Part shown: positions 1-64,000 of the stretch, in pieces | Layout: the number at the start of each line of letters is the position of its first letter | Position numbering within the stretch: the first letter of the stretch is position 1 | IMG/VR virus record: IMGVR_UViG_3300032562_000003 | Coordinates: 194,860 to 258,859 of that record | DNA: 64,000 nt | Direction: 5' to 3' (one strand) | Program-made: the position numbers and the translations under genes | Notes under the pieces: model-generated | Seen by the model: only the letters and a program-made list of their open reading frames with translations | What the model was told of the DNA's origin: nothing | Databases searched by the model: none

Positions 1-603
1 GAATGCATAGAATTTTATAAAAATAAGACATTAGGTAGGATCGAAAAATACTTGACCAAGTATAACACACAAGAAAAGGTTAGCAGTATTAACGGTGTTG
101 ACGTAAAGGACTATGCATATTACCTAAACAACATCGACTATTCTTATCTTACTGAGACAGTGCAAGCATCTTATATACACGGTGATTTGCAGTTTGATAA
201 TATCGTAATAGGTAAAGACTTCAAGCTCATCGATTGGCGCCCTGATTTTGCAGGTAATACCAACACCGGCGACATATATTATGACTTAGCAAAACTCGCC
301 GGCGGATTCATCATAAATTATAGTAAGATCAAAGAGAACAACTTCAAGGTTGATATTAAAAACAATCATGTTACTTTAGAGATTCCTTATATAGATAACC
401 ACGAACAGTATTTCACCCTATTAAAAAAGTTTGTGAATGAAAAACAGTTAGAGTGGAAGAAAGTGGAATTATTGATTCCTATTATATTTTGGAATATGTC
501 TCCATTACATACTAGTCCCTTCGACAAATTTCTCTGGTACTTAGGTATAAAATTGTTCCAAGAGTATGAAACTAAATACTCTAGCAATGAAGCAGTTTTA
601 TAG
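1..603 (+). CDS. APH/choline-kinase-like phosphotransferase (5' truncated by window)
   Basis: Frame is open from position 1 (ECIEFYKNKTLGRIEKYLTK...). Brenner motif HGDLQFDNI followed by LIDWR and YDLAKL. Confidence 0.7.
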   Translation, partial: ECIEFYKNKTLGRIEKYLTKYNTQEKVSSINGVDVKDYAYYLNNIDYSYLTETVQASYIHGDLQFDNIVIGKDFKLIDWRPDFAGNTNTGDIYYDLAKLAGGFIINYSKIKENNFKVDIKNNHVTLEIPYIDNHEQYFTLLKKFVNEKQLEWKKVELLIPIIFWNMSPLHTSPFDKFLWYLGIKLFQEYETKYSSNEAVL

Positions 604-1324
604 TCTAAGTCAATATCCTGGCAAAACCGGAACTTATTACTACAATTTGTTTTTTGATAAGTTTGGCATTGACGCAACCTATACGGCTTTAGCTTGTAAT
701 CCAAACGAGTTCGAAGATACTTTCAAGCACTTAACAAGCGATCATACTACATATGGTATTAGCGTGAGTATGCCATATAAGAACACTGTAACTTATCTGT
801 GTGATAATCTAGATAGTCTAGCACATAAGTATGGTATTTGCAATACCATAGCTGTGAATAATGGACATACCGTTGGCTACAATTGTGACATATACGGATT
901 GATGGGTATCATATCTGAGATTTCAATCGATGATAAGATTTTGATACTAGGTGACGGATCGATAGGACAGATGTTCTATCATTATCTCATCGAAAACGAT
1001 TATATGAATGTCAATATGTATAGCAGAAAAAACAACAACTGGCATGACAGACATGAACCGGCTGACATTATAATCAATTGTACTAGTTTAGGGACGAGTG
1101 AAGAGGCATCACCATTGCTATCAGTTCCTGATAAAACAAGATGCGTAATTGATCTAGCACTACGTAAAACTATTTTATATGAACAAAGTTTGCAGAGTCA
1201 AGTAAAGTATATAAGTGGTCTGAGTTTTTATGCCCATCAATTTCTAAAGCAGTTTGAGATATATACTGGTATGCATATCACGATTGATCAATTTAACGAG
1301 GCTACAGGAAATGATTATAGATAA
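587..1324 (+). CDS. Shikimate dehydrogenase (AroE)-like NAD(P)-dependent oxidoreductase
   Basis: Motifs GISVSMPYK, CNTI, GYNCD, ILGDGSIG, IINCTSLG and VIDL match the AroE layout. Likely ATG at 587. Confidence 0.75.
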   Translation: MKQFYSLSQYPGKTGTYYYNLFFDKFGIDATYTALACNPNEFEDTFKHLTSDHTTYGISVSMPYKNTVTYLCDNLDSLAHKYGICNTIAVNNGHTVGYNCDIYGLMGIISEISIDDKILILGDGSIGQMFYHYLIENDYMNVNMYSRKNNNWHDRHEPADIIINCTSLGTSEEASPLLSVPDKTRCVIDLALRKTILYEQSLQSQVKYISGLSFYAHQFLKQFEIYTGMHITIDQFNEATGNDYR

Positions 1325-1802
1325 ACTCATTATCGATGTTGATGGTGTATTAACATCCGGACACATGCTGTACAACAATTTAGGCAAAACTTTTAAAGTT
1401 TTCGGACCGCATGACAGAGATGGTCTCAAGCTGATCAGTAAGTATATAAATGATATCACTTTTATTACTGCGGATAAGACTGGATTTGACATCACTTACG
1501 CAAGAATTGTCACTGATTGGAAGTATCGGGATGATCAGTTAGTCTTAGTTCCGGAAGAATCTAGACTAGAATGGTTTATAGAAAATTGTAATTTCAACAC
1601 AACCGCATATATCGCAGATGGATATCATGATGCTGTTATATTAAAAAAAGTAGCTCTAGGCATCGCACCTAAGAGTGCTAGAATTGAAGCGAGAACTAGT
1701 GCTAAGTATGTGACACCGAGTGATGCTGCTAGCGGCGCAGTTCTTGATGCATGTTTATATATTGAAAAGATGATCAAAGGTTGGTGGTGGCGCCAACTAT
1801 AA
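1311..1802 (+). CDS. KdsC-like HAD phosphatase
   Basis: IIDVDGVLTSG, FKVFGPHDRDG, AYIADGYHD and SGAVLDAC motifs. ATG at 1311. Confidence 0.85.
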   Translation: MIIDKLIIDVDGVLTSGHMLYNNLGKTFKVFGPHDRDGLKLISKYINDITFITADKTGFDITYARIVTDWKYRDDQLVLVPEESRLEWFIENCNFNTTAYIADGYHDAVILKKVALGIAPKSARIEARTSAKYVTPSDAASGAVLDACLYIEKMIKGWWWRQL

Positions 1803-1822
1803 TCTATATGAAAGAATGATCG

Positions 1823-2827
1823 ATGGACTTGAAACGATTTAATTTAGGTATAGGTCCGATGAGCAAAGAAATAGTTGAGCTATGTCTCAGCTATAGTCAT
1901 CAGAACGACTATCCACTAATGATTATTGCTAGTCGCAATCAAGTAGACTATGATAGTGGCTATGCTATGAACACTAAAGAACTATCTGACCTAGTATTCA
2001 ATAGTGAGTATTATGACCGAGATAGAATATTGCTGTGTAGAGACCACTGCGGACCTTACTTTAGTGATGCAGACAAAAATCTAGACCTCGAAACGGTAAT
2101 AGAACGATGCATGAATACGATCAAAGCTGATGTCGATGCAAAATTCTACCTAATTCATATTGACGTGAGCAGAGTCGAGACTGACAAACAACGTGCTGTT
2201 GCAGAAAAGTTGTTTTCTTATGCTATGGCATTGAATCCGAAAATTATGTTTGAATTCGGTACCGAAGACAACACTGGTAATACGACAGAAACCTTGAACA
2301 TGTTGAATATGCAACTAGAGTATGTCAAGCCTTGGCAAAATAATATATGTTATATTGTTTCCCAGACTGGAAGCTTGACTAAACAAACTCAAGTAGGTAC
2401 GTTCAATGTAGAACAAACACAAAAACTGATAAATGTAATACATCAGAATGGTTACATGTTCAAAGAACACAACGCTGACTACCTTACAGTTGACCAAGTA
2501 AAGTTACGTAAAAATACAGGAGTGGATGCATTAAATATTGCTCCGCAACTCGGTACTGTAGCTAGTAGTGTGTTATATACATTGGGTTTGGGTACAAAAG
2601 AATTAACTAAGTTCATTGATGTTGTGATAGAATCAGGATATTATAAAAAATGGTGTACGGTTGATGTAGATAATGACAAAGACCGCTTTATCAGTTCAGC
2701 ACACTATCTATTCGAACATCCATGTTGTAAAGAATTAAAACAAGTAATAGATATGCGAGAATATAAAGCACTATTACAAGACCGATTGTTTTCTATTTTA
2801 GATGAATATAGATTAGGATACCATTAA
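1823..2827 (+). CDS. GatZ/KbaZ-like class II aldolase/epimerase family protein
   Basis: IIASRNQVD, RDHCGP, IHIDVS, EFGTED and KEHNADYL motifs. Confidence 0.7.
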   Translation: MDLKRFNLGIGPMSKEIVELCLSYSHQNDYPLMIIASRNQVDYDSGYAMNTKELSDLVFNSEYYDRDRILLCRDHCGPYFSDADKNLDLETVIERCMNTIKADVDAKFYLIHIDVSRVETDKQRAVAEKLFSYAMALNPKIMFEFGTEDNTGNTTETLNMLNMQLEYVKPWQNNICYIVSQTGSLTKQTQVGTFNVEQTQKLINVIHQNGYMFKEHNADYLTVDQVKLRKNTGVDALNIAPQLGTVASSVLYTLGLGTKELTKFIDVVIESGYYKKWCTVDVDNDKDRFISSAHYLFEHPCCKELKQVIDMREYKALLQDRLFSILDEYRLGYH

Positions 2828-2852
2828 TAGATTTAATGATAAGGGAATAACA

Positions 2853-2954
2853 ATGCATTTTATAAGAACATTAATCAATAAGATTAAACGTGAGATTCTA
2901 TATAGAAAAAGGATTAAAGAACTAAGAAAAAGAGATCCCTTTATATACAAATAA
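2853..2954 (+). CDS. Small basic protein (33 aa) upstream of carbamoyltransferase
   Basis: Translates as MHFIRTLINKIKREILYRKRIKELRKRDPFIYK, fills the intergenic gap and is preceded by AAGGGA. Below the ORF-track length cutoff. Confidence 0.5.
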   Translation: MHFIRTLINKIKREILYRKRIKELRKRDPFIYK

Positions 2955-2958
2955 TAGC

Positions 2959-4440
2959 ATGAATTATGTAGGTGTCAGTTGCGGGTTTCACGACGCTGGA
3001 TTGAGTGTCATTGATGATGCTGGCAATATCCTATACGCCGGCCACAGTGAACGATACAGTAAGAAGAAGCATGACGCTGATCTTTGTTTAGGCTTATTAA
3101 AAGATGCCCACAAATATATAGATGGGCATTATGAGCTTCATTATTATGAGAAGCCTTGGTTAAAGGTAATCCGCCAGCTCAGAGCTGGACAGAAGTTAGG
3201 ACCTTTCTCTGCAAAGGATGTCATCGGTAAAAACATGATGGTTCGTTTTAGCCATGACGGAGAAGTGAAAACACACAATCATCACTTATCTCATGCTGCT
3301 GCTGGTTTTCAAACTAGTCCATTTGACCATGCTACTGTAGTCATTATTGATGCTATCGGCGAGTTAGATACGATTACTATCTGGGATGCGTATTATGATG
3401 ATAACGGTAGAGCCGTATATAAGAGGCTTTGGGGAAAGCAATATCCAGATTCTATCGGTTTATTCTATTCTGCTATGACTGCGAAAGTAGGACTGAAGCC
3501 ATTAGATGAAGAATATATTCTTATGGGAATGGCTGCTTACGGTAAACCTATTCATGTTAATACGATTCAAAAAGCGTTGATTCATAATAGTGGTACATTA
3601 TCTTTCAAAGAAAATCTACATACCGGGGTGAGAGATGATTTCCTCAAAGATGCTGATAATATGGATATAGCTTCATCTACTCAAGAACTTACTGAAAGTT
3701 TGATACACCATGTCATAGCAAAAGCTATTAATATCGGTAAAAGTCATAATCTTGTTTTTGGTGGAGGAGTCGCACTCAACTGTGCAGCAAATCGTAATCT
3801 AGGCGGATACTTCGATAACATCTGGATCATGCCTAATCCGGGTGATGCAGGAAACTCATTGGGTGCTGCTGCATTAGGTTATGGAAAACGAGTAAATTGG
3901 GTCGATGCCTTTTTAGGATATAATATAAAAGGCAAATATCCTATTAACAATGTAATTAACCAATTGTATACTAAGAAGATGGTTGGTGTTGCTAGCGGAC
4001 GAGCCGAATTCGGTCCTAGAGCATTAGGCAATCGTTCACTATTAGCAGATCCACGCGGCCCTGATATAAAGGATACAGTAAATGAAATCAAGCGAAGACA
4101 GCAGTTCAGACCCTTTGCGCCGGTCATTCTGGAGGAACTATGTGGCGATTATTTTAATATGCCTTGCGGTTGGAACAACAGTAGGTATATGCAAGTCATC
4201 GCTCCTTGTAGGGCTCCTGACTTATTTCCTGCTATCGTTCACGCTGACGGGACTTCTCGTGTACAGACAGTACCGAAAGACGGTTCGGGAATCAGAAGAC
4301 TCTTAGAACGTTGGTATAATGAGACACGCTGTCCAATGCTACTTAATACATCCCTAAATATTAGAGGTGAGCCTATGGTAAATGACCGGGCAGATGCTGA
4401 TCGGTTCCAGCTACTATATGGGGTAAAAGTCTGCTCTTAA
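2959..4440 (+). CDS. Carbamoyltransferase (NodU/CmcH/TobZ family)
   Basis: GFHDA, HHLSHAA, IDAIGE, GGVALNC, EFGPRALGNRS, FRPFAP and LLNTSLN motifs. Confidence 0.92.
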   Translation: MNYVGVSCGFHDAGLSVIDDAGNILYAGHSERYSKKKHDADLCLGLLKDAHKYIDGHYELHYYEKPWLKVIRQLRAGQKLGPFSAKDVIGKNMMVRFSHDGEVKTHNHHLSHAAAGFQTSPFDHATVVIIDAIGELDTITIWDAYYDDNGRAVYKRLWGKQYPDSIGLFYSAMTAKVGLKPLDEEYILMGMAAYGKPIHVNTIQKALIHNSGTLSFKENLHTGVRDDFLKDADNMDIASSTQELTESLIHHVIAKAINIGKSHNLVFGGGVALNCAANRNLGGYFDNIWIMPNPGDAGNSLGAAALGYGKRVNWVDAFLGYNIKGKYPINNVINQLYTKKMVGVASGRAEFGPRALGNRSLLADPRGPDIKDTVNEIKRRQQFRPFAPVILEELCGDYFNMPCGWNNSRYMQVIAPCRAPDLFPAIVHADGTSRVQTVPKDGSGIRRLLERWYNETRCPMLLNTSLNIRGEPMVNDRADADRFQLLYGVKVCS

Positions 4441-4444
4441 AGCA

Positions 4445-4511
4445 TAAATAGATGTGAGTCGCGGGACTGCAATCCCCACTCACTCTAATGCTAGAAGGAG
4501 CTATCAGCATG
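4445..4511 (+). promoter_or_regulatory. Late promoter plus conserved structured leader of HNH gene (copy 1)
   Basis: TAAATA then GTGAGTCGC...CCCACTCACTCTAA...ATCAGCATG. GTGAGT pairs with ACTCAC. A near-identical layout occurs at 15265-15334 (-). Confidence 0.65.
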
Positions 4512-5171
4512 TCTATTTATCGTAAAATTTACGAACAGAATTTTGGTCCCATACCCAAAGACGGTGACGGAAGAAGTTGCGATGTTCATCATATAGATGG
4601 TAACCGCAATAATAATGTACCGGAAAATTTAATCGCATTGTCTATACAAGATCATTACGATATTCATTATCAGCAAGGAGATTATGGTGCATGTTGGCTC
4701 ATTTCAAGAAAGCTACGGTTGACGCCAGAGGAACTATCAGACCTCGCCAAATTAACCGGCGCCAACCGCATCGCAAACGGCACACATCACTTTTTAAAAA
4801 GGCCAGATGGGTCATCGTTAGGAAAAGACAGTGTACTCAGACAAACTGAAAACGGGACGAATGCTTTCTCTGGAGGAGAAGTTCAAAGAAAATCTAACGC
4901 TAAGCGAGTGAGGGAAGGAACTCACCATTTTCTTAGTGGTGATATACAAAGAAGAACTCAACAAAGGTTGGTGGAGAACGGGACTCATCATTTAATGGGG
5001 AACGGAGAATTTCAACGAAATGTTCAGAAAACATTGTTAGAGAATGGAACTCACCACTTTCTTACGAATCATCCAAATAAAATTCAGGTAACTTGTCCGC
5101 ATTGCAACAAAACTGGCGGAAAAACTAACATGCATCGATACCATTTCGATAAGTGTAGGGTCTTAAAATAA
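4509..5171 (+). CDS. HNH homing endonuclease with GTHHF repeats and C-terminal zinc-binding motif
   Basis: DVHHIDGNRNNNVPENL, five GT[HN]x[FL] repeats, and CPHC...HFDKC. ATG at 4509 follows AAGGAG. Confidence 0.88.
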   Translation: MSIYRKIYEQNFGPIPKDGDGRSCDVHHIDGNRNNNVPENLIALSIQDHYDIHYQQGDYGACWLISRKLRLTPEELSDLAKLTGANRIANGTHHFLKRPDGSSLGKDSVLRQTENGTNAFSGGEVQRKSNAKRVREGTHHFLSGDIQRRTQQRLVENGTHHLMGNGEFQRNVQKTLLENGTHHFLTNHPNKIQVTCPHCNKTGGKTNMHRYHFDKCRVLK

Positions 5172-5203
5172 TATGACATACTGTAATTAGTGTAAATATT
5201 GTT

Positions 5204-7744
5204 ATGGCAATTAGAGAAGTATTCTACTCCGGTTCCAAACCCAATGTCCATCCAAGAGAAAAATTTGCTGAATCACTAGAAGATGCTAGGAATCAGTGTA
5301 CGACTGAGCATTTTTGGATTATCAACGAGTTTTGTGACTACCGTAAATTTGATTGGGACTTTGATTTCGAGCTATTACCTGACGAAGATATTTGGGCAGA
5401 GGCACACGACAATGTATGGCCTAGCCAACATCAAAAAGATAGTGGTACATGGCTGTGTCCTAAGGTAGCCGGTGATTATACTATCTATCGAACCGATGTT
5501 CCCCCAATTCAACGCAAGAATGAAATCAATGATTTTTGGATTATAGATCCGGCCCTGGATAAATCTAGGTTTGACTTTTCTTGGCACCCAGATCCTACGT
5601 CTCCTCCATACATATATCAATTCGGTACTCTGCTCGATGAAAACGACGGACCCAGATACGTCACTCCCTATAATGACGGAACCATAGTACATCTAGAACG
5701 CAAGGAGGTCATACTAGAAGACCTAGAGTTTTCGAAGTACTACATCACTACTACATTGGAAGATTTAATCAACGACCACACTAATGAAATCTTTTGGGCA
5801 TTGAATCCTGAAATTGATTATTCTGGGTTTGACTTTAAATGGGTCCCTGACAGTAAGAACGTATATCACATAAATGCATTTGGTACGAAAGACAATATAA
5901 ACTCCCAGACTTACTTTGTTAATGGTAAGATGTGGGCACGTGGTTATCGGGACATTAACTACATTGAGGATAAGGTACTAGATGTACGAACCAAGATCGA
6001 TATTTTCTTTGTCGATAAAGGAAATCCTCAGGCACAAGAACGCTTTCAGCAATTATCTGAGCGTATGGGCAACGTAACTAAAACTAGATATCTGAACAGC
6101 TGGGTTGACACGATCAATCGTTGTGTGACTAAATCAACTACCAATCTATGTTGGATTCTCAATAGTGAATTAGACTATTCGTCATTTGAGTTTGATTTCT
6201 ATCCTAGCCCATGGCAGATGAACTTAGTTCATGTGTTTGGAACTCAGTGGTCACACTGGGGAACAACCTTTATGGTTAACAAAAATACATTTGCTGATGA
6301 TACCAAATATATAAAAGTCATTGAGCATTTGCCTAATATAAATTTTGTAAAACGATCACCTGCTAAGGCAGTTGATTGTCTTTATGCTATAGTAATCATC
6401 GACCATGGTAACGGTGTTGATACAGTAAAAGATGATCTACTCAGTAAAAATCTGAGCGAAAGAAACATCATTGCTGTGAAATATGATACCAATTATCTAA
6501 AAACATTCAAGGAGGTACTCAGTAAATTAGATGTCAATCGTGAACATTATGTATGGATTTGTAGTAGCGTGTGTGATTATAGCAGATTTGATTTTAGCTA
6601 TATCTGCGATCCGTACACCAAAGAACAACTCCACGTCTTCCCGAGCGGTAATCAAAAATTAGGAGACACGTTTCTAGTAAACGTCAACAAGCTGCGCAAA
6701 TTGATAGCAGATATGCATCGTCTAGAAGACTATGAAAAGATTAATTATAATCAACATCAAGTTGTCTCAAGATTGATGACACCCACAACTATCGAAGGTG
6801 CATATTTTCCAAATGAAACACATATGGATTATGCTAGAAATTATGAATGGGATTTTCCTTATGTAACTCTAGTAACTGAAGAAAACTGGGATATGGATCC
6901 TGAAATTGATCCCGAACCTATGTGTCTTTGGTCACCCGAACAGAAAGCAATCATTATTTCTAGTACAGGTGCAACTAGAGTTACGATTCCTCGCGAGGCT
7001 AAAAACTATGTCAAAAGTGAACTGTATGATTACCCGTATATAAAGCGAGCAAAAAAACTAACCAAATCTAAACCGATGGACATAGTGTATCTCAGTAACG
7101 GTGAAGCCGGGGCCGAAAAAAACTGGGAGCATCTACTTCAAATTACTAAAAACATACCAAATAGGGTAGTCAGAGTGGATGGAGTTAATGGTCGAGTTGC
7201 TGCATATCATGCTGCTGCCGAAGCCAGCGAGACACCATGGTTATTTACGGTATTCGCTAAGTTACACATCAATTCTAATTTTGATTGGTCATGGCAACCA
7301 GATCGAATGCAAGCACCTAAGCATTATATCTTTCATGCGAAGAATCCGGTCAATGGATTGATCTACGGTCACCAAGCGATGATCGCGTATAATAAGCAAT
7401 TAGTGCTAGAGAATGACGGTTATGGACTAGACTTTACGTTGGATGACCTGCACGAAGTTGTTCCACTCATGTCCGGTACTGCAAACTATAACACTGATCC
7501 GTTCTCTACTTGGCGTACCGCATTCCGTGAAGTGGTCAAATTGAAGGCCGAAGATACCGACATTGCCCGAGAGCGATTAGAAGCTTGGCTTACTAAAGCT
7601 GAAGGTGATTTTGCAGAATATAGCATCAAGGGTGCAAAAGACGCAGAAGCCTATTACGATGAAGTTGATGGCGATTTTGATGCACTGCGATTGAGCTACG
7701 AGTGGGAATGGTTAAAATCACGCTTCGTGCAAAAATACGGTTGA
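5204..7744 (+). CDS. Large multi-module glycosyltransferase-like protein
   Basis: Recurring F[DE]FxWxPD/FDFSY modules. C-terminal GT-A-like region (DIVYLSNGE...RVDGVNGRVAAYHAAAEASETPW). Lies in a sugar-enzyme neighbourhood. Confidence 0.55.
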   Translation: MAIREVFYSGSKPNVHPREKFAESLEDARNQCTTEHFWIINEFCDYRKFDWDFDFELLPDEDIWAEAHDNVWPSQHQKDSGTWLCPKVAGDYTIYRTDVPPIQRKNEINDFWIIDPALDKSRFDFSWHPDPTSPPYIYQFGTLLDENDGPRYVTPYNDGTIVHLERKEVILEDLEFSKYYITTTLEDLINDHTNEIFWALNPEIDYSGFDFKWVPDSKNVYHINAFGTKDNINSQTYFVNGKMWARGYRDINYIEDKVLDVRTKIDIFFVDKGNPQAQERFQQLSERMGNVTKTRYLNSWVDTINRCVTKSTTNLCWILNSELDYSSFEFDFYPSPWQMNLVHVFGTQWSHWGTTFMVNKNTFADDTKYIKVIEHLPNINFVKRSPAKAVDCLYAIVIIDHGNGVDTVKDDLLSKNLSERNIIAVKYDTNYLKTFKEVLSKLDVNREHYVWICSSVCDYSRFDFSYICDPYTKEQLHVFPSGNQKLGDTFLVNVNKLRKLIADMHRLEDYEKINYNQHQVVSRLMTPTTIEGAYFPNETHMDYARNYEWDFPYVTLVTEENWDMDPEIDPEPMCLWSPEQKAIIISSTGATRVTIPREAKNYVKSELYDYPYIKRAKKLTKSKPMDIVYLSNGEAGAEKNWEHLLQITKNIPNRVVRVDGVNGRVAAYHAAAEASETPWLFTVFAKLHINSNFDWSWQPDRMQAPKHYIFHAKNPVNGLIYGHQAMIAYNKQLVLENDGYGLDFTLDDLHEVVPLMSGTANYNTDPFSTWRTAFREVVKLKAEDTDIARERLEAWLTKAEGDFAEYSIKGAKDAEAYYDEVDGDFDALRLSYEWEWLKSRFVQKYG

Positions 7745-7770
7745 CATGCAATGTCATATATGATTAAATA
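7741..7770 (+). promoter_or_regulatory. Promoter for tmRNA (sigma70-like overlapping late TAAATA)
   Basis: TTGACA (7741), 17-nt spacer, TTAAAT. TAAATA at 7765. Confidence 0.5.
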
Positions 7771-7775
7771 GTATT

Positions 7776-8105
7776 TGTTCGTTGATACGGACTTAAAACC
7801 GGGGAAGACAGGGGTGCGATTCCCCTCGCCTCCACCAGTAAACACACGATAACAGGACGCTGGCTCTGTGAAGCGGGATATCGGGGTAGCTGCCGAGAAG
7901 ACGGGGAGAGCATCGTGTGTTTTCTTATGGGGGCGTATAGTATCGATTCACGGCTAGTAGGAAAGTGGAGAACACGGTAAGAAACGACCGTCAATCAGTT
8001 CAAATTACTAAATGCAAACGAAAATGATGCATATGAAGGCCTTGCGTTAGCCGCATAAGTCTTTTGGGCTTTGCTAGTTGAGCCTCGAAACAGAATCAAC
8101 TAGCA
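7776..8105 (+). ncRNA. ssrA: Circularly permuted two-piece tmRNA, tag ANENDAYEGLALAA
   Basis: Acceptor piece comes first with T-arm GGGGTGCGATTCCCC and CGCCTCCACCA ending at 7837. Coding piece starts GGGGGCG at 7929 and pairs with CGCCTCC including the G3:U alanine determinant. Tag ORF 8014-8058 ends ALAA-stop. Terminal GCTAGTTGA/TCAACTAGC stem. Outer ends are approximate. Confidence 0.9.
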
Positions 8106-8178
8106 CCTATAAAACCTTTAAATATGATATATCGTCCTATAGGTCATAAATAATTTTGACATGTTAGGAGAACAAATC

Positions 8179-8550
8179 ATGAAAAACAAGTCAATTATTG
8201 CAATCGCTGCATTGGTAGCACTAAGTTTGGCTGCACCTGCATCCGCACACCACTCGTTCGCAATGTTCGACAACCAAAAGTCGGTGACATTGGAAGGAAC
8301 AGTAAAAGAATTTCAATGGACTAATCCGCATTCTTGGATTCAACTAATTGTGACTGATTCCTCTGGTAAGCCAGTTGAATGGTCAATCGAAGGCGGTAGC
8401 CCAAATGGTCTATCACGTTCCGGTTGGAAGCGCACTTCATTGAAGTCCGGCGATAAGGCTGTCGTAGTTGTACATCCTCTTAAGGATGGCACGAACGGTG
8501 GCTCGCTCGTATCTGTTGCGGTTAATGGACAACCAATCGGCAGTCGTTAA
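8179..8550 (+). CDS. DUF6152-like secreted protein
   Basis: Signal peptide ending APASA, then HHSFAMFD...GTVKEFQWTNPHSWI. RBS AGGAG and TAAATA at 8147. Confidence 0.72.
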   Translation: MKNKSIIAIAALVALSLAAPASAHHSFAMFDNQKSVTLEGTVKEFQWTNPHSWIQLIVTDSSGKPVEWSIEGGSPNGLSRSGWKRTSLKSGDKAVVVVHPLKDGTNGGSLVSVAVNGQPIGSR

Positions 8551-8596
8551 TTCTTTATATAAGTGAAGTTAGTTGATGTTCATTACTAAATACAGT

Positions 8597-10606
8597 ATGG
8601 ACATCAACGAACTTCATTCTTTTAAATTATCAGATGCGGTCAAATTCCACACCAAACTAAACCCAAAGCTTTGGAAGAATGACCAGCTTGATCCATTGGT
8701 CAGAGACCAATTATTAGTCATAGCAAAAGATTTTGTGAGCCAATTGGGCGTAGGTGATCTTGATGTGGTTGACGTAACTATATCTGGATCTAACGCAGCT
8801 TTCTCATATACTCCTCATTCTGACTTAGACCTTCACGTTGTTGTGAATATGAGCAAGCTACACGACGATGAAGTCTATCAGGAATTGTTCAGAGCAAAGA
8901 AAACTCTATATAACGATTCGCACGATATCACAGTGCATGGCATTCCAGTCGAACTATATGCGCAGAATGCCGCAGAGCCGGTCGTATCATTAGGTGAATA
9001 CAGCCTGCTTCATGACAAGTGGATCAAGATTCCTAAAAGAAAAACAGCCAATCTAGATCAAAATGCTACCAAAGCAAAGTACGATCAATTAACCGACCTA
9101 ATCAGTCTAGCAGTAAAGACTAAAGATGAAGATCGTGTCAACAAAGCTATTAAGCTAATTAAGAGATATCGCCAGGCAGGTCTTGACACAGGTGGCGAAT
9201 TTAGTCCAGAAAATCTTGCATATAAAGCAATTCGTGCGCAAGGCGGAATCGATGACCTATATGCAGTGCGTGATTCTCTACACAGTAAAAAGCTAAGCAT
9301 CGAAGAAGATGACCAGCTACTAGATAAACCAACCCTCACCGTAGATGAACTGGCTAGAAAACACGGTGTAGACCGAATGTCCATAGCAAAGCAACTGGAC
9401 AAAGGTATAAAGGTCGAACTAGAACATACTAGTCATAAAGACATTGCGCGAGAGATTGCATTGGATCATATCAGCGAGGATCCGAAGTATTATGACAAGT
9501 TAGCTAAGGCTTCTTTGGAGGAACAGACTTTAACTGAACTAGCAGATGCTCCTTATCCGTATACTCTAACTTCTAGCGGACCTCACATGCTAGAGTACCA
9601 ATTTACAGCAGCAAATAATATAAAATATATAGTTGAACTTAAAGTTATGTACGGTGGAGTTAGTTTGCGATTTCATGCTGCGGGACAGTCTAGCAATGAT
9701 GATAGATTTCGCATCACTAAAACCGGCGACTCTATTAAGGTAATGTCTACTATCGCTACAATTCTTCGTTCATACATAAAAGAAAATTCACCGTCTTCAA
9801 TCTCATTTGGATGTTATGCAGACGAACCCACAAAGGTTAAGCTGTACACTAGTATGGCAAAACGTCTGTCAAAAGAGTTTCCATATGAAGTTGGTGGACC
9901 ATATTCGTATAGAGATCCTACATACGGTAATTCTGTGGGATTCAGATTGACCAAAAAAAAACAACAATCAGGTAACGTAAACAAAGACTCAGGATACATT
10001 CCAAACAGTGCCCAAAAGAATGATCCTGTATTATCTCTTGTCGATAAAGCAAGAGAAAGAATGGGCGAAGATGCATTATACGGTGGAAACTGTGGAATGT
10101 TCTCGTTGGCTTTAGCAAAAAAATTGAAAGAGGATGGAATCCCGGTCACGCTGGGTTTGCTGTTTAATGATGCTAATAATTTAGGAACCCCTTCTGATAT
10201 TGTAGCCAACGAAGCTGACTTGTATCATGTTGTAGTTGAATATAACGGCAAATATTATGATGGCACAGGGGTCGTGACACCTAACACGCTGTTAGATATC
10301 GCCAAAGACCAGTACGGTGATGACAACCCGGGATGGTTTACTGATGCTGATCCGTTTGATCCGAGCGTACAGCGAGTAATTCGTAGTGAAACAAACTGGA
10401 ACAAGCCTGCGTCTACTTTCTATCAAGCGCTAACCGAAGCCTCAGGGTACATTCCAAGCAATTCCCAAAAGAACGATCCTCGTTTTAAAACCGCGCTTAC
10501 GGTAGACGTGAAACCGAACGCAATAAAGAAAAATGCTAAGGCATTCGGATGGCTAACATCACGGGCAGGTATACCTCCACAAGCCAATCCTAACGGAAAG
10601 ATTTAA
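8597..10606 (+). CDS. Multidomain protein: Pol-beta-type nucleotidyltransferase + DUF5661-like + further modules
   Basis: SGSNAAFSYTPHSDLDLHV (GS-x-DxD), then KGIKVELEH...IALDHISEDPKYYDKL, then a module with GNCGMFSLAL...YHVVV. TAAATA at 8587. Confidence 0.75.
   Translation: MDINELHSFKLSDAVKFHTKLNPKLWKNDQLDPLVRDQLLVIAKDFVSQLGVGDLDVVDVTISGSNAAFSYTPHSDLDLHVVVNMSKLHDDEVYQELFRAKKTLYNDSHDITVHGIPVELYAQNAAEPVVSLGEYSLLHDKWIKIPKRKTANLDQNATKAKYDQLTDLISLAVKTKDEDRVNKAIKLIKRYRQAGLDTGGEFSPENLAYKAIRAQGGIDDLYAVRDSLHSKKLSIEEDDQLLDKPTLTVDELARKHGVDRMSIAKQLDKGIKVELEHTSHKDIAREIALDHISEDPKYYDKLAKASLEEQTLTELADAPYPYTLTSSGPHMLEYQFTAANNIKYIVELKVMYGGVSLRFHAAGQSSNDDRFRITKTGDSIKVMSTIATILRSYIKENSPSSISFGCYADEPTKVKLYTSMAKRLSKEFPYEVGGPYSYRDPTYGNSVGFRLTKKKQQSGNVNKDSGYIPNSAQKNDPVLSLVDKARERMGEDALYGGNCGMFSLALAKKLKEDGIPVTLGLLFNDANNLGTPSDIVANEADLYHVVVEYNGKYYDGTGVVTPNTLLDIAKDQYGDDNPGWFTDADPFDPSVQRVIRSETNWNKPASTFYQALTEASGYIPSNSQKNDPRFKTALTVDVKPNAIKKNAKAFGWLTSRAGIPPQANPNGKI
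9988..10480 (+). repeat. 40-bp imperfect direct repeat (35/40 identical) bracketing a 151-codon module
   Basis: 9988-10027 CTCAGGATACATTCCAAACAGTGCCCAAAAGAATGATCCT versus 10441-10480 CTCAGGGTACATTCCAAGCAATTCCCAAAAGAACGATCCT. Confidence 0.85.
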
Positions 10607-10607
10607 C

Positions 10608-11186
10608 ATGAAAATCAAAGATGTACTGAACGAAGGAATGACGTTTAATCCTGTAGTAGAAAAATCTTTTACTAAAGGGGAACATGCCGGCGAAACGTAT
10701 TGGACTGGTTCTGATTGGGAACGCAAAGAGAAACACGAATGTCCTGACTGCAAAGGTACAGGCAAGGGAACATATTCAAACGGCGAATTTCCTTGCGTAT
10801 TCTGCGGCGGCAAAGGGTACGAAGAGGAAACTTTTTCAGATGCGCCGGAGCTTTCGGTCAGTAACGCCAATGGTAAAATTATTCAAGAAATGTTAGGTTT
10901 GGATCCGGATTATTCAGGTGTCATTCATAATAAAGACTTATCTAACATAATGCGTCGATTGATACTGCTTAAAAACAAAGGTGCTCAGCAGTACACCAGA
11001 GAGCCTAAACAAGAACGTGGCCCGACACATCAATGGACAGATGACCATGGAATCACACATATAGGTCGCGGCCCAACGATGCACGACTATGGCCTCAGTC
11101 AAGATCAGATTAATAAGTACGTGGACAGACTCATTCAGATTATTCAATTCGCACAAAAAAACAATGCGAGTTTGGGCTGGGGTTGA
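10608..11186 (+). CDS. Hypothetical protein with DnaJ-type CxxCxGxG zinc finger; putative head protein
   Basis: CPDCKGTG...CVFCGGKG. N-terminus MKIKDVLNE-G. Confidence 0.6.
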   Translation: MKIKDVLNEGMTFNPVVEKSFTKGEHAGETYWTGSDWERKEKHECPDCKGTGKGTYSNGEFPCVFCGGKGYEEETFSDAPELSVSNANGKIIQEMLGLDPDYSGVIHNKDLSNIMRRLILLKNKGAQQYTREPKQERGPTHQWTDDHGITHIGRGPTMHDYGLSQDQINKYVDRLIQIIQFAQKNNASLGWG

Positions 11187-11217
11187 CATTTACCCAAATG
11201 CTTATTAATGTGCGGAC

Positions 11218-11487
11218 ATGATTACATTTCTAGACTCCATCGAAGCGCAGACTGTCCTAGTCGATCTAACTAAACAACTCAACCGACTTCCTTATAATTC
11301 CGACTTGCACAGGTTACATATTAATCTGTATGGTCTGATTTCAGAACTAAGCAAACTTGAGGTGTATGCAAGGAGAACCGGCCCCCGCTCTCGTTGGACT
11401 ATCGCACGTAATAAGAAGAAGGCGGAGATCCAAACTGCCATGTCCTACTTAGCTCAATTGCTACTCATTGCGCAGTTGATGGCTTGA
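11218..11487 (+). CDS. Hypothetical protein
   Basis: 89-aa ORF filling the intergenic space, with TTGACA at 11183 upstream. Confidence 0.5.
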   Translation: MITFLDSIEAQTVLVDLTKQLNRLPYNSDLHRLHINLYGLISELSKLEVYARRTGPRSRWTIARNKKKAEIQTAMSYLAQLLLIAQLMA

Positions 11488-11510
11488 AACATTCAGAAAC
11501 AAAAAAGCGG

Positions 11511-11539
11511 TTGACTTAGCTTTCTAGCTGCGTTATTTT
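11511..11539 (+). promoter_or_regulatory. sigma70-like promoter
   Basis: TTGACT, 17-nt spacer, TATTTT upstream of the MoxR gene. Confidence 0.55.
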
Positions 11540-11610
11540 TAATCATAGATTGACCAACAGGAAACAAATCTCAATCTCGTTTTTTAACAAACTTAAGGAG
11601 CTATATAAAC

Positions 11611-12711
11611 ATGTCTCGTGATATTGACACTCACACGATTACTTCTACTCAGGCCCGAAAGGCCATCCTCACTGCTTTCAAGGCAAAGCGTCCTGTCTTC
11701 CTCTGGGGTCCTCCGGGCATCGGCAAGTCGGAAGTCGTTCAGGAAATCACTGACGAACTCGGTGGTATCATGTTTGATCTGCGTATGGCGCAGATGGAAC
11801 CTACTGACATTCGCGGTATTCCCTTCTACAATAAGTACATCGGCAAGATGGATTGGGCTGAGCCCGTCGATCTGCCCAGTCAAGAAGTCGCCGATCAATA
11901 TCCGATCGTCGTTCTGTTCCTCGATGAAATGAACTCTGCTCCCCCTTCGGTGCAAGCTGCTGGCTATCAGCTGGTTCTGAACCGTCGAGTCGGTAAGTAC
12001 GTCCTCCCCGATAACGTCGTCATCGTTGCTGCTGGCAACCGTGACAGTGACAAGGGTGTCACGTATCGTATGCCCATGCCCCTTGCTAATCGCTTCGTTC
12101 ACCTCGAAATGAAGTATGATTTCGCTTCTTGGCAGATTTGGGCGGTCAACAAGAACATTCACAAGGACGTTGTCGGCTATCTGTCTTTCTCTAAGCAAGA
12201 CGGTTATGACTTCGACGCTAAGAGCTCCAGTCGAGCCTTCGCTACTCCTCGTTCTTGGACTTTCGTGAGCGATCTGCTCGTTGACGAACAAAACGTGGAT
12301 AACGATACTCTGTTCAATCTCGTTGCCGGCGCGATCGGTGATGGTCTCGCAACGAAGTTCATGGCTCACCGTCGAGTTGCTGGTCAGATGCCTGACCCGG
12401 CTGACATTCTTGAAGGTAGGGTCAAGGATCTTAAGGTCAAGGAAATCTCGGCTATGTACTCGTTGACGATCTCCATGTGCTATGAACTGAAGGACGCTCT
12501 CGAAAACAAGCGTGTGGACAACAAGAAGTTCCATGAAATGGGCAGCAACTTCATCGAATACATCATGAATAATTTCGAGACGGAACTGGTGGTCATGGGC
12601 GCTAAGATCGCCCTCAAGACTTACAAGCTGCCGCTTGAGCCCTCGCAACTGCGTAACTTTGATGAATTCTACAAGAAGTACGGCAAGTACATTGTAGAAG
12701 CTGGCAACTAA
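11611..12711 (+). CDS. MoxR-like AAA+ ATPase
   Basis: LWGPPGIGKS Walker A, LFLDEMN Walker B, AAGNR, LANRF. Adjacent to a vWA gene. Confidence 0.88.
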   Translation: MSRDIDTHTITSTQARKAILTAFKAKRPVFLWGPPGIGKSEVVQEITDELGGIMFDLRMAQMEPTDIRGIPFYNKYIGKMDWAEPVDLPSQEVADQYPIVVLFLDEMNSAPPSVQAAGYQLVLNRRVGKYVLPDNVVIVAAGNRDSDKGVTYRMPMPLANRFVHLEMKYDFASWQIWAVNKNIHKDVVGYLSFSKQDGYDFDAKSSSRAFATPRSWTFVSDLLVDEQNVDNDTLFNLVAGAIGDGLATKFMAHRRVAGQMPDPADILEGRVKDLKVKEISAMYSLTISMCYELKDALENKRVDNKKFHEMGSNFIEYIMNNFETELVVMGAKIALKTYKLPLEPSQLRNFDEFYKKYGKYIVEAGN

Positions 12712-12724
12712 GTCAGCGGCTCCT

Positions 12725-12758
12725 GGGGAGGGATTAGAGACAGTCCCTCCCCTTTTTT
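12725..12758 (+). terminator. Rho-independent terminator
   Basis: GGGGAGGGA/TCCCTCCCC stem followed by T6. Confidence 0.8.
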
Positions 12759-12826
12759 CTATTATCTATTGCATATCATGCCGCATTCTGTTATATTGTC
12801 TTATAACTTAATCAAAGGACACATTC

Positions 12827-14116
12827 ATGAGCGCCGTAATTACCCCTACTAAAAAGAGCAAGCGTACTCGCAGCAAGAAGTACGAAAATCTTATCGGTCC
12901 TATGGATCCTAAGATTGATGCTCAAGCCCGCGAACGTCTTGTTACGGCACGCATCGGTCTCCTTCTGCGTCATGCGTTTTTCGGCAACCTTGCTACTCGT
13001 CTTGCTCTTACTAATGCGGACGAATGGTGTCCGACTGCTGCGACCGACGGTCTGAGATTTTACTATAACTCTCGCTTCATCATGATGCTCAAGACGAAGG
13101 AAGTTGAATTCCTCGTTGGTCACGAAGTTCTGCACGTGGTCTACGATCACATGGGTCGTCGTGACAATCGTGATCCGGAAATCTGGAACATCGCTGATGA
13201 CTATGCAGTCAACGCAGACTTGAAGCGTCACCGCGTGGGCGAATTTATTACTACTGTGCCTTGCTTGTATGAGTCTAAGTACGAAAACTGGGCCGCAGAA
13301 GCCATCTACGATGACCTCATGAAGAATGTCAAGTACATCAATATTGAGGATCTCCTCGACAAGATGTTGGACGATCACGTTGACGGTGACGACGACGGCG
13401 ACGGCCGCGCAGGCGGCGACAAACCTGGCAAGGGCCGCCCCAAGCTTTCTCAGGAAGAAAAGGACCGCATTCGTCAAGAGGTCCGTCAAGCGGTAATCAA
13501 CGCTGCTTCTACGGCTGAGGCTGGCACTGTTCCGAAGGGCGTTGAACGCATGATCAAGCAACTGACTAGCCCGATCATGCCCTGGCGCGAATTGATCCAA
13601 ACTAATCTGACCTCTGCTATCAAGTCTGATTATACTTGGATGCGTCCTTCTCGTCGCAGCTGGCACATGGACGCTGTCATGCCCGGCATGAATCCTGGCG
13701 AAGAAATTGACGTTGACATTTATATCGACATGTCAGGTTCTATCTCGCAGAAGCAAGGTATGCAGTTTCTTTCGGAAGTTGCCGGCATGATGGATGCGTT
13801 CGATGGCTACAGCCTTCGGGTCTCGACATTCGACACTAAGGTCTATAACACTCAAGAATTTTCTTCTGAAAACATGGAAAACATTGAGGAGTATCAACTG
13901 TTCGGTGGCGGTGGCACTGACTTTGACTGCGTATTCGATGACCTTAAGGAAGCAGGACGAGTTCCGGCTCGTCTGATCGTCTTCACGGACGGGTATCCTT
14001 GCGGCAGCTGGGGCGATCAAAATTACTGTGATACGACTTGGATCATTCACGGTGACCCCGATCCTCACCCGCCCTTCGGTCAATGGGCCATTTATGATGA
14101 CCATCGCAAGTCCTAA
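12827..14116 (+). CDS. DUF2201-type putative metallopeptidase + vWA domain protein
   Basis: TAATDG, HEVLH (HExxH), MIDAS motif IDMSGS, TFDT, GGGGTDF and VFTDGY. Confidence 0.85.
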   Translation: MSAVITPTKKSKRTRSKKYENLIGPMDPKIDAQARERLVTARIGLLLRHAFFGNLATRLALTNADEWCPTAATDGLRFYYNSRFIMMLKTKEVEFLVGHEVLHVVYDHMGRRDNRDPEIWNIADDYAVNADLKRHRVGEFITTVPCLYESKYENWAAEAIYDDLMKNVKYINIEDLLDKMLDDHVDGDDDGDGRAGGDKPGKGRPKLSQEEKDRIRQEVRQAVINAASTAEAGTVPKGVERMIKQLTSPIMPWRELIQTNLTSAIKSDYTWMRPSRRSWHMDAVMPGMNPGEEIDVDIYIDMSGSISQKQGMQFLSEVAGMMDAFDGYSLRVSTFDTKVYNTQEFSSENMENIEEYQLFGGGGTDFDCVFDDLKEAGRVPARLIVFTDGYPCGSWGDQNYCDTTWIIHGDPDPHPPFGQWAIYDDHRKS

Positions 14117-14398
14117 CTTCAAGGGCATACTAAGCATCGGGGAAGTAATCTATGAATCCCCAGATAGCGGAAAGACGATCTACGCCAGAAAGCGTGGGTC
14201 GTCTGATCGCATTCTAGTACAAGATTTAAAATCTGAATTAGGACAGCAGAATCCGATTATAGAGCGCGTAAAAAACGTTGCGATATCATGTATGACATAG
14301 TAAGGCTAGCAGAAAACAACGTTGCACTAAACGACCAACTTGAAAAGCTGGAAATGTTATACGCACTTGTTAAGGCAGAAAACCGTGAAAACAATTGA
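14094..14398 (+). CDS. Hypothetical protein with apparent -1 frame break at 14270-14276
   Basis: Frame 0 reads ...IYESPDSGKTIYARK...ERVKN and stops at 14300. The -1 frame continues KRCDIMYDIVRLAENNVALNDQLEKLEMLYALVK to a stop at 14398 that overlaps the next start. Confidence 0.5.
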
Positions 14399-14636
14399 CG
14401 ACATTAACATAAATCAGTGGTTCATGGACCGAGAATTAAGTCATACCCCTGAACATTTTATAAGATCAAGCACTCCTTTTACTATCGAGTCGCGCATGTG
14501 GATTTTGGAAAGCCTTCAAGGCAGATTTTCTACACATTACCCCAACACATCGACCTATATTATGAATAGAATAGCACTTTGTCCATCGTTTGAAGATCCA
14601 CAAGAAGCAGTGTTTTACGAACTCAAGTGGGGCTAG
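14385..14636 (+). CDS. Small hypothetical protein, FxxExDxxxFxL[RK]W-like family
   Basis: GTG start. C-terminus FEDPQEAVFYELKWG. Confidence 0.6.
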   Translation: MKTIDDININQWFMDRELSHTPEHFIRSSTPFTIESRMWILESLQGRFSTHYPNTSTYIMNRIALCPSFEDPQEAVFYELKWG

Positions 14637-15267
14637 GTCTTACTAGTTCCCACCCTCCAGTAGCGTTAAGTCCTTTGTTATTTACAATACGACTAATTGC
14701 ACCGGACTTGAGATTATAACATGTCCTTAATTGATAATTCGTCATTGATACTACCTCCCCGGTCATACGATTTTTCCAAGTTCTAACAGTATGGTCATAC
14801 TGCGGATGTTTTTCTTTTTTCTTGGGGTCATTAACAAAATGATGAGTCCCGGCAGCAAGTCTGTTTAATTGTCGTTTACTGGCAGCTTCCCTGTCCAACC
14901 AATTATGTGTTCCATTAAGAATGCGGTCTCTGTTTAGTTGCGCTTGGTGCTTGTTGGGCCCAACCCAAGGATGCTTGCCCGTTTTAACTAGCTTGTTAGC
15001 ATTTTTTGTTGCGAGGGCTACTAGCTCATCGGGAAGTAAGTTGATCCTACTTGACATTTTTACACAAGCTGCCCAATCACCCTGTGAATAATGAATGTTG
15101 TAATGTTCTTGTATAGATACACATTTCAAGTTAGCAGGATTATTATTGGAATGATTTCCGTCTATATGATGTATTTCATATGACCGACCCGACTCTTCCT
15201 TAGGAATTGGACCGTAGTGATGTTCATAGATATTACGGTACTTGTTTGTACCACAATAAATACACAT
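14623..15267 (-). CDS. HNH homing endonuclease, paralog of 4509-5171
   Basis: YGPIPKEESGRSYEIHHIDGNHSNNNPANL, three G[TK]H[HNP][FW] repeats and a different C-terminal region. Inserted antisense to its neighbours. Confidence 0.88.
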   Translation of the reverse strand: MCIYCGTNKYRNIYEHHYGPIPKEESGRSYEIHHIDGNHSNNNPANLKCVSIQEHYNIHYSQGDWAACVKMSSRINLLPDELVALATKNANKLVKTGKHPWVGPNKHQAQLNRDRILNGTHNWLDREAASKRQLNRLAAGTHHFVNDPKKKEKHPQYDHTVRTWKNRMTGEVVSMTNYQLRTCYNLKSGAISRIVNNKGLNATGGWELVRPSPT

Positions 15268-15334
15268 GCTGATTGCTACTTATAAGCTGTTAGAGTGAGT
15301 GGGTACTAGTAATACTGCGACTCACACTTATTTA
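15265..15334 (-). promoter_or_regulatory. Late promoter plus conserved structured leader of HNH gene (copy 2)
   Basis: Reverse complement reads TAAATA-AGT-GTGAGTCGC-AGTATTACTAGTA-CCCACTCACTCTAA-...-AATCAGCATG. Confidence 0.65.
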
Positions 15335-15392
15335 TCTTTTTTATACCAACACACCCTACTCACTAAATACTTTTAGCAAAGGAGAATTAATA

Positions 15393-16097
15393 ATGTCATT
15401 TATCCGCCATGTAGGGAAGCACGGAGACCGTAAGGTAGCAATTGTATTTCGGGAAGTGCCCGGTGAACCCCATATGTGTCTAGTAGTGTATACGGAACTA
15501 CTCAATCAGAATATTCACGATCCGATGATTCAATGCATCGAAAGCGATATTGGTCAAAGCAGTGAAGACCTAGCTAACGCACTTAACCGGTCTTACACCA
15601 AAGATGGACAACTTATTCTACAGAAGTTACATGCTGAAGGTATGTTGAAGAAGGTTCAGACTGAACATATCGTTATGACACCTGCACCAAACACAAGAAT
15701 CAAGCTCAATGAGCTTAATAAGATTCTAGACGAAATGAAGCAAGGTGAGCAAGCAGTAAAGAAGCTAGCTGAAATGGACAAGCAGATGGGTATGCAAGAC
15801 CCAATGCAAGTCGCTAAGAGAATGCGCGGCGATAGTGAACCAAAGCCCACAGCACCAGTGGGGCTTCAAGCAAGCGGTGATGCTTTAGGTGATTCGGTAT
15901 TAGCTAACAATCTTCGTCAACAAGCAGAACGCATGAGTGCAGAAGCTAAGGGGCTACTAACCGAAGCAGATCGGTTACTCAATGAAGCCCGGTCGTTAGA
16001 TCCAACTGTAGTGCCACAAGCAACTACGGTTTCGGTAAAAACATCCGAAGATAAGAAGACACGAGGTAGACCAAAGAAGGTCACCATTACCGCATAA
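15393..16097 (+). CDS. Hypothetical phage protein
   Basis: 234-aa ORF with AAGGAG RBS and TAAATA at 15364. Confidence 0.7.
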   Translation: MSFIRHVGKHGDRKVAIVFREVPGEPHMCLVVYTELLNQNIHDPMIQCIESDIGQSSEDLANALNRSYTKDGQLILQKLHAEGMLKKVQTEHIVMTPAPNTRIKLNELNKILDEMKQGEQAVKKLAEMDKQMGMQDPMQVAKRMRGDSEPKPTAPVGLQASGDALGDSVLANNLRQQAERMSAEAKGLLTEADRLLNEARSLDPTVVPQATTVSVKTSEDKKTRGRPKKVTITA

Positions 16098-16111
16098 AGG
16101 CTAGTAAATAA

Positions 16112-16408
16112 ATGTCCCCTGAATTTATTCAAAAATGGGAGCGGTTAATTGAAGGTGTTGACAAGCAGACCTTTCCGTTACAGTTTGTCAAGAAGCTAAT
16201 ATTACGTTTACGCGGTAAAAAGCAACAGACAATTAATATTGCTAAGCTATTGGGTCAAGGAGTTGCTCCTGAGGAAATCGAAGAAGTGATAAGCAGAAAA
16301 CTTATCGAACTTGGCGATGATGTGCTTAGTATTGAGTTTATGTTAGATATACAAAGCATAGCAGAAACTGTTCAGCCTGAAACAGATAAACTATTGAATG
16401 GATTATGA
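16112..16408 (+). CDS. Hypothetical protein
   Basis: 98-aa ORF after TAAATA at 16105, with ATGA overlap into the DHFR gene. Confidence 0.65.
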   Translation: MSPEFIQKWERLIEGVDKQTFPLQFVKKLILRLRGKKQQTINIAKLLGQGVAPEEIEEVISRKLIELGDDVLSIEFMLDIQSIAETVQPETDKLLNGL

Positions 16409-16869
16409 AACTCAGTATTGCAGCGGACCCCAACGGTGGAATAGGATATAAAAACAGATTGCCCTGGATTAAACTTCAGGGCGATTTGCCAAGATTTAAG
16501 TATTTAACCGATAACCAAACCGTAATTATGGGAAGAAACACCTGGGATAGTCTTCCTATAAAACCGTTGTACAATAGGCACAATATAGTAGTTTCAAGTC
16601 AAACGTTTACCATGCCTGAAAAATCGGAATGCATTACATACGCTGCCCTAATAAAAAACATGTCATCATTTGATGACGCATGGCTCATCGGAGGTGCTCA
16701 GCTTGTAAATGCATGTTGGGATTACGTAACCGAAGTTTATTTGTCTAAGACCTTTGCCCAATACGATTGTGATAAATTCATTGATTTGTTATACTTAACA
16801 GATCATTATTATATATTAGACAGCGATGTATTTCCTGACCATGAGTATCAAATTTGGAAGCGTAAATGA
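16405..16869 (+). CDS. folA: Dihydrofolate reductase
   Basis: GGIGYKNRLPW, IMGRNTWDSLP, LIGGAQ and CDKF. Directly upstream of thyA. Confidence 0.93.
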   Translation: MKLSIAADPNGGIGYKNRLPWIKLQGDLPRFKYLTDNQTVIMGRNTWDSLPIKPLYNRHNIVVSSQTFTMPEKSECITYAALIKNMSSFDDAWLIGGAQLVNACWDYVTEVYLSKTFAQYDCDKFIDLLYLTDHYYILDSDVFPDHEYQIWKRK

Positions 16870-17759
16870 AAGAATACTTAAACCTATTACAGGACATTTT
16901 AGATAATGGTGAATTACGAAATGACCGCACTGGTGTAGGCACGATCAGTGTTTTCGGGCGCCAACTTCGCTTTGACTTGTCAAAAGGATTTCCGGCAGTA
17001 ACGACAAAGAAACTTGCGTGGAACGCATGTAAGTCTGAATTACTTTGGTTTTTAGAAGGAAGTAATGATGAACGAAGGTTATGTGAGATTCTACACGATA
17101 CCAGAGAGTCAGGGTATAACACGATCTGGACAGGAAATGCTCAAGCAACTTACTGGGCAGATAAAAAGAGACACGTCGGAGACCTTGGACGAGTATACGG
17201 AGTCCAGTGGCGGCACTGGAGAACACCGCCGGATTACATCTACGAACACGGAGACTTGCATGTCTCAAGTGGTCCAATTGCAGAAGTTGACCAAATAAAG
17301 AATCTAATCGAAGGCATCAAGAAAGACCCCAATGGTCGTCGCCACATCCTATCGGCGTGGAACGTAGGTGAATTAGATCAAATGGCACTTCCTCCGTGTC
17401 ACGTTATGAGCCAGTACTATGTCAGTACGGGCAGAAAGCTAAGCTGTCATATGTACCAAAGGAGTGTGGATGTCTTTTTAGGCCTTCCCTTTAACATCGC
17501 AAGTTACGCTCTACTAACTAGCATGATTGCGCATGTATGTGATCTGGAAGTAGGAGAGTTGATAATCTCTACTGGTGATACTCATATCTATCAAAATCAT
17601 GTGGAACAAGTTAAGGAGCAGTTGTTAAGAGAACCGTATGCTTCTCCCATTCTTTATCTGAATCCAGATGTAAAAGATATTGACAAATTTACAATGGATG
17701 ATATAGTGTTAGATGACTACATCAGCCACAGTACCATAAAGGCCGTTATGGCTGTATGA
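16866..17759 (+). CDS. thyA: Thymidylate synthase
   Basis: DRTGVGT, GRVYGVQWR, MALPPCH and YQRSVDVFLGLPFNIASY. Confidence 0.97.
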   Translation: MKEYLNLLQDILDNGELRNDRTGVGTISVFGRQLRFDLSKGFPAVTTKKLAWNACKSELLWFLEGSNDERRLCEILHDTRESGYNTIWTGNAQATYWADKKRHVGDLGRVYGVQWRHWRTPPDYIYEHGDLHVSSGPIAEVDQIKNLIEGIKKDPNGRRHILSAWNVGELDQMALPPCHVMSQYYVSTGRKLSCHMYQRSVDVFLGLPFNIASYALLTSMIAHVCDLEVGELIISTGDTHIYQNHVEQVKEQLLREPYASPILYLNPDVKDIDKFTMDDIVLDDYISHSTIKAVMAV

Positions 17760-17986
17760 AAACGAATTATAAGTATCTCATATATGAGTATTATTCTACT
17801 GCCTATGAACTTCCGGCGTCGTTGCAGTGGTGTTTGCCGCAAGATAAATCAGATTTCTTAGACCGTAATAGAATTGCGATAAATCATGAGCAATTACGGG
17901 ACGCGCAGCGAGACCTAACAATACATAGAATATATGGAATTTTTACCCCTGAACTTTTAACTTTTTGGAAGCTTAAATTCGAATGA
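17756..17986 (+). CDS. Small hypothetical protein
   Basis: ATGA-coupled to thyA. C-terminus ELLTFWKLKFE. Confidence 0.55.
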   Translation: MKTNYKYLIYEYYSTAYELPASLQWCLPQDKSDFLDRNRIAINHEQLRDAQRDLTIHRIYGIFTPELLTFWKLKFE

Positions 17987-18309
17987 TTAACTTGACATTT
18001 AGCATCACTAATCCATTTTGGAATTCAGACTACTTTGCTTCTGTCTACGAGAAGCACGGCAAAATCTCCGAACATAAATGTTGGGAGATTCAAGGTATGA
18101 GAGACGATAGTATCCTAGCGGTTGATTTTAGAATCACATCTAGAGAAGATCATGCTGGTATTACTTTAGAATTGGGACTTGTGGGCCACCGTATTGCCTT
18201 CCAAATCTACGATAATCGGCATTGGAATTACGATGAACAACGTTGGTACAATTACGGGGAAGAATTAGATGCCTGCGGAGTCGAAGATAATGAAGACGAG
18301 AAAACTTAA
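17983..18309 (+). CDS. Hypothetical protein
   Basis: 108-aa ORF coupled to the previous gene. Confidence 0.55.
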   Translation: MINLTFSITNPFWNSDYFASVYEKHGKISEHKCWEIQGMRDDSILAVDFRITSREDHAGITLELGLVGHRIAFQIYDNRHWNYDEQRWYNYGEELDACGVEDNEDEKT

Positions 18310-18466
18310 AGACGGCAGTGAAGTGCCAGAATTGGACAAGCCAGTCACTTTGCACGTAAAGACAAAGTGTCCAGAGAAGTGGTTGCTAATAGACATGGAA
18401 ACTGATGAAGTTTACGTCGGTAGCGCAATTGGCCCGCTTCATTGGGATAAGGTTGAGGAAGAATAG
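18290..18466 (+). CDS. Small hypothetical protein
   Basis: MKTRKLKDGSEVPEL...; stop abuts the epimerase start. Confidence 0.55.
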   Translation: MKTRKLKDGSEVPELDKPVTLHVKTKCPEKWLLIDMETDEVYVGSAIGPLHWDKVEEE

Positions 18467-19441
18467 TTGAAAGTCTTAGTAACTGGCGGATATGGTTTTA
18501 TAGGCCATAACGTTGTTCAACAGTTAGAACATCTGGGTCATTCAGTTGTCATAGTTGATAACTGTACAAATTATGATAGCATTCCATGGAAAGAACTGTT
18601 CTCACTTCAGAAAGAACGCAGTCAGTTTATAAAAACTAATGCAAACTATCGTTTAGATATAGAATCTAAAGTACTTAATAAGGTTTTTCAAACACATTGT
18701 CCCACCATAGTAATTCACTTAGCCAGCTTTCCTAGACAAAAGACGGTAAGCGCTGATCCTATTATGGGTGCAAGAACGATGATAGAAGGATTAGTGAATC
18801 TGTGCGAACTTAGTCGAGAGCATAAAGTAACCCGATTCGTAAACGTCAGCAGCAGTATGGTATATGGAGATTTTGTTGAAAATGTACCAGAAACAGCGCT
18901 ATGTAACCCGCAAGGTCAATACGGTATTCTAAAACACGCAGGGGAAAAAATAGTACAAGATTGCACTGCACACGGGTACTTTGATCACACGATTGTTCGC
19001 CCTAGTGCAGTATATGGCCCTCGTGACGTTGAAGATAGAGTGGTTGCTAAGTTCATGTTAGCTGCCATCAGGGGTGAGACTTTAAATGTTAACGGCTCAA
19101 AAGAACATTTGGATTTTACTTATGTAGAAGATGCTGCCGCCGGCATAGTGGGAGCAGCATTAAGTGAAAACACTGCTAATAAAACTTACAATATAACACG
19201 AAGCCAAAGCCGTAGTCTACTGGAAGCTGCTGAGTTAGCTATAAAAATTGCAGGTAAAGGCAATATTGTCATCAATCCCAAAAATCAAAATTATCCTAGT
19301 AGAGGGTCTCTCAACACCTTTGCGGCGCAAAGAGATTTTGGTTTTAATCCAAAAATAGATATCGAAGAAGGATTCCAACGATACTATGAGTATCTTACAA
19401 GTTCCCTTTACTGGTCTAGCAAGACAGTACAACAATCTTAA
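18467..19441 (+). CDS. NAD-dependent epimerase/dehydratase (extended SDR)
   Basis: VTGGYGFIG, SSSMVYG, YGILK (YxxxK), RPSAVYGP and DFTYVED. TTG start. Confidence 0.92.
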   Translation: MKVLVTGGYGFIGHNVVQQLEHLGHSVVIVDNCTNYDSIPWKELFSLQKERSQFIKTNANYRLDIESKVLNKVFQTHCPTIVIHLASFPRQKTVSADPIMGARTMIEGLVNLCELSREHKVTRFVNVSSSMVYGDFVENVPETALCNPQGQYGILKHAGEKIVQDCTAHGYFDHTIVRPSAVYGPRDVEDRVVAKFMLAAIRGETLNVNGSKEHLDFTYVEDAAAGIVGAALSENTANKTYNITRSQSRSLLEAAELAIKIAGKGNIVINPKNQNYPSRGSLNTFAAQRDFGFNPKIDIEEGFQRYYEYLTSSLYWSSKTVQQS

Positions 19442-20462
19442 GGATGAGTTAGCATCAGCAACTCACGATGCCCTTAAGGAAGGAATCCTTGTTTCCGGGC
19501 CGCAAACTGAAATGTTTGAAGCTTGGTTGCGGGACCGATGCTGTGCCGAATTCGCGTTGGTAACTCATTCCGGAACACAAGCACTAGAGATTATTGCCCG
19601 AGCCGAATTGAATGTAGAAAAAGAATATCACTATCCAGTATCAGATACTATTCGCATTCCTAATCTGACATATCCTGCAACTCTCAACGCTTTTTTGACT
19701 GCAGGATGGAATGTGGAATTAGTCGATGTTGATAAAAACGGATTGATAACAGAATTCCCGCACAACATACATACTTGTTACGTAGGATTATACGGCGCCG
19801 CCGGCAGTAGAAGCTTAGCTAAATTTGAGCAAGTTGCAGATACTCATATAATAGTAGATGGCGCCCAGCATTGGTTAGCAGATCCTAGTAACATAGGTAT
19901 CGCTATGGCAATTAGTTTTGATCCTACTAAAAATCTAAATGCCTCTGGTAATGGTGGTGCCATCGTCACTAATGACATAGAAATTTATAAGTTTGCTAAA
20001 GATTATGTGTCTAATGGCGGAAAGAGACATGAATGCGCAGGTACTAATAGTAAGATGAGCGAAATAGATTGCTCGCACCTATTAGTCAGATCCAAATATA
20101 TAGACGGATGGCAAATCCGTCGAAAGAAAATTAGACAATATTACTTGAATGCATTTAAGGATTTGCCCCTGCGCTGTCTAAGTAGAGACTTCATGTTTCA
20201 TATGGATCAAAAATTTGTTATTGAAACCGACCGTCGGAATGAATTAGCAGCTTACCTTAATACAAATGGTATAGAAACGAAAGTTCATTATCCTTATGCT
20301 CTAAGTGAACTTCCTATTGCAAAGAACTTAGTCAAGCCAGATTTCATTAGTACCGGCGTGATGCTTACTAGAGGTGTATTAAGTTTACCTATATATCCCG
20401 AGCTTACGGACAATGAAATTGAATATATTGCTAATACGGTAATTACTTTTTACAGTATGTAA
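19386..20462 (+). CDS. DegT/DnrJ/EryC1/StrS PLP-dependent sugar aminotransferase
   Basis: SGTQAL, VDGAQ, SFDPTKNLNASGNGGAIVT, GTNSKM and LSLPIYPEL. Confidence 0.9.
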   Translation: MSILQVPFTGLARQYNNLKDELASATHDALKEGILVSGPQTEMFEAWLRDRCCAEFALVTHSGTQALEIIARAELNVEKEYHYPVSDTIRIPNLTYPATLNAFLTAGWNVELVDVDKNGLITEFPHNIHTCYVGLYGAAGSRSLAKFEQVADTHIIVDGAQHWLADPSNIGIAMAISFDPTKNLNASGNGGAIVTNDIEIYKFAKDYVSNGGKRHECAGTNSKMSEIDCSHLLVRSKYIDGWQIRRKKIRQYYLNAFKDLPLRCLSRDFMFHMDQKFVIETDRRNELAAYLNTNGIETKVHYPYALSELPIAKNLVKPDFISTGVMLTRGVLSLPIYPELTDNEIEYIANTVITFYSM

Positions 20463-20492
20463 TTTATTCAACAAAGTATAAATAAAGTTGTT

Positions 20493-20960
20493 ATGCTTTG
20501 GTTGCTTTCTTTTTTTCCGGGTCTTTTGATTCACCTGCTCTTGTTAGCAGGAGGCCTTGCCCTTTTGGTTTCCTATTTTCTCGGACCTATACCTTTTGTA
20601 AAGCAATATACTATTCCAATTCGTGTTTTAGGATACGTTCTAGTGTGTTTTGGTTTGTACTACGAAGGTGGACTGTCATACAAAAAAGACTTAGATTTAC
20701 GTACAGCAAAAGTAGAAACTAAGATTGCAGTGGCTGCTGAAAAAAGCGCCAGCACAAACACTCAAATTCAAAATAAAGTGGACGCCGCCGAAAAGATCAT
20801 TCACGAAAAGGGTGATGATATCATTAAATATATCGACAGAGAAGTTGTGAAGTATGATAATGCATGTGTAATTCCGCAAGAGGTAATTAAAGCACACAAT
20901 ATAGCAGCAACTATCAATGCTGAGGCGACCGAAGCACCATCTTCTGGAGCACCGCAATGA
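20493..20960 (+). CDS. Putative inner-membrane spanin (Rz-like)
   Basis: N-terminal hydrophobic helices then a coiled coil, overlapping a downstream lipoprotein gene. Confidence 0.65.
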   Translation: MLWLLSFFPGLLIHLLLLAGGLALLVSYFLGPIPFVKQYTIPIRVLGYVLVCFGLYYEGGLSYKKDLDLRTAKVETKIAVAAEKSASTNTQIQNKVDAAEKIIHEKGDDIIKYIDREVVKYDNACVIPQEVIKAHNIAATINAEATEAPSSGAPQ

Positions 20961-21223
20961 AACCACTAATAATAACATTGCTCGCAGTAATGTTAACTGG
21001 ATGTGCAACCGTAGTTGCTGCACCTAAATTTCCAGATAGGCCACCTGCGCTTTCTAAAGATTGCGAAGAACTATCATTGTTAGCGGAAAACGCTAAACTT
21101 AGTGATCTTTTAAAAGTGGTAACTGAAAATTATGTCAAGTATCATATCTGTAAAAACCAAAACAAGGCTTGGAATAGCTGGTATGACGAACAAAAAAAGA
21201 TATATCAATCTGCTATCAAGTAA
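20957..21223 (+). CDS. Putative outer-membrane spanin lipoprotein (Rz1-like)
   Basis: Lipobox MLTG-C, proline-rich segment PKFPDRPP and a second Cys. Confidence 0.7.
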   Translation: MKPLIITLLAVMLTGCATVVAAPKFPDRPPALSKDCEELSLLAENAKLSDLLKVVTENYVKYHICKNQNKAWNSWYDEQKKIYQSAIK

Positions 21224-21275
21224 GTAGAATTGTAACTTCCGTTAGATAAATACTTAATAACAACGGAAGGTCTCT

Positions 21276-21833
21276 ATGAGTACGACACCTCAATACAGTC
21301 AAGAAATTATTAATATTGGCGCAGCACCTAATGACCAACAAGGTGATCCGTTACGTGTTGCATTCAGTAAGATCAACAATAATTTCTCAACTCTGTTTCA
21401 GACCTTTGTAAATTCAACTATATCATATACATCCGGTAATGTTCCAGGACAAGTAATATTTGAGACACCGGTCTCTACGTTTACTGAGGGACAATTCTAC
21501 ATCAAGTCATACAATGACGGAACACCAGACAGCCAGACAATTCAGCTATATGCACAAGTTAACGATGGCGGTAATGCAGTAAAATTTACTGGATATGGAT
21601 CGACCTTTTTTGGAAACAGCGTATCACTCTATGACATGATTGTTGATTCGGGTAGCGGAAATGTACAAATACTGTCCAATCCTCTACTGTCAGCGGACTT
21701 AACACACTTCATTTCTTCTCAAATTATGTGGGTTGGTCCAAATGTTCCGGGTGCATATATCTCCACAGAAAACTCCTTAAATTCGTCTCTGGCTACTGAA
21801 ACAGTAGTAGACATCACCACAGAGCAACCGTAA
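21276..21833 (+). CDS. Virion structural protein with T4 gp9/gp10-like N-terminal motif
   Basis: IINIGAAPNDQQGDPLRVAFSKINNNF. TAAATA at 21247. Confidence 0.6.
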   Translation: MSTTPQYSQEIINIGAAPNDQQGDPLRVAFSKINNNFSTLFQTFVNSTISYTSGNVPGQVIFETPVSTFTEGQFYIKSYNDGTPDSQTIQLYAQVNDGGNAVKFTGYGSTFFGNSVSLYDMIVDSGSGNVQILSNPLLSADLTHFISSQIMWVGPNVPGAYISTENSLNSSLATETVVDITTEQP

Positions 21834-22258
21834 TGAGAGCTTGGGAGTTTATAGTAGAAAGCGCACAGCCGTTACTTCCGGAACAACCAGGCTCTCCTAC
21901 ACCACCGGAAACTAAACTTTTACCAGACCAATTTGATGCTTTACCTGCAACGTATACTATACCAGGATTACCTAATCAGGATCCCTATCTACAGTATAGA
22001 TTTGGTGTAGCTATTGCTGGAGCCAAAGGTGCTTCTGCCCGCAGGGATGACGGAGTAAGCAGCATGACTCGTGAAAGTCCTTTCGGCGAGGGTGAGATAG
22101 TAGTTAGTTATGGTCATGATGCTGGACCATACATTGATGACGCACTAAAACAAATGGGACTGCGAGGCAAAAAGATGATTAGCAGCCCTACTAGTATTGA
22201 AACTAAGGATGTTGATAAAAGCAGTCCATTGAAGGCATTTAAAGGATACAAGAGATGA
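21833..22258 (+). CDS. Hypothetical putative head protein (paralog A)
   Basis: MRAWEFIVE-S; DPYLQYRFGVAIAGA; ends SPLKAFKGYKR. Confidence 0.65.
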   Translation: MRAWEFIVESAQPLLPEQPGSPTPPETKLLPDQFDALPATYTIPGLPNQDPYLQYRFGVAIAGAKGASARRDDGVSSMTRESPFGEGEIVVSYGHDAGPYIDDALKQMGLRGKKMISSPTSIETKDVDKSSPLKAFKGYKR

Positions 22259-22638
22259 GAGCGCACGAATTTATTACTGAATCTGACACACCTGCAAACC
22301 CTAAGGCATTTGCTGATGGTCAAATGGATGCTATCAAGGGCGCGATCAGCATGCCGGATATAAGCATCAATAAGTCAAACGGTAATCCTTATCTGGCTTG
22401 GCGTTTTGGTATTGCGATGGCCGGAGCTCCGGATTATCCAACTCCGCCGGTTGGTCCGATGGCAGGCGACCCTCTACTTTCTACCTACACTGATGTTGAA
22501 CTAGAAATAATCAATGTTGCTGCTAAAACAGTTGGTGCGGGCAGAGTAAAGAAACTGAGTGATAATCGTAGTACAGAGCTATCTAACACTCAAAAGAATA
22601 GCCCAATTAAAGCATTTAAGGGCTATAAGAAAAAATAA
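22255..22638 (+). CDS. Hypothetical putative head protein (paralog B)
   Basis: MRAHEFITE-S; NPYLAWRFGIAMAGA; ends SPIKAFKGYKKK. Confidence 0.65.
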   Translation: MRAHEFITESDTPANPKAFADGQMDAIKGAISMPDISINKSNGNPYLAWRFGIAMAGAPDYPTPPVGPMAGDPLLSTYTDVELEIINVAAKTVGAGRVKKLSDNRSTELSNTQKNSPIKAFKGYKKK

Positions 22639-22667
22639 CTGAGTTGTTTTCATGAATAAGTAATTTC

Positions 22668-23372
22668 ATGACAACATCAGCAGACATCAATCAAACTCTA
22701 GACCTAGTTAAGCTACGTTTTTATAACGATTGGCTATACCATGCTCATATCTATGATGAAGGTGAAAGCCAATTTCACGCTCAACTTACTAAACAAGTTG
22801 TGGAAACGTACATCGATCCGCTTAACCTGCCTAAGGATGCACACATCTTAGATTTGGGATGCGGCACCGGATATTTTCTAGATGAAATGAAGGAACGCAA
22901 CTATACTAATCTGGTCGGAGTGACACTAAGTCCTGGAGATATCCAAGTTTGTGAAAATAAGGGTCATACGATCAAGAAGTATGATTTATCATTTCTGCCT
23001 CAAACTGACGGTTACTATGATGAATCAGTAGACTTTATTTTCTTGCGCCATGCATTGGAACATTCACCCTATCCTATTTTCTCTCTTATGGAGTACAATA
23101 GAGTTTTGAAGCAAGGATCAAAGATTTATATCGAAGTTCCTGCACCTGACTGCGAGCGTCAGCATGAGTTTAATCTCAATCACTATAGCATTTTAGGTTC
23201 TAACCAATTGGGTGCCCTTCTGATTAGATGTGGATTCAACATTGATCAGTTTAATAATCTAGAGTTTGACTTGAATGTACCAGATGCGGAAGATCCTACT
23301 AAAACTAAAACTGTTAAAGAAAAGTACTTCTGCATAGTAGCTACTAAAGCTAGACCTCTGGATATCAAGTAA
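22668..23372 (+). CDS. Class I SAM-dependent methyltransferase
   Basis: ILDLGCGTG, DFIFLRHALEH and RVLKQG. Confidence 0.88.
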   Translation: MTTSADINQTLDLVKLRFYNDWLYHAHIYDEGESQFHAQLTKQVVETYIDPLNLPKDAHILDLGCGTGYFLDEMKERNYTNLVGVTLSPGDIQVCENKGHTIKKYDLSFLPQTDGYYDESVDFIFLRHALEHSPYPIFSLMEYNRVLKQGSKIYIEVPAPDCERQHEFNLNHYSILGSNQLGALLIRCGFNIDQFNNLEFDLNVPDAEDPTKTKTVKEKYFCIVATKARPLDIK

Positions 23373-23428
23373 TGTAGGAAATGAATTTTCTACAAGCCAT
23401 GATAAATACATTAAAGGGTTAGATATCA

Positions 23429-23716
23429 ATGGCATCATATATTCAAACACCGTCGGGTTCAACCGCAAGAGTTGGTCCCATATTAACAGACAAAGTGAGA
23501 ATTGCTACTACTTCATCGGCAATTGCGGTGAACGTAGGTAATTCTAGTGTCACCGCAAATGTTACTGCATGTGAAGTAATTCCTGCAAATACAGTAGAGC
23601 GCAGCTTCCTGGTAGGACAAGGCAATTATATTGCCTATATTAATGTTAATGGCACCGCTGCACCGTTCTCGATAACGGAATTGGGAGCCCCTCATGTAAA
23701 CACAGGATCTGAATAA
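23429..23716 (+). CDS. Small beta-rich hypothetical (probably structural) protein
   Basis: 95-aa ORF after TAAATA at 23403. Confidence 0.6.
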   Translation: MASYIQTPSGSTARVGPILTDKVRIATTSSAIAVNVGNSSVTANVTACEVIPANTVERSFLVGQGNYIAYINVNGTAAPFSITELGAPHVNTGSE

Positions 23717-23990
23717 TGGACGCACCGGCCAAATTACAACCGCAAACACTACTATAAACAAGGGCACGACAGCAGCTTTTACTGTTAATAATTCATATAT
23801 TACTAGTGCAAAAGATATGGTCATTGTAAACATCGCTAGCGGTGCATCTGTAAATTATTCAGTCAGTGTCAATTCTGTAAATGCCGCAGGTAGTTTTGTA
23901 ATAGTAATTGATAACTGTGATGGTACAGGCTCGGGCTCTAATGCCGCAGATACATTGGTAATCAATTTTGCTGTTATAAAGGTAAGTTAA
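23700..23990 (+). pseudogene. Start-less ORF encoding a tail-fibre C-terminal-like beta domain
   Basis: Open frame NNGRTGQITTANTTINKGTTAAFTVNNS...ADTLVINFAVIKVS. Stop lies 1 nt before the next ATG. No in-frame ATG until about 23817. Confidence 0.55.
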
Positions 23991-23991
23991 C

Positions 23992-24270
23992 ATGTTTGAT
24001 GCATTTAAACAAGCAAAACTACAAAATGCATATCAGACTATGCGCAACTATCAATTGCCGCCGGAAAAAGAAACGACGATTGAAGAACTAAAACGTCTCA
24101 GTGGAAACGGCAGGGTAAATGGTGAAGTAGAACCAGTAGACCCTGCCCTAAACACCAAAAAGCATCAATATATCCGGGACAACAATATTAGGCCCGGAGC
24201 TCCGGAATGGTTTAAAGTAATGTTTGCTAAACCACATCTTACTGGTGAGGATCCCTTCTCAAAAAAGTAG
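23992..24270 (+). CDS. Hypothetical protein
   Basis: 92-aa ORF immediately upstream of terL; NNIRPGAPEWFK. Confidence 0.6.
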   Translation: MFDAFKQAKLQNAYQTMRNYQLPPEKETTIEELKRLSGNGRVNGEVEPVDPALNTKKHQYIRDNNIRPGAPEWFKVMFAKPHLTGEDPFSKK

Positions 24271-24291
24271 TATATTATACTAAATAATATC

Positions 24292-25839
24292 ATGAGCAAT
24301 CAACCAACACTAATAAAAGATCCATATAAGAAGACGGTCTTCAAGAATAAAAAAGAACTTGAGGACTTCATGAAGTGTTGTGATCCTGAAACCGGATATC
24401 TATACTTTATGGATAACTTTTTCTACATTCAACATCCTACTAAAGGTAGTATGTTATATCACCCGTGGCCTTATCAAGAAAGATTGATAGAAACATACCA
24501 CAAGTATAGATTCTCTATATCGCTAATGCCTAGACAGTCAGGTAAGTCAACATCCGCTGCTGGTTACCTACTTTGGTATGCAATGTTCGTTCCTGACTCT
24601 ACGATTCTTATTGCAGCACACAAATATACTGGTGCACAAGAAATCATGCAGAGAATAAGGTATGCGTATGAAAACTGTCCAGATCACATAAAGGCAGGAG
24701 TCACTACATACAATAAGGGCTCTTTAGATTTTGAAAACGGTTCTCGTATTGTATCCGCCACTACTACTGAAAACACCGGTCGTGGTATGTCTATCACGCT
24801 GCTATATCTTGACGAATTTGCGTTCGTTAGACCTAGCATTGCTAAAGAATTTTGGACATCCATTACTCCTACGCTAGCAACTGGTGGTAAGGCAATCATC
24901 ACGTCAACGCCAAACTCAGACGAAGACCAATTCGCGTTGATTTGGAAGGGTGCAAATAAAACGGAAGATGAGTTCGGTAATACGACTGAGTTAGGTGTAA
25001 ACGGATTCAGAGCATATCGAGCTTATTGGAAAGAGCAGCCAGGAAGAGATGAGAAATGGGCAAACGAGATCCGCGCCCAGTTAGGTGATGATCGTTTTGG
25101 TCGAGAAATAGATTGTAACTTCATCATTGCGGATGAAACCTTAATAAATCCAAATACACTGTTGATGTTAGATGGCATAGAACCTATAACTAGAATGGGA
25201 CAAGTTCGCTGGTATAAGACACCAGAAAAGGGAAAGTTGTATGTAGTTGCATTGGACCCCTCATTGGGTACTGGTGGAGATCCGGCTGCTATGCAAATAT
25301 TTGAAGCCAGTACGACTACTCAAATAGGTGAGTGGAAGCATAACAAAACTGATATTCCCAGTCAGATTAAGCTAATGGCACAGATCACCAAATACATAGC
25401 TGAATGCACTGGTGAGCCCAACAACATTTATTATTCTGTGGAAAATAACTCTATTGGTGAAGCGTCATTGATCTCACTGGCAGAATACGGAGAAGCCAAC
25501 ATTCAGGGTACGTTTATCAGTGAACCAGGTAAGAAACGTAAAGGATTCAACACTAGCCAAAAGCCCAAATTAGCAGCGTGTGCAAAATTCAAGACACTGT
25601 TAGAATCAAAAAAGATGACAATATATAGCCGATCGCTGATCAGCGAACTTAAGGCTTTTGTCGCAAACGGGGGCAGTTATGCTGCTAAGATCGGCGATAC
25701 CGATGATTTAGTTATGTCATCCCTGTTAGCAGTTAGAATGATGCAACAACTAGCGGATTTTCATGGTGATCTGGAATCTCAAATTCGTGACCATGACGAG
25801 TTTGTTGCTCCGCTTCCATTCTTTGCAATCTTTGGCTAA
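24292..25839 (+). CDS. terL: Terminase large subunit (T4 gp17-like)
   Basis: MPRQSGKS Walker A, LYLDEFAF Walker B, ITSTPN, nuclease ALDPSLGTGGD and DDLVMS. Confidence 0.95.
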   Translation: MSNQPTLIKDPYKKTVFKNKKELEDFMKCCDPETGYLYFMDNFFYIQHPTKGSMLYHPWPYQERLIETYHKYRFSISLMPRQSGKSTSAAGYLLWYAMFVPDSTILIAAHKYTGAQEIMQRIRYAYENCPDHIKAGVTTYNKGSLDFENGSRIVSATTTENTGRGMSITLLYLDEFAFVRPSIAKEFWTSITPTLATGGKAIITSTPNSDEDQFALIWKGANKTEDEFGNTTELGVNGFRAYRAYWKEQPGRDEKWANEIRAQLGDDRFGREIDCNFIIADETLINPNTLLMLDGIEPITRMGQVRWYKTPEKGKLYVVALDPSLGTGGDPAAMQIFEASTTTQIGEWKHNKTDIPSQIKLMAQITKYIAECTGEPNNIYYSVENNSIGEASLISLAEYGEANIQGTFISEPGKKRKGFNTSQKPKLAACAKFKTLLESKKMTIYSRSLISELKAFVANGGSYAAKIGDTDDLVMSSLLAVRMMQQLADFHGDLESQIRDHDEFVAPLPFFAIFG

Positions 25840-25857
25840 GTTGGCATAAATATCATT

Positions 25858-27717
25858 ATGGCCACAGATTCAGAATCCTTTAACCGCGATTTGTACGACT
25901 TACTTAAAGTGAGAGGGTATAAACCTGTACCGCTCGATTCAAAAAACCAACGTGTTCCTGCATCGCAAAGTGCAGATGTTATGGAATTTACGTTTGTCAA
26001 GGATGACAAAGAGTATGGTAAAGCTTGGGTAAGTATCGATGATGTACAAAATGTCATTGTGTATTATGATAGTGAACAACAAGATAGTCCCAATAATATA
26101 ACACCGGGAGTCGAATACGATGATACCTGGACAGGGTTCTTAAAGAACCTTAAGACATGGGCACAACGTAGACAGCTTAGCTTCGAATTATCAAACAAAG
26201 ATCGCTTGGGCGACGACATGAGACAACGGGAATATTACAAGATGAAAGAAAAAGTTTCAGAAGGCTACTACCCGATGGGTAAGAAGGCCAGCTACAATGA
26301 CGCAGTACCAAACGTAAAGATCATCCTACAGCACAATCGCAATATCGAAGAAGGTGAACAGCGCTATCGCAACGTCGCTCGCATCTATCTAGAAAACGTC
26401 GATGGCGAAAGATTCTTAGCACCTACAAACAAGCCAGGTGTCGCACGAGTGTATGCACGTCATATTGCTGAAGGTGGTCTGCCTAATGATGAGCGCTGGA
26501 ACCACATCAAGGGACTATGCGAAGAATACAACAAGATGGCAGGCTTTGTGAGAGCTACCCGTAATAAGCAATTTAACGAATCAGCACAAGCTTTAGTTAA
26601 TGAGGGCTTAAATCATTATAATAAGTTGCGCGAAAACCTAAACAAAATGACTGGTCATCGCGGATACACTGCATATTTCGAATCATGGACTCCTACTCTT
26701 ATGGAAAACGAAAACGATTCGTCTTCTATAAATGAACTTTTCGTACAAGAAACTACTGACCCTCGCATCGAATCAGTAATGCCTATCCTTGCTCGCCTTC
26801 AGAAGAAGGTAAATGAAATGAGCGAAGTCAACGAACTAGCAGAGTGGGCTGATGGAATCGCTAACGAGCATCTGGAAGAAGTTTCTGATCCGTACAAGAA
26901 AGACGAAATGAAAGATTTCAAGACCCAACAGCGTCAAGGATTAAAATCAACCAATCCGGATCTCAAAAATGTAGAGGATTTGGATGATATTGAAGAAGCT
27001 ACTGGTACTGAAAAGATGTTAAGAAAGATACCAGGATTCAAGAGATATCAAGCTGGTGAAAAGTCTAAAGACAATAAAACTCTTGCTAATTTAATGTTAC
27101 ACGGAGAAATAGAAGGTGATTCTGCGACTGATCCTAAGGACATTAATTTAGGTAAGTCTGCGGCCCGTGCGGCACAAAGATTTGACAAAATCGCTAAAGG
27201 TAAAAAGCCATTCAGTAATGAAGAAGTAGAAGAAGCTTTAGAACCTTGGATGGGTAAGGACCTTGATACGCCTGCTTACCTTCGTAAGAAGAAGTATGAC
27301 GATGCAAAGAAGGACGCAGAATTGGGCGGACCAAAACTTCGTAGAGTTAAGGACAATCCAGAAGAAGTAAAAGAAACTGCTTACGAAAAGGATCTAGCAG
27401 ATCACGAACCTAGAAAGGTTTCTGGAGTTTATGGTGCAAAGTCTAAGTCCTTTAACAAGAAGTTTAAAAATCAAGCGGCACAAGACAAGTTTTTTGATCA
27501 TCCAGATAACGAGGGCAACTACGAAATCCACTACGTGTCCAAAGTAGATGAAACGGTTGAAGAAGACTTAGATGCAAATCAAAAGCGCGCCGGACAACTT
27601 GGACCTACAGAAAAGGTCAAGAATAATAATATTGGCAAACTAGTAGGCGCAAATGAATCGACTGAATTCCCAGAAGAATTACAGCGTATTATGGACATTG
27701 CCCGTTTTAGACTATAA
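25858..27717 (+). CDS. Large hypothetical late protein with acidic modular C-terminal half
   Basis: 619-aa ORF after TAAATA at 25847; many [LIV]xE sites between short modules. Confidence 0.65.
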   Translation: MATDSESFNRDLYDLLKVRGYKPVPLDSKNQRVPASQSADVMEFTFVKDDKEYGKAWVSIDDVQNVIVYYDSEQQDSPNNITPGVEYDDTWTGFLKNLKTWAQRRQLSFELSNKDRLGDDMRQREYYKMKEKVSEGYYPMGKKASYNDAVPNVKIILQHNRNIEEGEQRYRNVARIYLENVDGERFLAPTNKPGVARVYARHIAEGGLPNDERWNHIKGLCEEYNKMAGFVRATRNKQFNESAQALVNEGLNHYNKLRENLNKMTGHRGYTAYFESWTPTLMENENDSSSINELFVQETTDPRIESVMPILARLQKKVNEMSEVNELAEWADGIANEHLEEVSDPYKKDEMKDFKTQQRQGLKSTNPDLKNVEDLDDIEEATGTEKMLRKIPGFKRYQAGEKSKDNKTLANLMLHGEIEGDSATDPKDINLGKSAARAAQRFDKIAKGKKPFSNEEVEEALEPWMGKDLDTPAYLRKKKYDDAKKDAELGGPKLRRVKDNPEEVKETAYEKDLADHEPRKVSGVYGAKSKSFNKKFKNQAAQDKFFDHPDNEGNYEIHYVSKVDETVEEDLDANQKRAGQLGPTEKVKNNNIGKLVGANESTEFPEELQRIMDIARFRL

Positions 27718-27754
27718 CGCAATAAACTATTATATTACTTACCCATTACTGGGG

Positions 27755-27791
27755 TAAATACATTGACATCTGATGAAGTATACGTTATATT
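27755..27791 (+). promoter_or_regulatory. Tandem late and sigma70-like promoters for the SSB gene
   Basis: TAAATA at 27755. TTGACA (27763), 17-nt spacer, TATATT (27786). Confidence 0.65.
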
Positions 27792-27875
27792 TCATCATAT
27801 GTTAGTTGTCTCCAAACAACGACATTAAAACATACTCAGGCTCAACTTAGGCACATTTAAAAGGAGAAAATAAAA

Positions 27876-28856
27876 ATGGCTAGTCTAGCAGAAATCCGTG
27901 CGCGGTTAACGGCACAAGAAAATCGCAGTCAGACCAAGGCTTCTGGCACTCAATCAGATAACGCAATCTATCCTTTCTGGAATATTGACGAAGGAGCAAC
28001 TGCTTCTATTCGTCTGTTGCCAGACGGCAATCCTACTAACGAATTCTTTTGGGTAGAACGTCAAGTTATCAAGCTTCCGTTCAATGGCGTTAAGGGTGAT
28101 TCCAACATGAAGCAAGTTACTGTACAAGTTCCTTGCGTCGAGATGTATGGCGATAATTGCCCGGTTCTCGCAGAAGTTCGTCCGTGGTACAAAGACGACA
28201 CTCTTAAGGACCTTGCTAACAAGTATTGGAAGAAGCGTTCATATCTTTATCAAGGCTTTGTTCGCCAAAATCCACTAGGTGATGATCAAACTCCAGCGAA
28301 CCCAATTCGTCGCTTCATCATCTCCCCGCAAATTCAGACTATTATCAAGGCATCTTTGATGGATCCGGAACTTGATGAATTGCCAACCGACTACGTTCAC
28401 GGTCTTGACTTCAACATCAAGAAGACTTCTAAGGGCGGTTATGCAGACTATTCAACTTCCACTTGGTCTCGTAAGGAGTCACCGCTTACGGAAGCCGAGC
28501 AAGCAGCGATTGATTCGTTTGGGTTGTACAATCTCGCTGACTTCTTGCCAAAGAAGCCAAGCGAAGCCGAACTTCGGGTCATTAAGGAGATGTTTGAAGC
28601 ATCAGTTGATGGACGCCCGTATGACACTGATAAGTGGGGCGCATATTATCGTCCGTATGGCATTGAAGCTCCGTCCAGCACCGCACAAGCACAAACTGCT
28701 TCTGCTGCACCTAGTGCACCGACTACGGTAGCATCTGCGCCAATCGATGAGCCTCCTTTCGAAGTAGATCAACCAATCGTTGTTCCTACTGCACCAACGA
28801 GCGATAAGGCACAGGACATTCTAAAGATGATCCGCGAAAGACAGAATAAGGCCTAA
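27876..28856 (+). CDS. Single-stranded DNA-binding protein (T4 gp32-like)
   Basis: IRLLPDGN, VPCVEMYGDNCPV, YWKKRSY, GYADYSTS and a low-complexity tail. Upstream of uvsX. Confidence 0.85.
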   Translation: MASLAEIRARLTAQENRSQTKASGTQSDNAIYPFWNIDEGATASIRLLPDGNPTNEFFWVERQVIKLPFNGVKGDSNMKQVTVQVPCVEMYGDNCPVLAEVRPWYKDDTLKDLANKYWKKRSYLYQGFVRQNPLGDDQTPANPIRRFIISPQIQTIIKASLMDPELDELPTDYVHGLDFNIKKTSKGGYADYSTSTWSRKESPLTEAEQAAIDSFGLYNLADFLPKKPSEAELRVIKEMFEASVDGRPYDTDKWGAYYRPYGIEAPSSTAQAQTASAAPSAPTTVASAPIDEPPFEVDQPIVVPTAPTSDKAQDILKMIRERQNKA

Positions 28857-28861
28857 TTAGG

Positions 28862-28887
28862 TTTGGGGAGGAGAAATCCTCCCCAAA
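28862..28887 (+). terminator. 11-bp GAAA-tetraloop hairpin (terminator or stabilising stem)
   Basis: TTTGGGGAGGA-GAAA-TCCTCCCCAAA; lacks a clear U-tract. Confidence 0.6.
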
Positions 28888-28908
28888 ATTCTGGCTAAGG
28901 AGAATACC

Positions 28909-29139
28909 ATGACCAATTCAGATGATAGATACCGTGCAATAAAGCAAGGTAAAAAACTGTTGGAGGAACTGTGTGATCCAGGCAAAACTCCAAGAGTTCC
29001 GAGTATAGTAAGAGACCGGGCGCGGAGCGTACTAAGACATTTTCCGAATGACTATGAATTAGACCAAATCGCAGTGAATAGTCCCGAATTACTCGAAAAA
29101 TTATCAGTTAATGATAAGATGAAACAGATTGTAAGATAG
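28909..29139 (+). CDS. Hypothetical protein
   Basis: 76-aa ORF with AAGGAG RBS. Confidence 0.6.
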   Translation: MTNSDDRYRAIKQGKKLLEELCDPGKTPRVPSIVRDRARSVLRHFPNDYELDQIAVNSPELLEKLSVNDKMKQIVR

Positions 29140-29148
29140 GATATATAC

Positions 29149-30222
29149 TTGACAACTAAACCTTTCGACCTCAGCAAGTTCCGTAAAGACATTACTAAGG
29201 CCATCGATGGTCTCAGCATTGGATTTAATGATCCCACTGATTGGATCAGCACAGGAAACTATGCACTTAACTACCGCATCAGCAGCGAATTTGACAAGGG
29301 AATTCCTCTTGGAAAAGTAACCGTATTTGCTGGTGAATCAGGAGCCGGCAAATCATATATTTGTTCCGGAAATATTGTACGACATGCCCAAGAACAGGGC
29401 ATTTACGTAGTTCTAATTGATAGCGAAAACGCACTAGACGAATCATGGCTACAGGCACTTGGTGTAGACACTAGTGCAGAAAAGCTACTAAAGCTTAATA
29501 TGGCAATGATTGATGATGTTGCAAAGACGATCAGCGAGTTCATGAAGGGCTATAAGGGAATGAGCGAAACGGATCGCCCTAAGGTTCTTTTCGTTATCGA
29601 CTCACTTGGTATGTTGCTTACTCCTACTGATGTAAATCAGTTTGAGGCAGGCGATATGAAGGGTGATATGGGTCGTAAGCCTAAGGCTCTTACATCTTTG
29701 GTACGTAATTGTGTTAACATGTTCGGTTCATGTAATGTAGGATTAGTGGCCACAAATCACACATATGCATCACAAGATATGTTTGATCCTGATGACAAGA
29801 TTTCAGGTGGACAAGGCTTTATCTATGCGTCTTCTATCGTAGTTGCGATGAAGAAGCTAAAGCTTAAAGAGGACGAGGACGGAAACAAGATTTCACAAGT
29901 GCGTGGCATTCGTGCAGCTTGTAAGGTCATGAAAACTCGTTATGCAAAGCCTTTTGAAAACGTACAAGTTAAGATTCCGTATGACACAGGAATGAGTCCG
30001 TATTCGGGATTAACTGAGATGTTTGAAGGTATGGAGATTTTCAAGAAAGAAGGAAACTCTCTCGTCTACACTAAGCTTGACGGGTCTATCATTAAGAAGT
30101 TCCGAAAGGGATGGGAACGAAATGATGACGGTTGCCTAGATACTGTTATGGAAGAATTCCACAAAAGGGCAGATACTGCACTAAGTACTGTCGCTAGCGA
30201 GGAAGAGGAAGTAGCAGAATGA
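29149..30222 (+). CDS. uvsX: RecA-like recombinase (T4 UvsX-like)
   Basis: FAGESGAGKS, IDSENA, VIDSLGML, TNHTY and SGGQG. TTG start. Confidence 0.92.
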   Translation: MTTKPFDLSKFRKDITKAIDGLSIGFNDPTDWISTGNYALNYRISSEFDKGIPLGKVTVFAGESGAGKSYICSGNIVRHAQEQGIYVVLIDSENALDESWLQALGVDTSAEKLLKLNMAMIDDVAKTISEFMKGYKGMSETDRPKVLFVIDSLGMLLTPTDVNQFEAGDMKGDMGRKPKALTSLVRNCVNMFGSCNVGLVATNHTYASQDMFDPDDKISGGQGFIYASSIVVAMKKLKLKEDEDGNKISQVRGIRAACKVMKTRYAKPFENVQVKIPYDTGMSPYSGLTEMFEGMEIFKKEGNSLVYTKLDGSIIKKFRKGWERNDDGCLDTVMEEFHKRADTALSTVASEEEEVAE

Positions 30223-30500
30223 GCAACTTAAGTTTGGTTAATGAAATTTGGAAGGTACTTAGACCTAATATTGAAGCAGGTGACATTAGTACTGCCGCAG
30301 AAGTGTTGGTCAATTATCTAGTTGATGAAGACTACTCTCCTAATGAAATTAAGCAAGCATTTCGAGGAGACTCGGACATTAAGGATGCACTGTCTTTCTA
30401 TCTAGAAACCCCAGAAGATGGCTTATATCATCAAGTTAAAGAAGAATTATTTTACGATGAGTACTATGACGATGAAGATGGGTATGACGAGGACTACTGA
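30219..30500 (+). CDS. Hypothetical acidic protein
   Basis: 93-aa ORF coupled between uvsX and uvsY. Confidence 0.6.
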   Translation: MSNLSLVNEIWKVLRPNIEAGDISTAAEVLVNYLVDEDYSPNEIKQAFRGDSDIKDALSFYLETPEDGLYHQVKEELFYDEYYDDEDGYDEDY

Positions 30501-30958
30501 TGTCCTGGTATAGCCGAATTACCGGCGATCTATCCGTTCTCCCTGACTTCATCTCTCATTACGAGAATGAGCTAGTCTCTGCCAAACAAGATGTTAAGGT
30601 GTATGGCAATGTAGAGAAAAACATTGCCGCACTTCCTGGAATAACTGAGTACCGTTTCAACCAACTCCAAGAAATCGAAGCGGTACTCAATTTTCTAAAC
30701 ATCCAGCTTCGCAAGATTCGTAGAAAACACTTTCAAAAATATCTTGAAGGTTATGCTCGTGCGTTAACGTCACGGGACGCAGAGAAGTATGTTGACGGTG
30801 AACAAGAAGTCATCGATTTTGAAGTTCTCATAAATGAAGTTGCACTACTTCGCAACAAATGGTTGGGCGTGCTTAAAGCAATCGAATCTAAAAACTTCAT
30901 GCTGGGTCATGTGGTGCGTCTACGTACCGCAGGCATGGAAGACATTAGCATTGGGTAA
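30500..30958 (+). CDS. uvsY: Recombination mediator (UvsY-like)
   Basis: Helical protein with DAEKYVDGE and a ...LRTAGMEDI C-terminus, positioned after uvsX. Confidence 0.72.
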   Translation: MSWYSRITGDLSVLPDFISHYENELVSAKQDVKVYGNVEKNIAALPGITEYRFNQLQEIEAVLNFLNIQLRKIRRKHFQKYLEGYARALTSRDAEKYVDGEQEVIDFEVLINEVALLRNKWLGVLKAIESKNFMLGHVVRLRTAGMEDISIG

Positions 30959-31019
30959 CAAGTTTATTGTATTAATGTAACAAGTATTCTATTATAAGAA
31001 TAATAAGGAAATCAAAAAG

Positions 31020-31775
31020 ATGCACCCAGCATTCACTTCTCTAGATGATACTAACGAAGATGATGACTTCTTCGCTTCGTTAACCGCAACTACACAAGCA
31101 AAGCAATCTGCGGAAATGTTTACTACAAAAGAAGACGTTTTGGTTCTTAGTTGTGTATTGTATAGATTAAAAACAACCGCTACCACTGAAGAAGACAAAA
31201 ATTATTGGAACGCATTTGGTCTACTTTCTGTACCCACAGACAAAATTACACAAGACGATAGAATACTAGCAGACCACGTTCGTTCTTATTTTAATAGTAA
31301 GTTAGTATTGGCTAGAATACGAGGTGAATCTCTATCTAAGTACAGAACTGATCTATCTAAATTTTTAAATACAGCTTATTCTATCGCTGACGGATACATG
31401 TATCCTATTAACTTTGCCGGATTGATATACAAGCTTCCTTACTTTCATGAATATGATCAGGGTTTGTATGAAGTATTTGGCGGCGACTATTACAATCTTC
31501 GTGGACCTGGTAATCGATTAAGTGGCAACAAAACTCTGACATTTATCAAGCGATTGGATCCTCATCGTAGACTGCTTGCGGTTGAAGATTTTTGGTTTTC
31601 GGACGAACACGGTAACCGAATATTGCTAACGATTGACAAGAAGAATCCACTCACTCCATTGTTCGAAACTGTTCTTAATCATAAGGTCAAGATTGAGGCA
31701 AATTATGATCCTCGTCATAAGGACACCCTCAATTTTTATCAAGCTAACTCTTGGAAATTCGTTTCGGTCGATTAA
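31020..31775 (+). CDS. Hypothetical protein
   Basis: 251-aa ORF. Confidence 0.6.
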   Translation: MHPAFTSLDDTNEDDDFFASLTATTQAKQSAEMFTTKEDVLVLSCVLYRLKTTATTEEDKNYWNAFGLLSVPTDKITQDDRILADHVRSYFNSKLVLARIRGESLSKYRTDLSKFLNTAYSIADGYMYPINFAGLIYKLPYFHEYDQGLYEVFGGDYYNLRGPGNRLSGNKTLTFIKRLDPHRRLLAVEDFWFSDEHGNRILLTIDKKNPLTPLFETVLNHKVKIEANYDPRHKDTLNFYQANSWKFVSVD

Positions 31776-31781
31776 TTTTGG

Positions 31782-31810
31782 TTGACACCGCATAACTCTG
31801 TTGCTATGAT
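31782..31810 (+). promoter_or_regulatory. sigma70-like promoter
   Basis: TTGACA, 17-nt spacer ending TGC, TATGAT. Confidence 0.75.
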
Positions 31811-31835
31811 TTAAAGATAGCAAAGGAGCTACGAC

Positions 31836-32042
31836 ATGGGCTACAAGAATCTTCCTGAACGTGATGCTAAATGGCAACCGCGTAAGGGCCTTGAAGGTCC
31901 GTTCGTGTATCCTAATGGTCGGGTGATCTACTACGATCCTAAGGAAGGTGCTTATTGGGATCCGACGACTGATTTTTATCTGTCATATGAGGAATCGTCC
32001 TCGCTACAAAATTCTGTCTTTGACATTATTCGTGGAAAATAA
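31836..32042 (+). CDS. Small hypothetical protein
   Basis: AAGGAG RBS; LEGPFVYPNGRVIYYDPKEGAYWDP. Confidence 0.65.
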   Translation: MGYKNLPERDAKWQPRKGLEGPFVYPNGRVIYYDPKEGAYWDPTTDFYLSYEESSSLQNSVFDIIRGK

Positions 32043-32043
32043 A

Positions 32044-32199
32044 ATGACGTTCGAAGAATGGTGGCAACAGGTACACCTGCCGAGTTATGCGTATTCAAAC
32101 ATTACCGATGAAGAATTAGATGCTGCGCAATCGGCAGCACGATCTGCATGGGAAGCCGCATATGATTTTGGTTATGATCAAGGCCGAATAAATAATTGA
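32044..32199 (+). CDS. Small hypothetical protein
   Basis: MTFEEWWQQ...; starts 1 nt after the previous stop. Confidence 0.5.
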   Translation: MTFEEWWQQVHLPSYAYSNITDEELDAAQSAARSAWEAAYDFGYDQGRINN

Positions 32200-32234
32200 G
32201 CACGATCAATGGTGCATGAAAGGGTTGATTTAAA

Positions 32235-33440
32235 GTGAATTACGAATTCCCTGTAATTAAGAATATCTCAGAGGTGCTTCCTGCGATTAAGGATGCTCCT
32301 GAGTTCGTTGTGGCTGAGCGTGACGGCTATACCGTCATCAACTACAACGTAATGATGTCAGATACCTTTCCCACCATTAACGTCGCTGGCGGTTCTGCTA
32401 AGATGCGTGCAGAACGCTCTTTGCACAATATGCTGCGGCGTGAGTGTCGCGGTATCATCTTCTGTTCGAAGACCGGAGACCTTCTGCGGCGTCCCCTGCA
32501 TAAATTTTTCAATGTCAACGAAAGAGAAGAAACCCAAGACCATGTTTTGGATCTGTCTCGTCCGCACGTTATTCTTGAAAAGCTTGACGGCTCTATGCTA
32601 GTTCCTTTCATGCTCAACGACGAAGTTCGTTGGGGTACTAAGATGGGTCTGACTGACGTTGCTGCTCCTGTTGAGGAATTCGTTAAAAATAATCCTAAGT
32701 ACGAGGAATTCGCTCGCGTTTATCTAACTCAATCTTTCATCACCCCTATCTTTGAATGGTGTTCGCGTAAGCAACGCATCGTCATCGATTACGGGAGCAA
32801 AGATCACTTAGTCCTTATCGCTCTCCGTTTTAATGACACAGGTGAGTATGTTAAGTATGATAAAATGACCTTTATTGCTAAGAACTGGAATCTCCCAGTC
32901 GTAAAGGCTTTCGAGCCTGCTACGGATATGAATGAATTTATGGCTTATGTTGCTGGTCTGAAAGATATGGAAGGCTTTGTGATTCGTTTCGATGACGGTC
33001 ACATGGTTAAGGCTAAGTGTGACTGGTACGTTCAAATTCATAAGGCTAAGGAAGCCATTCTGCAAGATCGTAATATCGTGGAAATGATCCTGAGCAACAC
33101 CCTCGATGATGTTAAGGCTCATCTTCTTACTGAAGATCGAGTTCGCCTGGAAGAATTTGAGGATAAGGTTGTCACTCGCATCAAGTATCTGGCTCGTGAA
33201 CTGCATGACAATGTGGCTCATATTCGTGCCCGAAACGTTGATCGTAAGAACTTTGCGCTGAACGAATCTCAAAATTTTGATTCGCTCATGAAAGCAGCGA
33301 TCTTCTCGCTGTTTGACTGTTGTACTATTGAGTCTGCCCAGGAACATATTACTAAAACTGTGGCTATCAAACTGTCGAGCAACAAGAGCTATGACCTGAT
33401 TAAGGACGTTTGGTTTAAAGGAATTAAACATAATGACTAA
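32235..33440 (+). CDS. rnlA: RNA ligase 1 (T4 RnlA family)
   Basis: RECRGIIF, LHKFFNVNE, EKLDGS (motif I), EGFVI (motif IV) and VKAKCDWY (motif V). Confidence 0.9.
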   Translation: MNYEFPVIKNISEVLPAIKDAPEFVVAERDGYTVINYNVMMSDTFPTINVAGGSAKMRAERSLHNMLRRECRGIIFCSKTGDLLRRPLHKFFNVNEREETQDHVLDLSRPHVILEKLDGSMLVPFMLNDEVRWGTKMGLTDVAAPVEEFVKNNPKYEEFARVYLTQSFITPIFEWCSRKQRIVIDYGSKDHLVLIALRFNDTGEYVKYDKMTFIAKNWNLPVVKAFEPATDMNEFMAYVAGLKDMEGFVIRFDDGHMVKAKCDWYVQIHKAKEAILQDRNIVEMILSNTLDDVKAHLLTEDRVRLEEFEDKVVTRIKYLARELHDNVAHIRARNVDRKNFALNESQNFDSLMKAAIFSLFDCCTIESAQEHITKTVAIKLSSNKSYDLIKDVWFKGIKHND

Positions 33441-33715
33441 GCAATATCGACTAAGAGAAATATTCAATTACAATACCACTGGACCTACATACTTTGTTGT
33501 AGAAGAAAAGAAGCTTTTTGTCTGGAAGAATGTATATGGTGACGCTTGTTCTTTATCTGTATTGTGGCCGCGATTCCTTTCCGTATGATGAAGCCAAACA
33601 AAGGCTAGAAAATTGTATCGAACAAGCAGCACTAGACGAAGAAGCCAGTAACCGGTATAAGGCATTTAAGCCTCGTATTCTGACTCCGCCTCTACCGGAC
33701 AAGGAACCGGAATAA
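33433..33715 (+). CDS. Hypothetical protein, possibly frame-broken
   Basis: ORF MTKQYRLRE... (33433-33588) overlaps a +1-frame ORF ending at 33715. Confidence 0.35.
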
Positions 33716-33775
33716 TTTTGGTTGATACCTTGCGTCATTCAGTGCATAATGCACTTTGTAATGAAGGATAAATAC

Positions 33776-34243
33776 ATGCCTAAGTGTAACATTCTCGTCG
33801 GTCTTCCCGCTAGTGGCAAGAGCACCTTTTTGGAAAAGGTGCAGGCTCGTAATGTCGCGTCTTCGGACAATATCATCGACCAAATTGCTAAGGAACGAGG
33901 TTCCACGTACAACGAGGTCTTTGCTGACGCTATGAGCATCGCTGATGCCCAGTTTTGGAAGCAAATCAAAGCGTACTGCGAAGCCGGTGAGGACTTTGAT
34001 GTTGATCGTACTAACATGTCGGTCAAGAGCCGTAAGCGCATCATTGACATTCTCAAGCCCTATGGCTACACTATCGACGCTATCGTGTTTGAGAAGCCCG
34101 ACGACGCTGAATGGAATCGCCGCCTGAATTCTCGTATCGGTAAGACTATTCCGAAACACGTTCTGACTCTTATGGAACAGAATTTTGTCATGCCCACTGA
34201 GGCCGAAGGATTTTCTGAGATTCGAGTGTACGCTGCGAGTTGA
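33776..34243 (+). CDS. P-loop kinase (Pnk kinase-domain/AAA_33-like)
   Basis: LVGLPASGKST, SSD, DRTNMSVKSR and RLNSR. No phosphatase domain. Confidence 0.8.
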   Translation: MPKCNILVGLPASGKSTFLEKVQARNVASSDNIIDQIAKERGSTYNEVFADAMSIADAQFWKQIKAYCEAGEDFDVDRTNMSVKSRKRIIDILKPYGYTIDAIVFEKPDDAEWNRRLNSRIGKTIPKHVLTLMEQNFVMPTEAEGFSEIRVYAAS

Positions 34244-34268
34244 CAGCAGCAAAATGTTCTGTTATATT
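34240..34268 (+). promoter_or_regulatory. sigma70-like promoter
   Basis: TTGACA, 17-nt spacer ending TGT, TATATT. Confidence 0.72.
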
Positions 34269-34299
34269 GAAATATAAAACAATCGACAAAGGATAACGC

Positions 34300-35310
34300 A
34301 TGTCTCGAATTTTGATCAAGAGAGGTGAATACCGTAACCAGCCGGTCGTCAACACTCATTTCACTTTGGTGAAGGGTTTTCAAATCGGAAAAAAGGGCAG
34401 CTACGTCACCGTAAAGAATGACGGGCACTTCTCTGTTGCTATCGACACCATCAAAATTAAGGTAAATTATATCTCTGACATTGAGTTTGTTGATGGTGAA
34501 CCAGTAGAAGCCGCTCCGGCGGAAATCGAGACCGACGAACAGGCGATGGATCGCATTGCTGCTCGATTTAAGATCCTTGACGAAATGTCTGCTGCGTGTA
34601 TTAACGGTGACATTCGTGCGATGATCGTGTCTGGTCCACCTGGCGTAGGCAAGTCACACGGTGTTGAAATGCAACTTGAGCGGGCTTCTATGTTCGACAA
34701 GATCGCTGGAAATCGCATTAAGCATACTGTGGTTAAGGGTGCTATGACTGCGCTGGGTCTTTACGCCCAGCTATACAAGTACAGTGACAAGAAAAATGTG
34801 CTAGTATTTGATGACTGCGACAGCGTGTTCGGTGATGAATTGTCACTGAACATTCTGAAGGCGGCGCTGGATTCTGGACGTCATCGAAAGATTTGTTGGA
34901 ATTCGGATTCTCGTCTGCTTCGTGATGAAGGCATTCCGAATTCCTTTAACTTCAACGGGTCTGCTATCTTTATCACTAACCTTAAGTTTGACAGCGTGAA
35001 GTCTAAGCGTATGCAAGATCACCTTGAAGCGCTGGAATCTCGTTGTCACTTCTTGGATCTGACTATCGATTCTCAGCGTGACAAAATGTTGCGCATTCGG
35101 CAAGTGGATCGTGATGTTGAAAATGGTCTGTTTGGTAGCTACAACTTTGCTGATGATCAAGGCGCCGAGATTTTCAAGTTTATGGAAGATAACGAGTTGA
35201 AGCTAAGAGAACTGTCCATTCGAATGGCGCTCAAAATCGCTGATCTAGTTAAGATTTCTCCCAACAACTGGAAATCTCTTGCGCTGAGCACTTGTACTAA
35301 GCGTAATTAA
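34300..35310 (+). CDS. P-loop (AAA+-like) ATPase of unknown function
   Basis: VSGPPGVGKS, LVFDDCD, FITN and ALESR. Confidence 0.75.
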   Translation: MSRILIKRGEYRNQPVVNTHFTLVKGFQIGKKGSYVTVKNDGHFSVAIDTIKIKVNYISDIEFVDGEPVEAAPAEIETDEQAMDRIAARFKILDEMSAACINGDIRAMIVSGPPGVGKSHGVEMQLERASMFDKIAGNRIKHTVVKGAMTALGLYAQLYKYSDKKNVLVFDDCDSVFGDELSLNILKAALDSGRHRKICWNSDSRLLRDEGIPNSFNFNGSAIFITNLKFDSVKSKRMQDHLEALESRCHFLDLTIDSQRDKMLRIRQVDRDVENGLFGSYNFADDQGAEIFKFMEDNELKLRELSIRMALKIADLVKISPNNWKSLALSTCTKRN

Positions 35311-35333
35311 CAAAAACTGAATTTTAGTGAATT

Positions 35334-35380
35334 AAAATCCCTTTGCCTTACATTATTTATGCATGACAAAGGGATTTTTT
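35334..35380 (+). terminator. Rho-independent terminator
   Basis: AAAATCCCTTTG/CAAAGGGATTTT stem ending in a T-run; large loop. Confidence 0.6.
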
Positions 35381-35382
35381 AA

Positions 35383-35716
35383 ATGGCTATACCTCCTCCG
35401 CCATACAGCGGTATTAATGGCTTATATGTACAGATTGATAAGCACGTTGATGACACTAAAGCAAACTACGACGGAAATGCGCGTCCAGGCCAACTAGTAG
35501 TCGATACTAGTGATTATTCTTTGTACATAGGTAATTCAAACGGTGTTCTAAATTTAGTAACCGGCGGCGGAGGTGGCGGATCCTTCGGTAACCTAACGGC
35601 CAGCAATGTCACTATTAATACGATAACTTCAGGTAACCCGACAATTGTACGCAACGGGAATGTTCCAGCTATACTATGATCCGACTACTGGCGAAATTGT
35701 CTATTATCAAACATAA
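35383..35716 (+). CDS. Small fibre-like protein with apparent +1 frame break near 35650
   Basis: RPGQLVVDTSDYSLYIGNSNG and a Gly run. Frame stops at 35679, while the +1 frame gives MFQLYYDPTTGEIVYYQT to a stop at 35716. Confidence 0.5.
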
Positions 35717-35766
35717 TAGGTAACCTTAACTATTGCTTTTTATCGCAAGTATGTCATAATGCTAAG

Positions 35767-36759
35767 ATGAACTATAAAGAACACCTCCTGCATTTTTTCC
35801 TTCAAGGTAAAATAAGCTTAAGTCAATACGACTATAAGTTCATGTCGAATCTTCAACAGATGATTCACGCGAACCATAGGATTACGACTAATCAGGTTGA
35901 ACTGTTCGATAAACTGGTCAGTAAATATCGTAAACAGTTGATTAAGACCGAATTTAATGTAGATACACTGAAGTCGTTGCCATGGAAAACTTCAGTTGTA
36001 CAAAGCACCGAAGAGTATACCAGCGCCAAAGTCAGTTTGGTAGGCAATGAATTAACTATTAAGCTACCCTTCAACAAAACGTTCATTTCAGAATTCAGAG
36101 ATATAAAGTACAACACATTCGAATGGAACAAAGATCGAAAAGTGTACACTGCACCATTCAGCACGACTGCATTGCATGTTGCTGCTACTAAGTTACAGAA
36201 ATATTTTTCTGTAGTTAGGTTTTGTGATACCTTACAAGCCATACTAGATCAACTTAAGCAGTATGAGGCCGCCACAGTTTGGGACCCGACTTTGGTAAAA
36301 GTGGGGAATTCATATTTTATTGCAGCGTGCAATCCGATCATAGCTGATGTACTCTCTGATGTGGAATTAAATACTGAACCTAAAACTCTGTATACGCTAT
36401 CTAATGCGGGTGTTAAGGTTGATCCTGCCTTGCTTACAGAACCAAAATTGAAGTTTGCACATGAATATTCTACGCAAGTGGACTTATGTGATCTTACGTC
36501 GCTCATATCTTGGTTACAAGAGTTAGATTGTAAAAATGTAATTTTGGGTAGAGGAATCACATTAAATAAGCAGGTATATAATGAGTTGACACTCAAGTTA
36601 AATGAGGCAAACATCTACTATAGGTCCTTGCAAGGTGCAACCTTAACCAAAGCAGACGTGCTAATTCAACCAACCTCAACATTAACGATAGATCGCGGCT
36701 TTAGAGATTTAGGTAAAATAGTAACCCTATCAAATTCAAATCCAGTAGTAGTTAAATAA
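35767..36759 (+). CDS. Hypothetical protein
   Basis: 330-aa ORF upstream of the helicase. Confidence 0.65.
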   Translation: MNYKEHLLHFFLQGKISLSQYDYKFMSNLQQMIHANHRITTNQVELFDKLVSKYRKQLIKTEFNVDTLKSLPWKTSVVQSTEEYTSAKVSLVGNELTIKLPFNKTFISEFRDIKYNTFEWNKDRKVYTAPFSTTALHVAATKLQKYFSVVRFCDTLQAILDQLKQYEAATVWDPTLVKVGNSYFIAACNPIIADVLSDVELNTEPKTLYTLSNAGVKVDPALLTEPKLKFAHEYSTQVDLCDLTSLISWLQELDCKNVILGRGITLNKQVYNELTLKLNEANIYYRSLQGATLTKADVLIQPTSTLTIDRGFRDLGKIVTLSNSNPVVVK

Positions 36760-36812
36760 CGAAATCTCATTATCAACAGGCTATGGAGAAGGAAAGACCC
36801 AAGGAATAAACA

Positions 36813-37838
36813 TTGAAAACAGCAACAATAGAAATTAAGGACGAAGTAAACGTTAAAATTTTAGGACTTGAGTTAGATGTAAGGCGCGCTCTCATGAAAA
36901 AATTTGAGTACGAGAAGCCCGGTGCCAGATATCAACCAGCAGTTCGATTGGGTAGATGGAATGGTAAGATCAGCTATTTTTCTTTAGCAGGGAGTACCTA
37001 TCTAAATCTACTGGATGAAATCATTCCGATACTAATCGATTACGGCTATGACATAGTACTAGACGACAAGAGAAAAAATCACTTAGACCTAAAGTTTGAC
37101 CTGATAAACGAGAATACTTTTGCTAACATATGCTGGCCCGCCGGACATGAACGTGAAGGTCAACCTATAATTCTGCGTGATTATCAAGTGGAAATCGTCA
37201 ATAACTTTTTAGCCAATCCACAGTCACTTCAAGAAATAGCAACAGGCGCTGGCAAGACATTAATGACAGCCGCATTGTCTAAAAGTATTGAGCCATATGG
37301 TCGATCTATCGTAGTTGTTCCCAACAAGTCGTTGGTAGTACAAACCGAAGCAGATTACAAAAATCTTCAACTTGAGGTAGGCGTGTACTTTGGTGATCGA
37401 AAGGATTACGGTAAAACACATACCATCTGTACATGGCAATCACTGAACAATTTGCTCAAGGTTAAAGCTGAACAAGATCCTAACAAGGATCCTGATATGG
37501 AAGACTTTTTCTTTGATGATGTTGTTTGTGTCATGGTTGATGAATGTTTTCACGGAGAATCAGTGGTGCTAACCCCGGTTGGATATGTACCCATCAAGGA
37601 CATTAAAGCCGGAGATAAAGTAATCAATTATTGTGAACAGTCCGGAACCTTCAAGGAAGATACAGTGGTAAAACAACAGCACAATCTTACTGTGTCGTCC
37701 ACTGAAAAAATGTATGAGATGGAATTTGATAACGGACGTGTAATTAGGGTTACTGGAAATCATCAATTTCTAACAAATCTAGGCTGGTGCCGGGCTGACG
37801 AACTTACTGAAAATCACGAAATAGTAAATAAAACATAA
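36813..37838 (+). CDS. uvsW: UvsW-like SF2 helicase, N-terminal part fused to N-intein
   Basis: LRDYQ Q-motif, IATGAGKT Walker A, TWQSL, then VDE-CFHGESVVLT at the intein start. Confidence 0.9.
   Translation: MKTATIEIKDEVNVKILGLELDVRRALMKKFEYEKPGARYQPAVRLGRWNGKISYFSLAGSTYLNLLDEIIPILIDYGYDIVLDDKRKNHLDLKFDLINENTFANICWPAGHEREGQPIILRDYQVEIVNNFLANPQSLQEIATGAGKTLMTAALSKSIEPYGRSIVVVPNKSLVVQTEADYKNLQLEVGVYFGDRKDYGKTHTICTWQSLNNLLKVKAEQDPNKDPDMEDFFFDDVVCVMVDECFHGESVVLTPVGYVPIKDIKAGDKVINYCEQSGTFKEDTVVKQQHNLTVSSTEKMYEMEFDNGRVIRVTGNHQFLTNLGWCRADELTENHEIVNKT
37545..37835 (+). other. Split intein N-fragment (97 aa)
   Basis: Block A CFHGESVVLTPVGYVPIKDIKAGDKV and block B IRVTGNHQFLT (TxxH). Ends WCRADELTENHEIVNKT at a stop codon. 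Confidence 0.88.
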
Positions 37839-37865
37839 ATACATATGGCTAAGGCAGGAGTATTC

Positions 37866-38786
37866 ATGAAAATTACATATGAACAATGGAAAGATCGGTT
37901 AAACAAGCGACTAGCAGAACATAACCAACAGGTAAGGGTCGTTACTTTTGGAAAATCAACACTAGAATTATCAACCGGCGAGATATTAATACAGCCCGAG
38001 TTTAATAATTTTAAAAAGAGGGTAATGAATTCCAAGACTGATCTTTGGGTGAAGAATATGGATTTGCTTCTATCCGGATTAATATCTGATCGGGAAGTCA
38101 AGGCTAAGCTTGCTGCAATTGGTGGCGAAGCCGTTCATAAATTACATCCTGAACTTAGTAGTCGCAATTTAAATACAGGTGTGCCGTGGAATAAAGGGAA
38201 AACAGGACTACAAACTTCTTGGGCGAAGGGTTTGACTAAACAAACCGACAGTCGGGTTGCTGCTAGAGTAAATAGCGGGGAAGCAAACGGTATGTATGGT
38301 GTAAAAATGTCTGACCAGGATAAAAAATTCCGATCGGATATAATGAAGGATAAAATTTTATATGGAGACTTTACCCCAAATTCCAACAATAGAAACACGC
38401 ACTGGGAAGCAACGTTTAACAGAAAGAAATATAGATCGAGTTGGGAAGCGTTGTTTCAGTATATGTATCAGGATGCAGCGTATGAAACATTGAGATTAGA
38501 ATACATTATCAACGGTAATCGAAAAATATACATAGTTGATTTTGTTGATTATAAAACCAAACAGGTAGTAGAAGTGAAGCCGACGGAGTTATGCCGAGGT
38601 AAGATATTTGACGCAAAAATGGTTGCCCTTAAAGAGTGGGCAGATCAAAATGGGTTTAGTGTCATTGTCGCAACACGGGAATGGCTATTGAATAATAGCT
38701 GCCCTTCCGACCTCTCTGGATTTGATGAAAAAACCGCAACAAAGATAAGGAAGTTATATGAAGCTAATAAGAAAAACCGAAATTGA
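37866..38786 (+). CDS. Free-standing endonuclease: NUMOD3-like motifs + TnsA-like PD-(D/E)XK domain
   Basis: PWNKGKTG and NGMYGVKMS motifs; YRSSWE...YIVDF...VVEVKP. AGGAG RBS before 37866 and TAAATA at 37836. Confidence 0.78.
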   Translation: MKITYEQWKDRLNKRLAEHNQQVRVVTFGKSTLELSTGEILIQPEFNNFKKRVMNSKTDLWVKNMDLLLSGLISDREVKAKLAAIGGEAVHKLHPELSSRNLNTGVPWNKGKTGLQTSWAKGLTKQTDSRVAARVNSGEANGMYGVKMSDQDKKFRSDIMKDKILYGDFTPNSNNRNTHWEATFNRKKYRSSWEALFQYMYQDAAYETLRLEYIINGNRKIYIVDFVDYKTKQVVEVKPTELCRGKIFDAKMVALKEWADQNGFSVIVATREWLLNNSCPSDLSGFDEKTATKIRKLYEANKKNRN

Positions 38787-38862
38787 TAAACCTGACGAAG
38801 TGTTCAATCTCCACATTGAAAATGATCATAATTACATAGTTGACGGTGCAGTAGTATCCAAC
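38758..38862 (+). other. Split intein C-fragment (35 aa)
   Basis: MKLIRKTEIDKPDEVFNLHIENDHNYIVDGAVVSN followed by Cys(+1). Block F VFNLHIENDHNY. Confidence 0.88.
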
Positions 38863-39594
38863 TGTCACATGGCAAAAGCTGATGTTCTCAAGCAAATGCT
38901 TACTGGGGTATTCGCTGATGTTCCTATTCGCTGGGGATTAACCGGTACCATACCTAAAGCCGAAATGGATCGCGCTTCGATTCTAGTATCTCTTGGGCCA
39001 GTCATCGGGAAGTTAGCAGCAAGTGAGCTACAAGATCGAGGTGTTCTTGCAAGTTGTCACGTTAACATAGTGCAGCTTAAAGATACTTCGGAGTTTACAA
39101 ACTATCAAAGCGAGTTAAAGTTTCTACTAGAGGACGGCCATCGTTTAGACAAAATCGCTGATCTTGTACGAGCCGTCAATAAAACAGGCAACACATTGGT
39201 TTTGGTTGATAGAGTAAATGCAGGTAAAGAACTAGTCAGCAGACTACAAAATTCAGTGTTTGTTAATGGTGGAACAAAACTAACAGAACGCAAAGAAGAA
39301 TACGATGAGGTTGCGATCAGTGATGATAAGATAATTGTAGCTACATATGGTGTTGCGGCTGTGGGCATCAACATTCCTCGAATCTTTAATTTGGTTCTCA
39401 TCGAACCAGGCAAATCATTTGTACGAGTTATACAGAGCATTGGTCGTGGCATAAGAAAAGCAGAAGACAAAGACCACGTGCAGATTTGGGACGTTACTAG
39501 TACGTGTAAGTTTGCAAAGAGGCATTTAACCCAGCGTAAGGCTTTTTATAAAGAGGCTAAATATCCCTTTACTATAGAGAAACTGGATTACTAA
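38758..39594 (+). CDS. uvsW: C-intein fused to UvsW-like helicase C-terminal part
   Basis: After SN: CHMAK, WGLTGT (motif III), VATYGVAAVGINIP and QSIGRGIR (motif VI). Confidence 0.9.
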   Translation: MKLIRKTEIDKPDEVFNLHIENDHNYIVDGAVVSNCHMAKADVLKQMLTGVFADVPIRWGLTGTIPKAEMDRASILVSLGPVIGKLAASELQDRGVLASCHVNIVQLKDTSEFTNYQSELKFLLEDGHRLDKIADLVRAVNKTGNTLVLVDRVNAGKELVSRLQNSVFVNGGTKLTERKEEYDEVAISDDKIIVATYGVAAVGINIPRIFNLVLIEPGKSFVRVIQSIGRGIRKAEDKDHVQIWDVTSTCKFAKRHLTQRKAFYKEAKYPFTIEKLDY

Positions 39595-39598
39595 AATG

Positions 39599-39627
39599 TT
39601 GACTTTTACACACATTGTTGCTAGAAT
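39599..39627 (+). promoter_or_regulatory. sigma70-like promoter
   Basis: TTGACT, 17-nt spacer ending TGC, TAGAAT. Confidence 0.65.
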
Positions 39628-39633
39628 AACACT

Positions 39634-40137
39634 ATGAGAATTTTATCACTGGACACCAACGAGGCATATAATCTAGAACATCTACCGGAAGAAATTGATG
39701 ATTTGCGATTTGCAATATTAGACAACTCTACTCCCACAAACGTAGACTATCATTTTATTCCTCTTATTTTTCTAGAATCATTTAATTCACCGGCACTGGT
39801 TTTAAAAATTGGTGAGAGAACAATCAAGATGCCGGTCGACTGGCAAGTCTTGATAGGTGAACAAGAACACGGTGACCTAGAGACTCTACCCTTATCAAGC
39901 TTGAATGATCGTGGATTTCATGCATTTCAATTTAATCCGTTGACTTCTCATTCCCCGACATTTTTACCAATTGAAATTGTTGATATCTATACAGACGTGA
40001 CATGGTATGCACCGAGATTACGTAATGGACAATTTTTAGCAGTACCAATCGATGATGGACCTAAACCAAGGTGTGTTTACTTTGTCAAGGAAATCAGCAG
40101 GAACTGTGAGACTGTAGACTATAGCCAAGCATTTTAA
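39634..40137 (+). CDS. Hypothetical phage protein
   Basis: 167-aa ORF after a promoter. Confidence 0.7.
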   Translation: MRILSLDTNEAYNLEHLPEEIDDLRFAILDNSTPTNVDYHFIPLIFLESFNSPALVLKIGERTIKMPVDWQVLIGEQEHGDLETLPLSSLNDRGFHAFQFNPLTSHSPTFLPIEIVDIYTDVTWYAPRLRNGQFLAVPIDDGPKPRCVYFVKEISRNCETVDYSQAF

Positions 40138-40146
40138 GGAGAGAAA

Positions 40147-40293
40147 ATGATTAAGACAGACGAACTTGAAAAGTTTCAGGACAACAACAAGGATTTCGAT
40201 ATCGTAGGTGTTATTAGAACACTTTATCCGAAGATAGAAATAAAGGTCTTGCTAGACTTAACTGCAAAGGATGATACGTATGAAGTGGTTTGA
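40147..40293 (+). CDS. Small hypothetical protein (48 aa)
   Basis: AAGGAG RBS; MIKTDELEKFQDNNKDFDIVGVIRTLYPK... Confidence 0.5.
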   Translation: MIKTDELEKFQDNNKDFDIVGVIRTLYPKIEIKVLLDLTAKDDTYEVV

Positions 40294-40597
40294 TCGATGG
40301 TTTGCTAAAATGTGTCGCCGGGTCTGGGACGAGCCACAAGATGAATTTATATCTTCTCCCAAAGCACGGTTAGTTTCTAACAGTAGACGTACTCCGGGAC
40401 GTACTCCGGAAGGAAATTGCATCAATTTCACTGTCTTTAAGGCTGACGGAGGATTCATTGTACAATACATGTCAGACGCATCATACGCTAATGTCACGTC
40501 TGCAAATCATATGCCCAAACTAACTATAGTCCCGCATGGAACAGATTTGGGTCAGACTGTTGCACATATCATAACTCTGGAAGCGCTAAAGAACTAA
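40280..40597 (+). CDS. Hypothetical protein
   Basis: MKWFDRWFAKMCRR... Confidence 0.6.
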   Translation: MKWFDRWFAKMCRRVWDEPQDEFISSPKARLVSNSRRTPGRTPEGNCINFTVFKADGGFIVQYMSDASYANVTSANHMPKLTIVPHGTDLGQTVAHIITLEALKN

Positions 40598-41184
40598 TGG
40601 CAAAGGAGCAGGTTCCCGTAGACGAAACGTTGCCCGATCAGGACCTAGTTCTATTTGACGTTTTGGCTGCTATAGACAGAAAAGACTATGGGTACTATGA
40701 TAGATTAACAGCCGCACAACAAAAGAAAATTGTTCCATTTGTTTTAATGCATTGGGTCAGTGCAGTAAAAGCTAACAGAGATATCCAGCGCTATTACGTT
40801 CAAAGTACCGACTATCATGCCAATAAACATTTCTTTAACGAGAATGTACAAGAGCATCCTAAATTGCTTTGGATGATGCTGTGTGCATCTAGTCCGGGTA
40901 TAGGCAAACAATTCCATCAGTGGGTACCCCAAATCAAAGAACGTGTAGTTAAATTACGCGAAAACGCAAAGCCTAAAGAAATTAAGGAATATTTCAAGAA
41001 GATTTATCCTAAATCAAGTGATGCAGACGTTGCCCTAATCACTGAGGTTTACATTGAAAATCACAAGAAAAAGATGTATCTTGCTGATAAGTTCCCTACA
41101 TTAAAGTACGACGAGATTGAGTTGTTAAGTGACCTTATTACAGACGACGACATTGAACACTACGAAAAAGCCTGGGGAAACTAA
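40597..41184 (+). CDS. Hypothetical protein, possibly clamp-loader small subunit (gp62)-like
   Basis: Helical protein in replication context; weak recalled resemblance only. Confidence 0.4.
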   Translation: MAKEQVPVDETLPDQDLVLFDVLAAIDRKDYGYYDRLTAAQQKKIVPFVLMHWVSAVKANRDIQRYYVQSTDYHANKHFFNENVQEHPKLLWMMLCASSPGIGKQFHQWVPQIKERVVKLRENAKPKEIKEYFKKIYPKSSDADVALITEVYIENHKKKMYLADKFPTLKYDEIELLSDLITDDDIEHYEKAWGN

Positions 41185-41860
41185 ACCAGAATTTAGTTGT
41201 GAGTTTTGCAATCGTGGGTTTCAGAAAGAAACGACCATGATGAATCACCTATGCGAAAATAAACGCAGATGGCAAGATAAGGACTTAGCTGGAAACAGAA
41301 TTGGCTTTCATTCTTGGTTACGCTTCTACAAAAAGAACACGGCTTCCAAAAAGACAAAAACATATTTGGACTTTACAAAAAGTGCATATTACCTTGCTTT
41401 CGTTAAGTTCGGTCACTATTGCGTGAACGTTAACGTACTTAATGTCAACGCTTATGCGGATTGGTTGCTAAAGAACGATGTTAAGATTGACAGTTGGTGC
41501 AGCGATACGAATTATACTAAATTCATCATTGATTATCTAAAAACCGAAGACCCCCTAGACGCGATTGCTCGCAGCATAGAAACCTGTATTGCTAAGGCCA
41601 ACGAAGAAGGTATTCAAAGCAAAGACTATCTTCGCTACGGCAATCGTAACAAGCTATGTCACATTATAACTACGGGTAAAATCAGTCCATGGATGTTATA
41701 TCAATGCCCTAGTGGCATCGATTTACTAGAAAGTTTTGACGAACTACAACAGAAGATGGTTCTAGATTACATTAATCCAGAACAATGGGCAATTAAATTT
41801 AGACGAAGCGCTGATAGAGTACCTCAAGTAAAATCTCTGTTAACTTCGGCCGGATTTTAA
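41129..41860 (+). CDS. Hypothetical protein with N-terminal zinc finger
   Basis: FSCEFCNRGFQKETTMMNHLC. Confidence 0.65.
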   Translation: MTLLQTTTLNTTKKPGETKPEFSCEFCNRGFQKETTMMNHLCENKRRWQDKDLAGNRIGFHSWLRFYKKNTASKKTKTYLDFTKSAYYLAFVKFGHYCVNVNVLNVNAYADWLLKNDVKIDSWCSDTNYTKFIIDYLKTEDPLDAIARSIETCIAKANEEGIQSKDYLRYGNRNKLCHIITTGKISPWMLYQCPSGIDLLESFDELQQKMVLDYINPEQWAIKFRRSADRVPQVKSLLTSAGF

Positions 41861-42138
41861 TGATGTACTATCAACAGGATATAAATCCGTTCAGTGAACC
41901 ACCAAGTTTTGCGTATATATACGGTAAGACATATTACATAGTATATACATTTAATATTGCAGAATGTAAAGAATGGTGTACGCGAATGTTTGGAGAATCA
42001 GGTAATGATCAAACCATTTCAGCTAGATGGTATGATCCAGAATTAGTAAGTGGCACTGGTGCTCGGTACAAGATACCCAATGCGTTCTACCTAAGAGATG
42101 AAAAAGACCTGTTATGGTTTAACATGAGATGGTCATGA
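41860..42138 (+). CDS. Small protein, FxxExDxxxFxL[RK]W-like family
   Basis: Ends YLRDEKDLLWFNMRWS. Confidence 0.6.
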   Translation: MMYYQQDINPFSEPPSFAYIYGKTYYIVYTFNIAECKEWCTRMFGESGNDQTISARWYDPELVSGTGARYKIPNAFYLRDEKDLLWFNMRWS

Positions 42139-42329
42139 CGGAGATAACTGTTGTAAAGTTAAATACCGAAAATACCGATAATCTGCGAGAAGTAGAAAAT
42201 TGGGCAATTAGCAATTGTCCTACATTTTTAGGATTGGAACTGGATTGCGGGTTATATGGTTTTACCTACACTGAGTTTTATTTTGAAACCGACAAAGATG
42301 CGGTTATGTTTTCATTGAGGTGGTTATGA
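42129..42329 (+). CDS. Small protein, FxxExDxxxFxL[RK]W-like family
   Basis: Ends YFETDKDAVMFSLRWL. Confidence 0.6.
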   Translation: MVMTEITVVKLNTENTDNLREVENWAISNCPTFLGLELDCGLYGFTYTEFYFETDKDAVMFSLRWL

Positions 42330-42541
42330 ACACTGCTGATCTTGAGCGCCGCCTATTTGATATGTACGCCTTTGCTGAATATACTCCTGCTTTGATAGAA
42401 CAAATAAAAGATGAGATAATGCAAATTTATCCGGAACTAGATGATGTTATCATAACAGTTGACTCAGATTACAATATGAGTGTCCGACTGGTAATACACG
42501 ATGAAGCTATTTTAGCTTGGTTTATGCTTAAGTATCAATGA
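42320..42541 (+). CDS. Small protein, FxxExDxxxFxL[RK]W-like family
   Basis: Ends IHDEAILAWFMLKYQ. Confidence 0.55.
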   Translation: MVMNTADLERRLFDMYAFAEYTPALIEQIKDEIMQIYPELDDVIITVDSDYNMSVRLVIHDEAILAWFMLKYQ

Positions 42542-42840
42542 TTTATAGAGAACATTATAATCAGCAGGTTAGAGTAGTAGATTATGATTCATCTATTAAA
42601 GAACAAATGAATTGGCAAGAAACCAAACCGGGTTGGTATGAGGCAGTAGTCATACATAACGGAACAACCTATCAAGCACAGCATCGAAAGCACGACGAAG
42701 TAGTACAATGGTTATATGATAACATAGACATGTGCGAGCGGCATTGCAGATGGGCTGTGGATCCTAGTAACAATCCTAATGCTACTAGAGTTAAGTTTAG
42801 ATATGAGAAAGATTATATGTGGTTTAAGTTGCGATGGTAG
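42538..42840 (+). CDS. Small protein, FxxExDxxxFxL[RK]W-like family
   Basis: Ends KFRYEKDYMWFKLRW. Confidence 0.6.
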   Translation: MIYREHYNQQVRVVDYDSSIKEQMNWQETKPGWYEAVVIHNGTTYQAQHRKHDEVVQWLYDNIDMCERHCRWAVDPSNNPNATRVKFRYEKDYMWFKLRW

Positions 42841-43046
42841 AACAACGAAAAATACGGAAAAAGATATGGTTATACGGTGAATGGCATGATATGACATTCA
42901 TTCTGTTGCCACAAACTAAGGAATTAGAAGACTGGTGCAACCAGTATTATCGAACCAAACGAGAATACTTAGGTGCATGGTTTAAAACACATTCACATAT
43001 TGTCATGGACGAGAAAACTTATGTCCATTGGAAGCTATGTGAATAG
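42834..43046 (+). CDS. Small protein, divergent member of same family
   Basis: Ends VMDEKTYVHWKLCE. Confidence 0.55.
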   Translation: MVEQRKIRKKIWLYGEWHDMTFILLPQTKELEDWCNQYYRTKREYLGAWFKTHSHIVMDEKTYVHWKLCE

Positions 43047-43109
43047 TTATCCGAATTACTTGAATCACACCATAATGTAAAGTATGTTTAAATTTGAAAG
43101 GTACTAACT

Positions 43110-43658
43110 ATGGCACATATTATGCTTGACATGGAGACGCTGGACACAGCGCCAACCACTGTCATTCTAACTATCGGACTCGTTAAGTTTGATCCGCGCG
43201 GGTCAGGCGTAATCGAGAAACTAGAACTTCGTCCAACCATTGACGAACAAACAGATACTTTTGGTCGAAGCATCAGTGACGACACCCTTCGTTGGTGGAG
43301 TACTCAGAGCGCAGAAGCGATCAACGAATCTATGGGAGACCAGGACAGAATCTCTTACAAAGAATGTATGGAAAAGCTGTACAAGTTTTGTTGGAATCAA
43401 CAGGCTATCTGGTCCAACGGCGCAGGGTTCGATGTGGTGGTAGCAGAGAATGCATTCCGTGAATTAGACATGCGTATTCCCTGGCCCTTTTGGACTATTC
43501 GTGACTGTCGTACAATCTACGATCTTGCAGGTGTGTCGTTGAAAGATGACGGGCACGTCACTACTCACAAAGCAGTAGAAGATGCCGAACGCCAGGCTAT
43601 CGTGGTTCAACGTGCTTACCAAAAGTTAATTAAGGCTGGCTTTACTCATATCAAATGA
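43110..43658 (+). CDS. DEDDh 3'-5' exonuclease (Rv2179c-like)
   Basis: IMLDMETL (ExoI), WSNGAGFD (ExoII), RDCRT and HKAVEDA (ExoIII). Confidence 0.85.
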   Translation: MAHIMLDMETLDTAPTTVILTIGLVKFDPRGSGVIEKLELRPTIDEQTDTFGRSISDDTLRWWSTQSAEAINESMGDQDRISYKECMEKLYKFCWNQQAIWSNGAGFDVVVAENAFRELDMRIPWPFWTIRDCRTIYDLAGVSLKDDGHVTTHKAVEDAERQAIVVQRAYQKLIKAGFTHIK

Positions 43659-44236
43659 GAATAGATTCAGACATTGACATTGATTTGGGAAATCGTGACG
43701 CAGTGTTGTCACTGATTAAGCATGTCCATGCTGCAATGCGAAAAGTCAATCCTATCAGAAAGCACCCGTCTGGTATATATCCCACAGATATTCCTTATGA
43801 TCCCGTGTATGACATGGCTGCAATCGATTATGCAGAAGCAGAAGCCCGTGGCTATTTTAAGATTGATTTACTGAATGTTTACGTATATAATATGGTCAAA
43901 GATGAAGAACATCTAATTAGGTTAATGCAAGAACCGGATTGGTCAATGCTCAATGATAAAAATATCGTTGAGCAACTGATTCACTTGAATAGCCAATTTG
44001 AAGCAGTTAGACGAATGCCGGAGCCTATAAACTCTATTCCTAGGCTGGCCATGTTTCTTGCAGCAATTAGACCTGCGAAGCGACACTTGCTTAATAAGAC
44101 CTGGAAAGAAATAAACGAGACTGTTTGGGAAAAGGATCAGACTGGTTATGCTTATAAACGTAGCCACGCGATTAGTTACAGTCACTTAGTGGTGGTACAC
44201 ATGAATTTACTAAAAGAAAACAGTGAGAAAGTTTAA
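43655..44236 (+). CDS. Miniature DnaE/Pol III alpha-like protein (193 aa)
   Basis: Family C motifs in the correct order: SDIDID, KHPSG, GYFKIDLL, AAIRP and GYAYKRSHAISY. Confidence 0.75.
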   Translation: MRIDSDIDIDLGNRDAVLSLIKHVHAAMRKVNPIRKHPSGIYPTDIPYDPVYDMAAIDYAEAEARGYFKIDLLNVYVYNMVKDEEHLIRLMQEPDWSMLNDKNIVEQLIHLNSQFEAVRRMPEPINSIPRLAMFLAAIRPAKRHLLNKTWKEINETVWEKDQTGYAYKRSHAISYSHLVVVHMNLLKENSEKV

Positions 44237-44265
44237 ATAAATACTACATACAATGGAGTATTTAT
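44237..44265 (+). promoter_or_regulatory. Late promoter within an RBS-occluding hairpin
   Basis: ATAAATACT (44237-45, contains TAAATA) is the reverse complement of AGTATTTAT (44257-65), which overlaps GGAG at 44255-58. Confidence 0.65.
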
Positions 44266-44955
44266 ATGGGAAGACCAAAAGGTTCAAAGAACAAGATTCA
44301 ATCAGGTATTGCTTATCCTCGAAAATGCAATCATTGCGATTATGTATCTAATAATCCACAGATGTGGCATTATCACGACAAGACACACCAAATGATACCT
44401 GATGGAACTAGGTGTCAGTTTGGCTGTGGGAATACCGCAAGATTTAGGAATACCAAAGGAACTTATTCCTGCTCTAAAATATCACAACACTGTCCGGGTT
44501 ATTTAGAGAAACATTCCGAAAGAATTAAAGAACACTGGCAAAGACCGGAAGCAGTAGCTAGAAAAGAAGAAACTGCAAGGTCACTACGAAAACGTTTACA
44601 CAATAATGAAAATTATGAAAAGGTGTCTAATACTAGACGCAAAAAGTTTGGAACATACGATCCGGAACGAGCGGTAGATTATCGCCACTACGCCCGGCTT
44701 GTCCGGGCTCGGGCCCAAAAATGGGCTACTGAAAATGGGCATGTTTTGGGAAAACAGACTTATCATGTTGATCATCGGTTTAGTGTATTAGACGCATGGA
44801 AGAACAACTTACCGGAGCATATAGTTAATCACCCTGCCAATCTTCGCATACTTGAAGCAAGGGTAAACTCAAGTAAAGGGTCAAAAAGCGAGTTGACTCT
44901 TGACGAATTATATACTATGATCGAAGAACATGATACACGAAATGATGACACCTAA
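44266..44955 (+). CDS. HNH homing endonuclease with N-terminal zinc-binding motifs
   Basis: CNHC, CQFGC and CS...HC; C-terminal YHVDHRFS...HPANLRILEARVNSSKG. Confidence 0.8.
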   Translation: MGRPKGSKNKIQSGIAYPRKCNHCDYVSNNPQMWHYHDKTHQMIPDGTRCQFGCGNTARFRNTKGTYSCSKISQHCPGYLEKHSERIKEHWQRPEAVARKEETARSLRKRLHNNENYEKVSNTRRKKFGTYDPERAVDYRHYARLVRARAQKWATENGHVLGKQTYHVDHRFSVLDAWKNNLPEHIVNHPANLRILEARVNSSKGSKSELTLDELYTMIEEHDTRNDDT

Positions 44956-45017
44956 GCAAGTGCTTTCTAGGAACAAAATTTTAGAAGTTGACGTTCAAGT
45001 TTCCATAATGGAACAAA

Positions 45018-45365
45018 ATGCGTAATCACATTCGAGAAATGTGTGAAAAGCATTTCAACGAACCAGTACTGGTAGACACTGAGGTTGTGCGGTTGATTGG
45101 ATACGCCGAAGACAAACACGATGCCTATCTGATCATGAAAAAGGCAGACGGATCTGTCTACTGGCACAGTGCAGTAGGTGGATACATATTTCTTGATTGC
45201 CTAAAAAGTCAAGGATATGTCATCTCAACTGAGGGTGAACCGTGGGATGATTTTTACAGGTTGGACTGCCAGTTGGAGTTTAGCAGTTGTCCCAAAGAAA
45301 AAGAATTCTTAATAGACCTGAGACCAGAGCAAGGTTGGGAATGGGAAACTGATGACAGTGAATGA
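45018..45365 (+). CDS. Hypothetical protein
   Basis: 115-aa ORF. Confidence 0.55.
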   Translation: MRNHIREMCEKHFNEPVLVDTEVVRLIGYAEDKHDAYLIMKKADGSVYWHSAVGGYIFLDCLKSQGYVISTEGEPWDDFYRLDCQLEFSSCPKEKEFLIDLRPEQGWEWETDDSE

Positions 45366-45636
45366 AGAAATTCTAGTTATTACAGCAGAAGAATGTGCCG
45401 AGGTAACACAGATAGTAACTAAATCACTTCGATTTGGTTTGGACTCTAACTTTACTGGTCCGACTAATAGACAGCTACTGGCTAATGAGTTAGGTGATCT
45501 ATTGTGCATGGTAGACTTATTGGTATCACGAGGAATTATCTCAGCAGACCAACTAGAGATATCAAAGGCAGCTAAGCTAGAACGTCTAAAAATCTGGTCT
45601 AACATTTTTGCAGGAAAAGGAGATGAAATTAATTAA
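45352..45636 (+). CDS. MazG-like NTP pyrophosphohydrolase
   Basis: ITAEECAEVTQ...LANELGDLL. Confidence 0.78.
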   Translation: MTVNEEILVITAEECAEVTQIVTKSLRFGLDSNFTGPTNRQLLANELGDLLCMVDLLVSRGIISADQLEISKAAKLERLKIWSNIFAGKGDEIN

Positions 45637-45871
45637 CATTAGGTTAGTATTACAGGCCATCTGGGACGGTGTAAAGTGGTTACCTATTACAATTGGTGTT
45701 GTTGCGTTGATATTTAGTGAAATATATGCGTTAAGACATTTTGGATATGTTGCGACCGCCATCATATTTGGACTGATAGTACTGATAACAGTCATTGTAG
45801 TTAGATATGTGCAACTATACGACGAAGACAAAATGGGTAAAGAAAAAATGATGGATGTGTTAAAGCGATGA
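45623..45871 (+). CDS. Small membrane protein
   Basis: Two hydrophobic stretches. Confidence 0.55.
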   Translation: MKLINIRLVLQAIWDGVKWLPITIGVVALIFSEIYALRHFGYVATAIIFGLIVLITVIVVRYVQLYDEDKMGKEKMMDVLKR

Positions 45872-46365
45872 AATTAGAACTCTTAAAAGAAAACGATCCG
45901 CAACTATTAGAAGTTTCCGAATTATGGGATTTTGAAGTTGACGGTGATCCGACCGATCTAGTAAAGGAAATGGTTCGTGTTCTAACTGAAAACGGGGGCG
46001 TCGGTCTTGCCGCTCCGCAGTGCGGAATTAAGAAGCGTATCTTTATCATGGGTAACTTTACTAAGATGGTTGTCTGCATCAATCCAAAGATTGTCGCGTT
46101 ATCAGAGGAACGAGACTTTTCGCTTGAAGGCTGTCTAAGCTTTCCTAATCTTTACCTTAAGGTAAAGAGGCCCGCCGGCGCCATGGTTGAATATCAAACG
46201 ACCACAGGAGAAACCAAACAAGAAGAAATTTCTGGGTTTATGGCCCGTGTTTTCCTTCATGAGTATGATCATCTGATGGGAATAACATTTGATCAGCGTG
46301 TGGGTGATCTTAGTATGAAAATGGCTAAAGAAAAGAGAACCAAAGACGCAAAAAAAGGCCGCTAG
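45868..46365 (+). CDS. def: Peptide deformylase
   Basis: GVGLAAPQCG, EGCLSFP and HEYDHLMG. Confidence 0.95.
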   Translation: MKLELLKENDPQLLEVSELWDFEVDGDPTDLVKEMVRVLTENGGVGLAAPQCGIKKRIFIMGNFTKMVVCINPKIVALSEERDFSLEGCLSFPNLYLKVKRPAGAMVEYQTTTGETKQEEISGFMARVFLHEYDHLMGITFDQRVGDLSMKMAKEKRTKDAKKGR

Positions 46366-46742
46366 GGCAAACGCTTAACCAGTGTGATGCTCTTTCTTTT
46401 AGCCCGCTTTTTAGTAAATTCAGTAATGCTAACTACGGGTCCGTGAAGAACGATCAAACTCTTGTTATTGAATGTTCGAATGTATGGTCTAAAGATAGCC
46501 CATTCTTCTTTGAGAAATATGTTGATGGGGATCGATCTATTCGATTCCCACCACCATATATCACCTAATTCTAAAAACTTAGCTCGCAACTCAGACTGAA
46601 CTATTGCACCATAGTCATAGAGCGTAGTGACCATATCATCCCTGTTTTGAATGATGCCCACATAATCTTGTTGCGCATAGGAACACACCGAAATAAACGG
46701 GTGATTTTCACTTAATTTCTTGAAAAATTCGTTGCTGCTCAT
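46362..46742 (-). CDS. Hypothetical phage protein
   Basis: 126-aa ORF convergent on def; WWWESNRSIPINIFL. Confidence 0.7.
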   Translation of the reverse strand: MSSNEFFKKLSENHPFISVCSYAQQDYVGIIQNRDDMVTTLYDYGAIVQSELRAKFLELGDIWWWESNRSIPINIFLKEEWAIFRPYIRTFNNKSLIVLHGPVVSITEFTKKRAKRKSITLVKRLP

Positions 46743-46830
46743 ACTATACTATATTTACACTATTTTGCCCAAAGATAATATTTTCATATTTCTAAGACTA
46801 AATATATGATGATAGGGATAACAAGTAACC

Positions 46831-47610
46831 ATGGCTTATAGTACTCAAGTATTCGTGTATGTCCAACGCCAGATTGTTGTCCTACTAGTAGGTAACTCAG
46901 CGAGAATATACATGCCCCAGTACGCCAAACCACTAACGCTACACAGAGGTGTGGACAATAAAATCCAATTTCAGTTTCTCAATCAGGAACAAAAGCCCGT
47001 CGACATTACAGGTAAATCAATCACCTGCAGAGTTATCAGCTATGACGGTAATGCTGTATTAATTAACAAAGCCTTAGATTTGGATCTTCCTCTTACTGGA
47101 ATTGCGTCTTTGAATTTAAATGCGGCTGACATCGAGGACATTCCTGCGCAGAAATGTCACTATTCTCTAGAGATTCCTATCGGAGACTTCGGATATCCGG
47201 TCTTCGTGGATCAAAATGCAGGCGCAAGGGGCGATATGAATATTGTCAATTCTGTGCTTCCTGCATTTGTCCCTTCATCCAATGTTACTATTCCGTCTGG
47301 TCAAGCCTTTCCTAATCTAAACAATAATGCTGAATGGTCTGTTCCTGCGAATTCAAGAGCATACTATAGTAGTGTCATAAACACAGAAGACAATCCTATA
47401 CTCACTATACAGGCTAGCTATGACCAATACAATGGTGATGTGACAATTGAAGGATCTACCCAACCTGACGCTGATTGGTATCCTATTCTTAACAATACAT
47501 ACGAGGATGTTACTGATACTTTTGGATACACTATAAAAGGTTTCCATCCGTTTGTTCGTATGGTATTTTCTAGCAACGCCGGCGCGGTCACCAATATTCT
47601 ATCTCGCTAA
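46831..47610 (+). CDS. Hypothetical late (probably baseplate/structural) protein
   Basis: Beta-rich ORF after TAAATA at 46799. Confidence 0.6.
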   Translation: MAYSTQVFVYVQRQIVVLLVGNSARIYMPQYAKPLTLHRGVDNKIQFQFLNQEQKPVDITGKSITCRVISYDGNAVLINKALDLDLPLTGIASLNLNAADIEDIPAQKCHYSLEIPIGDFGYPVFVDQNAGARGDMNIVNSVLPAFVPSSNVTIPSGQAFPNLNNNAEWSVPANSRAYYSSVINTEDNPILTIQASYDQYNGDVTIEGSTQPDADWYPILNNTYEDVTDTFGYTIKGFHPFVRMVFSSNAGAVTNILSR

Positions 47611-47657
47611 GTTACCGTATTACTTGAGTTTTACTCAGTAAGTGTTACAATACCTTT

Positions 47658-48635
47658 ATGTTTAATATTCTGTCAGTAATTCCGGGAAAAAAGAAGACTA
47701 CCGGTAGTGGCTGGATTAGCTTTAATGCACCGTGCTGTCATCATCGCGGTCATAAAGCAGATAAACGTATGCGCGGCGGAATCAAGTTTATAACAGACGT
47801 TAACTGGTCGTTTCATTGCTTTAACTGCGATTACAAGTGCGGATTTACCTTAGGTAAACAAATTAGTAAGAATCTACGACAATTATTGCTTTGGTGCGGT
47901 GTCGGTGACAGTGAGATTACTAAATGGAATTTTGAGAGCCTTCAGCATCGAGATTTAGTAGACCTATATACGATAAAGAAAAATCTCAAGAAAGTAAGAT
48001 TTAATGAGATACCGCTACCACAAAATGCTATAATGATTGATTCTGCCTGTCCTGAGCATAAACCTTTTATAGACTATCTTTCCACAAGAGGATTTCAACC
48101 AAACGATTATCCATTTTTAATCACTCCTAAAGATGAAGGTAGAAATGCTAATAGAATTATCATTCCATATACTTTCAATAATAAAGTTGTCGGTCATATA
48201 AGCAGATATCTAGATGACAGATTTCCCAAATATATTAAGGAGCAACAACCCGGATTCGTATTTGGCTTCGACTTACAAAAACCAGAATGGGAAGTATGTA
48301 TCGTTGTTGAGGGCATATTTGACGCACTCAGTATCAATGGCTGCGCACTAACTCATGATACTATAAGCGACGAACAAGCAGAGGTTCTTCGTCGCCTTAA
48401 TAAACGTATTATTGTAGTTCCTGATTTGGATAAGACAGGGCTAGCTATATGTGACCGAGCGCTAGATTTGGGTTTTCAGGTGAGTATACCAAATTGGGCC
48501 GAAGGAATAAAAGACACCAATGATGCTGTTAGAAAGTATGGAAGACTTCCTACTCTGCTAAGTATATTGCAAAGCGCAACTACTAGCAAAATCAAGCTTA
48601 AGATGCAACGGAGAACGCTTGACAAAAGAATATAA
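47658..48635 (+). CDS. DNA primase (gp61-like)
   Basis: Zinc domain APCC...HCFNC; TOPRIM VVEGIFDA and PDLDKTG; KDTNDA. Confidence 0.88.
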   Translation: MFNILSVIPGKKKTTGSGWISFNAPCCHHRGHKADKRMRGGIKFITDVNWSFHCFNCDYKCGFTLGKQISKNLRQLLLWCGVGDSEITKWNFESLQHRDLVDLYTIKKNLKKVRFNEIPLPQNAIMIDSACPEHKPFIDYLSTRGFQPNDYPFLITPKDEGRNANRIIIPYTFNNKVVGHISRYLDDRFPKYIKEQQPGFVFGFDLQKPEWEVCIVVEGIFDALSINGCALTHDTISDEQAEVLRRLNKRIIVVPDLDKTGLAICDRALDLGFQVSIPNWAEGIKDTNDAVRKYGRLPTLLSILQSATTSKIKLKMQRRTLDKRI

Positions 48636-50028
48636 CATAGACGTACAGACGCTCTTTCTACGTATGATGGTAACCAACGCCGAGTTATATACTCGCGTCA
48701 TAAACATCATGAATCCAAATAATTTTGATAGGACGCTGAGAGCATCCGCAGAATTCTTGGTAGAACACGCTACCAAATATAATGTTATGCCGGATCCTAT
48801 TCAGATCAAGGCTACGACTGGTGTTAGCATAGAACCTATACCAGAGCTTACTGATGGACACTATGATTGGTTTCTAGAAGAATTCGAATCATTCACTAAG
48901 AGACAAGAGCTTGAGCGAGCCATTCTTAAAGCAGCGGATATGCTAGAGAAGGGCGACTTTAATCCAATTGAAAAATTAATAAAAGATGCTATTCAGATTT
49001 CATTGCAACGAGATATGGGTACAGACTACTTTGCTGATCCAAAAGAGCGACTAAACAAATACTTCAATGCAGGTGGTCAAGTAAGCACAGGTTGGCCACA
49101 GCTTGATCGTGTCATGTATGGTGGCATGAGTCGAGGAGAGTTGAACATCTTTGCAGGTGGTTCGGGCTCGGGTAAATCATTGGTGATGATGAATCTGGCT
49201 CTAAACTGGCTACAGCAAGGGTTAAGCGGAGTATACATAACGCTAGAACTATCAGAAGAATTGACTTCGCTACGTACTGATGCCATGTTGACTAGCATGA
49301 GTACAAAAGATATTCGAAAGGATATGGATACTGCTGAGCTAAAAGTCAAGATGGTTGCTAGAAAGTCTGGTAAGTATCGTGTTAAGGGTCTTCCGGCACA
49401 GTCTAACGTAAATGATATTCGAAGCTATCTAAAAGAAGTTCAGATTCAGACTGGCATCAAAGTAGATTTTGTGATGATCGATTATCTCGATCTAGTCATG
49501 CCAGTCTCCGTAAAAGTAAATCCTAATGATCAGTTTATCAAGGACAAGTATGTTTCAGAAGAACTACGTAATCTAGCTAAGGAATTAGGTGTTCTGATGG
49601 TTACGGCATCGCAGTTGAATCGTTCGGCAGTTGAAGAAATTGAGTTCGATCACTCACACATTGCTGGTGGTATTTCAAAGATCAACACAGCAGACTATGT
49701 GTTTGGTATTTTCACTTCCAGGTCAATGCGTGAACGCGGAAAGTATCAAATTCAGTGTATGAAGTCTCGTAGTTCCACTGGAGTGGGTCAAAAGATCGAC
49801 TTAGAATATAACATCGAAACCATGAGAATAACCGACGAAGATCCAGAAAATGATTACAAACCACAACCGTCTGCTAATGACATTATCAGTAAAATAAAAA
49901 CAACTAGCCAAGTTGGCTCAGTAGACGCAGCGGTACATGCAACTGTAGAAGCAGCACCAAAGCACGTAGTTGCAGATGTCAAATCTGCACAATTAAAATC
50001 GTTGTTAAATTCTCTCAAGAAATCATAA
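48619..50028 (+). CDS. Replicative DNA helicase (gp41/DnaB-like)
   Basis: FAGGSGSGKS, ITLELSE, IDYLDL, TASQLNR and KSRSS. Confidence 0.92.
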   Translation: MTKEYNIDVQTLFLRMMVTNAELYTRVINIMNPNNFDRTLRASAEFLVEHATKYNVMPDPIQIKATTGVSIEPIPELTDGHYDWFLEEFESFTKRQELERAILKAADMLEKGDFNPIEKLIKDAIQISLQRDMGTDYFADPKERLNKYFNAGGQVSTGWPQLDRVMYGGMSRGELNIFAGGSGSGKSLVMMNLALNWLQQGLSGVYITLELSEELTSLRTDAMLTSMSTKDIRKDMDTAELKVKMVARKSGKYRVKGLPAQSNVNDIRSYLKEVQIQTGIKVDFVMIDYLDLVMPVSVKVNPNDQFIKDKYVSEELRNLAKELGVLMVTASQLNRSAVEEIEFDHSHIAGGISKINTADYVFGIFTSRSMRERGKYQIQCMKSRSSTGVGQKIDLEYNIETMRITDEDPENDYKPQPSANDIISKIKTTSQVGSVDAAVHATVEAAPKHVVADVKSAQLKSLLNSLKKS

Positions 50029-50053
50029 ATACTGTCAGTAGGATCTTTACCCA

Positions 50054-50302
50054 ATGCAAAAGAAAACAAAAAGCCTTCTTGAGGAATTACAAGCATATGG
50101 TGAAAACCGTGATGTCAATCATATTATTGAGTCTCGGGCTTCCAATATTATTACCAGTGCTATCAATCTAATTGAATTGATGAATCGTAATTATTCTCCT
50201 GAAAAAGCAGAATTTCTTGAAAAGAAATTGCTTAGCGCTATCAAAGGTAAAGATCAAGCAAGATTTTCGAAGTCCATAAGGAGGAATCATGAAGATAAAT
50301 GA
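50054..50302 (+). CDS. Hypothetical protein
   Basis: 82-aa ORF after TAAATA near 50026. Confidence 0.6.
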   Translation: MQKKTKSLLEELQAYGENRDVNHIIESRASNIITSAINLIELMNRNYSPEKAEFLEKKLLSAIKGKDQARFSKSIRRNHEDK

Positions 50303-51626
50303 GTTTAATTCACCTAAGCAAGTAGATGAGGGTCTATTGAGCAACGTATTTGGAGATTACGGAGCATCTACTATTACGAATACACTCGGTAAGTACGCTG
50401 AGCCAATGATGAAACGGGCACAACAGAATTTAACCCAGAAAAACTTCATCAATAGCTTTCTTAAGAGTGCATCAACGGCTTTGGCTAATGTAGCTGCTCC
50501 TGCCACTAGGGTATCAGCAGCACCAGCTGCCCCGACAGGGTCTGCGGGTCCAACAGCAGCATCTTCTGCCCCGACAGGGTCTGCGGGTCCAACAGCAGCA
50601 TCTTCTGCCCCGACTGCTGCAACTGCAACTACACAAAATACAGCATCCACAGACCCTTATGAAAACCTTAAAGGACAAGTACGTAGTATTCAACCTACAC
50701 CAAATGCAAAGCCTCTTCCGGCTAATATGGTTGCAAGCTTGCAAGGAGATATGCAAAAATTAGCTAAGGGTGATAAGGAAAGTGGCGCCTTTGCTGCTAA
50801 TAAGATTTTAAAATTTGCAAATGCTGGATACGATGTCAGTAAGCTAGCACCAGCATGGACAGCAAGCAGCAAGGCAGGTGAAAGGTTCTTGACCCAGAGT
50901 GTATATCGCGCTATAAGTAAAATGCTTAAGGAACACGGACTGGTTTGGGCTAATCTAGGTCTTCGTATTAGGTTGACTGAAAGTGTTAAAGGATCTGGAG
51001 TCTTTATAAGCACTTGCAAGCCAGTTTCCGTCGTAGTCTCACCGTATGATAGATTAAATTACGTACTTGAAAGTATCATATCAGAATATGATCCTACTTT
51101 GGCTAGAACTACCGGCAATGCACCAAAACCAACTGCGCCTAAAGCGGTTAATACTCCTAGATTCGGCACAAAGCCTGCGTCATCGGCCGCCGCACCAAAG
51201 ACGGTAGCGCCACAGGCCGCCGCACCAAAGACGGTAGCGCCACAGGCCGCCGCACCAAAGACGGCGCCACCACAACCCGCTGCCCCTAAAGGAAAACCTT
51301 CTCAGATATTGAATAGCTGGTTTTATAACTATATGCACGGAGTAAACATTAATGATAACCAACAAAAGCTAATCAGTGATTTACTTAGCCAAGTAGATGC
51401 TACGTATAGCAAAGACAAGGGCAATGAAGCACTCCAAAAATTGGCATTATTAGCGTTCAAACTTACAGCCGCAGCTAAACCTGAATTAATAAAAAATACC
51501 CCATCTACATCAGGGTCACTCTCTACTTCTTCGGAACAAATAAAGGCCTCGTTGGACTCACTAAAAAACAAAAACCCAGCTGAATATAAAAAAATTATAG
51601 CAGACATTAATCAAACAGCACAATGA
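50289..51626 (+). CDS. Hypothetical putative head protein with Ala/Pro-rich tandem repeats
   Basis: MKINEF...VDE-G N-terminus and two in-frame repeat tracts. Confidence 0.65.
   Translation: MKINEFNSPKQVDEGLLSNVFGDYGASTITNTLGKYAEPMMKRAQQNLTQKNFINSFLKSASTALANVAAPATRVSAAPAAPTGSAGPTAASSAPTGSAGPTAASSAPTAATATTQNTASTDPYENLKGQVRSIQPTPNAKPLPANMVASLQGDMQKLAKGDKESGAFAANKILKFANAGYDVSKLAPAWTASSKAGERFLTQSVYRAISKMLKEHGLVWANLGLRIRLTESVKGSGVFISTCKPVSVVVSPYDRLNYVLESIISEYDPTLARTTGNAPKPTAPKAVNTPRFGTKPASSAAAPKTVAPQAAAPKTVAPQAAAPKTAPPQPAAPKGKPSQILNSWFYNYMHGVNINDNQQKLISDLLSQVDATYSKDKGNEALQKLALLAFKLTAAAKPELIKNTPSTSGSLSTSSEQIKASLDSLKNKNPAEYKKIIADINQTAQ
50527..50614 (+). repeat. In-frame 39-bp tandem repeat (2 copies + partial)
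   Basis: Unit CTGCCCCGACAGGGTCTGCGGGTCCAACAGCAGCATCTT (APTGSAGPTAASS). Confidence 0.9.
51185..51264 (+). repeat. In-frame 30-bp tandem repeat (2 copies + partial)
   Basis: Unit GGCCGCCGCACCAAAGACGGTAGCGCCACA (AAAPKTVAPQ). Confidence 0.9.
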
Positions 51627-52768
51627 GTGACCTCAGGGCCTTAATAGATAAACTGGAATCCATCAACACCGTAGTTGTTGAAGGCAAAGGTCATTTGGAT
51701 CATCCTGAAGATTTAGTTTTTTTAGGGGATGAGGAAGGTGCAAAACGCGCAATATCTGCAATAGAAGCAACTGTAAATCAACCAAACTCTATAACTATCA
51801 AATGGGACGGGTATCCTGCGCTTATATTCGGTCGAGGATCTGATGGAAAATTCTCCATCATGGATAAGCACATGTTTAATAAAAAGGACGGCACTGGTAG
51901 AGCAGTATACAGTCCTGAACAATTTATGGAATATGATCGGGCCAGAGGAGTAGACAGAGGAAATCTATACCATCTGATTGGTACTATTTGGTCTGGTTTG
52001 GAAAAAGATGATCGCGGTGGAAATGGTTACTACTGGGGTGATCTTTTATTTAGCAGTCCACTTAAGGATGAAAATGGGGTATTCAAGTTTAGAGCCAATC
52101 CTAATGGAATTGCATATACAGTAGATGTAAACAGCGACGTTGGTAAACTACTAGCAGGAAAAGCCGCTGGTATTGCTGTCCACCAGTTTATACCGGCTCA
52201 GTCGGCGTCAACTGATGAGGCTGTTTCATTGAACGGATCATTGGGTAATCTACAAAATGCTTCTAATGTAGCTATAGTACCTAGTAAGATGCCGATTACA
52301 CCTAAATTAAAAATGCCAGCTAGACTCAAGAACGTAGCAGAAAGAGAACTACAGCAGTATGGACCATCAATCAAAGATTTGATGAATACTGCCCCTCAGG
52401 CTAGAAATACATTCAATCAACTTTTTACAGTTTACATCAACAAGAAAATTGTGTCAGGTAGTCTTACTAATTTAATAAAAGACTTTTTAGAGTATGTAAA
52501 AGCTAGACCTATGTCCGACGCCATGAAGCAAAAAATTCTAGAACATCTAGAAGTAAACAAAGAAGGCCTAGTAGGTGCCTTCAAAGTTTGGATATCATTG
52601 TACAATCTTAAAATGAATGTAGTGAAACAATTAGACGCATCAGCTACACATAGTCCCGTAAAGGGATATTTGCAGGATGGATCACAGACACATGAGGGTT
52701 TCGTCGCACAAGGTCTTAAGTTTGTTGATCGTATGGGATTTTCTCGTCAAAATCTTCAAGGCCGATAA
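51623..52768 (+). CDS. DUF6267-like protein with ATP-dependent ligase-type motifs
   Basis: HLDHPEDL, TIKWDGYPA (KxDG), HEGFVA and LKFVDR. Confidence 0.62.
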   Translation: MSDLRALIDKLESINTVVVEGKGHLDHPEDLVFLGDEEGAKRAISAIEATVNQPNSITIKWDGYPALIFGRGSDGKFSIMDKHMFNKKDGTGRAVYSPEQFMEYDRARGVDRGNLYHLIGTIWSGLEKDDRGGNGYYWGDLLFSSPLKDENGVFKFRANPNGIAYTVDVNSDVGKLLAGKAAGIAVHQFIPAQSASTDEAVSLNGSLGNLQNASNVAIVPSKMPITPKLKMPARLKNVAERELQQYGPSIKDLMNTAPQARNTFNQLFTVYINKKIVSGSLTNLIKDFLEYVKARPMSDAMKQKILEHLEVNKEGLVGAFKVWISLYNLKMNVVKQLDASATHSPVKGYLQDGSQTHEGFVAQGLKFVDRMGFSRQNLQGR

Positions 52769-52849
52769 CCCAAAACCGACTTTTTTGTTGCCAGGCATAA
52801 ATATTAATATGGAACAGCAGGTTCCAAATATTAATAAGGATCCATCAAG

Positions 52850-53233
52850 ATGGCACAATTTACAAAGACACATGGTGATTTTCAACCAGTACTACACATT
52901 GACTCACCAGCATATACAACTGGCGCTCTTAACGCTGTAACTTCAGGCGTAGCTGTACAACCACAGGGCCCAAAGCTTGACTACTTCACTTCTACTGCTA
53001 CTGGCCACTTGACTGGCGCCCAAGTTCTAACCATTGTTCAGACTCTTGAGCAACTTGCAACAGTACACATCTATCAGTTCACAACTGGTGGCTCAAACGA
53101 CACCTTCGCTGCTGCTCTTTACCCAGCATCAGCTTGGACTGCTTCTGCAATCGACACTGCTCTAACCGCAGCTGGCGTAACTGGTACAACTACTGCAACC
53201 GGCGCAACTTTCGTTGCTGGTTCAGACCTCTAA
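52850..53233 (+). CDS. Small Ala/Thr-rich late (probably structural) protein
   Basis: TAAATA at 52798, AAGGA RBS, followed by a strong terminator. Confidence 0.65.
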   Translation: MAQFTKTHGDFQPVLHIDSPAYTTGALNAVTSGVAVQPQGPKLDYFTSTATGHLTGAQVLTIVQTLEQLATVHIYQFTTGGSNDTFAAALYPASAWTASAIDTALTAAGVTGTTTATGATFVAGSDL

Positions 53234-53258
53234 TATAAAAAGTTATTATTAACTAACG

Positions 53259-53291
53259 AAGCCCGGAAATAATATTATTTCCGGGCTTTTT
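53259..53291 (+). terminator. Terminator from a perfect 30-bp palindrome
   Basis: AAGCCCGGAAATAAT-ATTATTTCCGGGCTT followed by TTT. Confidence 0.8.
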
Positions 53292-53309
53292 GTTGCTCTA
53301 AATAACACT

Positions 53310-53750
53310 ATGCATAGAATTCGGTGCTATACGTTATTTGACATCACCCAAACTGGAGTGATGAATCGTTCTAGACCGAATGTGGATGACATTGACGGTT
53401 GGCTACGTAAACGTAATACACAATGCAATTTCGATACAGTACTTCAGATTATATCTTTAAGATCGCAGCCTGAGGTAACTAAATTACCTACTAAAATAGA
53501 AATGAGTGAATCTGAATTTGAAAAATTTGGGTTTGCATATGAGATGCAAGATAAATTTAGTTACTGCTGGAGTTTCGAGTTTGAGATTCAACACACTAGC
53601 GTATTTGAAAATGGAATTGTACCGTTGGGATCATTGTACAGCGATTGTGACGGAGTACCGATGATAGTTTGCGGAGAACAGAATGTTCCCACTTCATCCT
53701 TTTTAAATACTACAGTAGAGTTAAAAAATATCTATTTTGAGATAATGTAA
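53310..53750 (+). CDS. Hypothetical protein
   Basis: 146-aa ORF after TAAATA at 53299. Confidence 0.65.
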   Translation: MHRIRCYTLFDITQTGVMNRSRPNVDDIDGWLRKRNTQCNFDTVLQIISLRSQPEVTKLPTKIEMSESEFEKFGFAYEMQDKFSYCWSFEFEIQHTSVFENGIVPLGSLYSDCDGVPMIVCGEQNVPTSSFLNTTVELKNIYFEIM

Positions 53751-53751
53751 T

Positions 53752-54240
53752 ATGAAAAATGTGGTAAAACTAGCTAAATTTTTTGACGAAGAATTGAATT
53801 CTAACCTCAGTGAAGTGTTAGTTACTAAATACCAATTTGGAGAATATGGTCTATTTGGTAAATATTTAGTTAAACTCACACCTGCAGGTTGGTATAAAGT
53901 AGTTGTATTAAAAAATAAAGACGCCCATGAGTTTACTACACTAAGAAATGCTGTTACCTGGTGTACATTGCAGCATGCTGATTTGGGAAAACAAGCAAGA
54001 AGGTTACAACAACTAGATGCAAAACTTAGTAGCTTGCAAGTAGAGATTACTCTACATAAAAATATGAGCAGAACATCAACCAATGTTTACACTAAACAAA
54101 TGTATAGAATGAAGTTACAGGAAGACACCTTTCAGAAAAAACAAGTAGTCAATGAAGTCAATTCTTTCATAAATAGTTCTATGATGATTCAGGCTCGTAA
54201 GTTTGACAAGTCAAAAGAACGTAAATTTACATACCGATGA
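53752..54240 (+). CDS. Hypothetical coiled-coil protein
   Basis: 162-aa ORF coupled to the previous gene. Confidence 0.6.
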   Translation: MKNVVKLAKFFDEELNSNLSEVLVTKYQFGEYGLFGKYLVKLTPAGWYKVVVLKNKDAHEFTTLRNAVTWCTLQHADLGKQARRLQQLDAKLSSLQVEITLHKNMSRTSTNVYTKQMYRMKLQEDTFQKKQVVNEVNSFINSSMMIQARKFDKSKERKFTYR

Positions 54241-54271
54241 TAAATATTACAATCAACAGGAAGATTAACTT

Positions 54272-54979
54272 ATGAAACTTAACGATTTAGACAAGAATAA
54301 CGTTGCTGAAAGAGCACTTAAGGAATCCTTTTCTATGAATTTTGACGTATCGAACTTAGACCGCGCAAAAACCCGTGCTATGTTAAAGAAGGTTACTGGT
54401 CTGATCAACGAATCAAGACGATCACCTAATTTTCATAAAGCACAGAACAATCCAACTTATTTGAAGTTGAAGTTTATGGAGCAGGCTCTAACTCAGCATT
54501 TACCTTATGCTAAGTCTCCTCGCATCGTATTTGAAAATGAAGAAGTAGAGAAGTCACAGGTCATTCTTGCTGCACAAGATATGGTTGACACTGTACAAAA
54601 GTACTATGAAGATGTCAATGATATGCTTGTTAAGGAACTTCCGGCACTGGTCGATTCGATTCAATCAGAAATTGGTGTCAACGAAAGCACACAATTCAAT
54701 CAGCAAGTGTCCGAAGCACTTACTACTCTCAATAGCACTCTACAAGAAACAAAGGCTGCGCTTCAAGGTGCGCTAGGCACACTCACTGGTCAAGGCGGCG
54801 AAGATGCATTTGCAACCAACGAACCTGAGCTTGGAGCTGACATGGGTGCAGAGTTAGGAGCCGACTTAGGTGGCGAACTTGGTGACGAAGAAGATTTAGA
54901 TATGGATCTCTCTGAACCAAAGTCTGATGAGGAAGAACTTCCACCTAGATTCAGCGGTGCAGGCCGCCCAAAGCGATAA
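54272..54979 (+). CDS. Hypothetical helical acidic protein (possible head scaffold/core)
   Basis: TAAATA at 54241; coiled coil and acidic tail with LGA[DE] repeats. Confidence 0.55.
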   Translation: MKLNDLDKNNVAERALKESFSMNFDVSNLDRAKTRAMLKKVTGLINESRRSPNFHKAQNNPTYLKLKFMEQALTQHLPYAKSPRIVFENEEVEKSQVILAAQDMVDTVQKYYEDVNDMLVKELPALVDSIQSEIGVNESTQFNQQVSEALTTLNSTLQETKAALQGALGTLTGQGGEDAFATNEPELGADMGAELGADLGGELGDEEDLDMDLSEPKSDEEELPPRFSGAGRPKR

Positions 54980-54983
54980 TTTA

Positions 54984-55340
54984 ATGTTTCTTTTTGAATT
55001 CGATCAGGATAGCGCACAAGTCGCAAAAATTGTTGCGCTAACCAATCAATTGAAAGATGATGTAGAAAACGGCGAAGTTGATAGTGACAATTTTACCGTT
55101 GATGAATTGCTGGATTACTTTCAACAATATGACGTTATTCTAGATGTTAACGATTTATACAACATGATTAAGGTCGCGCCGCTCAAAACACTTGTTAAGA
55201 ACATTCAAGGTGATAAAGTAGTCTTTAAAGGACAAGAAGATGATTCTGCTGAGACAAAAGCACCAGAAGATGAAAACAAAAAGATAGTATCTAAAATGGC
55301 CAATTCTGCGCTATCTAATCTTAAGTCAGCCAATAAATGA
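54984..55340 (+). CDS. Hypothetical acidic protein
   Basis: MFLFEFDQDS... Confidence 0.6.
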   Translation: MFLFEFDQDSAQVAKIVALTNQLKDDVENGEVDSDNFTVDELLDYFQQYDVILDVNDLYNMIKVAPLKTLVKNIQGDKVVFKGQEDDSAETKAPEDENKKIVSKMANSALSNLKSANK

Positions 55341-55387
55341 TAGCCCAATACCATTGATTTGATTATACATTACTGTATACTGTACAG

Positions 55388-56074
55388 ATGGCTATAACTA
55401 ATAAATTCCCTTATACAGACCTACAAAGAGTAAATGTTGACGGATCAAGAAGATACGTAACTCCTGATGGTAACAAACTACCTTCTGTAACGACTATACT
55501 CGATGCTACAAAATCAGAAGATTCGAAAAAAGCACTTCAAAATTGGCGAAATCGTGTAGGTCATGCCAAAGCTCAGGAAATCACCACTGAGGCAGCGGGT
55601 AGAGGTACTCGTATGCACAAGTGGATCGAAAACTACATTAAGTTAGATGCTACTGGTGATCCAGGTACTAATCCATACAGCACACAAAGTCATGCTATGG
55701 CACAGAGCATTATTTCTCAGGGACTAGTCAATTGCACTGAATATTGGGGAACCGAAGTAGGTTTGTATTTTCCTGAAATCTATGCAGGCACGACAGATTT
55801 GGTCGGAGTTCATGCAGGTGATGAAGCGGTTATGGACCACAAACAAACAAATAAACCTAAAAAGCGCGAATGGATTGACGACTATTTCGTGCAAACCACT
55901 GCATATGCTAATGCTCATAACGAAGTTTGGGGAACCAAAATTCGAAAGGGTGTTATTTTTATGTGTTCTGCTGACGTGATCTATCAAGAATTCATAATTG
56001 AAGGAAATGAGTTTGATCGTTATGCTGACTTGTGGTGGAAACGAGTAGAACAGTACTACACTAAATTCCTTTAG
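55388..56074 (+). CDS. PD-(D/E)XK exonuclease
   Basis: LPSVTTIL, RGTRMH, YAGTTDL, MDHKQTNK and QTTAYA. Confidence 0.85.
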   Translation: MAITNKFPYTDLQRVNVDGSRRYVTPDGNKLPSVTTILDATKSEDSKKALQNWRNRVGHAKAQEITTEAAGRGTRMHKWIENYIKLDATGDPGTNPYSTQSHAMAQSIISQGLVNCTEYWGTEVGLYFPEIYAGTTDLVGVHAGDEAVMDHKQTNKPKKREWIDDYFVQTTAYANAHNEVWGTKIRKGVIFMCSADVIYQEFIIEGNEFDRYADLWWKRVEQYYTKFL

Positions 56075-56134
56075 CGGAATTCTAATATGTAAAGACTAAA
56101 TAAGAGTATATACCAGTTGGGTGAAAATACTCTT

Positions 56135-58234
56135 ATGTCGATTTTACAAATTTCAAAACTTCAAGTTCGTACAGGTAACCTAGTTGATCTACCGCAACTA
56201 GATGAAGGTGAATTTGGTTGGGCCACAGATAATAAACGTTTGTTTGTAGGTAAAACTACTCCTAACGAAAACATTGAAGTTCTTACTGGCTATTCGAAAA
56301 TAGCCTTCAGTCAAATTGATGGCGTGGTTGGGAACCTTTTAATTACTTCTCCAACTGCTGGACAGGTACTAGCGTACAATGGAAGTAGTTGGGTAAACAC
56401 AGGTGGGTCTTCTGGTGGCACTTTAAATTTTGGTAGTATATCAAATGTAAAAATTACCGGCGGAGCTATTGGTTATGTGTTAAGCACTGATGGTTTAGGT
56501 AATCTTTCTTGGACACCAAAAGGTTCACTTTATACCAACATCGTGGCTCTAAGCAATGATACTCCTGTTGTCATGACAGTAGCAAATACTACTCCATACA
56601 CAAATGACTTGCAGGTTACTATTAGTGGTGTTAACGGTGTTGCTAATGCCAATGTTAATGGTAACACATTTTATGTTAAGCTTGCGAGTGATTTCCCTTC
56701 GTCTGGTAACGTATCCTTGTATACTGATGCAGGTTTAACTACTGGAGTTAATGGAACTGGATTAACTTACACCAATTCTCCCAACGCTATTGCAACTGCT
56801 ATTATTTCTTCGGGTAGCGGAACCGCAGCAGCTGGCGGTTCAAACACTTCAATTCAATATAATGCCAGCAGCGTGATAACTGGAGATGCAAACTTAGTTT
56901 ATGATTACACAGGTAAGGTTTTATCTCTTAATGGTGACGCAAACGTAGGTAATCTCAACTCCAACGGTATTGTTACATCTACTAGATTTGTGTCAAATGT
57001 AACTACCGGAACTGCACCATTTACAGTTACATCGACTACTCAAGTAGCAAACTTAAATTCTGCAACCGCAGGTACCGCAGGTACGGTAACAACTAACGCA
57101 CAACCAAATATCACATCAGTTGGTACACTAACATCATTAACAGTTACTGGAAACATAAGTGGTGCAAATATAATTGGAAACCATTATGGTGCCGGCAACA
57201 ACCTATCTAACATTCAAGGTGCAAACGTATCGGGTGCAGTCGCATACGCAACTACAGCAAACGCAGTGGCAGGCGCCAATGTTTCAGGCGCGGTAGGTCT
57301 AGCCACATATGCTACGACAGCAAACGCAGTGGCAGGCGGCAATGTTTCTGGTACAGTTTCTTCTGCAACTAGTGCTACGAATGCAGCCGCAGTCCTTAAT
57401 AATTCAGCATCAACTGGTACTTATTATATTCCATTCATCTCGTCTACTGCGAATGGCAATTATACACACGCATCAAATGCCAACTTCTTCGCTAACCTAG
57501 CTAATGGATACATCACTGCTACTGGTTTTGTAGGAACACTTAGTGGTTCTGCTACATCTGCAACTACAGCAGGTACAGTGACAACTAATGCACAACCAAA
57601 CATCACATCAGTTGGTACGCTGTCCGCAGTCTCCGTTACTGCAAACGTAACAACGGGCGGAATTAAGACTGATAATTATTATTATGCCAATGGCGTAGCA
57701 ATTAGTTTTGATGGCGCATATAGCAACTCAAACGTCGCCTCATATTTGCCTACGTATACCGGAACGGTAGGAGCAACCGCGCTTACTACTGGAGCAAACA
57801 CAACTGCCGGAACAATCACAGGTAATTGGTCCCTGTCTAGCGGATCAAAACTACAATCAACTTACGCTGACTTAGCAGAATACTATACCGCTGATATTAG
57901 CACATATGAACCCGGCACCGTATTACAGTTTGGGGGAACAGCAGAAGTAACTGTAGCCTCCCCCGAAACAAGTAGGGTCGCGGGAGTAGTTTCTACTAAT
58001 CCTGCATTTGCCATGCATGAAATATGTGCAGCACCTGCGGTTCCAATTGCACTACAAGGACGTGTGCCATGTAAAGTTACGGGTTCTATTAGAAAAGGTG
58101 ACATGCTAGTAAGTGCGGGATATGGACGCGCAATGGCGTCATCTTCTCCGTCTATGGGCACAGTTATAGGTAAGTCTCTAGAAGACTTCGACGGTCTCTT
58201 CGGTGTGATCGAAGTAGCAGTAGGTAGACTATAA
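56135..58234 (+). CDS. Tail-fibre-like virion protein with C-terminal chaperone/peptidase-like domain
   Basis: N-terminal LDEGEFGWATDNKRLFVG, Gly/Asn/Thr-rich repeats, C-terminal ADLAEYY...AGVVSTNPA...IALQGRVPCKV...KGDMLV. TAAATA at 56097. Confidence 0.7.
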   Translation: MSILQISKLQVRTGNLVDLPQLDEGEFGWATDNKRLFVGKTTPNENIEVLTGYSKIAFSQIDGVVGNLLITSPTAGQVLAYNGSSWVNTGGSSGGTLNFGSISNVKITGGAIGYVLSTDGLGNLSWTPKGSLYTNIVALSNDTPVVMTVANTTPYTNDLQVTISGVNGVANANVNGNTFYVKLASDFPSSGNVSLYTDAGLTTGVNGTGLTYTNSPNAIATAIISSGSGTAAAGGSNTSIQYNASSVITGDANLVYDYTGKVLSLNGDANVGNLNSNGIVTSTRFVSNVTTGTAPFTVTSTTQVANLNSATAGTAGTVTTNAQPNITSVGTLTSLTVTGNISGANIIGNHYGAGNNLSNIQGANVSGAVAYATTANAVAGANVSGAVGLATYATTANAVAGGNVSGTVSSATSATNAAAVLNNSASTGTYYIPFISSTANGNYTHASNANFFANLANGYITATGFVGTLSGSATSATTAGTVTTNAQPNITSVGTLSAVSVTANVTTGGIKTDNYYYANGVAISFDGAYSNSNVASYLPTYTGTVGATALTTGANTTAGTITGNWSLSSGSKLQSTYADLAEYYTADISTYEPGTVLQFGGTAEVTVASPETSRVAGVVSTNPAFAMHEICAAPAVPIALQGRVPCKVTGSIRKGDMLVSAGYGRAMASSSPSMGTVIGKSLEDFDGLFGVIEVAVGRL

Positions 58235-58260
58235 CATCTCCTATTTTTTTAACCTTATGA

Positions 58261-58327
58261 TAAATATAGAAAGAACACTCTGTTGAGAGTTTACGCGGTT
58301 ACCCACCGCGTAGTGGCTAGAACCCAC
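58261..58327 (+). promoter_or_regulatory. Late promoter and three-hairpin leader
   Basis: TAAATA at 58261; ACTCT/AGAGT, TACGCGG/CCGCGTA and GTGG/CCAC stems before AAGGAG. Confidence 0.55.
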
Positions 58328-58345
58328 ACATAAAGGAGAAAACAA

Positions 58346-59614
58346 ATGGGACGTCCTCTAAAGATTGCGAAGGCACAAGCAGTCGTAACTATCACAAACA
58401 CAACTACTACGACCAACGTCGTAACAACTTCAGCAAATTTCACCACGCTAGGTATTATTGCAGGTATGCCGTTCGTAACTGCATCTAGCATCGGTGGACT
58501 TACTGCCGGAAAGCTATATTGGATTCTTAGCATATTGAATGCAGGAAACAATAGCACCTTCACTGTTTCTGCAACACCGCTTAATGCTAATCCAACTAAT
58601 GCACAAGTTCCACTAAGCACTGCTTCGGGTTCTGTTTCGACTACTGTTGCTCCAGTTGACATGTATTTCAACAATCCAACCGGATCACAATGGCCTGCAA
58701 CTAATGCAAACACTTACTCAGTAGTAGGTGGAAATACTGCTCTTTACGGTAATCAAGTTCTATGTAATGTAGGATTTGGTGTAAACGGCACTGGTACTGA
58801 GTTTGCTTCCACGTCAAGCAATGTGGTTGTAGGATTAGGTACTGATTTTGCAAACGTTGCAACTGGTACTATTCTTTACGCAATTTGGGCTGATGGATCA
58901 CAACAACTTTTAGGAACTACGACCTCAACTAACGGCAATCTAACGGTAGCTGTTGCTAACACTACTGCAACAGGTAACGTTATAGGTACTTCAGGTAATG
59001 CTCAAACACTTACTGTAAATACTCCGGTGGTATTTGACGCATCCTTCGGTAACCTAACTGCAGGTACAACTTACTTTGTCAAAACTATCGCTAACGCAGC
59101 AGCATTCACTGTTTCTACTACACCAGGCGGCGCGGTGCAGGCACTAACTTCAAACGTTAGCGTAACTGGAAATGCAGTTCAAAATCGTGTTGTGTTGAGT
59201 GCCGTTTCAGCTAATAACTCAAGTGGTCCAACTGGTTACGGAGACCCATTCGTTCAGGTTCTTCCAGAAGCAGGATACATTGTGCGTCAAAAGGGCAAGC
59301 AAAAGTATTTGGTAAAGGGCACTACAACTGGTATCGTGGGTGCAGCATATACTGCTAATCTTGCTAATACTGCTCTAACACCAAACACAATGACTATTAC
59401 TGCAACTTATGCAAATAGTTCAACTGTTAATGTTCAAAGCTTGAGCGATCACACTGCGGAACTATTCAGTTCCACTTCAGGAACTACTGCTACCGGCAAC
59501 ATCGTTCTAGAAAATGCAAACCCTGCATATGCAACGTTCAATAGTGCAGCGGCAGCAGACGCAAATACAGCAAATGCTCAACCTTACCCAATCGTGACTA
59601 TCGGCGCAGCGTAA
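58346..59614 (+). CDS. Virion structural protein (Thr/Asn/Ala-rich, internally repeated beta domain)
   Basis: Two copies of an F...(I)GGLTAG..Y(W/F)(I/V)...FTVS.TP-type unit; strong RBS. Confidence 0.65.
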   Translation: MGRPLKIAKAQAVVTITNTTTTTNVVTTSANFTTLGIIAGMPFVTASSIGGLTAGKLYWILSILNAGNNSTFTVSATPLNANPTNAQVPLSTASGSVSTTVAPVDMYFNNPTGSQWPATNANTYSVVGGNTALYGNQVLCNVGFGVNGTGTEFASTSSNVVVGLGTDFANVATGTILYAIWADGSQQLLGTTTSTNGNLTVAVANTTATGNVIGTSGNAQTLTVNTPVVFDASFGNLTAGTTYFVKTIANAAAFTVSTTPGGAVQALTSNVSVTGNAVQNRVVLSAVSANNSSGPTGYGDPFVQVLPEAGYIVRQKGKQKYLVKGTTTGIVGAAYTANLANTALTPNTMTITATYANSSTVNVQSLSDHTAELFSSTSGTTATGNIVLENANPAYATFNSAAAADANTANAQPYPIVTIGAA

Positions 59615-59627
59615 GGCGTAGAATACT

Positions 59628-59948
59628 ATGGCGATTCAAACTTCAGTTGAGCAATTAAATCAGACCGAAACCGAAGTTGCGGTCCTTCAGGTAAAGTACA
59701 AAAACATTGATGAAAAAGTCAGTGATTTGAAAACTGACTTGAAGGACCTTCGCACTCATATAGATAAGCACATAGAAGATACTCAAACGCTTATTAAAGA
59801 ATATCAAATTGAAAATGTTAAGGCTCACAAAGAAATGGCAACCAAAATCACCGCTTTAGAAAAGTGGAAATGGATGATTATGGGAGCAAGTGTACTGGCA
59901 GGAGCAATGGGTTGGCCAGTACTGGGCAAATTATTAGGTATGCACTAA
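59628..59948 (+). CDS. Coiled-coil protein with C-terminal TM helix (possible holin-like)
   Basis: Heptad-like region followed by WKWMIMGASVLAGAMGW. Confidence 0.5.
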   Translation: MAIQTSVEQLNQTETEVAVLQVKYKNIDEKVSDLKTDLKDLRTHIDKHIEDTQTLIKEYQIENVKAHKEMATKITALEKWKWMIMGASVLAGAMGWPVLGKLLGMH

Positions 59949-60356
59949 TTATTTTTCAAGCGATCTTAGTTTTTCATTAACGATATCAATATTGACAGTA
60001 GAAAATAAACCAGGATGTAATGGTTTAGGGTACTGTCCTTCTTTAACCCAAGCATATCCCACGTGTTCGTCGTTCAACACCGGAATAAATTCTTCTGTAA
60101 CTTCACAAAAAAATGTATTATATGTGAATGAGTTATTCACAAATTTTTGAATTGGAATGAGCTTCCATAATGGATTAAACATTCCTATTTCTTCAGTACA
60201 TTCTCGTTGGATCCCTTCATACAGGGTTTCAGTTTTTTCTATTTTTCCGCCCGGTATACTCCATGTAGGATTTTTTTGGTCGGCTCTCAATAGATACAGG
60301 TATCTATTAGTAGAGGTGCTGTAGAAAAACACACCTGCTGCTTGAATAATTGTCAT
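59949..60356 (-). CDS. NUDIX hydrolase
   Basis: WSIPGGKIEKTETLYEGIQRECTEEIG Nudix box. Confidence 0.9.
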   Translation of the reverse strand: MTIIQAAGVFFYSTSTNRYLYLLRADQKNPTWSIPGGKIEKTETLYEGIQRECTEEIGMFNPLWKLIPIQKFVNNSFTYNTFFCEVTEEFIPVLNDEHVGYAWVKEGQYPKPLHPGLFSTVNIDIVNEKLRSLEK

Positions 60357-60388
60357 ATTGGTATTTAATCTGATATATCGGTGATATA

Positions 60389-61765
60389 TTAAATGACTAT
60401 CGAATAGTCACCCTGATCATACCAACCCTCCACAGATTTAATCCACATTCCCTGAGTGTTTACATAACGATACTGAACGTTTGTGGTTAGATTGGTCACA
60501 AATTCTACACCAGAAGAAGCTTGGCTATCAAATGCAACAAACCATTGTCCCGTTTCAGCATCATATTCGATGATGTCATTTGCATTGGCTACTAAATTTC
60601 CCCAAGCAATAGTGCTGTCACCGGTATGACCGATATGTTCAACGATTAAATATCTTTTATTTGTAGTAGGTCCCGGAAGCCCGGCATTAGGACCAGTTAG
60701 TAATGGATTGATAACACTATCTACTGGTGGCATTGTGTTTTGAGGTAGTGTATCCGGATCAATATTATAGATCAAGAATCTGTCATCCGTTGGATTAGGT
60801 ACGATAGTCCCCACAATGTCATTTTCCATATATGGGTTCTGTAGCCAAATTTGCGAGATACCCGGCACTACCGTACCGTATACATTTAGTAAACTAGACC
60901 AATACAAGTCGGTGTTAGGACTGATTGGTTGTTCAAGGTCTGAATTACTAGGAAAGAATGCCTCATCTGCCGGAAGAAGTTGCAGTTGATTGCCTATTAA
61001 TAATAACTTATAGCCATATGGCGTAATTTTTTGTCTAGTACCCAATAGAAGGTCTTCATCCTGAACATCTTGTAATGCAGTACCTTGATAGATAGATGCT
61101 ATAATTTTTTGAATGACTCCCATCTTCTTGAGTTTAGCAGCAGTCGAGAGCCAAACAGGCATATAGAACTTCCAAGTCATGATGTCGATAGGATTACCTG
61201 TACCTTGAGGAATAGAACGACTAGTGAATGTAAGTCCGTCTTGGAACACAGATGACAACGAAGTCCAGTCTATAAAGTTATCAGTGCTTTGAATTTCAAG
61301 AGCAGGATTGAATAGTGTCCCCAGCTGTTCGATGATTTCTAGTTTCTGCTGATAGTTGGTAGTCCAAAAGTCAACAGTTATTCTTAGAGTATACGGCACT
61401 GGCATCAAGCGCTCAATCGTAAATGCTTGTCCTTGCGTAGTGTCATATGTCTGGGTTTCTTGATTATATGCACGCTGTCTCACATTCAATCTATCAACAA
61501 ACGTGGGATCCTGAGTCCACTTTTGATTATACTCTAATCCACTGATATAATATGTAATTAGCGGCGCCGTAGGTAGATTGCTCGCACTGTTGTTGGCGAT
61601 AATGGTAGCAGCTTGTCGGCTACTATCCCCGTACATGACAGGTATTCTAACGATAATATTGTTACCGTTAGGATCTTTTCCTTTAGTGACGTTCCAAGAA
61701 CTAAAAATCTTAGCAAATTGGATTAGATAACGTCGGATTTGATTGTCGTAGAAGAATTCAGCCAC
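60389..61765 (-). CDS. Tail sheath stabiliser/completion protein (T4 gp15-like)
   Basis: FFYDNQIRRYLIQFAKIFS, PVPY and QILEQ-like IIEQLGTLFNP. Confidence 0.72.
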   Translation of the reverse strand: MAEFFYDNQIRRYLIQFAKIFSSWNVTKGKDPNGNNIIVRIPVMYGDSSRQAATIIANNSASNLPTAPLITYYISGLEYNQKWTQDPTFVDRLNVRQRAYNQETQTYDTTQGQAFTIERLMPVPYTLRITVDFWTTNYQQKLEIIEQLGTLFNPALEIQSTDNFIDWTSLSSVFQDGLTFTSRSIPQGTGNPIDIMTWKFYMPVWLSTAAKLKKMGVIQKIIASIYQGTALQDVQDEDLLLGTRQKITPYGYKLLLIGNQLQLLPADEAFFPSNSDLEQPISPNTDLYWSSLLNVYGTVVPGISQIWLQNPYMENDIVGTIVPNPTDDRFLIYNIDPDTLPQNTMPPVDSVINPLLTGPNAGLPGPTTNKRYLIVEHIGHTGDSTIAWGNLVANANDIIEYDAETGQWFVAFDSQASSGVEFVTNLTTNVQYRYVNTQGMWIKSVEGWYDQGDYSIVI

Positions 61766-61776
61766 TTAACATCTCA

Positions 61777-63489
61777 TTATTCTGGTGGTGGTACGTCGGG
61801 AGTCAATTGTAAAATTGAAGATAGAGGCTGCGCTTCTGGCACACGCTTCCCTTCATTATTTACATAAATTTCATTGGTATCATTAATAAAGCTTGACAGC
61901 AACGATTGGTTTGCGTTAGATTCGAATCCGGTTTGTGTTCGAACATTTTCGGAGATTCTAACCCACATTACTCCGTCCCAACGATATAGAAGTTGCGGTA
62001 AGTAGTCGATACGTAAGAAGTATTCCCCGACTTGTGGATTTTGCGGGAACGAAATGCCGGCGCCAGTCGCTTCACCGTTTGGTGCAGTGCCGTCTCCTAT
62101 CAAATAACCCATCGTATATCCGAACGATCTAGGTGTAGAACGAGTGATATATTGATAACCTGGAATACAGTCTGCACGATAGTCCATGTTTATGGTTATA
62201 TCGCCGATAAATCCGGTTGCAGTAGGATCCTGGTCTGCTGTAGCATATGTGTTATCAGCAGTACCGTACGGGCCATACGCCATACCTAAGGATTCAATAG
62301 TGAGTAATTTATCTGATTCGACAGATCCTGATCCTCCCGCCGTTCTTTGAGGAGCTACCTCCACCACTTGCAATTGTGCCTGAACAAACGAATCTATTTT
62401 TTCTATTCCGACCATATCCGCGGTCATGTCCCAAATACTTTGCATTACTTCTTTGGAAACTTTAATTCCGGCCGCTGCATTTCTATAGCGAGGATCACGT
62501 ATCATCACGACTGATCCATATGCTACTGGCGTATTATTTAAGTCTACTGCAAGATTGATAGGCGGAGCAGGTTGGTTAATTTTATCGGACAACGTTCCAT
62601 TAGACTCATACGTACCATAAGTAGGTACGATATAAAGATTGCTGGTATCGTGTCCTGATTTTGGAAGCAAGCGCTCTGCTTCCTTTAAAGCGGCATCATT
62701 GATTGCAATATTTTTGTTGTACGTTGATAGAATATCTGCCAAACTGCCGTCTGACACAACTTCCCAGTATGCTGCATTTGGTGGTGTTGTACCGACGGGA
62801 ACATCGGTTGTTGATTGATAAACAACACCGCCGTAGGTAACGGTATATCCCGGCGGATAGGTTTTAGTAGGATCAAAGTCCCCTAAATAATTATCCTGTT
62901 GAATTGGAGCGTTAAGAATATCAGCAAATTCTTCAGAGTTCACTAGAGGCTCGCACTTAATTCGCCAAAGATGCGGGAACCATGTTTGCGAAAACCCTTC
63001 ACTTGCATAGTTAGCATCTGTTATTTGCATGAAACGTTTCAGTGCAGTAGGGATAGCTTCGTTGAGAGGATTATAGTCCAGCAAGTGCGGCAACTCCAAC
63101 ACATCTCCTACCATCAGTTTACGACCGATTATGTCAATCATATCGTTATAGTGAACTGTGATAAAAATGATGTCGTTATTCAGAAAAAGTCCAAATTGAC
63201 TTAGATCAAAATCCAGATTCTGCACATTATAGTGCCCTCGCAGGCGATATATGTTTGAGTCGTATTTTCTATCTCTGTTTTCCAAAAACAGTAGATCCTG
63301 AATTTGAGTCGGATCAGGATCTACATACTGCGGCTGCGTGTAATCTATAGAAGGTCCTTGATTCGTGACTCCTGCATATTTATGGATATACAGGTCTGTT
63401 CCGCCGACCGTTAACATTTCTGAAATCGTGCGGTCTAAGAACCTATAATCGTTCTGCTTATTCGGGCGGTATAAACTAAGTCGTGGCAT
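61777..63489 (-). CDS. Neck/head-completion protein (T4 gp14-like N-terminal domain)
   Basis: MPRLSLYRPNK after TAAATA at 63495-63500 (-); FDLSQFGLFL, GDVLELPHL and WFPHLWRIKC. Adjacent to the gp15-like gene. Confidence 0.65.
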   Translation of the reverse strand: MPRLSLYRPNKQNDYRFLDRTISEMLTVGGTDLYIHKYAGVTNQGPSIDYTQPQYVDPDPTQIQDLLFLENRDRKYDSNIYRLRGHYNVQNLDFDLSQFGLFLNNDIIFITVHYNDMIDIIGRKLMVGDVLELPHLLDYNPLNEAIPTALKRFMQITDANYASEGFSQTWFPHLWRIKCEPLVNSEEFADILNAPIQQDNYLGDFDPTKTYPPGYTVTYGGVVYQSTTDVPVGTTPPNAAYWEVVSDGSLADILSTYNKNIAINDAALKEAERLLPKSGHDTSNLYIVPTYGTYESNGTLSDKINQPAPPINLAVDLNNTPVAYGSVVMIRDPRYRNAAAGIKVSKEVMQSIWDMTADMVGIEKIDSFVQAQLQVVEVAPQRTAGGSGSVESDKLLTIESLGMAYGPYGTADNTYATADQDPTATGFIGDITINMDYRADCIPGYQYITRSTPRSFGYTMGYLIGDGTAPNGEATGAGISFPQNPQVGEYFLRIDYLPQLLYRWDGVMWVRISENVRTQTGFESNANQSLLSSFINDTNEIYVNNEGKRVPEAQPLSSILQLTPDVPPPE

Positions 63490-63523
63490 ATCTTTATTTA
63501 TCGTCGGGTCTACGATAAAAATG

Positions 63524-63552
63524 TTGACAAGTCTACAGTACCCTGCTAAGTT
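63524..63552 (+). promoter_or_regulatory. sigma70-like promoter (divergent from neck operon)
   Basis: TTGACA, 17-nt spacer ending TGC, TAAGTT. Confidence 0.6.
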
Positions 63553-63577
63553 GAACATTCACTCAATAGGAAATACG

Positions 63578-63835
63578 ATGAACAAGAATCAAGAGTACGT
63601 AAAGCAAATTGACGGTCAAATCATGAGCTTGCAAATTAATAAACCTGAAGGCTGGGAAGGAACTGTTTCTTATCTCCAAATGGCTCTGACCGACGTAATG
63701 GGACGATTAAGTGCAGAAGAACTTGCAGAAGTTCGTGCCTCTCAAACTCAGGTCATGAGTGCCGAAGAAGCTAAGGTCCGACGGGCCGAAGAAGCCAAGG
63801 AAATGGCTAACAATCGAGATAAACCGAGTATCTAA
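63578..63835 (+). CDS. Hypothetical protein
   Basis: MNKNQEYVKQIDG... with AGGA RBS. Confidence 0.55.
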   Translation: MNKNQEYVKQIDGQIMSLQINKPEGWEGTVSYLQMALTDVMGRLSAEELAEVRASQTQVMSAEEAKVRRAEEAKEMANNRDKPSI

Positions 63836-63864
63836 CATAGGCTAGAAAGCCTAAAAGAGCAGAC

Positions 63865-64000
63865 ATGCTACCTCCGATATCTGATGAACAAATGATGTGG
63901 TATATCCTTAAGGGGTATACTATTAACGTGGACGTATTCGGAAATCGGGAGTGGTGTCTAAACGGGCAGTGGCACCGAGAAGGCGGCCCGGCGGTTGAAG
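63865..64000 (+). CDS. HRxxGPAVE-repeat-type phage protein (3' truncated)
   Basis: MLPPISDEQ...EWCLNGQWHREGGPAVE, running off the window end. Confidence 0.55.
   Translation, partial: MLPPISDEQMMWYILKGYTINVDVFGNREWCLNGQWHREGGPAVE

What the first reader, a model, noticed from the sequence alone, without database searches (positions are those of the whole stretch)
1..2827. Phage-borne four-enzyme pathway: kinase, AroE-like reductase, KdsC-like phosphatase and GatZ/KbaZ-like enzyme
Seen: four closely packed ORFs with these motif sets, followed by a carbamoyltransferase and a GT-like gene. Established: GatZ/KbaZ-family proteins include hexose-6-phosphate C4-epimerases, and the AroE fold is an NAD(P)H reductase. 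Inference: the AroE-like protein is not doing shikimate chemistry. The cluster may make an unusual activated sugar or alditol phosphate for decorating virion proteins, DNA or the host surface.
Basis: partly seen in the sequence, partly recalled or inferred. Interest (0 to 1): 0.6.

Follow-up and report, generated by a model that had tools for sequence, protein, structure and literature searches.

The report
Phage cassette for an unusual activated sugar
A T4-like jumbo phage carries a tightly conserved set of enzymes that most likely turns a common sugar phosphate into a rare, probably carbamoylated, nucleotide-activated sugar for glycosyltransferases encoded next to it; the same enzyme set sits in a marine bacterium's surface-polysaccharide locus, and neither the sugar nor its target is known.

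Summary
Window 1-603 is the kinase half of a 530-aa fusion of a nucleotidyltransferase and an APH-type kinase that starts upstream. A PMI-type cupin precedes the fusion. The gene order cupin, fusion, AroE-like, KdsC-like HAD, short GatZ-like, carbamoyltransferase recurs in seven divergent jumbo-phage lineages (46-80% identity). A minimal version (HAD, fusion, GatZ-like, cupin) occurs in a marine virus and a Woesearchaeota MAG. The version with AroE occurs in a SAR86 genome, inside a polysaccharide locus with Wzx, GtrA, GT2 and NeuB.

The fusion is homologous over both domains to Thanatos TH1_060, the homolog of RB69 gp52:53 and AfhE (hhalign 97.8%). That enzyme works with a HAD phosphatase to make UDP-arabinose. 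The GatZ-like protein keeps all four catalytic and zinc residues of the E. coli GatZ F6P 4-epimerase. The AroE-like protein keeps the Lys/Asp dyad but fails the AroE equivalog cut-off and lacks carboxylate-binding residues.

The surrounding island has no membrane proteins and holds several GT-A-fold proteins and two SGNH proteins. About 315 kb holds one TS homolog, a bona fide one beside DHFR, and no SIS isomerase, so DNA glycosylation is unsupported. Product and acceptor remain unknown. I rate this a new variant of a known activation logic.

The parts
1..603 (+). C-terminal (APH-type kinase) part of a 530-aa fusion of a sugar-1-phosphate nucleotidyltransferase and an anomeric kinase. The full ORF is G000:C1:193870-195462 and starts 990 nt upstream of the window.
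   Evidence: NTP_transf_3, Arch_glmU 9e-18, HddC 6e-10 in the N-terminal half; APH/TCAD9 in the C-terminal half; invariant GxGSR...K loop, HGDxxxxN and DWR motifs; hhalign 97.8%, E 1e-12, over both domains to Thanatos TH1_060.
566..1324 (+). AroE-fold (shikimate dehydrogenase superfamily) NAD(P)-dependent oxidoreductase, divergent subfamily. The conserved start is probably the ATG at 587.
   Evidence: PF08501 met; the TIGR00507 cut-off is not met. K65, N86, D102 and Q244 are kept. Y215 is lost, the HSxSP loop is replaced, and 19 aa of the NADP domain are deleted.
1311..1802 (+). KdsC/YrbI-type HAD phosphatase. The ORF is open from the TTG at 1254; the conserved start is the ATG at 1311, overlapping the AroE-like stop by 14 nt.
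   Evidence: TIGR01670 3e-15, KDN-9-P phosphatase 2e-11, both below cut-off; invariant DxDG motif I and the GPHDxDG, ADGxxDA and GIAP blocks. 45% identity to the SAR86 and Woesearchaeota copies.
1823..2827 (+). Short-form (334 aa) GatZ/KbaZ-like class II aldolase-fold enzyme; probable ketose-phosphate 4-epimerase or aldolase.
   Evidence: PF08013 met. D87, H88, E171 and H257 (E. coli GatZ numbering) are invariant. PMC11907403 names exactly these residues as the catalytic Asp and the Zn ligands of GatZ F6P 4-epimerase.
2959..4440 (+). NodU/CmcH-family O-carbamoyltransferase.
   Evidence: Carbam_trans_N 5e-32, Carbam_trans_C 2e-46, phrog_1601 3e-91. Found directly after the GatZ-like gene in 6 of 7 phage lineages.
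4488..5171 (+). HNH_3 homing-type endonuclease inserted between the carbamoyltransferase and the 846-aa gene; not part of the pathway.
   Evidence: Absent at this position in L005 and L011, present in L048.
5204..7744 (+). 846-aa virus-only protein. The N-terminal ~600 aa contain internal repeats. The C-terminal 222 aa (7076-7744) form a GT-A-fold domain that is a paralog of the upstream 313-aa protein but lacks the DxD motif.
   Evidence: no family, only viral relatives; repeats and paralogy; model pLDDT 89. GT-A glycosyltransferases, Z 9.6-11.7 over about 135 aa. F-A-K in place of DxD.

Best explanation
The window's first genes are the downstream half of a conserved phage cassette that makes a nucleotide-activated rare sugar. 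The cassette sits in a roughly 17-kb island of soluble glycan-assembly enzymes.

Proposed route; each step is inferred from family membership unless marked otherwise:

1. The short GatZ-like enzyme remodels a central ketose phosphate by zinc-dependent retro-aldol/aldol chemistry. The model reaction is fructose-6-P to tagatose-6-P.
2. The PMI-type cupin isomerises the ketose phosphate to an aldose phosphate.
3. The AroE-fold enzyme adds an NAD(P)-dependent keto/hydroxyl redox step on the sugar, not on shikimate.
4. The kinase domain of the fusion phosphorylates the anomeric carbon, giving a 1,omega-bisphosphate.
5. The KdsC-type HAD removes the terminal phosphate.
6. The nucleotidyltransferase domain makes the NDP-sugar.

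Steps 4 to 6 copy the experimentally described phage UDP-arabinose route (AfhE/AfhF) and the GmhA/HldE/GmhB/HldC heptose logic.

The NodU-type enzyme then O-carbamoylates the sugar, before or after transfer. GT-A-fold proteins encoded alongside transfer it: three DUF7796-like paralogs, the 313-aa protein and perhaps the 846-aa protein. Two SGNH proteins and a radical-SAM enzyme tailor the glycan further.

No island protein has a membrane segment, so the acceptor in the phage is most likely cytoplasmic. I think phage structural proteins are the likeliest acceptor. My single best guess for the sugar is a talose- or tagatose-derived hexose, held with low confidence.
For: **Shown by tools**

- Architecture and intact catalytic motifs of the fusion.
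- Homology of both fusion domains to Thanatos TH1_060 (tblastn 2e-8; locus tag; hhalign 97.8%).
- GatZ-like protein keeps D87, H88, E171 and H257.
- The cupin carries the PMI type II signature blocks. Its SAR86 and Woesearchaeota orthologs pass the PF01050 cut-off at 35.2 and 30.4 bits against 23.6.
- HAD motifs are intact.
- Gene order is conserved in seven phage lineages at 46-80% GatZ identity.
- A minimal four-gene module occurs in Marine virus AG-345-E15 and a Woesearchaeota MAG. A five-gene module occurs in a SAR86 polysaccharide locus.
- GT-A fold for the DUF7796-like protein (Foldseek E 1e-6 to GT6/GT8).
- GT-A fold for the 846-aa C-terminal domain (Z up to 11.7). Its paralog u313 keeps DxD.
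- The DUF6071 proteins carry GDS...H SGNH blocks.
- No transmembrane segment in any of 25 island proteins.

**From papers**

- TH1_060 is a homolog of RB69 ORF052_053c (PMC12838424).
- RB69 gp52:53 and AfhE act as a bifunctional Ara5P kinase and UDP-Ara pyrophosphorylase together with a HAD phosphatase (PMC13326640, section 27).
- E. coli GatZ and KbaZ are F6P-to-T6P 4-epimerases that use exactly these four residues (PMC11907403).
- A solved SDH-family sugar reductase exists: 5-ketofructose reductase, 7cok, matched at 1e-4.
Against: - No enzyme was assayed. The substrate, the order of steps, the nucleotide used and the product are all inferred.
- The GatZ-like family differs from GatZ at the secondary signature positions (E44 to I, K279 to N, the C20 region deleted). 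It may therefore use another ketose phosphate or act as an aldolase.
- The HAD is absent from three of the seven phage lineages. In two of these a SnoaL-like gene lies nearby instead. Either step 5 is supplied from elsewhere or the scheme is incomplete.
- AroE is absent from the minimal modules, so its step is accessory and its position in the route is a guess.
- The window's own cupin only equals the Pfam cut-off (23.6 bits).
- The GT-A assignments rest on predicted models with TM-scores of about 0.35-0.5, and the 846-aa domain lacks DxD.
- Nothing identifies the acceptor. Soluble GTs can also act on lipid-linked intermediates at the inner face of the membrane.
Confidence: 0.62

Rival explanations
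1. DNA hypermodification. The NDP-sugar is transferred to a hydroxylated pyrimidine in phage DNA, as in RB69, DLP3 and Thanatos, to evade restriction and CRISPR.
For: The only characterised relatives of the fusion belong to DNA-arabosylation clusters of T4-like phages. The acceptor must be cytoplasmic.
Against: - Roughly 315 kb of this phage (G000 plus the overlapping G002) holds a single thymidylate-synthase homolog. It scores 346 bits and sits directly after DHFR, as a true td/frd pair. No second, hydroxylase-type homolog was found.
- No SIS arabinose-5-P isomerase is present.
- The transferases beside the cassette are GT-A-like, not the GT-B enzymes tabulated for RB69 and DLP3.
- The cellular counterpart sits in a polysaccharide locus.
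- About 10% of the genome is unseen.
Confidence: 0.1
2. Alditol-phosphate donor route. The AroE-like enzyme reduces the ketose phosphate to an alditol phosphate. The fusion then works like LicA/LicC (kinase plus cytidylyltransferase) to give a CDP-alditol for a teichoic-acid-like decoration.
For: Structure searches reported in PMC13326640 relate the fusion's homologs to CTP:phosphocholine cytidylyltransferase and choline kinase. A reductase next to a nucleotidyltransferase recalls the CDP-ribitol and CDP-glucitol routes; that comparison is from my own knowledge and was not tested here.
Against: - It leaves the PMI-type cupin and the phosphatase without a role.
- The minimal modules lack AroE altogether yet keep cupin, HAD and GatZ-like.
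- The best NCBIfam matches of the transferase domain are sugar-1-phosphate enzymes: GlmU-like, AglF and HddC.
Confidence: 0.12
3. Same chemistry, different target. The NDP-sugar is fed into the host's envelope glycan machinery during infection, to alter LPS or capsule (superinfection exclusion, receptor masking).
For: The cellular copy of the module is in a Wzx/GtrA/GT2 surface-polysaccharide locus. Soluble GTs commonly act on undecaprenyl-linked intermediates (own knowledge). The phage carries further sugar-nucleotide genes, an SDR plus DegT, at window 18467-20462.
Against: None of the 25 phage proteins checked across the island and its flanks is a flippase, polymerase, polyprenyl-phosphate GT or GT-C, or has any membrane segment. 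This differs from the SAR86 locus. The phage has a T4-like lytic gene set.
Confidence: 0.13
4. Unrelated auxiliary metabolic genes that happen to be neighbours: a normal shikimate dehydrogenase, a tagatose-catabolism subunit and a KDO phosphatase.
For: Each gene's best database label, taken alone.
Against: - All three fail their equivalog cut-offs by wide margins: 100.6 against 200.2, 50.3 against 568.8, and 56.4 against 106.95 bits.
- Their order is conserved across phage lineages, a bacterium and an archaeon.
- The ORFs overlap or abut.
Confidence: 0.03

Closest known systems
Phage UDP-arabinose pathway: AfhE (bifunctional Ara5P 1-kinase / UDP-Ara pyrophosphorylase), AfhF (HAD phosphatase) and arabinose-5-P isomerase; RB69 gp52:53, gp51, gp55; Thanatos TH1_060 (PMC13326640, PMC12838424)
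   Same: - The same fused architecture, nucleotidyltransferase at the N terminus and APH-type kinase at the C terminus, with detectable homology across both domains.
- The same partner set: an isomerase plus a HAD phosphatase.
- The same setting, a T4-like phage.
   Different: - The isomerase is a PMI-type cupin, not an SIS domain.
- The HAD is KdsC-type.
- GatZ-like, AroE-like and carbamoyltransferase genes are added, so the sugar is not arabinose.
- No 5hoC or 5hmC synthase was found, and the neighbours are GT-A rather than GT-B.
- Identity to TH1_060 is only about 22-24%.
Nucleotide-heptose pathway GmhA / HldE (or HddA) / GmhB / HldC (or HddC)
   Same: The same four-step logic: ketose-omega-P, aldose-omega-P, 1,omega-bisphosphate, aldose-1-P, NDP-sugar. 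The transferase domain matches HddC at 6e-10.
   Different: All four proteins come from other families or subfamilies: cupin instead of SIS, APH-type instead of PfkB/GHMP kinase, and KdsC-type instead of GmhB-type HAD. This comparison is from established knowledge of the pathway and was not tested here beyond the HddC match.
E. coli GatZ/KbaZ fructose-6-P to tagatose-6-P 4-epimerases (PMC11907403)
   Same: Pfam family PF08013. The catalytic Asp87 and the Zn ligands His88, Glu171 and His257 are invariant.
   Different: - 334 aa against 420 aa, with two helical insertions missing.
- E44 to I, K279 to N, and the C20 segment deleted.
- It fails the TIGR02810 cut-off.
- It lies in a biosynthetic rather than a catabolic PTS context.
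Shikimate dehydrogenase superfamily members that do not act on shikimate, for example 5-ketofructose reductase (PDB 7cok), and SdhL-type proteins (PDB 1npy)
   Same: AroE fold with the Lys/Asp dyad. 7cok is a sugar-ketone reductase in this family. 1npy and the PRK12550 model are among the better matches.
   Different: The match to 7cok is weak (1e-4). The phage forms have a truncated NADP domain and their own N-terminal S-x-S-x-x-P-G motif, shared with the SAR86 copy. Their substrate is unknown.
NodU/NolO/CmcH/TobZ O-carbamoyltransferases and the phage 'Nol-like carbamoyltransferase' (phrog_1601)
   Same: Both Pfam domains at full length.
   Different: Here the enzyme is fixed next to a sugar-activation cassette, which gives this phage auxiliary gene a candidate substrate. 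NodU equivalog score is 122 bits against a cut-off of 1000.

Membership tests
Shikimate dehydrogenase AroE (equivalog TIGR00507) | Score at or above the curated equivalog cut-off | tested here: not met
   100.6 bits against a cut-off of 200.2.
Shikimate dehydrogenase AroE (equivalog TIGR00507) | Catalytic Lys65/Asp102 dyad with Asn86 and Gln244 (E. coli numbering) | tested here: met
   Invariant in all phage copies and the SAR86 copy when aligned with E. coli AroE.
Shikimate dehydrogenase AroE (equivalog TIGR00507) | Shikimate carboxylate-binding residues (HSxSP loop Ser14/Ser16, Tyr215). The role of these residues is recalled from the literature, not taken from a tool. | tested here: not met
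   Tyr215 is replaced by L, M, I or V. The HSxSP loop is replaced by S-x-S-x-x-P-G-x-x-G. MAFFT and HMMER disagree on whether one Ser or Thr is retained.
Shikimate dehydrogenase superfamily (Pfam PF08501) | Pfam gathering score | tested here: met
   51.7 bits against 27.
GatZ/KbaZ-like (Pfam PF08013) ketose-phosphate 4-epimerases | Pfam gathering score | tested here: met
   60.2 bits against 26.7. The TIGR02810 equivalog is not met: 50.3 against 568.8.
GatZ/KbaZ-like (Pfam PF08013) ketose-phosphate 4-epimerases | Catalytic Asp87 and Zn ligands His88, Glu171 and His257 (PMC11907403) | tested here: met
   All four are invariant columns in alignment A4 and in 17 family members.
GatZ/KbaZ-like (Pfam PF08013) ketose-phosphate 4-epimerases | Family-specific residues Cys20, Glu44 and Lys279 (PMC11907403) | tested here: not met
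   The Cys20 segment is deleted, Glu44 aligns with Ile, and Lys279 aligns with an invariant Asn.
AfhE / RB69 gp52:53-type bifunctional sugar kinase and NDP-sugar pyrophosphorylase | N-terminal nucleotidyltransferase fused to a C-terminal APH-type kinase, with sequence homology across both | tested here: met
   hhalign 97.8%, E 1e-12, columns 16-430 against TH1_060. phrog_4098 at 4e-15 over residues 16-442.
AfhE / RB69 gp52:53-type bifunctional sugar kinase and NDP-sugar pyrophosphorylase | Anomeric phosphorylation of a sugar-omega-phosphate and UTP-dependent activation | not testable with these tools
   Needs an enzyme assay.
Phage DNA arabinosylation (5hoC-Ara) system | Thymidylate-synthase-homolog pyrimidine hydroxylase or hydroxymethylase in addition to, or instead of, td | tested here: not met
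   One TS homolog only, in G000 and in G002. It scores 346 bits and is adjacent to DHFR. About 10% of the genome was not seen.
Phage DNA arabinosylation (5hoC-Ara) system | SIS-type arabinose-5-phosphate isomerase | tested here: not met
   No PF01380 match in G000 or G002; the control genomes all matched.
KdsC / YrbI KDO-8-P phosphatase (TIGR01670) | Curated cut-off | tested here: not met
   56.4 bits against 106.95. The HAD motif I DxDG and downstream motifs are present. It is therefore a HAD of the KdsC-like C0 type with unknown substrate.
Type II phosphomannose isomerase cupin (Pfam PF01050) | Pfam gathering score and metal/signature blocks | tested here: inconclusive
   The window genome's cupin scores 23.6, equal to the cut-off. 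Module orthologs in SAR86 and Woesearchaeota score 35.2 and 30.4. The (K/R)xWG, SxQxH...E and H blocks are invariant.
NodU/CmcH carbamoyltransferase (PF02543 + PF16861) | Both domains above gathering score | tested here: met
   112.2 and 158.1 bits.
GT-A fold glycosyltransferases | Rossmann-like GT-A fold | tested here: met
   DUF7796-like model: Foldseek E 8e-7 to 1e-5 to GT6 and GT8 enzymes. 846-aa C-terminal model (pLDDT 89): Z 9.6-11.7 over about 135 aa.
GT-A fold glycosyltransferases | DxD metal/nucleotide-sugar motif | tested here: inconclusive
   Present in the 313-aa paralog and the stand-alone paralogs (DGD, DSD, DAD). Replaced by F-A-K in the 846-aa protein and its orthologs. Not mapped for the DUF7796-like proteins.

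The most novel reading that the evidence does not exclude
A clade of roughly 350-kb T4-like phages builds a previously undescribed, O-carbamoylated rare sugar entirely with its own soluble enzymes. The sugar would be, for example, a talose- or tagatose-derived hexose made through a new AroE-fold sugar oxidoreductase and a short GatZ-type epimerase. The phages attach it to their own virion proteins with a new family of viral GT-A transferases. The same unknown sugar would be a component of the surface polysaccharides of uncultured marine bacteria such as SAR86 and of DPANN archaea.
Probability: 0.3. Interest if true: 0.75.

Novelty: new variant of a known kind. Interest (0 to 1): 0.6.

Why it matters
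- **New functions for familiar folds.** It would assign a function to three widely mislabelled gene families: 'shikimate dehydrogenase', 'tagatose-bisphosphate aldolase subunit' and 'KDO phosphatase' in viral and marine metagenomes. The short GatZ-like family alone has about 2,000 detectable members. It would also assign a function to the common phage 'Nol-like carbamoyltransferase'.
- **A wider role for the AfhE-type fusion.** The fusion is so far tied to DNA arabinosylation. This cassette shows it as a general sugar-activation device found in phages, bacteria and archaea.
- **A directly testable pathway.** Five small soluble enzymes and defined candidate substrates should yield a probably new nucleotide sugar.
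- **Virion glycosylation.** If the acceptor is the virion, this would be a self-sufficient virion-glycosylation system in tailed phages with giant-virus-like complexity.

Tried and rejected
- **Cultured-phage hits.** tblastn hits for the GatZ-like and AroE-like proteins in 'Listeria', 'Salmonella', 'Escherichia' and similar 'phage' records look like host-type DNA. The Listeria GatZ-like ORF is full length at 422 aa, two hits are bacterial genome records annotated with the ordinary enzymes, and the Listeria locus held no other cassette gene. I set them aside.
- **GTDB cellular hits.** Twenty-one of 24 carry 398-462-aa or fragmentary GatZ-like genes without any cassette neighbour, and one shows no ORF hit at all. 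Only the SAR86 and Woesearchaeota loci carry the module.
- **Unknown island families.** Profile searches of the DUF7796-like and DUF6071 alignments against PDB sequences gave only chance hits. No paper mentions these DUFs.
- **The 846-aa protein as a whole.** No Pfam or PDB sequence match, and the Atlas returns only viral hypotheticals.
- **Promoter and terminator scan.** Counts were not above the shuffled expectation, so the scan gives no operon evidence either way.
- **Reach of the genome searches.** The TS protein is not on record by exact look-up. The 340-350-kb relatives reached through the look-up of encoding contigs could not be searched whole, so the absence of a pyrimidine hydroxylase is shown only for this phage's roughly 315 kb.
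- **The 'moraphage' paper (PMC12619734).** I checked it and could not tie it to this lineage.
- **Literature search.** Searching for the gene combination found nothing relevant.

Full report
**What is in the sequence**

The window is the last 64 kb of a 258,859-bp IMG/VR viral record that is estimated 73% complete. It carries the following T4-type genes, so 'phage-borne' is correct:

- large terminase
- gp32-like protein
- UvsX/RecA
- an intein-interrupted UvsW-like helicase
- a gp41-type helicase
- a primase-like Toprim protein
- RNA ligase 1
- gp15

A NodU-type carbamoyltransferase follows at 2959-4440.

**Corrections to the observation**

I fetched 15 kb upstream (L002). This showed that window 1-603 is only the last 200 residues of a 530-aa ORF.

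- Its N-terminal half is a sugar-1-phosphate nucleotidyltransferase: Arch_glmU 9e-18, AglF 2e-13, HddC 6e-10, with the GxGSR...K loop invariant.
- Its C-terminal half is an APH-type kinase with invariant HGDxxxxN and DWR motifs.

A 149-aa cupin with type II phosphomannose-isomerase signature blocks lies just before it. Relatives show that the HAD starts at the ATG at 1311, overlapping the AroE-like stop by 14 nt.

**Co-conservation**

The short GatZ-like protein has about 2,000 detectable relatives of 320-366 aa, almost all from metagenomes. I examined the context of seven divergent phage lineages with 46-80% GatZ identity. These are L005, L011, L014, L015, L016, L048 and the P0113 contig, several of them on 340-351-kb contigs.

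- All seven have the order cupin, (0-2 small genes), fusion, AroE-like, GatZ-like.
- Six of seven have the carbamoyltransferase directly after.
- Four of seven have the HAD between the AroE-like and GatZ-like genes.
- In two of the lineages without the HAD (L015, L016), a SnoaL-like gene lies between the fusion and the AroE-like gene.

A scan of one genome per prokaryote species found 24 loci encoding relatives. Twenty-two of them show no cassette neighbour and mostly carry ordinary ~400-460-aa GatZ-like genes. The other two carry the module:

- A Woesearchaeota MAG has HAD, fusion, GatZ-like, cupin.
- A 110-kb contig of a SAR86 single-cell genome has AroE-like, HAD, fusion, GatZ-like, cupin.

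Marine virus AG-345-E15 has the fusion directly followed by the GatZ-like gene. HAD domains, a bona fide PMI cupin (1e-29), a DUF7796 protein, a second cupin related to the cassette's, and a carbamoyltransferase lie nearby.

In SAR86 the module is flanked by a Wzx-type flippase, a TylF O-methyltransferase, a GtrA-like protein, a GT2, a methyltransferase, NeuB and an epimerase/dehydratase. That is a surface-polysaccharide locus. The Woesearchaeota neighbours include a fusion of an NTP-transferase and a GHMP kinase, a GDP-mannose dehydratase and a GT9.

**The individual enzymes**

- **Fusion.** tblastn finds Shewanella phage Thanatos-1 TH1_060 (2e-8, 78% of the query). A profile of eight cassette fusions aligns to it over both domains (hhalign 97.8%, E 1e-12).
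  - TH1_060 is reported as 53% identical to RB69 ORF052_053c (PMC12838424).
  - PMC13326640 summarises that the HY126 homolog AfhE phosphorylates arabinose-5-P to the 1,5-bisphosphate.
  - The HAD enzyme AfhF then removes the 5-phosphate, and the N-terminal domain of AfhE makes UDP-arabinose.
- **GatZ-like.** Aligned with E. coli GatZ, the phage family keeps D87, H88, E171 and H257 invariant.
  - PMC11907403 shows that GatZ and KbaZ epimerise F6P to T6P, and names exactly these residues as the catalytic Asp and the Zn ligands.
  - The phage family lacks two helical insertions and the C20 segment, and has Ile for E44 and Asn for K279. The chemistry is probably retained, but the substrate may differ.
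- **AroE-like.** It passes the Pfam superfamily threshold but fails the AroE equivalog cut-off.
  - It keeps K65, N86, D102 and Q244.
  - It replaces Y215, has a different N-terminal loop that is shared with the SAR86 copy, and in phages deletes 19 residues after the NRT-like motif.
  - A solved member of this superfamily, 5-ketofructose reductase (7cok), reduces a sugar ketone.
  - The inference that this enzyme acts on a sugar and not on shikimate rests on these residue changes plus the invariant sugar-enzyme context. It has not been assayed.
- **HAD.** It is KdsC-like and scores below the cut-off, with all HAD motifs intact. From established knowledge, characterised members of that subfamily remove the terminal phosphate of 8- and 9-carbon sugar acids.

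**The surrounding island**

The same relatives also conserve a set of genes upstream of the cassette, at L002 6209-13465:

- a 313-aa protein
- a twitch-domain radical-SAM enzyme (NF033640, 1e-102)
- three paralogous DUF7796-like proteins
- two DUF6071 proteins with GDS...H SGNH blocks
- a 267-aa unknown protein

A model of one DUF7796-like protein (pLDDT 69.5, pTM 0.77) matches retaining GT-A glycosyltransferases of families GT6 and GT8 (E 8e-7 to 3e-5).

The C-terminal 222 aa of the 846-aa protein are paralogous to the 313-aa protein and to stand-alone proteins in L015 and L016. The model of this domain (pLDDT 89) aligns to GT-A enzymes at Z 9.6-11.7 over about 135 residues. The matches include the PBCV-1 capsid glycosyltransferase A64R, STIV A197, Mimivirus R699, SpsA and WrtF. 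The paralogs keep a DxD motif. The 846-aa protein and its orthologs have F-A-K there, so that domain may be inactive or metal-independent.

None of 25 island proteins has a predicted membrane segment, apart from a borderline N-terminal stretch in DUF6152.

**Target**

- **DNA is disfavoured.** G000 plus the overlapping contig G002, which extends about 56 kb further, cover roughly 315 kb. They contain a single TS homolog, which scores 346 bits and immediately follows DHFR. From established biochemistry, DHFR is needed only by a reductive thymidylate synthase. No SIS isomerase is present.
- **Host envelope is not excluded.** Soluble GTs can work on lipid-linked intermediates. However, the phage island lacks every membrane component that the SAR86 locus has.
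- **A cytoplasmic protein acceptor is my preferred reading.** The likeliest acceptors are virion proteins. Collar-domain and Peptidase_G2 tail-fibre-like genes lie just upstream. This is inference only.

**Mechanism I commit to**

1. The GatZ-like enzyme remodels a ketose phosphate.
2. The cupin isomerises it to an aldose phosphate.
3. The AroE-like enzyme adds an accessory redox step.
4. The kinase domain adds the anomeric phosphate.
5. The HAD removes the terminal phosphate.
6. The transferase domain makes the NDP-sugar.
7. The sugar is O-carbamoylated and then transferred by the GT-A-like proteins.

Homology and conserved catalytic residues support the reaction classes. The order of steps, the substrate and the product are inferred. 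If the model reactions hold (F6P to T6P, then a PMI-type isomerisation), the aldose would be talose-configured. I hold that guess at about 0.15-0.2.

**Novelty**

The activation logic is known from the AfhE/AfhF route and from nucleotide-heptose biosynthesis. The combination with a short GatZ-type enzyme, an AroE-fold enzyme, a PMI cupin, a KdsC-type HAD and a carbamoyltransferase is not described in the literature I could search. Its presence in phages, a bacterium and an archaeon is likewise undescribed there. I rate it a new variant of a known kind, with interest 0.6.

Noticed in passing
window 7737-8104 (+): A permuted (two-piece) tmRNA gene lies directly after the 846-aa gene. Rfam tmRNA_permuted scores 113.8 bits and alpha_tmRNA 78.2 bits. 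The ARAGORN tag peptide is ANENDAYEGLALAA. It is conserved at the same place in the 80%-identity relative (L005 18370-18763), but it is not within 10 kb of the cassette in more distant lineages. The alphaproteobacterial type may hint at the host.
   Followed up: partly
L002 10186-11010 (= G000:C1:190186-191010, upstream of the window): The third DUF7796-like (GT-A-like) paralog is cut by a single AAA-to-TAA nonsense change at nt 340 in this genome and in three near-identical contigs (L004, L008, L009). It is an intact 274-aa ORF in L003 and in the 80% relatives. This is a natural on/off polymorphism in a putative glycosyltransferase.
   Followed up: partly
window 4488-5171 (+) and 14623-15267 (-): Two HNH_3 homing-type endonuclease genes. 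The first is inserted between the carbamoyltransferase and the 846-aa gene. It is absent there in L005 and L011 but present at the same junction in the distant lineage L048.
   Followed up: partly
window 36813-39594 (+): A UvsW-like helicase appears interrupted. ORF 36813-37838 has UvsW_N/ResIII followed by a Hint/intein N-terminal splicing domain. ORF 37845-38786 has no family. ORF 38758-39594 carries Helicase_C. This may be an intein with an embedded or degraded homing endonuclease, or a split gene.
   Followed up: no
window 18467-20462 (+), 22668-23372 (+): A second sugar-nucleotide tailoring set lies 16 kb downstream: an SDR epimerase/dehydratase and a DegT-type aminotransferase, with a class I methyltransferase nearby. 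The relative L011 has two SDRs, DegT and a PglD-like acetyltransferase right after its 903-aa homolog of the 846-aa gene.
   Followed up: no
window 11611-14116 (+): A MoxR-type AAA ATPase is followed by a DUF2201 metallopeptidase/VWA protein, in the most GC-rich patch of the window (0.50 against about 0.40).
   Followed up: no
window 16405-17759 (+): A DHFR gene is immediately followed (4-nt overlap) by a full-length thymidylate synthase (346 bits), as in the T4 frd-td pair. It is the only TS homolog in about 315 kb.
   Followed up: yes
window 5204-7075 (+); L005 12659-17611: The N-terminal ~600 aa of the 846-aa protein consist of internal repeats. The ortholog in the 80% relative is expanded to 1650 aa by more copies of the same repeats. 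In L015 and L016 the GT-A-like domain occurs as separate 224-245-aa proteins.
   Followed up: partly
L015 11236-15579; L016 16054-20996: Distant relatives carry four consecutive radical-SAM genes just downstream of the cassette. This genome has one twitch-domain radical-SAM gene upstream, at L002 7154-8551.
   Followed up: no

Follow-up and report, generated by a model that had tools for sequence, protein, structure and literature searches.

The window analysed here, a 64,000-nt stretch of IMG/VR virus record IMGVR_UViG_3300032562_000003 (positions 194,860 to 258,859), contains two HNH homing endonuclease genes, each immediately preceded by a copy of the same short, structured DNA segment (Table 1). 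Copy 1 starts 3 nt after the stop codon of a carbamoyltransferase gene. An earlier sequence-only reading of the window had described the two segments as a conserved leader of about 65 nt, with an outer stem, an inner stem and a GCT/AGC hairpin over the ribosome binding site (RBS), and had taken it for a candidate new cis-acting RNA travelling with this mobile HNH family, with a role as autoregulatory operator, translational switch or RNA cofactor. What that reading saw in the sequence was confirmed by our analysis: both copies lie where it had placed them, all the stems that it named hold up, and each of them shows compensatory changes in homologues. The element extends 12 nt into the ORF, beyond the limits given at that stage, and copy 2 is a weaker example, since its Shine-Dalgarno (SD) sequence is AGUAG and its first inner pair is A.C on the sense strand.

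Table 1. Features of the two cassette copies in the window (antisense RNAs, promoter cores and helices are predicted from sequence)
Copy	Positions	Strand	Feature	Basis
1	4444..4520	+	Whole cassette, directly before the HNH ORF	Sequence
1	4444..4450	+	Sense promoter-like ATAAATA (core TAAATA 4445-4450); predicted mRNA start about 6 nt downstream, at or near the first base of the hairpin	Sequence; association of TAAATA with gene starts; spacing statistics
1	4454..4483	-	Helix H2 (outer and inner stems); on the - strand an 11-bp hairpin with two bulged G, whose complement would form the 5'-terminal hairpin of the HNH mRNA	Folding; covariation (99.2-99.5% paired when read as antisense)
1	4485..4507	-	Helix H1 of the predicted antisense RNA; CUGAU (reverse complement of AUCAG) pairs with UUAG (reverse complement of CUAA), and GCU with AGC; the 6-7 nt loop holds CCUU, complementary to the SD AAGGAG at 4495-4500	Folding; pair counts with an invariant G.U; compensatory UUUAA/AUCAAC double change in two leaders
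1	4514..4519	-	Antisense promoter-like core TAAATA (TATTTA on the + strand, codon 2 position 3 to codon 4 position 2 of the HNH ORF), 5 nt before the G of GCUGAU	Sequence; kept in three reading frames; spacing of 5 nt in 113 of 119
1	4444..4508	-	Predicted antisense RNA of about 65 nt; 5' end near 4508, then H1, H2 and the tail AUCUAUUUAU; 3' end not defined	Inferred from fold, pair counts and spacing
1	4509..5171	+	HNH homing endonuclease gene (220 aa), I-TevIII-like with repeated xGTHHF modules	Pfam HNH_3, E=1.2e-10; phrog_12324 'intron-like DNA endonuclease', E=4.5e-48; 37% identity to I-TevIII-type genes of T-even phages
2	15256..15335	-	Whole cassette, directly before the HNH ORF	Sequence
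2	15329..15335	-	Sense promoter-like ATAAATA	Sequence
2	15295..15325	+	Helix H2, read on the strand antisense to this HNH gene	Sequence; covariance model; folding
2	15269..15293	+	Helix H1 of the predicted antisense RNA	Folding (the MFE shows the 5+3 bp H1)
2	15257..15262	+	Antisense promoter-like core TAAATA, inside codons 2-4 of the HNH ORF	Sequence
2	15268..15335	+	Predicted antisense RNA of about 68 nt, on the same strand as the neighbouring phage genes	Inferred from promoter motif, fold and pair counts
2	14623..15267	-	HNH homing endonuclease gene (214 aa)	Pfam HNH_3, E=9.1e-13

The composite pattern GTGAGTCGC..CCCACTCACTCTAA occurred exactly twice in the window and in none of 100 shuffles. 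With filters off, a covariance model found only these two copies in the window, with scores of 85.8 and 70.7 bits, the next hit scoring 16 bits. The two proteins are 43% identical over 141 aa, whereas the leader is about 80% identical at the DNA level. A match to Rfam and an absence of covariation had been named beforehand as outcomes that would count against the element. No Rfam 15 family (including HEARO/omega RNA and other nuclease-associated RNAs) matched either leader in a scan of the window at the gathering scores, none matched in 7 homologous loci, and none was found at E<=10 in a 201-nt scan of copy 1.

To test for covariation, we searched with the two HNH proteins and obtained 107 viral loci. 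Most close relatives carry the same leader, with obviously compensatory stems, while the HNH relatives lacking the leader have plain short 5' regions. On a MAFFT alignment of 35 distinct leaders, found through protein homology alone, we considered the outer stem (P1, 6 bp), the inner stem (P2, 4 bp) and the RBS hairpin (P3, 3 bp, whose 3′ arm is the end of AGGAGC) together with a putative closing helix (P0), for a total of 20 pairs: 94% of the cells were paired, and the covariation score was 0.353, versus 0.125 for shuffles and at most 0.08 for slid partners. A DNA pattern leaving the stems free (TCTAA..ATCAGCATGNNTATTTA) hit more than 120 viral stretches. Of these leaders, 111 distinct ones were aligned with a sense-strand covariance model, and all 13 sense pairs showed double changes, with 97% of the cells paired. 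A second scan, keyed only on the commonest hairpin, gave hits almost all of which were followed by the same downstream part. Overall, homologous leaders occur in more than 200 uncultured phage loci, with strong compensatory base changes.

The element is not specific to HNH genes. The ORFs behind the leaders fall into at least 17 N-terminal protein families. Precisely, these are I-TevIII-like HNH_3 proteins (46 distinct proteins), four Seg-like groups (29, 21, 8 and 5 proteins) with matches to PHROG 314 'homing endonuclease' and/or NUMOD3, one protein with a Pfam GIY-YIG hit, one endonuclease VII-like protein, one PD-(D/E)xK-like 'endonuclease', DUF7487/TnsA-like proteins, and several families without any match. 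The group of 21 matched only function-unknown PHROG families and, weakly, NUMOD3. A search for PDB sequence matches of the two large Seg-like families gave none, and their GIY-YIG assignment rests on PHROG 314, NUMOD3 and the N-terminal motif. We therefore considered the cassette as a general head-piece of free-standing homing-endonuclease genes, and rejected the idea of an HNH-specific operator or RNA cofactor; an RNA-cofactor or protein-operator role has no support.

We then considered the promoter context. In the window, TAAATA occurs 48 times on the main coding strand and 17 times on the other. Of the 48 sites, 25 are followed within 40 nt by an ATG opening an ORF of at least 80 codons, versus 8.5+-2.8 for random positions, and several lie exactly 5 nt before the ATG, including the one before the terminase gene. 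The phage has a T4-like replication and recombination set and a contractile tail, and NATAAATA is the late promoter of T4-like cyanophages (PMC2984593). We therefore read TAAATA as the late-type promoter core of this phage, with transcription starting about 6 nt downstream; this is evidence at the motif level only. In the leaders, (A/C)TAAATA lies 55-65 nt before the start codon in all cases, and the sense core is 5 nt before the first base of P1 in 72 of 110, 4 nt in 10 and 3 nt in 25. Sigma70-like matches around the two copies were at the level of the shuffled background for copy 2 and were not positioned consistently.

A late promoter directly before a homing endonuclease gene, together with RNA structure around the SD limiting nuclease expression, is the arrangement of T4 I-TevI, I-TevII, I-TevIII, segB and Aeh1 mobE (PMC2988022), and the HNH proteins of the window are I-TevIII relatives. 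By analogy with the mechanism established for I-TevI and mobE, in transcripts coming from upstream genes AUAAAUA could pair with UAUUUAU just after the AUG (P0), closing a three-way junction and hiding the start region, while late transcripts would start inside P0 and be translated. In favour of this read-through switch, the two heptamers are perfect complements and nearly invariant, P0 is 94.5% paired in the protein-selected leaders, the MFE of copy 1 contains a 9-bp P0, and the RBS opening energy is higher in the read-through than in the late RNA (7.7 versus 5.8 kcal/mol). However, P0 is all A-U and long-range, and its predicted pairing probability is 0.19 (mean) and 0.02 (median). When A and U were swapped in the 8 nt at the promoter (ATAAATA plus the next base), so that they could no longer pair with UAUUUAU, the opening energy was lowered by only 0.4 kcal/mol. 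P0 shows no covariation, UACUUA variants would give A.C with the sense promoter, copy 2 does not form it, and it does not explain the strand asymmetry described below. P0 was the only candidate for a hairpin hiding the SD only in transcripts started upstream of the late promoter, since P3 has 3 bp and lies downstream of the predicted late start. We considered this reading as very unlikely and retained it only as a minor alternative. The T4 and Aeh1 structures differ from the present one in being individual, unrelated hairpins on the sense strand, whose 5′ arm lies upstream of the late start, whereas here a single conserved family is shared by many nuclease families and the fold is best on the antisense strand.

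Several lines of evidence indicate that the selected fold lies on the strand antisense to the nuclease mRNA. Across the 13 sense pairs, the non-Watson-Crick cells were A.C/C.A in 33 cases and G.U in 12, and 10 of these 12 were at the loop-closing pair. Of 38 distinct P1 variants, 13 carried A.C or C.A and none carried G.U; A.C on one strand is G.U on its complement. The middle base of the 5′ bulge C-R-C and the single 3′ bulge base formed G-C in 79 cases, A.C in 23, A-U in 8 and G.U in 0, which, read as antisense, is the classical C-G / U.G / U-A series. These are counts of cells in related sequences that are not independent, hence they overstate the number of events. The hairpin is more stable as antisense (mean MFE of -10.2 versus -8.9 kcal/mol; 65 versus 34 of 100, p=1.5e-6), although copy 2 of the window folds weakly on either strand.

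Folding of the antisense strand gave a second helix, in which GCUGAU (reverse complement of AUCAGC) pairs with UUAG (reverse complement of CUAA) through G.U pairs, one of which is invariant, and stacks on the complement of P3. This helix, H1, explains the two conserved blocks UCUAA and AUCAGC, which cannot pair well on the sense strand (A.C in the middle), and a rare double change, UUUAA with AUCAAC, keeps its outermost pair. On a structure-blind MAFFT alignment of the flipped, protein-selected leaders, the 19-pair antisense structure was 96.5% paired, H2 was 99.5% paired and 15 of the 19 pairs showed double changes. RNAalifold independently recovered H2, including the extra G-Y pair, with no broken cell. 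With an antisense covariance model, 98.9% of 2249 cells were paired over 119 sequences, with double changes at 16 pairs. Two of the three data sets were, however, picked by DNA patterns fixing some of the columns (UCUAA, AUCAGC and TATTTA in one case, the commonest outer stem in the other), alignments made with covariance models lean towards the model, and the model E-values are rough.

TATTTA, just after the start codon, is the reverse complement of the TAAATA core. In 76 distinct leaders chosen only by the hairpin, each of its six positions was kept in 72-76, while the start codon was 5 nt before it in 33, 4 nt in 11 and 3 nt in 16, so that the proteins start with MxIY, MIF or MYL. In three cases a new start codon lies 14 nt upstream and the old one has decayed, yet TATTTA remains. 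We read TATTTA inside the ORF as a nucleotide-level element. The spacing of 5 nt between the antisense core and the G of GCUG matches the commonest sense spacing and the TAAATA-N5-ATG genes of the window, and the rare variant TAAGTA was seen at both the sense and the antisense positions. TATTTA would, however, equally be forced if it merely paired with the sense promoter. The spacer after the sense promoter has almost no C (6 of 497), hence the antisense tail after H2 (ACUUUUAUUUAU) is nearly G-free and U-rich, with an average of 6.9 U in 12 nt. This U-richness is itself forced by the A-rich sense promoter. A simple terminator scan did not call H2 plus tail on either copy, the stem being bulged and 2 non-U bases preceding the U run.

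A purely sense-strand element would be an alternative reading. In this case, the late mRNA would begin with a protective 5′-terminal hairpin (P1/P2), P3 would partly mask the SD, and the conserved single-stranded bases would be a site for a protein, such as the nuclease itself, a phage translational repressor or an RNase. The covariation of P1, P2 and P3, the predicted start falling at the first base of P1 in 72 of 110, the position of the P3 arm at the end of AGGAGC, and the hairpins known in homing-endonuclease leaders of T4 and Aeh1 (PMC2988022) and of GOS phage loci (PMC2677866) are in its favour, and since the sense hairpins are still about 97% Watson-Crick a sense-strand function is not excluded. 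However, this reading does not explain why the mismatches are A.C rather than G.U, why UCUAA and AUCAGC are invariant, or why TATTTA is kept in three reading frames inside unrelated ORFs, and no single protein partner can be common to at least 17 nuclease families. We considered it as unlikely.

We consider as the best explanation, somewhat more likely than not, a compact cassette of about 85 bp heading free-standing homing-endonuclease genes in a clade of uncultured, distantly T4-like myophages and carrying two convergent T4-late-type promoter cores about 70 bp apart. In this view, the upstream core would drive the nuclease mRNA, whose 5′ UTR would start at or near the first base of the large hairpin, and the downstream core, inside the ORF and pointing backwards, would drive an antisense RNA of about 65 nt starting at the G of GCUGAU. 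This RNA would fold into H1 (8-9 bp), with the anti-SD CCUU in its loop, and H2, followed by the U-rich tail, the complement of the sense promoter, as a terminator-like end. Being complementary to the whole late 5′ UTR, it should pair with the nuclease mRNA, probably beginning with loop-loop contacts, and would block ribosome binding and/or trigger duplex cleavage, as IS10 RNA-OUT does, keeping the selfish nuclease at a low dose; the hairpin and tail would also keep antisense transcription out of the neighbouring host gene. The motifs, their spacing, the covarying helices and the strand asymmetry were established directly by our analysis, whereas the firing of both TAAATA cores, the end of the RNA after H2 and the repression of translation were inferred from sequence alone, both promoters being motif calls without transcript evidence of any kind. 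The interpretation given by the sequence-only reading was hence partly supported: the element is conserved, structured, so far unnamed and travels with mobile nuclease genes, but it is not tied to the HNH family, and the idea of translational control survives as cis-antisense control rather than as a sense-strand switch.

A DNA-level cassette without any regulatory RNA was also considered. In this case, a promoter/stem-loop/promoter module would insulate the inserted nuclease gene by stopping transcription in the antisense direction, and its conserved sequence would serve as a recombination handle for swapping nuclease genes, like the PeSL promoter-terminator motifs of T4-like phages (PMC2839356, PMC4122927), which are likewise short conserved cassettes repeated in a phage genome and linked to modular gene shuffling. 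The fusion of the same cassette to many unrelated ORFs in three frames implies recombination at or in it, and several copies occur per genome (at least 4 in the 259-kb contig that matches the window). However, PeSLs carry sigma70-type early or Mot-type middle promoters and plain terminators (PMC4122927), whereas the motif here is of the late type; they are not tied to nuclease genes, do not overlap an ORF start and do not predict an antisense RNA. Pure insulation does not need H1, its invariant G.U or a loop showing the anti-SD, and the RNA-type wobble tolerance argues for a folded transcript. We considered this reading as improbable, although the readings discussed here are not mutually exclusive.

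Among known systems, IS10/Tn10 controls its transposase by RNA-OUT, a stem-loop RNA of about 70 nt made from an outward-facing promoter just inside the 5′ end of the ORF, which converges with the promoter of the gene and is complementary to the 5′ end and ribosome binding region of the mRNA. At the sequence level, the cassette shows both an outward-facing promoter-like core inside the 5′ end of the ORF and a conserved antisense stem-loop fold with a loop complementary to the translation start region. It differs in the element type (homing endonuclease versus transposase), promoter class and sequence, in having two hairpins with the anti-SD in a loop, and in an overlap that stops just before the AUG, and its function is so far only inferred.

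CfrI of cyanophage S-PM2 (Millard et al. 2010, as described in PMC2984593 and PMC5931967) is an experimentally detected antisense RNA of a T4-like phage, whose annotated 5′ end lies 58 nt inside the free-standing homing endonuclease gene F-CphI and which runs back across the 5′ UTR of that gene. CfrI is listed as 198 nt in the record and described as about 225 nt in the paper, and extends into psbA. Its sequence does not match the cassette, the antisense covariance model gave no hit at the psbA/F-CphI/CfrI locus (the best hit in the 30 kb scored 15 bits and lies elsewhere), and the F-CphI leader, by eye, has instead a plain terminator followed by TATAAATA. There is no evidence that CfrI is a shuffled multi-family cassette.

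Dassa et al. 2009 (PMC2677866) described hairpins with TATAAATA and two complementary conserved motifs in the 5′ UTRs of free-standing endonucleases, GIY-YIG and Vsr-like, in 'fractured gene' loci of GOS metagenomes, including freshwater Lake Gatun; as in the cassette, a conserved hairpin plus a late-promoter motif lies upstream of the start codon. They read the hairpin as a sense-strand RBS-sequestering structure and did not report covariation statistics, an antisense promoter or an antisense RNA; this may be partly the same element. In a literature search restricted to open-access papers, we found no paper describing this cassette or an antisense RNA shared by homing-endonuclease families.

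Homing endonucleases are the commonest selfish genes of large phages, and how their expression is kept harmless is known only from a few individual T4 and Aeh1 cases. Here, one conserved cassette seems to do that job for many unrelated nuclease families, and its signature points to antisense RNA control, which has been seen only once next to a phage homing endonuclease (CfrI). If confirmed, it would give a new RNA family for annotation and a simple marker for free-standing nuclease genes in metagenomes, would provide a clear example of how regulatory modules are shuffled between selfish genes, and would offer a compact, portable expression-damping module. It also shows that a covarying leader should be tested on both strands before being called a cis-regulatory mRNA element.

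A further, more tentative possibility, which we consider somewhat less likely than not, is that a single, widely shuffled control module of convergent late promoters and a structured antisense RNA of about 65 nt is shared by homing-endonuclease genes of at least five nuclease folds in freshwater T4-like phages. Since H1 is the same in all cassettes while H2 differs between cassettes of one genome, the RNAs could form a cross-talking or mutually specific network setting the dose of every selfish nuclease in the phage, that is, a general RNA-based 'domestication' system for homing endonucleases. The H2 helices of same-genome cassettes were about as different as those of random pairs (identity of 0.64 versus 0.59), hence there is no clear signal for or against selected orthogonality.

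Other readings were rejected. A pseudoknot between the inner loop and AUCAGC was checked by eye, and the loops are too variable, with 62 variants among 110; a YUNR loop motif was present in only 38 of 110 sense loops and 21 of 110 antisense loops. For kink-turn, tRNA-like minihelix and integron attC-like readings of the bulged hairpin, the defining sequence features were absent by inspection alone. No conserved 3′ end of the cassette was found, TAAATA lying near the stop codon in 22 of 121 versus a background of 6.7%. A blastn search of a leader against 50,697 INPHARED phage records gave no match, and a tblastn search with the HNH protein found only I-TevIII-type genes at about 37% identity. 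Candidate phages of this clade are freshwater T4-like phages of 175-260 kb that carry an alpha-type tmRNA. To assign a host, we searched genome contigs with the DNA pattern and obtained 64 matches, of which only 11 were true cassettes. Nine of these 11 lie on contigs of under 4 kb and the other two on contigs of 9.4 and 42.9 kb, all in MAG bins of mixed taxonomy, and they are probably binned phage DNA.

Upstream of several genes, including the terminase gene, we found TAAATA exactly 5 nt before the ATG (see the table). Precisely, if transcription started 6 nt after the core, these predicted late mRNAs would be leaderless. The same promoter type also precedes a second structured 5′ region, in which a freshwater-2 RNA (RF02980, 65.2 bits) begins 10 nt after a TAAATA and ends at the start of an ORF. 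A further ORF (313 aa), matching PHROG 15427 'endonuclease', is preceded by two TAAATA cores but has no cassette; it may be another mobile nuclease with a different head.

As regards the gene content, the phage carries a T4-like set consisting of thymidylate synthase, gp32-like SSB, UvsX-like recombinase, RnlA-like RNA ligase, helicases and primase, whereas the terminase and the tail sheath belong to less typical PHROG families. The phage is a distant T4 relative of about 259 kb, and the two HNH proteins of the window are 100% identical to those on IMGVR_UViG_3300032562_000003. It also encodes a permuted, alphaproteobacterial-type tmRNA with tag peptide ANENDAYEGLALAA, for which Rfam RF04321 scores 113.8 bits and RF01849 scores 78.2 bits, and which is also called by ARAGORN.

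Genomes carry several cassettes, at least 4 in the window's own phage and up to 3 within 10 kb elsewhere, as in the viral loci L187, L151 (3 copies) and L130 (3 copies), and no two cassettes of one locus share an identical H2 hairpin. In one related phage (locus L017), the cassette and its HNH gene sit inside a cluster of at least 10 tRNA genes, with a tRNA ending about 18 nt before the cassette's promoter.

Features and their coordinates (in the window unless a locus is named)
Feature	Coordinates	Strand
TAAATA exactly 5 nt before an ATG	5193-5206, 24281-24294, 25847-25860, 53299-53312, 54170-54183	+
tmRNA	7737-8149	+
TAAATA before freshwater-2 RNA	58261-58266	
Freshwater-2 RNA	58276-58348	+
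ORF at the end of freshwater-2 RNA	58346-59614	
PHROG 15427 ORF with its upstream TAAATA cores	37825-38786 (cores 37825, 37836; ORF 37845-38786)	+
T4-like gene set	16866-17759, 27876-30222, 32235-33440, 36813-37838, 47658-50028	+
Terminase	24292-25839	
Tail sheath	60389-61765	-
Cassette and HNH gene in tRNA cluster	L017:93-4190	
Cassettes of L187	4551-4635, 5576-5662	
Hairpin inside copy 1 HNH ORF	4908-4925	+
Linker of copy 1	4488-4508	+

Inside the copy 1 HNH ORF there is a terminator-like hairpin, GTGAGGGAAGGAACTCAC followed by CATTTTCTTA, the outer bases of which resemble the cassette's outer stem, although this is probably due to chance. In the same copy, the linker UCUAAUGCU creates an in-frame AUG 21 nt upstream of the HNH start, so that an ORF of 227 aa starting from 4488 was listed. 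This AUG has no Shine-Dalgarno, and about a third of cassettes have U at this position.

What the first reader, a model, noticed from the sequence alone, without database searches (positions are those of the whole stretch)
4764..5063. 21-25-aa GTH[HN][FW] tandem repeats as variable-copy modules in HNH endonucleases
Seen: HNH1 has five units (GTHHFL, GTNAFS, GTHHFL, GTHHLM, GTHHFL; spacings 25, 21, 21 and 22 aa), each preceded by a basic helix-like segment. HNH2 has three units (GKHPW, GTHNW, GTHHF; spacings 22 and 21) and a different C-terminal domain. Established: phage homing endonucleases use modular DNA-binding units such as NUMODs. Inference: a repeat DNA-binding array whose copy number and variable residues could tune target specificity.
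Basis: partly seen in the sequence, partly recalled or inferred. Interest (0 to 1): 0.6.

Follow-up and report, generated by a model that had tools for sequence, protein, structure and literature searches.

The report
Uncatalogued DNA-binding repeat in homing endonucleases
Two phage homing-endonuclease genes carry a real tandem repeat of about 21 residues (a basic helix plus a Gly-Thr-His-x-Phe turn); the characterised enzyme I-TevIII and about a thousand metagenomic nucleases have it too, it is swapped between nuclease families, and no curated family or searched paper describes it.

Summary
HNH1 (window 4488/4509..5171, +) has five G-T-[HN]-x-[FL] units at spacings of 25, 21, 21 and 22 aa. 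HNH2 (14623..15267, -) has three, at 22 and 21 aa.

Both are catalytically intact HNH_3 nucleases of the I-TevIII family. I-TevIII itself carries five units, which its 2007 biochemical study did not recognise. Mapped onto that study's deletions, the units fall in the protease-accessible region that extends the footprint, and residues 166-193 are needed for DNA binding.

Among about 230 relatives collected here:
- Copy number runs from 2 to about 10.
- There are four unit classes: 21A, 21B, 17-mer and 18-mer.
- The array is fused to HNH_3, GIY-YIG or MobE-like HNH catalytic domains.
- Its C-terminal partner is a CCHC zinc finger, an HTH-like domain or another domain.

It is not NUMOD3. The Pfam model gives no hit at E<=10, and hhalign probability is 0.2-9%. 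AlphaFold models each unit as a 12-14-residue helix plus an 8-9-residue loop, with no match in the PDB.

Best reading: an uncatalogued NUMOD-like module that binds and tethers along DNA. Copy number would set the span of DNA contacted, and a variable helix face may tune sequence preference. That last step is untested.

Side finding: seven homing-endonuclease genes in this genome share a promoter-plus-hairpin leader.

The parts
4444..4508 (+). HNH1 5' leader: ATAAATA box (4444-4450), hairpin (outer arms 4454-4459 and 4478-4483), GGAG (4497-4500)
   Evidence: The same element precedes 7 homing-endonuclease genes of the genome and the orthologues L017 and L020, with compensatory changes in both stems. 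No Rfam match.
4509..5171 (+). HNH1 gene, I-TevIII-family free-standing HNH homing endonuclease. The ORF is open from ATG 4488; the likely real start is ATG 4509 (M8 of P0001).
   Evidence: Start inferred from the shared leader and SD and from the paralogues' M-x-I-Y start. Residues 1-7 have pLDDT <50.
4521..4667 (+). HNH_3 catalytic domain (P0001 residues 12-60); H34, H35, N47 and H56 correspond to I-TevIII H26, H27, N39 and H48
   Evidence: Pfam PF13392 E 1.2e-10. These residues are invariant in the alignment with I-TevIII. Their alanine mutants abolish cleavage in I-TevIII (PMC1865063).
4725..4778 (+). 'Unit 0' helix (residues 80-97) that ends in R-I-A-N before the first G-T-H
   Evidence: AF2 helix 80-96; its sequence resembles the helix ends of the units.
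4779..4853 (+). Unit 1 (residues 98-122), 25 aa, 21B-like class with a K-R-P-D-G-S-S loop
4854..4916 (+). Unit 2 (residues 123-143), 21A class
   Evidence: unit HMM E 2e-14.
4917..4979 (+). Unit 3 (residues 144-164), 21A class
   Evidence: unit HMM E 1.5e-16.
4980..5045 (+). Unit 4 (residues 165-186), 22 aa
5046..5063 (+). Unit 5 turn motif (residues 187-192), leading into the zinc finger
5094..5156 (+). C-x2-C-x12-H-x3-C zinc finger (C203, C206, H219, C223)
   Evidence: Same motif as the two zinc fingers of I-TevIII, which bind zinc and are needed for DNA binding (PMC1865063). AF2 beta-hairpin plus helix at 200-218. Also found in Seg-like and MobE-like genes of this genome and of phage HY03.
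14623..15267 (-). HNH2 gene, HNH_3 nuclease with three units
14836..14979 (-). HNH2 array: unit 1 at 14979-14914, unit 2 at 14913-14851, unit 3 motif at 14850-14836
14626..14820 (-). HNH2 C-terminal domain (residues 150-214), probably a NUMOD1 / I-HmuI_NUMOD-like helix-turn-helix
   Evidence: Atlas feature and structure neighbours carry PF22083, PF07453, PF20987 and PF07460. This is a lead only; Pfam itself gives no hit.
15268..15335 (-). HNH2 5' leader with the same ATAAATA box, hairpin and C-A-A-T-C-A-G-C before the ATG

Best explanation
The G-T-H-x-F units form a modular DNA-binding and tethering repeat of homing endonucleases. It is functionally analogous to NUMOD3 but is a distinct sequence family that no curated library holds.

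Each unit is a basic, 12-14-residue alpha-helix followed by an 8-9-residue turn. The main class has the consensus G-T-H-h-F-L-G-G, then E-I-Q-R-K-x-N-x-K-R-V-x-N.

The array does not fold into a compact domain. It is laid out along the DNA, probably in or near the minor groove, between a C-terminal anchor and the N-terminal HNH nuclease. The anchor is a CCHC zinc finger in HNH1 and an HTH-like domain in HNH2.

The number and class of units then set how much DNA is contacted and how far from the anchor the nuclease cuts. The conserved helix face (Q11, R12, N15, R18) would supply generic DNA contacts. The variable face (positions 13, 14, 16, 20) could bias sequence preference.

Shown here: the repeat, its conservation, its modular shuffling, its local structure, and its absence from the curated families.
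Shown in the literature for the homologue I-TevIII: the region is protease-accessible, part of it is required for binding, it lengthens the footprint towards the cut site, and the footprint has a 3' stagger.
Inferred: direct DNA contact by each unit, the ruler role, and any role in specificity.
For: - HNH1 is 37% identical to I-TevIII over 95% of its length, and both genes match PHROG 12324 at E 5e-48 and 2.5e-29.
- I-TevIII has units at G111, G132, G156, G177 and G201, followed by zinc fingers starting at C211/C214.
- In PMC1865063, fragments 145C, 155C and 166C bind the homing site. Fragment 194C is folded, zinc-loaded and dimeric but does not bind, so residues 166-193 (units 3-4) are needed.
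- In the same paper, 145C gives a shorter footprint towards the cleavage site than the full-length enzyme. Protease sites at 86-96, 145-166 and 194 lie inside the array. The footprints show 3' stagger, which the authors read as minor-groove contact.
- Family survey: 1212 homologues; 2 to about 10 units; four unit classes.
- An array-only search gave 940 hits. They include GIY-YIG (PF01541) fusions, a MobE-like HNH fusion and other N-terminal domains, with several different C-terminal domains.
- In this same genome, other endonucleases place NUMOD3-like units in the same position, before the same zinc finger.
- 49 of 106 pairs with >=75% identical HNH domains differ in unit count.
- Position entropy: G1, H3, F5, R12, R18 and V19 are conserved; positions 13, 14, 16 and 20 are the most variable. 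Array pI is 10-11.
- AF2: pLDDT 85-88 with a helix-loop periodicity, but pTM only 0.43-0.55.
- The array-only model has no PDB neighbour: VIA best Z 3.6 at rmsd 16 A or more, and Foldseek finds none. This fits an extended, non-globular chain.
Against: - There is no direct DNA-binding datum for HNH1, HNH2 or any isolated array.
- The I-TevIII deletions were not designed around units, and they cut inside helices.
- The models were made without DNA, and their low pTM leaves the inter-unit geometry unknown.
- Direct orthologues of HNH1 keep exactly five units at 61-81% identity. Copy number is therefore stable where the presumed target is stable. That is compatible with the model but is not evidence for tuning.
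- The regex-based unit counts miss degenerate units.
Confidence: 0.65

Rival explanations
1. The array is mainly a spacer or ruler. It is a semi-flexible, positively charged linker that gives non-specific affinity and fixes the distance between the anchor domain and the nuclease. Sequence specificity would come from the zinc finger or HTH and from the nuclease itself.
For: The I-TevIII array is protease-accessible, and the paper's authors model the region towards the cut site as flexible. The most conserved helix residues are generic basic or polar ones (R12, K17, R18, Q11). Low pTM. By analogy from established knowledge, the I-TevI linker and zinc finger act as a distance determinant (cited in PMC1865063).
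Against: Residues 166-193 are required for binding at all. Four distinct unit classes and a variable helix face are conserved family-wide, which is more order than a pure spacer needs.
Confidence: 0.25
2. The repeats serve protein-protein contacts (dimerisation, as reported for I-TevIII) or bind metal through the conserved histidines, rather than contacting DNA.
For: I-TevIII is reported to be a dimer, with the interface in the C-terminal part. Every unit has one or two His (H3 95%, H4 40%).
Against: Dimerisation maps to residues 194-241, which is the last unit plus the first zinc finger. Fragment 194C still dimerises without units 1-4. Fragment 96C, which holds all the units, carries only about 2 Zn per molecule, the same as the zinc fingers alone. 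That assay releases cysteine-bound zinc, so His-only sites are not strictly excluded.
Confidence: 0.05
3. The repeat is simply a divergent NUMOD3/IENR2 array, so it is already known.
For: It has the same position in the architecture and the same helix-plus-glycine-turn design. The 18-mer class carries a G-[DE]-x-N-P turn like the G-E-x-N-P of NUMOD3. hhalign places these turns together at E 0.0035 and probability 9%.
Against: The Pfam NUMOD3 model gives no hit at E<=10 in HNH1, HNH2 or I-TevIII. At E<=1 it is not among the 25 most-matched families of the 77 relatives scanned. In a six-frame scan of the genome at E<=10 it finds 8 sites in other genes and none in the three genes with this repeat. 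The main 21-mer class against NUMOD3 gives hhalign probability 0.2%, whereas 21-mer against 18-mer gives 99%. The period is 21, 17 or 18 aa against 24.
Confidence: 0.05

Closest known systems
I-TevIII (nrdB-intron HNH homing endonuclease of phage RB3; Robbins et al. 2007, PMC1865063)
   Same: It has the same HNH_3 catalytic domain, with all four catalytic residues. It has the same repeat (five units) and the same CX2CX12-13HX3C zinc finger. HNH1 is 37% identical over 95% of its length.
   Different: I-TevIII is intron-encoded and has two zinc fingers. HNH1 and HNH2 are free-standing: Rfam finds no group I intron in the window, and each has its own promoter-like leader. HNH1 has one zinc finger. 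HNH2 has an HTH-like domain instead. [quoted passage not shown]
NUMOD3 / IENR2 (PF07460), the helix motif of I-TevI-type and Seg/Mob endonucleases
   Same: It is a short, basic helix-plus-turn unit in tandem copies. It lies between the catalytic domain and a C-terminal anchor and is shuffled among GIY-YIG and HNH nucleases. In this genome it sits in front of the same zinc finger.
   Different: Its period is 24 aa, with a G-K-x-H-S-x-E ... K-I-S ... G-x-x-N-P-x-Y signature. There is no HMM or profile-profile match to the units studied here.
I-TevI DNA-binding domain (zinc finger, minor-groove helix, HTH; PDB 1I3J) and I-HmuI (1U3E)
   Same: The design is extended and lacks a core, running along a long target. 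The nuclease is tethered at a distance from the anchor, and the footprints are 3'-staggered (established knowledge, and PMC1865063).
   Different: No structural match of the array model to these entries. Only the HNH core of the full-length model touches 1U3E, weakly (Foldseek E 1.1, VIA Z 4.8).
TALE, PUF or pentatricopeptide-type repeat codes
   Same: Tandem helical units with a few hypervariable positions and a variable copy number.
   Different: This is an analogy only. The units here have one helix, the models show no solenoid with any confidence, and there is no evidence for a one-unit, fixed-step code.

Membership tests
I-TevIII-like HNH_3 homing endonucleases (PF13392; PHROG 12324) | HNH_3 motif with the catalytic His-His, Asn and His | tested here: met
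   PF13392 at E 1.2e-10 (HNH1) and 9e-13 (HNH2). Equivalents of H26, H27, N39 and H48 are invariant.
I-TevIII-like HNH_3 homing endonucleases (PF13392; PHROG 12324) | Similarity to I-TevIII beyond the catalytic domain | tested here: met
   HNH1 aligns over residues 11-225 at E 6e-41. PHROG 12324 covers 11-194 of HNH1 and 9-147 of HNH2, which is the nuclease plus the array.
I-TevIII-like HNH_3 homing endonucleases (PF13392; PHROG 12324) | C-terminal CX2CX12-13HX3C zinc finger(s) | tested here: inconclusive
   HNH1 has one finger (C203, C206, H219, C223). HNH2 and the third paralogue (L012) have none and carry another domain.
I-TevIII-like HNH_3 homing endonucleases (PF13392; PHROG 12324) | Encoded inside a group I intron | tested here: not met
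   Rfam at gathering threshold finds no intron in the window. Both genes lie between ORFs and have their own leaders.
I-TevIII-like HNH_3 homing endonucleases (PF13392; PHROG 12324) | Site-specific cleavage and homing | not testable with these tools
   Needs an assay. Every relative recovered for the HNH1 locus already carries the gene, so no empty site was found.
NUMOD3 / IENR2 (PF07460) | Match to the family model at or above 20.4 bits | tested here: not met
   No hit at E<=10 in HNH1, HNH2 or I-TevIII. At E<=1 it is not among the 25 most-matched families of the 77 relatives scanned. The genome scan at E<=10 hits 8 other sites and none in these genes.
NUMOD3 / IENR2 (PF07460) | 24-aa period with G-K-x-H-S/T ... 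K-I-S ... G-x-x-N-P-x-Y | tested here: not met
   Periods are 21, 17 or 18 aa and the signature differs. hhalign probability 0.2-9%.
NUMOD3 / IENR2 (PF07460) | Tandem helix units between nuclease and anchor, shuffled among nuclease families | tested here: met
   This is a shared way of working and does not make it a member.
NUMOD1 / IENR1 / I-HmuI_NUMOD-like HTH (for the HNH2 C-terminus only) | Match to PF07453, PF22083 or PF20987 | tested here: inconclusive
   No Pfam hit. Atlas neighbours by features (0.89) and by structure (TM 0.58-0.78 by query) carry these families.

The most novel reading that the evidence does not exclude
The array is a semi-programmable DNA reader. Each unit would cover a fixed step of DNA, and the four unit classes together with positions 13, 14, 16 and 20 would encode sequence preference. 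If so, target sites of free-standing endonucleases could be predicted from the array, and arrays could be rebuilt to retarget HNH or GIY-YIG nucleases.
Probability: 0.12. Interest if true: 0.85.

Novelty: new variant of a known kind. Interest (0 to 1): 0.55.

Why it matters
Homing endonucleases are models for modular protein-DNA recognition and are used as parts for engineered nucleases. A further module type emerges here. It is already present in a well-studied enzyme and is abundant in uncultured phages: about a thousand 90%-identity clusters, against essentially only I-TevIII among 50,697 deposited phage records.

- It explains an unassigned 100-residue region of I-TevIII.
- It gives a concrete unit map for deletion and swap experiments.
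- It would improve annotation. Many carriers are labelled 'hypothetical protein', and some are hit by the unrelated Pfam model Rsc14.
- It offers arrays of 2 to about 10 units as natural variants, to test whether array length sets the distance between binding site and cut site.

Tried and rejected
1. Identity with NUMOD3, NUMOD1 or NUMOD4: no Pfam hit. Local hhalign against a NUMOD3 alignment built from 13 model-registered hits gave probability 0.2-9%.
2. Recent DNA duplication: TRF finds nothing.
3. A known fold:
 - Foldseek on the full model gave nothing better than E 0.55.
 - VIA-wide on the full model matched only residues 52-119, as generic helical hairpins.
 - The array-only model gave VIA best Z 3.6 at very large rmsd, and Foldseek found none.
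 - Sequence and profile searches of the PDB found nothing for the array.
4. A lead from memory that cyanophage F-CphI is I-TevIII-like was wrong: it is an Endo VII-type enzyme.
5. Literature:
 - No paper holds both NUMOD3 and I-TevIII.
 - A motif-string search found nothing relevant.
 - The His-Me finger classification speaks only of NUMOD, HTH and AP2 modules for this group.
6. Intron-encoded: rejected.
7. The Pfam Rsc14 and SHIRT hits were taken as spurious or unexplained, not as homology.
8. The large representative-protein search was not run. The word search already gave about a thousand relatives, and the claim does not rest on their absence.
9. No complex prediction was run, because the report does not claim a protein-protein interaction.
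10. NCBIfam: nothing relevant.

Full report
**1. What is there**

The ORF 4488..5171 (+) encodes a 227-aa protein, P0001. The ORF 14623..15267 (-) encodes a 214-aa protein, P0002.

- HNH1: G98, G123, G144, G165, G187, with spacings of 25, 21, 21 and 22 aa.
- HNH2: G97, G119, G140, with spacings of 22 and 21 aa.

There is no nucleotide-level tandem repeat. The units are therefore old and are kept by selection on the protein.

**2. What the genes are**

Both proteins match Pfam HNH_3 at the N-terminus and nothing else above noise. Both match PHROG 12324, 'intron-like DNA endonuclease', at E 5e-48 and 2.5e-29.

By tblastn against deposited phages, the best relatives of HNH1 are the I-TevIII genes of T-even phages: 37% identity over 95% of the length, E 6e-41.

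The four I-TevIII residues whose alanine mutants abolish cleavage (H26, H27, N39, H48; PMC1865063) are invariant in HNH1, in HNH2 and in a third paralogue elsewhere in the genome.

HNH1 ends in one C-x2-C-x12-H-x3-C finger. This is the motif of the two I-TevIII zinc fingers.

HNH2 and the third paralogue carry a different C-terminal domain of about 65 residues. Its Atlas neighbours carry NUMOD1, I-HmuI_NUMOD-like and I-TevI DNA-binding annotations. That is a lead only, because Pfam gives no hit.

Rfam finds no group I intron in the window, so both genes are free-standing.

The window is the last 64 kb of a 258,859-bp IMG/VR virus record, estimated 73% complete. Its large terminase is 49-50% identical to those of jumbo phages such as PA5oct and Phosso.

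**3. The repeat is a family-wide module**

*I-TevIII and the HNH_3 family.* I-TevIII itself has five units, at G111, G132, G156, G177 and G201. The word search with HNH1 returned 1212 proteins at E<=1e-5. In the best 120, regex-counted units run from 2 to 8.

*Unit classes.* The units fall into four classes:
- 21A, the main class: G-T-H-h-F-L-G-G-E-I-Q-R-K-x-N-x-K-R-V-x-N.
- 21B, with a K-R-P-D-G-S-S loop.
- A 17-mer.
- An 18-mer, with a G-[DE]-x-N-P turn.

*Other nuclease families.* A second search restricted to the array of an eight-unit member gave 940 hits. Many of them have a GIY-YIG domain (PF01541) in place of HNH_3. Others have a MobE-like HNH or an unassigned N-terminal domain.

*C-terminal partners.* These are the zinc finger, a Trp/Cys-rich domain, or a third domain type.

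*Rate of change.* Among pairs whose HNH domains are >=75% identical, 49 of 106 differ in unit count. One example has about 8-10 units against 4 at 86% identity. Arrays therefore change faster than the nuclease.

*Stability in direct orthologues.* The direct orthologues of HNH1 in related jumbo phages are 81% and 61% identical. They keep all five units and the same genomic position, just upstream of a large repeat protein.

*Rarity in cultured phages.* Among 50,697 deposited phage records, the array is found essentially only in T-even I-TevIII genes.

**4. Is it a known family?**

*Curated models.* Pfam NUMOD1, NUMOD3 and NUMOD4 give no hit at E<=10 to HNH1, HNH2 or I-TevIII. At E<=1, none of them is among the 25 most-matched families of the 77 relatives scanned.

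*Genome scan.* A six-frame scan of the whole genome with the NUMOD3 model at E<=10 finds eight sites in other endonuclease genes. It finds none in the three genes with this repeat.

*Profile-profile comparison.* I built a NUMOD3 alignment from 13 model-registered hits and compared profiles with hhalign:
- 21-mer class against NUMOD3: probability 0.2%.
- 18-mer class against NUMOD3: probability 9%, resting only on the shared G-x-x-N-P turn.
- 21-mer against 18-mer, as the positive control: probability 99%.

*Other libraries and papers.* NCBIfam has nothing. The open literature I could search does not describe the repeat. The I-TevIII paper states that lack of conservation outside the HNH motif prevented the localisation of other domains.

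*Limit.* I could not consult InterPro, SMART or CDD.

**5. Structure**

*Full-length HNH1.* AlphaFold2 with a 77-sequence alignment gives pLDDT 88 and pTM 0.55. Every unit is a 12-13-residue helix plus an 8-9-residue loop.

*Array alone.* With 120 sequences the model has pLDDT 85 and pTM 0.43, with the same periodicity.

*Searches for a known fold.* All searches for a known fold came back empty for the array:
- Foldseek against the PDB finds nothing for the array.
- The exhaustive VIA search gives best Z 3.6 at rmsd 16 A or more, mostly to long coiled coils. I read this as an elongated, non-globular chain.
- Sequence and profile searches of the PDB find nothing either.

**6. How it most likely works**

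*Mapping onto the published I-TevIII constructs* (PMC1865063):
- Fragments starting at 145, 155 or 166 bind the homing site.
- The protease-stable fragment 194-269 contains the last turn motif and both zinc fingers. It still binds zinc and dimerises, but it does not bind DNA. Residues 166-193 are therefore required: the end of unit 3 and most of unit 4.
- Fragment 145C protects less DNA towards the cleavage site than the full enzyme does. Units 1-2 therefore extend the contact.
- All protease-sensitive sites lie inside the array.
- The footprints are 3'-staggered, which the authors read as minor-groove binding.
- Dimerisation maps to 194-241, not to units 1-4.

*Evidence from the sequences:*
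- The arrays are basic, with pI 10-11.
- One helix stripe is conserved: Q11, R12, N15, R18, with I10 and V19 as packing residues.
- Another stripe is the most variable: positions 13, 14, 16 and 20.

*Other endonucleases of the same genome.* These are Seg-like GIY-YIG and MobE-like HNH genes. They place NUMOD3-like units at the same position, in front of the same zinc finger.

*Conclusion.* The array is a NUMOD3-like way of working built from a different repeat. It is an extended string of basic helices that binds along the DNA and tethers the nuclease to a C-terminal anchor. Whether unit number and the variable stripe change the sequence that is recognised, or only the reach and the affinity, is not decided by any data here.

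**7. Side findings**

*A shared leader on seven endonuclease genes.* The three HNH genes with this repeat and four Seg-like GIY-YIG genes of this genome share a 5' leader of about 70 nt. Two of the four GIY-YIG genes are broken. The leader consists of:
- an ATAAATA box, which resembles a T4 late promoter;
- a hairpin with two compensatory versions of the outer stem and a covarying inner stem;
- T-C-T-A-A-Y-G-C-T-A, then GGAG, then C-A-A-T-C-A-G-C, and then an ATG opening M-x-I-Y.

It has no Rfam match. It implies that HNH1 starts at ATG 4509.

*An odd Pfam match.* The Pfam model Rsc14 (PF08586) matches two consecutive units with its positions 45-91, at 22-29 bits against a gathering score of 25. 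No PDB chain matches the array profile. No yeast RSC subunit was found by it. I treat the Rsc14 hit as an unexplained or spurious similarity, and as an annotation hazard.

*RNA genes in the window.* The window also holds a permuted, alphaproteobacterial-type tmRNA and a freshwater-2 RNA motif.

**8. Verdict**

This is a new variant of a known kind: an uncatalogued nuclease-associated modular repeat, with an experimentally tractable member (I-TevIII) already in hand.

Noticed in passing
window 4444-4511 and 15268-15335 (-); genome G000:C1 CTCTAA sites 30222+, 97218-, 131525+, 132550+, 142709-, 199342+, 210154-: Seven homing-endonuclease genes share a 5' leader of about 70 nt: three HNH_3 genes with the repeat and four Seg-like GIY-YIG genes, two of them broken. 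It holds an ATAAATA box, a hairpin with compensatory changes in both stems, GGAG, C-A-A-T-C-A-G-C and an ATG opening M-x-I-Y. It is kept in the orthologues L017 and L020 and has no Rfam match. It may be a late-promoter and 5'-stem-loop expression cassette that travels with these genes.
   Followed up: partly
window 4488-4511: The longest ORF of HNH1 starts at ATG 4488. The shared leader, the GGAG at 4497-4500 and the paralogues' starts point instead to ATG 4509 (220 aa). Residues 1-7 are modelled with pLDDT <50.
   Followed up: yes
proteins P0009, P0008, P0023, P0112, P0139, P0166, P0215 (relatives): The Pfam model PF08586 (RSC complex subunit Rsc14/Ldb7) matches two consecutive units with its positions 45-91. 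It hits 20 of 77 relatives, some above its gathering score of 25 bits. SHIRT (PF18655) also exceeds its cut-off on one array. No PDB chain matches the array profile. These are probably spurious and are a source of mis-annotation.
   Followed up: partly
window 7737-8104 (+): A phage-encoded permuted (two-piece) tmRNA of the alphaproteobacterial type: RF04321 at 113.8 bits and RF01849 at 78.2 bits. This hints at an alphaproteobacterial host.
   Followed up: no
window 58276-58348 (+): A freshwater-2 RNA motif (RF02980, 65.2 bits), just upstream of the ORF 58346..59614.
   Followed up: no
window 5204-7744 (+); L017 5687-10681; L020 1277-5941: The 846-aa protein downstream of HNH1 has no Pfam or PHROG match and contains internal repeats. 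Its orthologues in related jumbo phages are expanded to 1554 and more than 1699 aa by more copies of the same repeat.
   Followed up: partly
protein P0007 (relative on a 19-kb contig); compare window 4691-4849: A 97%-identical variant of HNH1 in which the gene call begins in another frame. The HNH domain is disrupted while the array and zinc finger stay intact. It looks like a decaying copy.
   Followed up: no
G000:C1 about 26.9-30.9 kb, 69 kb, 74 kb, 96.5-97.2 kb, 126.5 kb, 131.5-132.6 kb, 142 kb, 178.6 kb; phage HY03 loci L008, L009: The genome holds at least ten homing-endonuclease genes or remnants. The same CX2CX12HX3C finger ends HNH_3, MobE-like HNH and Seg-like GIY-YIG proteins here and in the T4-like phage HY03. 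The finger is therefore itself a shuffled module.
   Followed up: partly
window 11611-14116 (+) and 14623-15267 (-): HNH2 lies on the opposite strand to almost all its neighbours. It sits directly after a MoxR-like AAA ATPase and a DUF2201 metallopeptidase/VWA gene pair and before an unknown ORF. This fits an inserted mobile gene.
   Followed up: no
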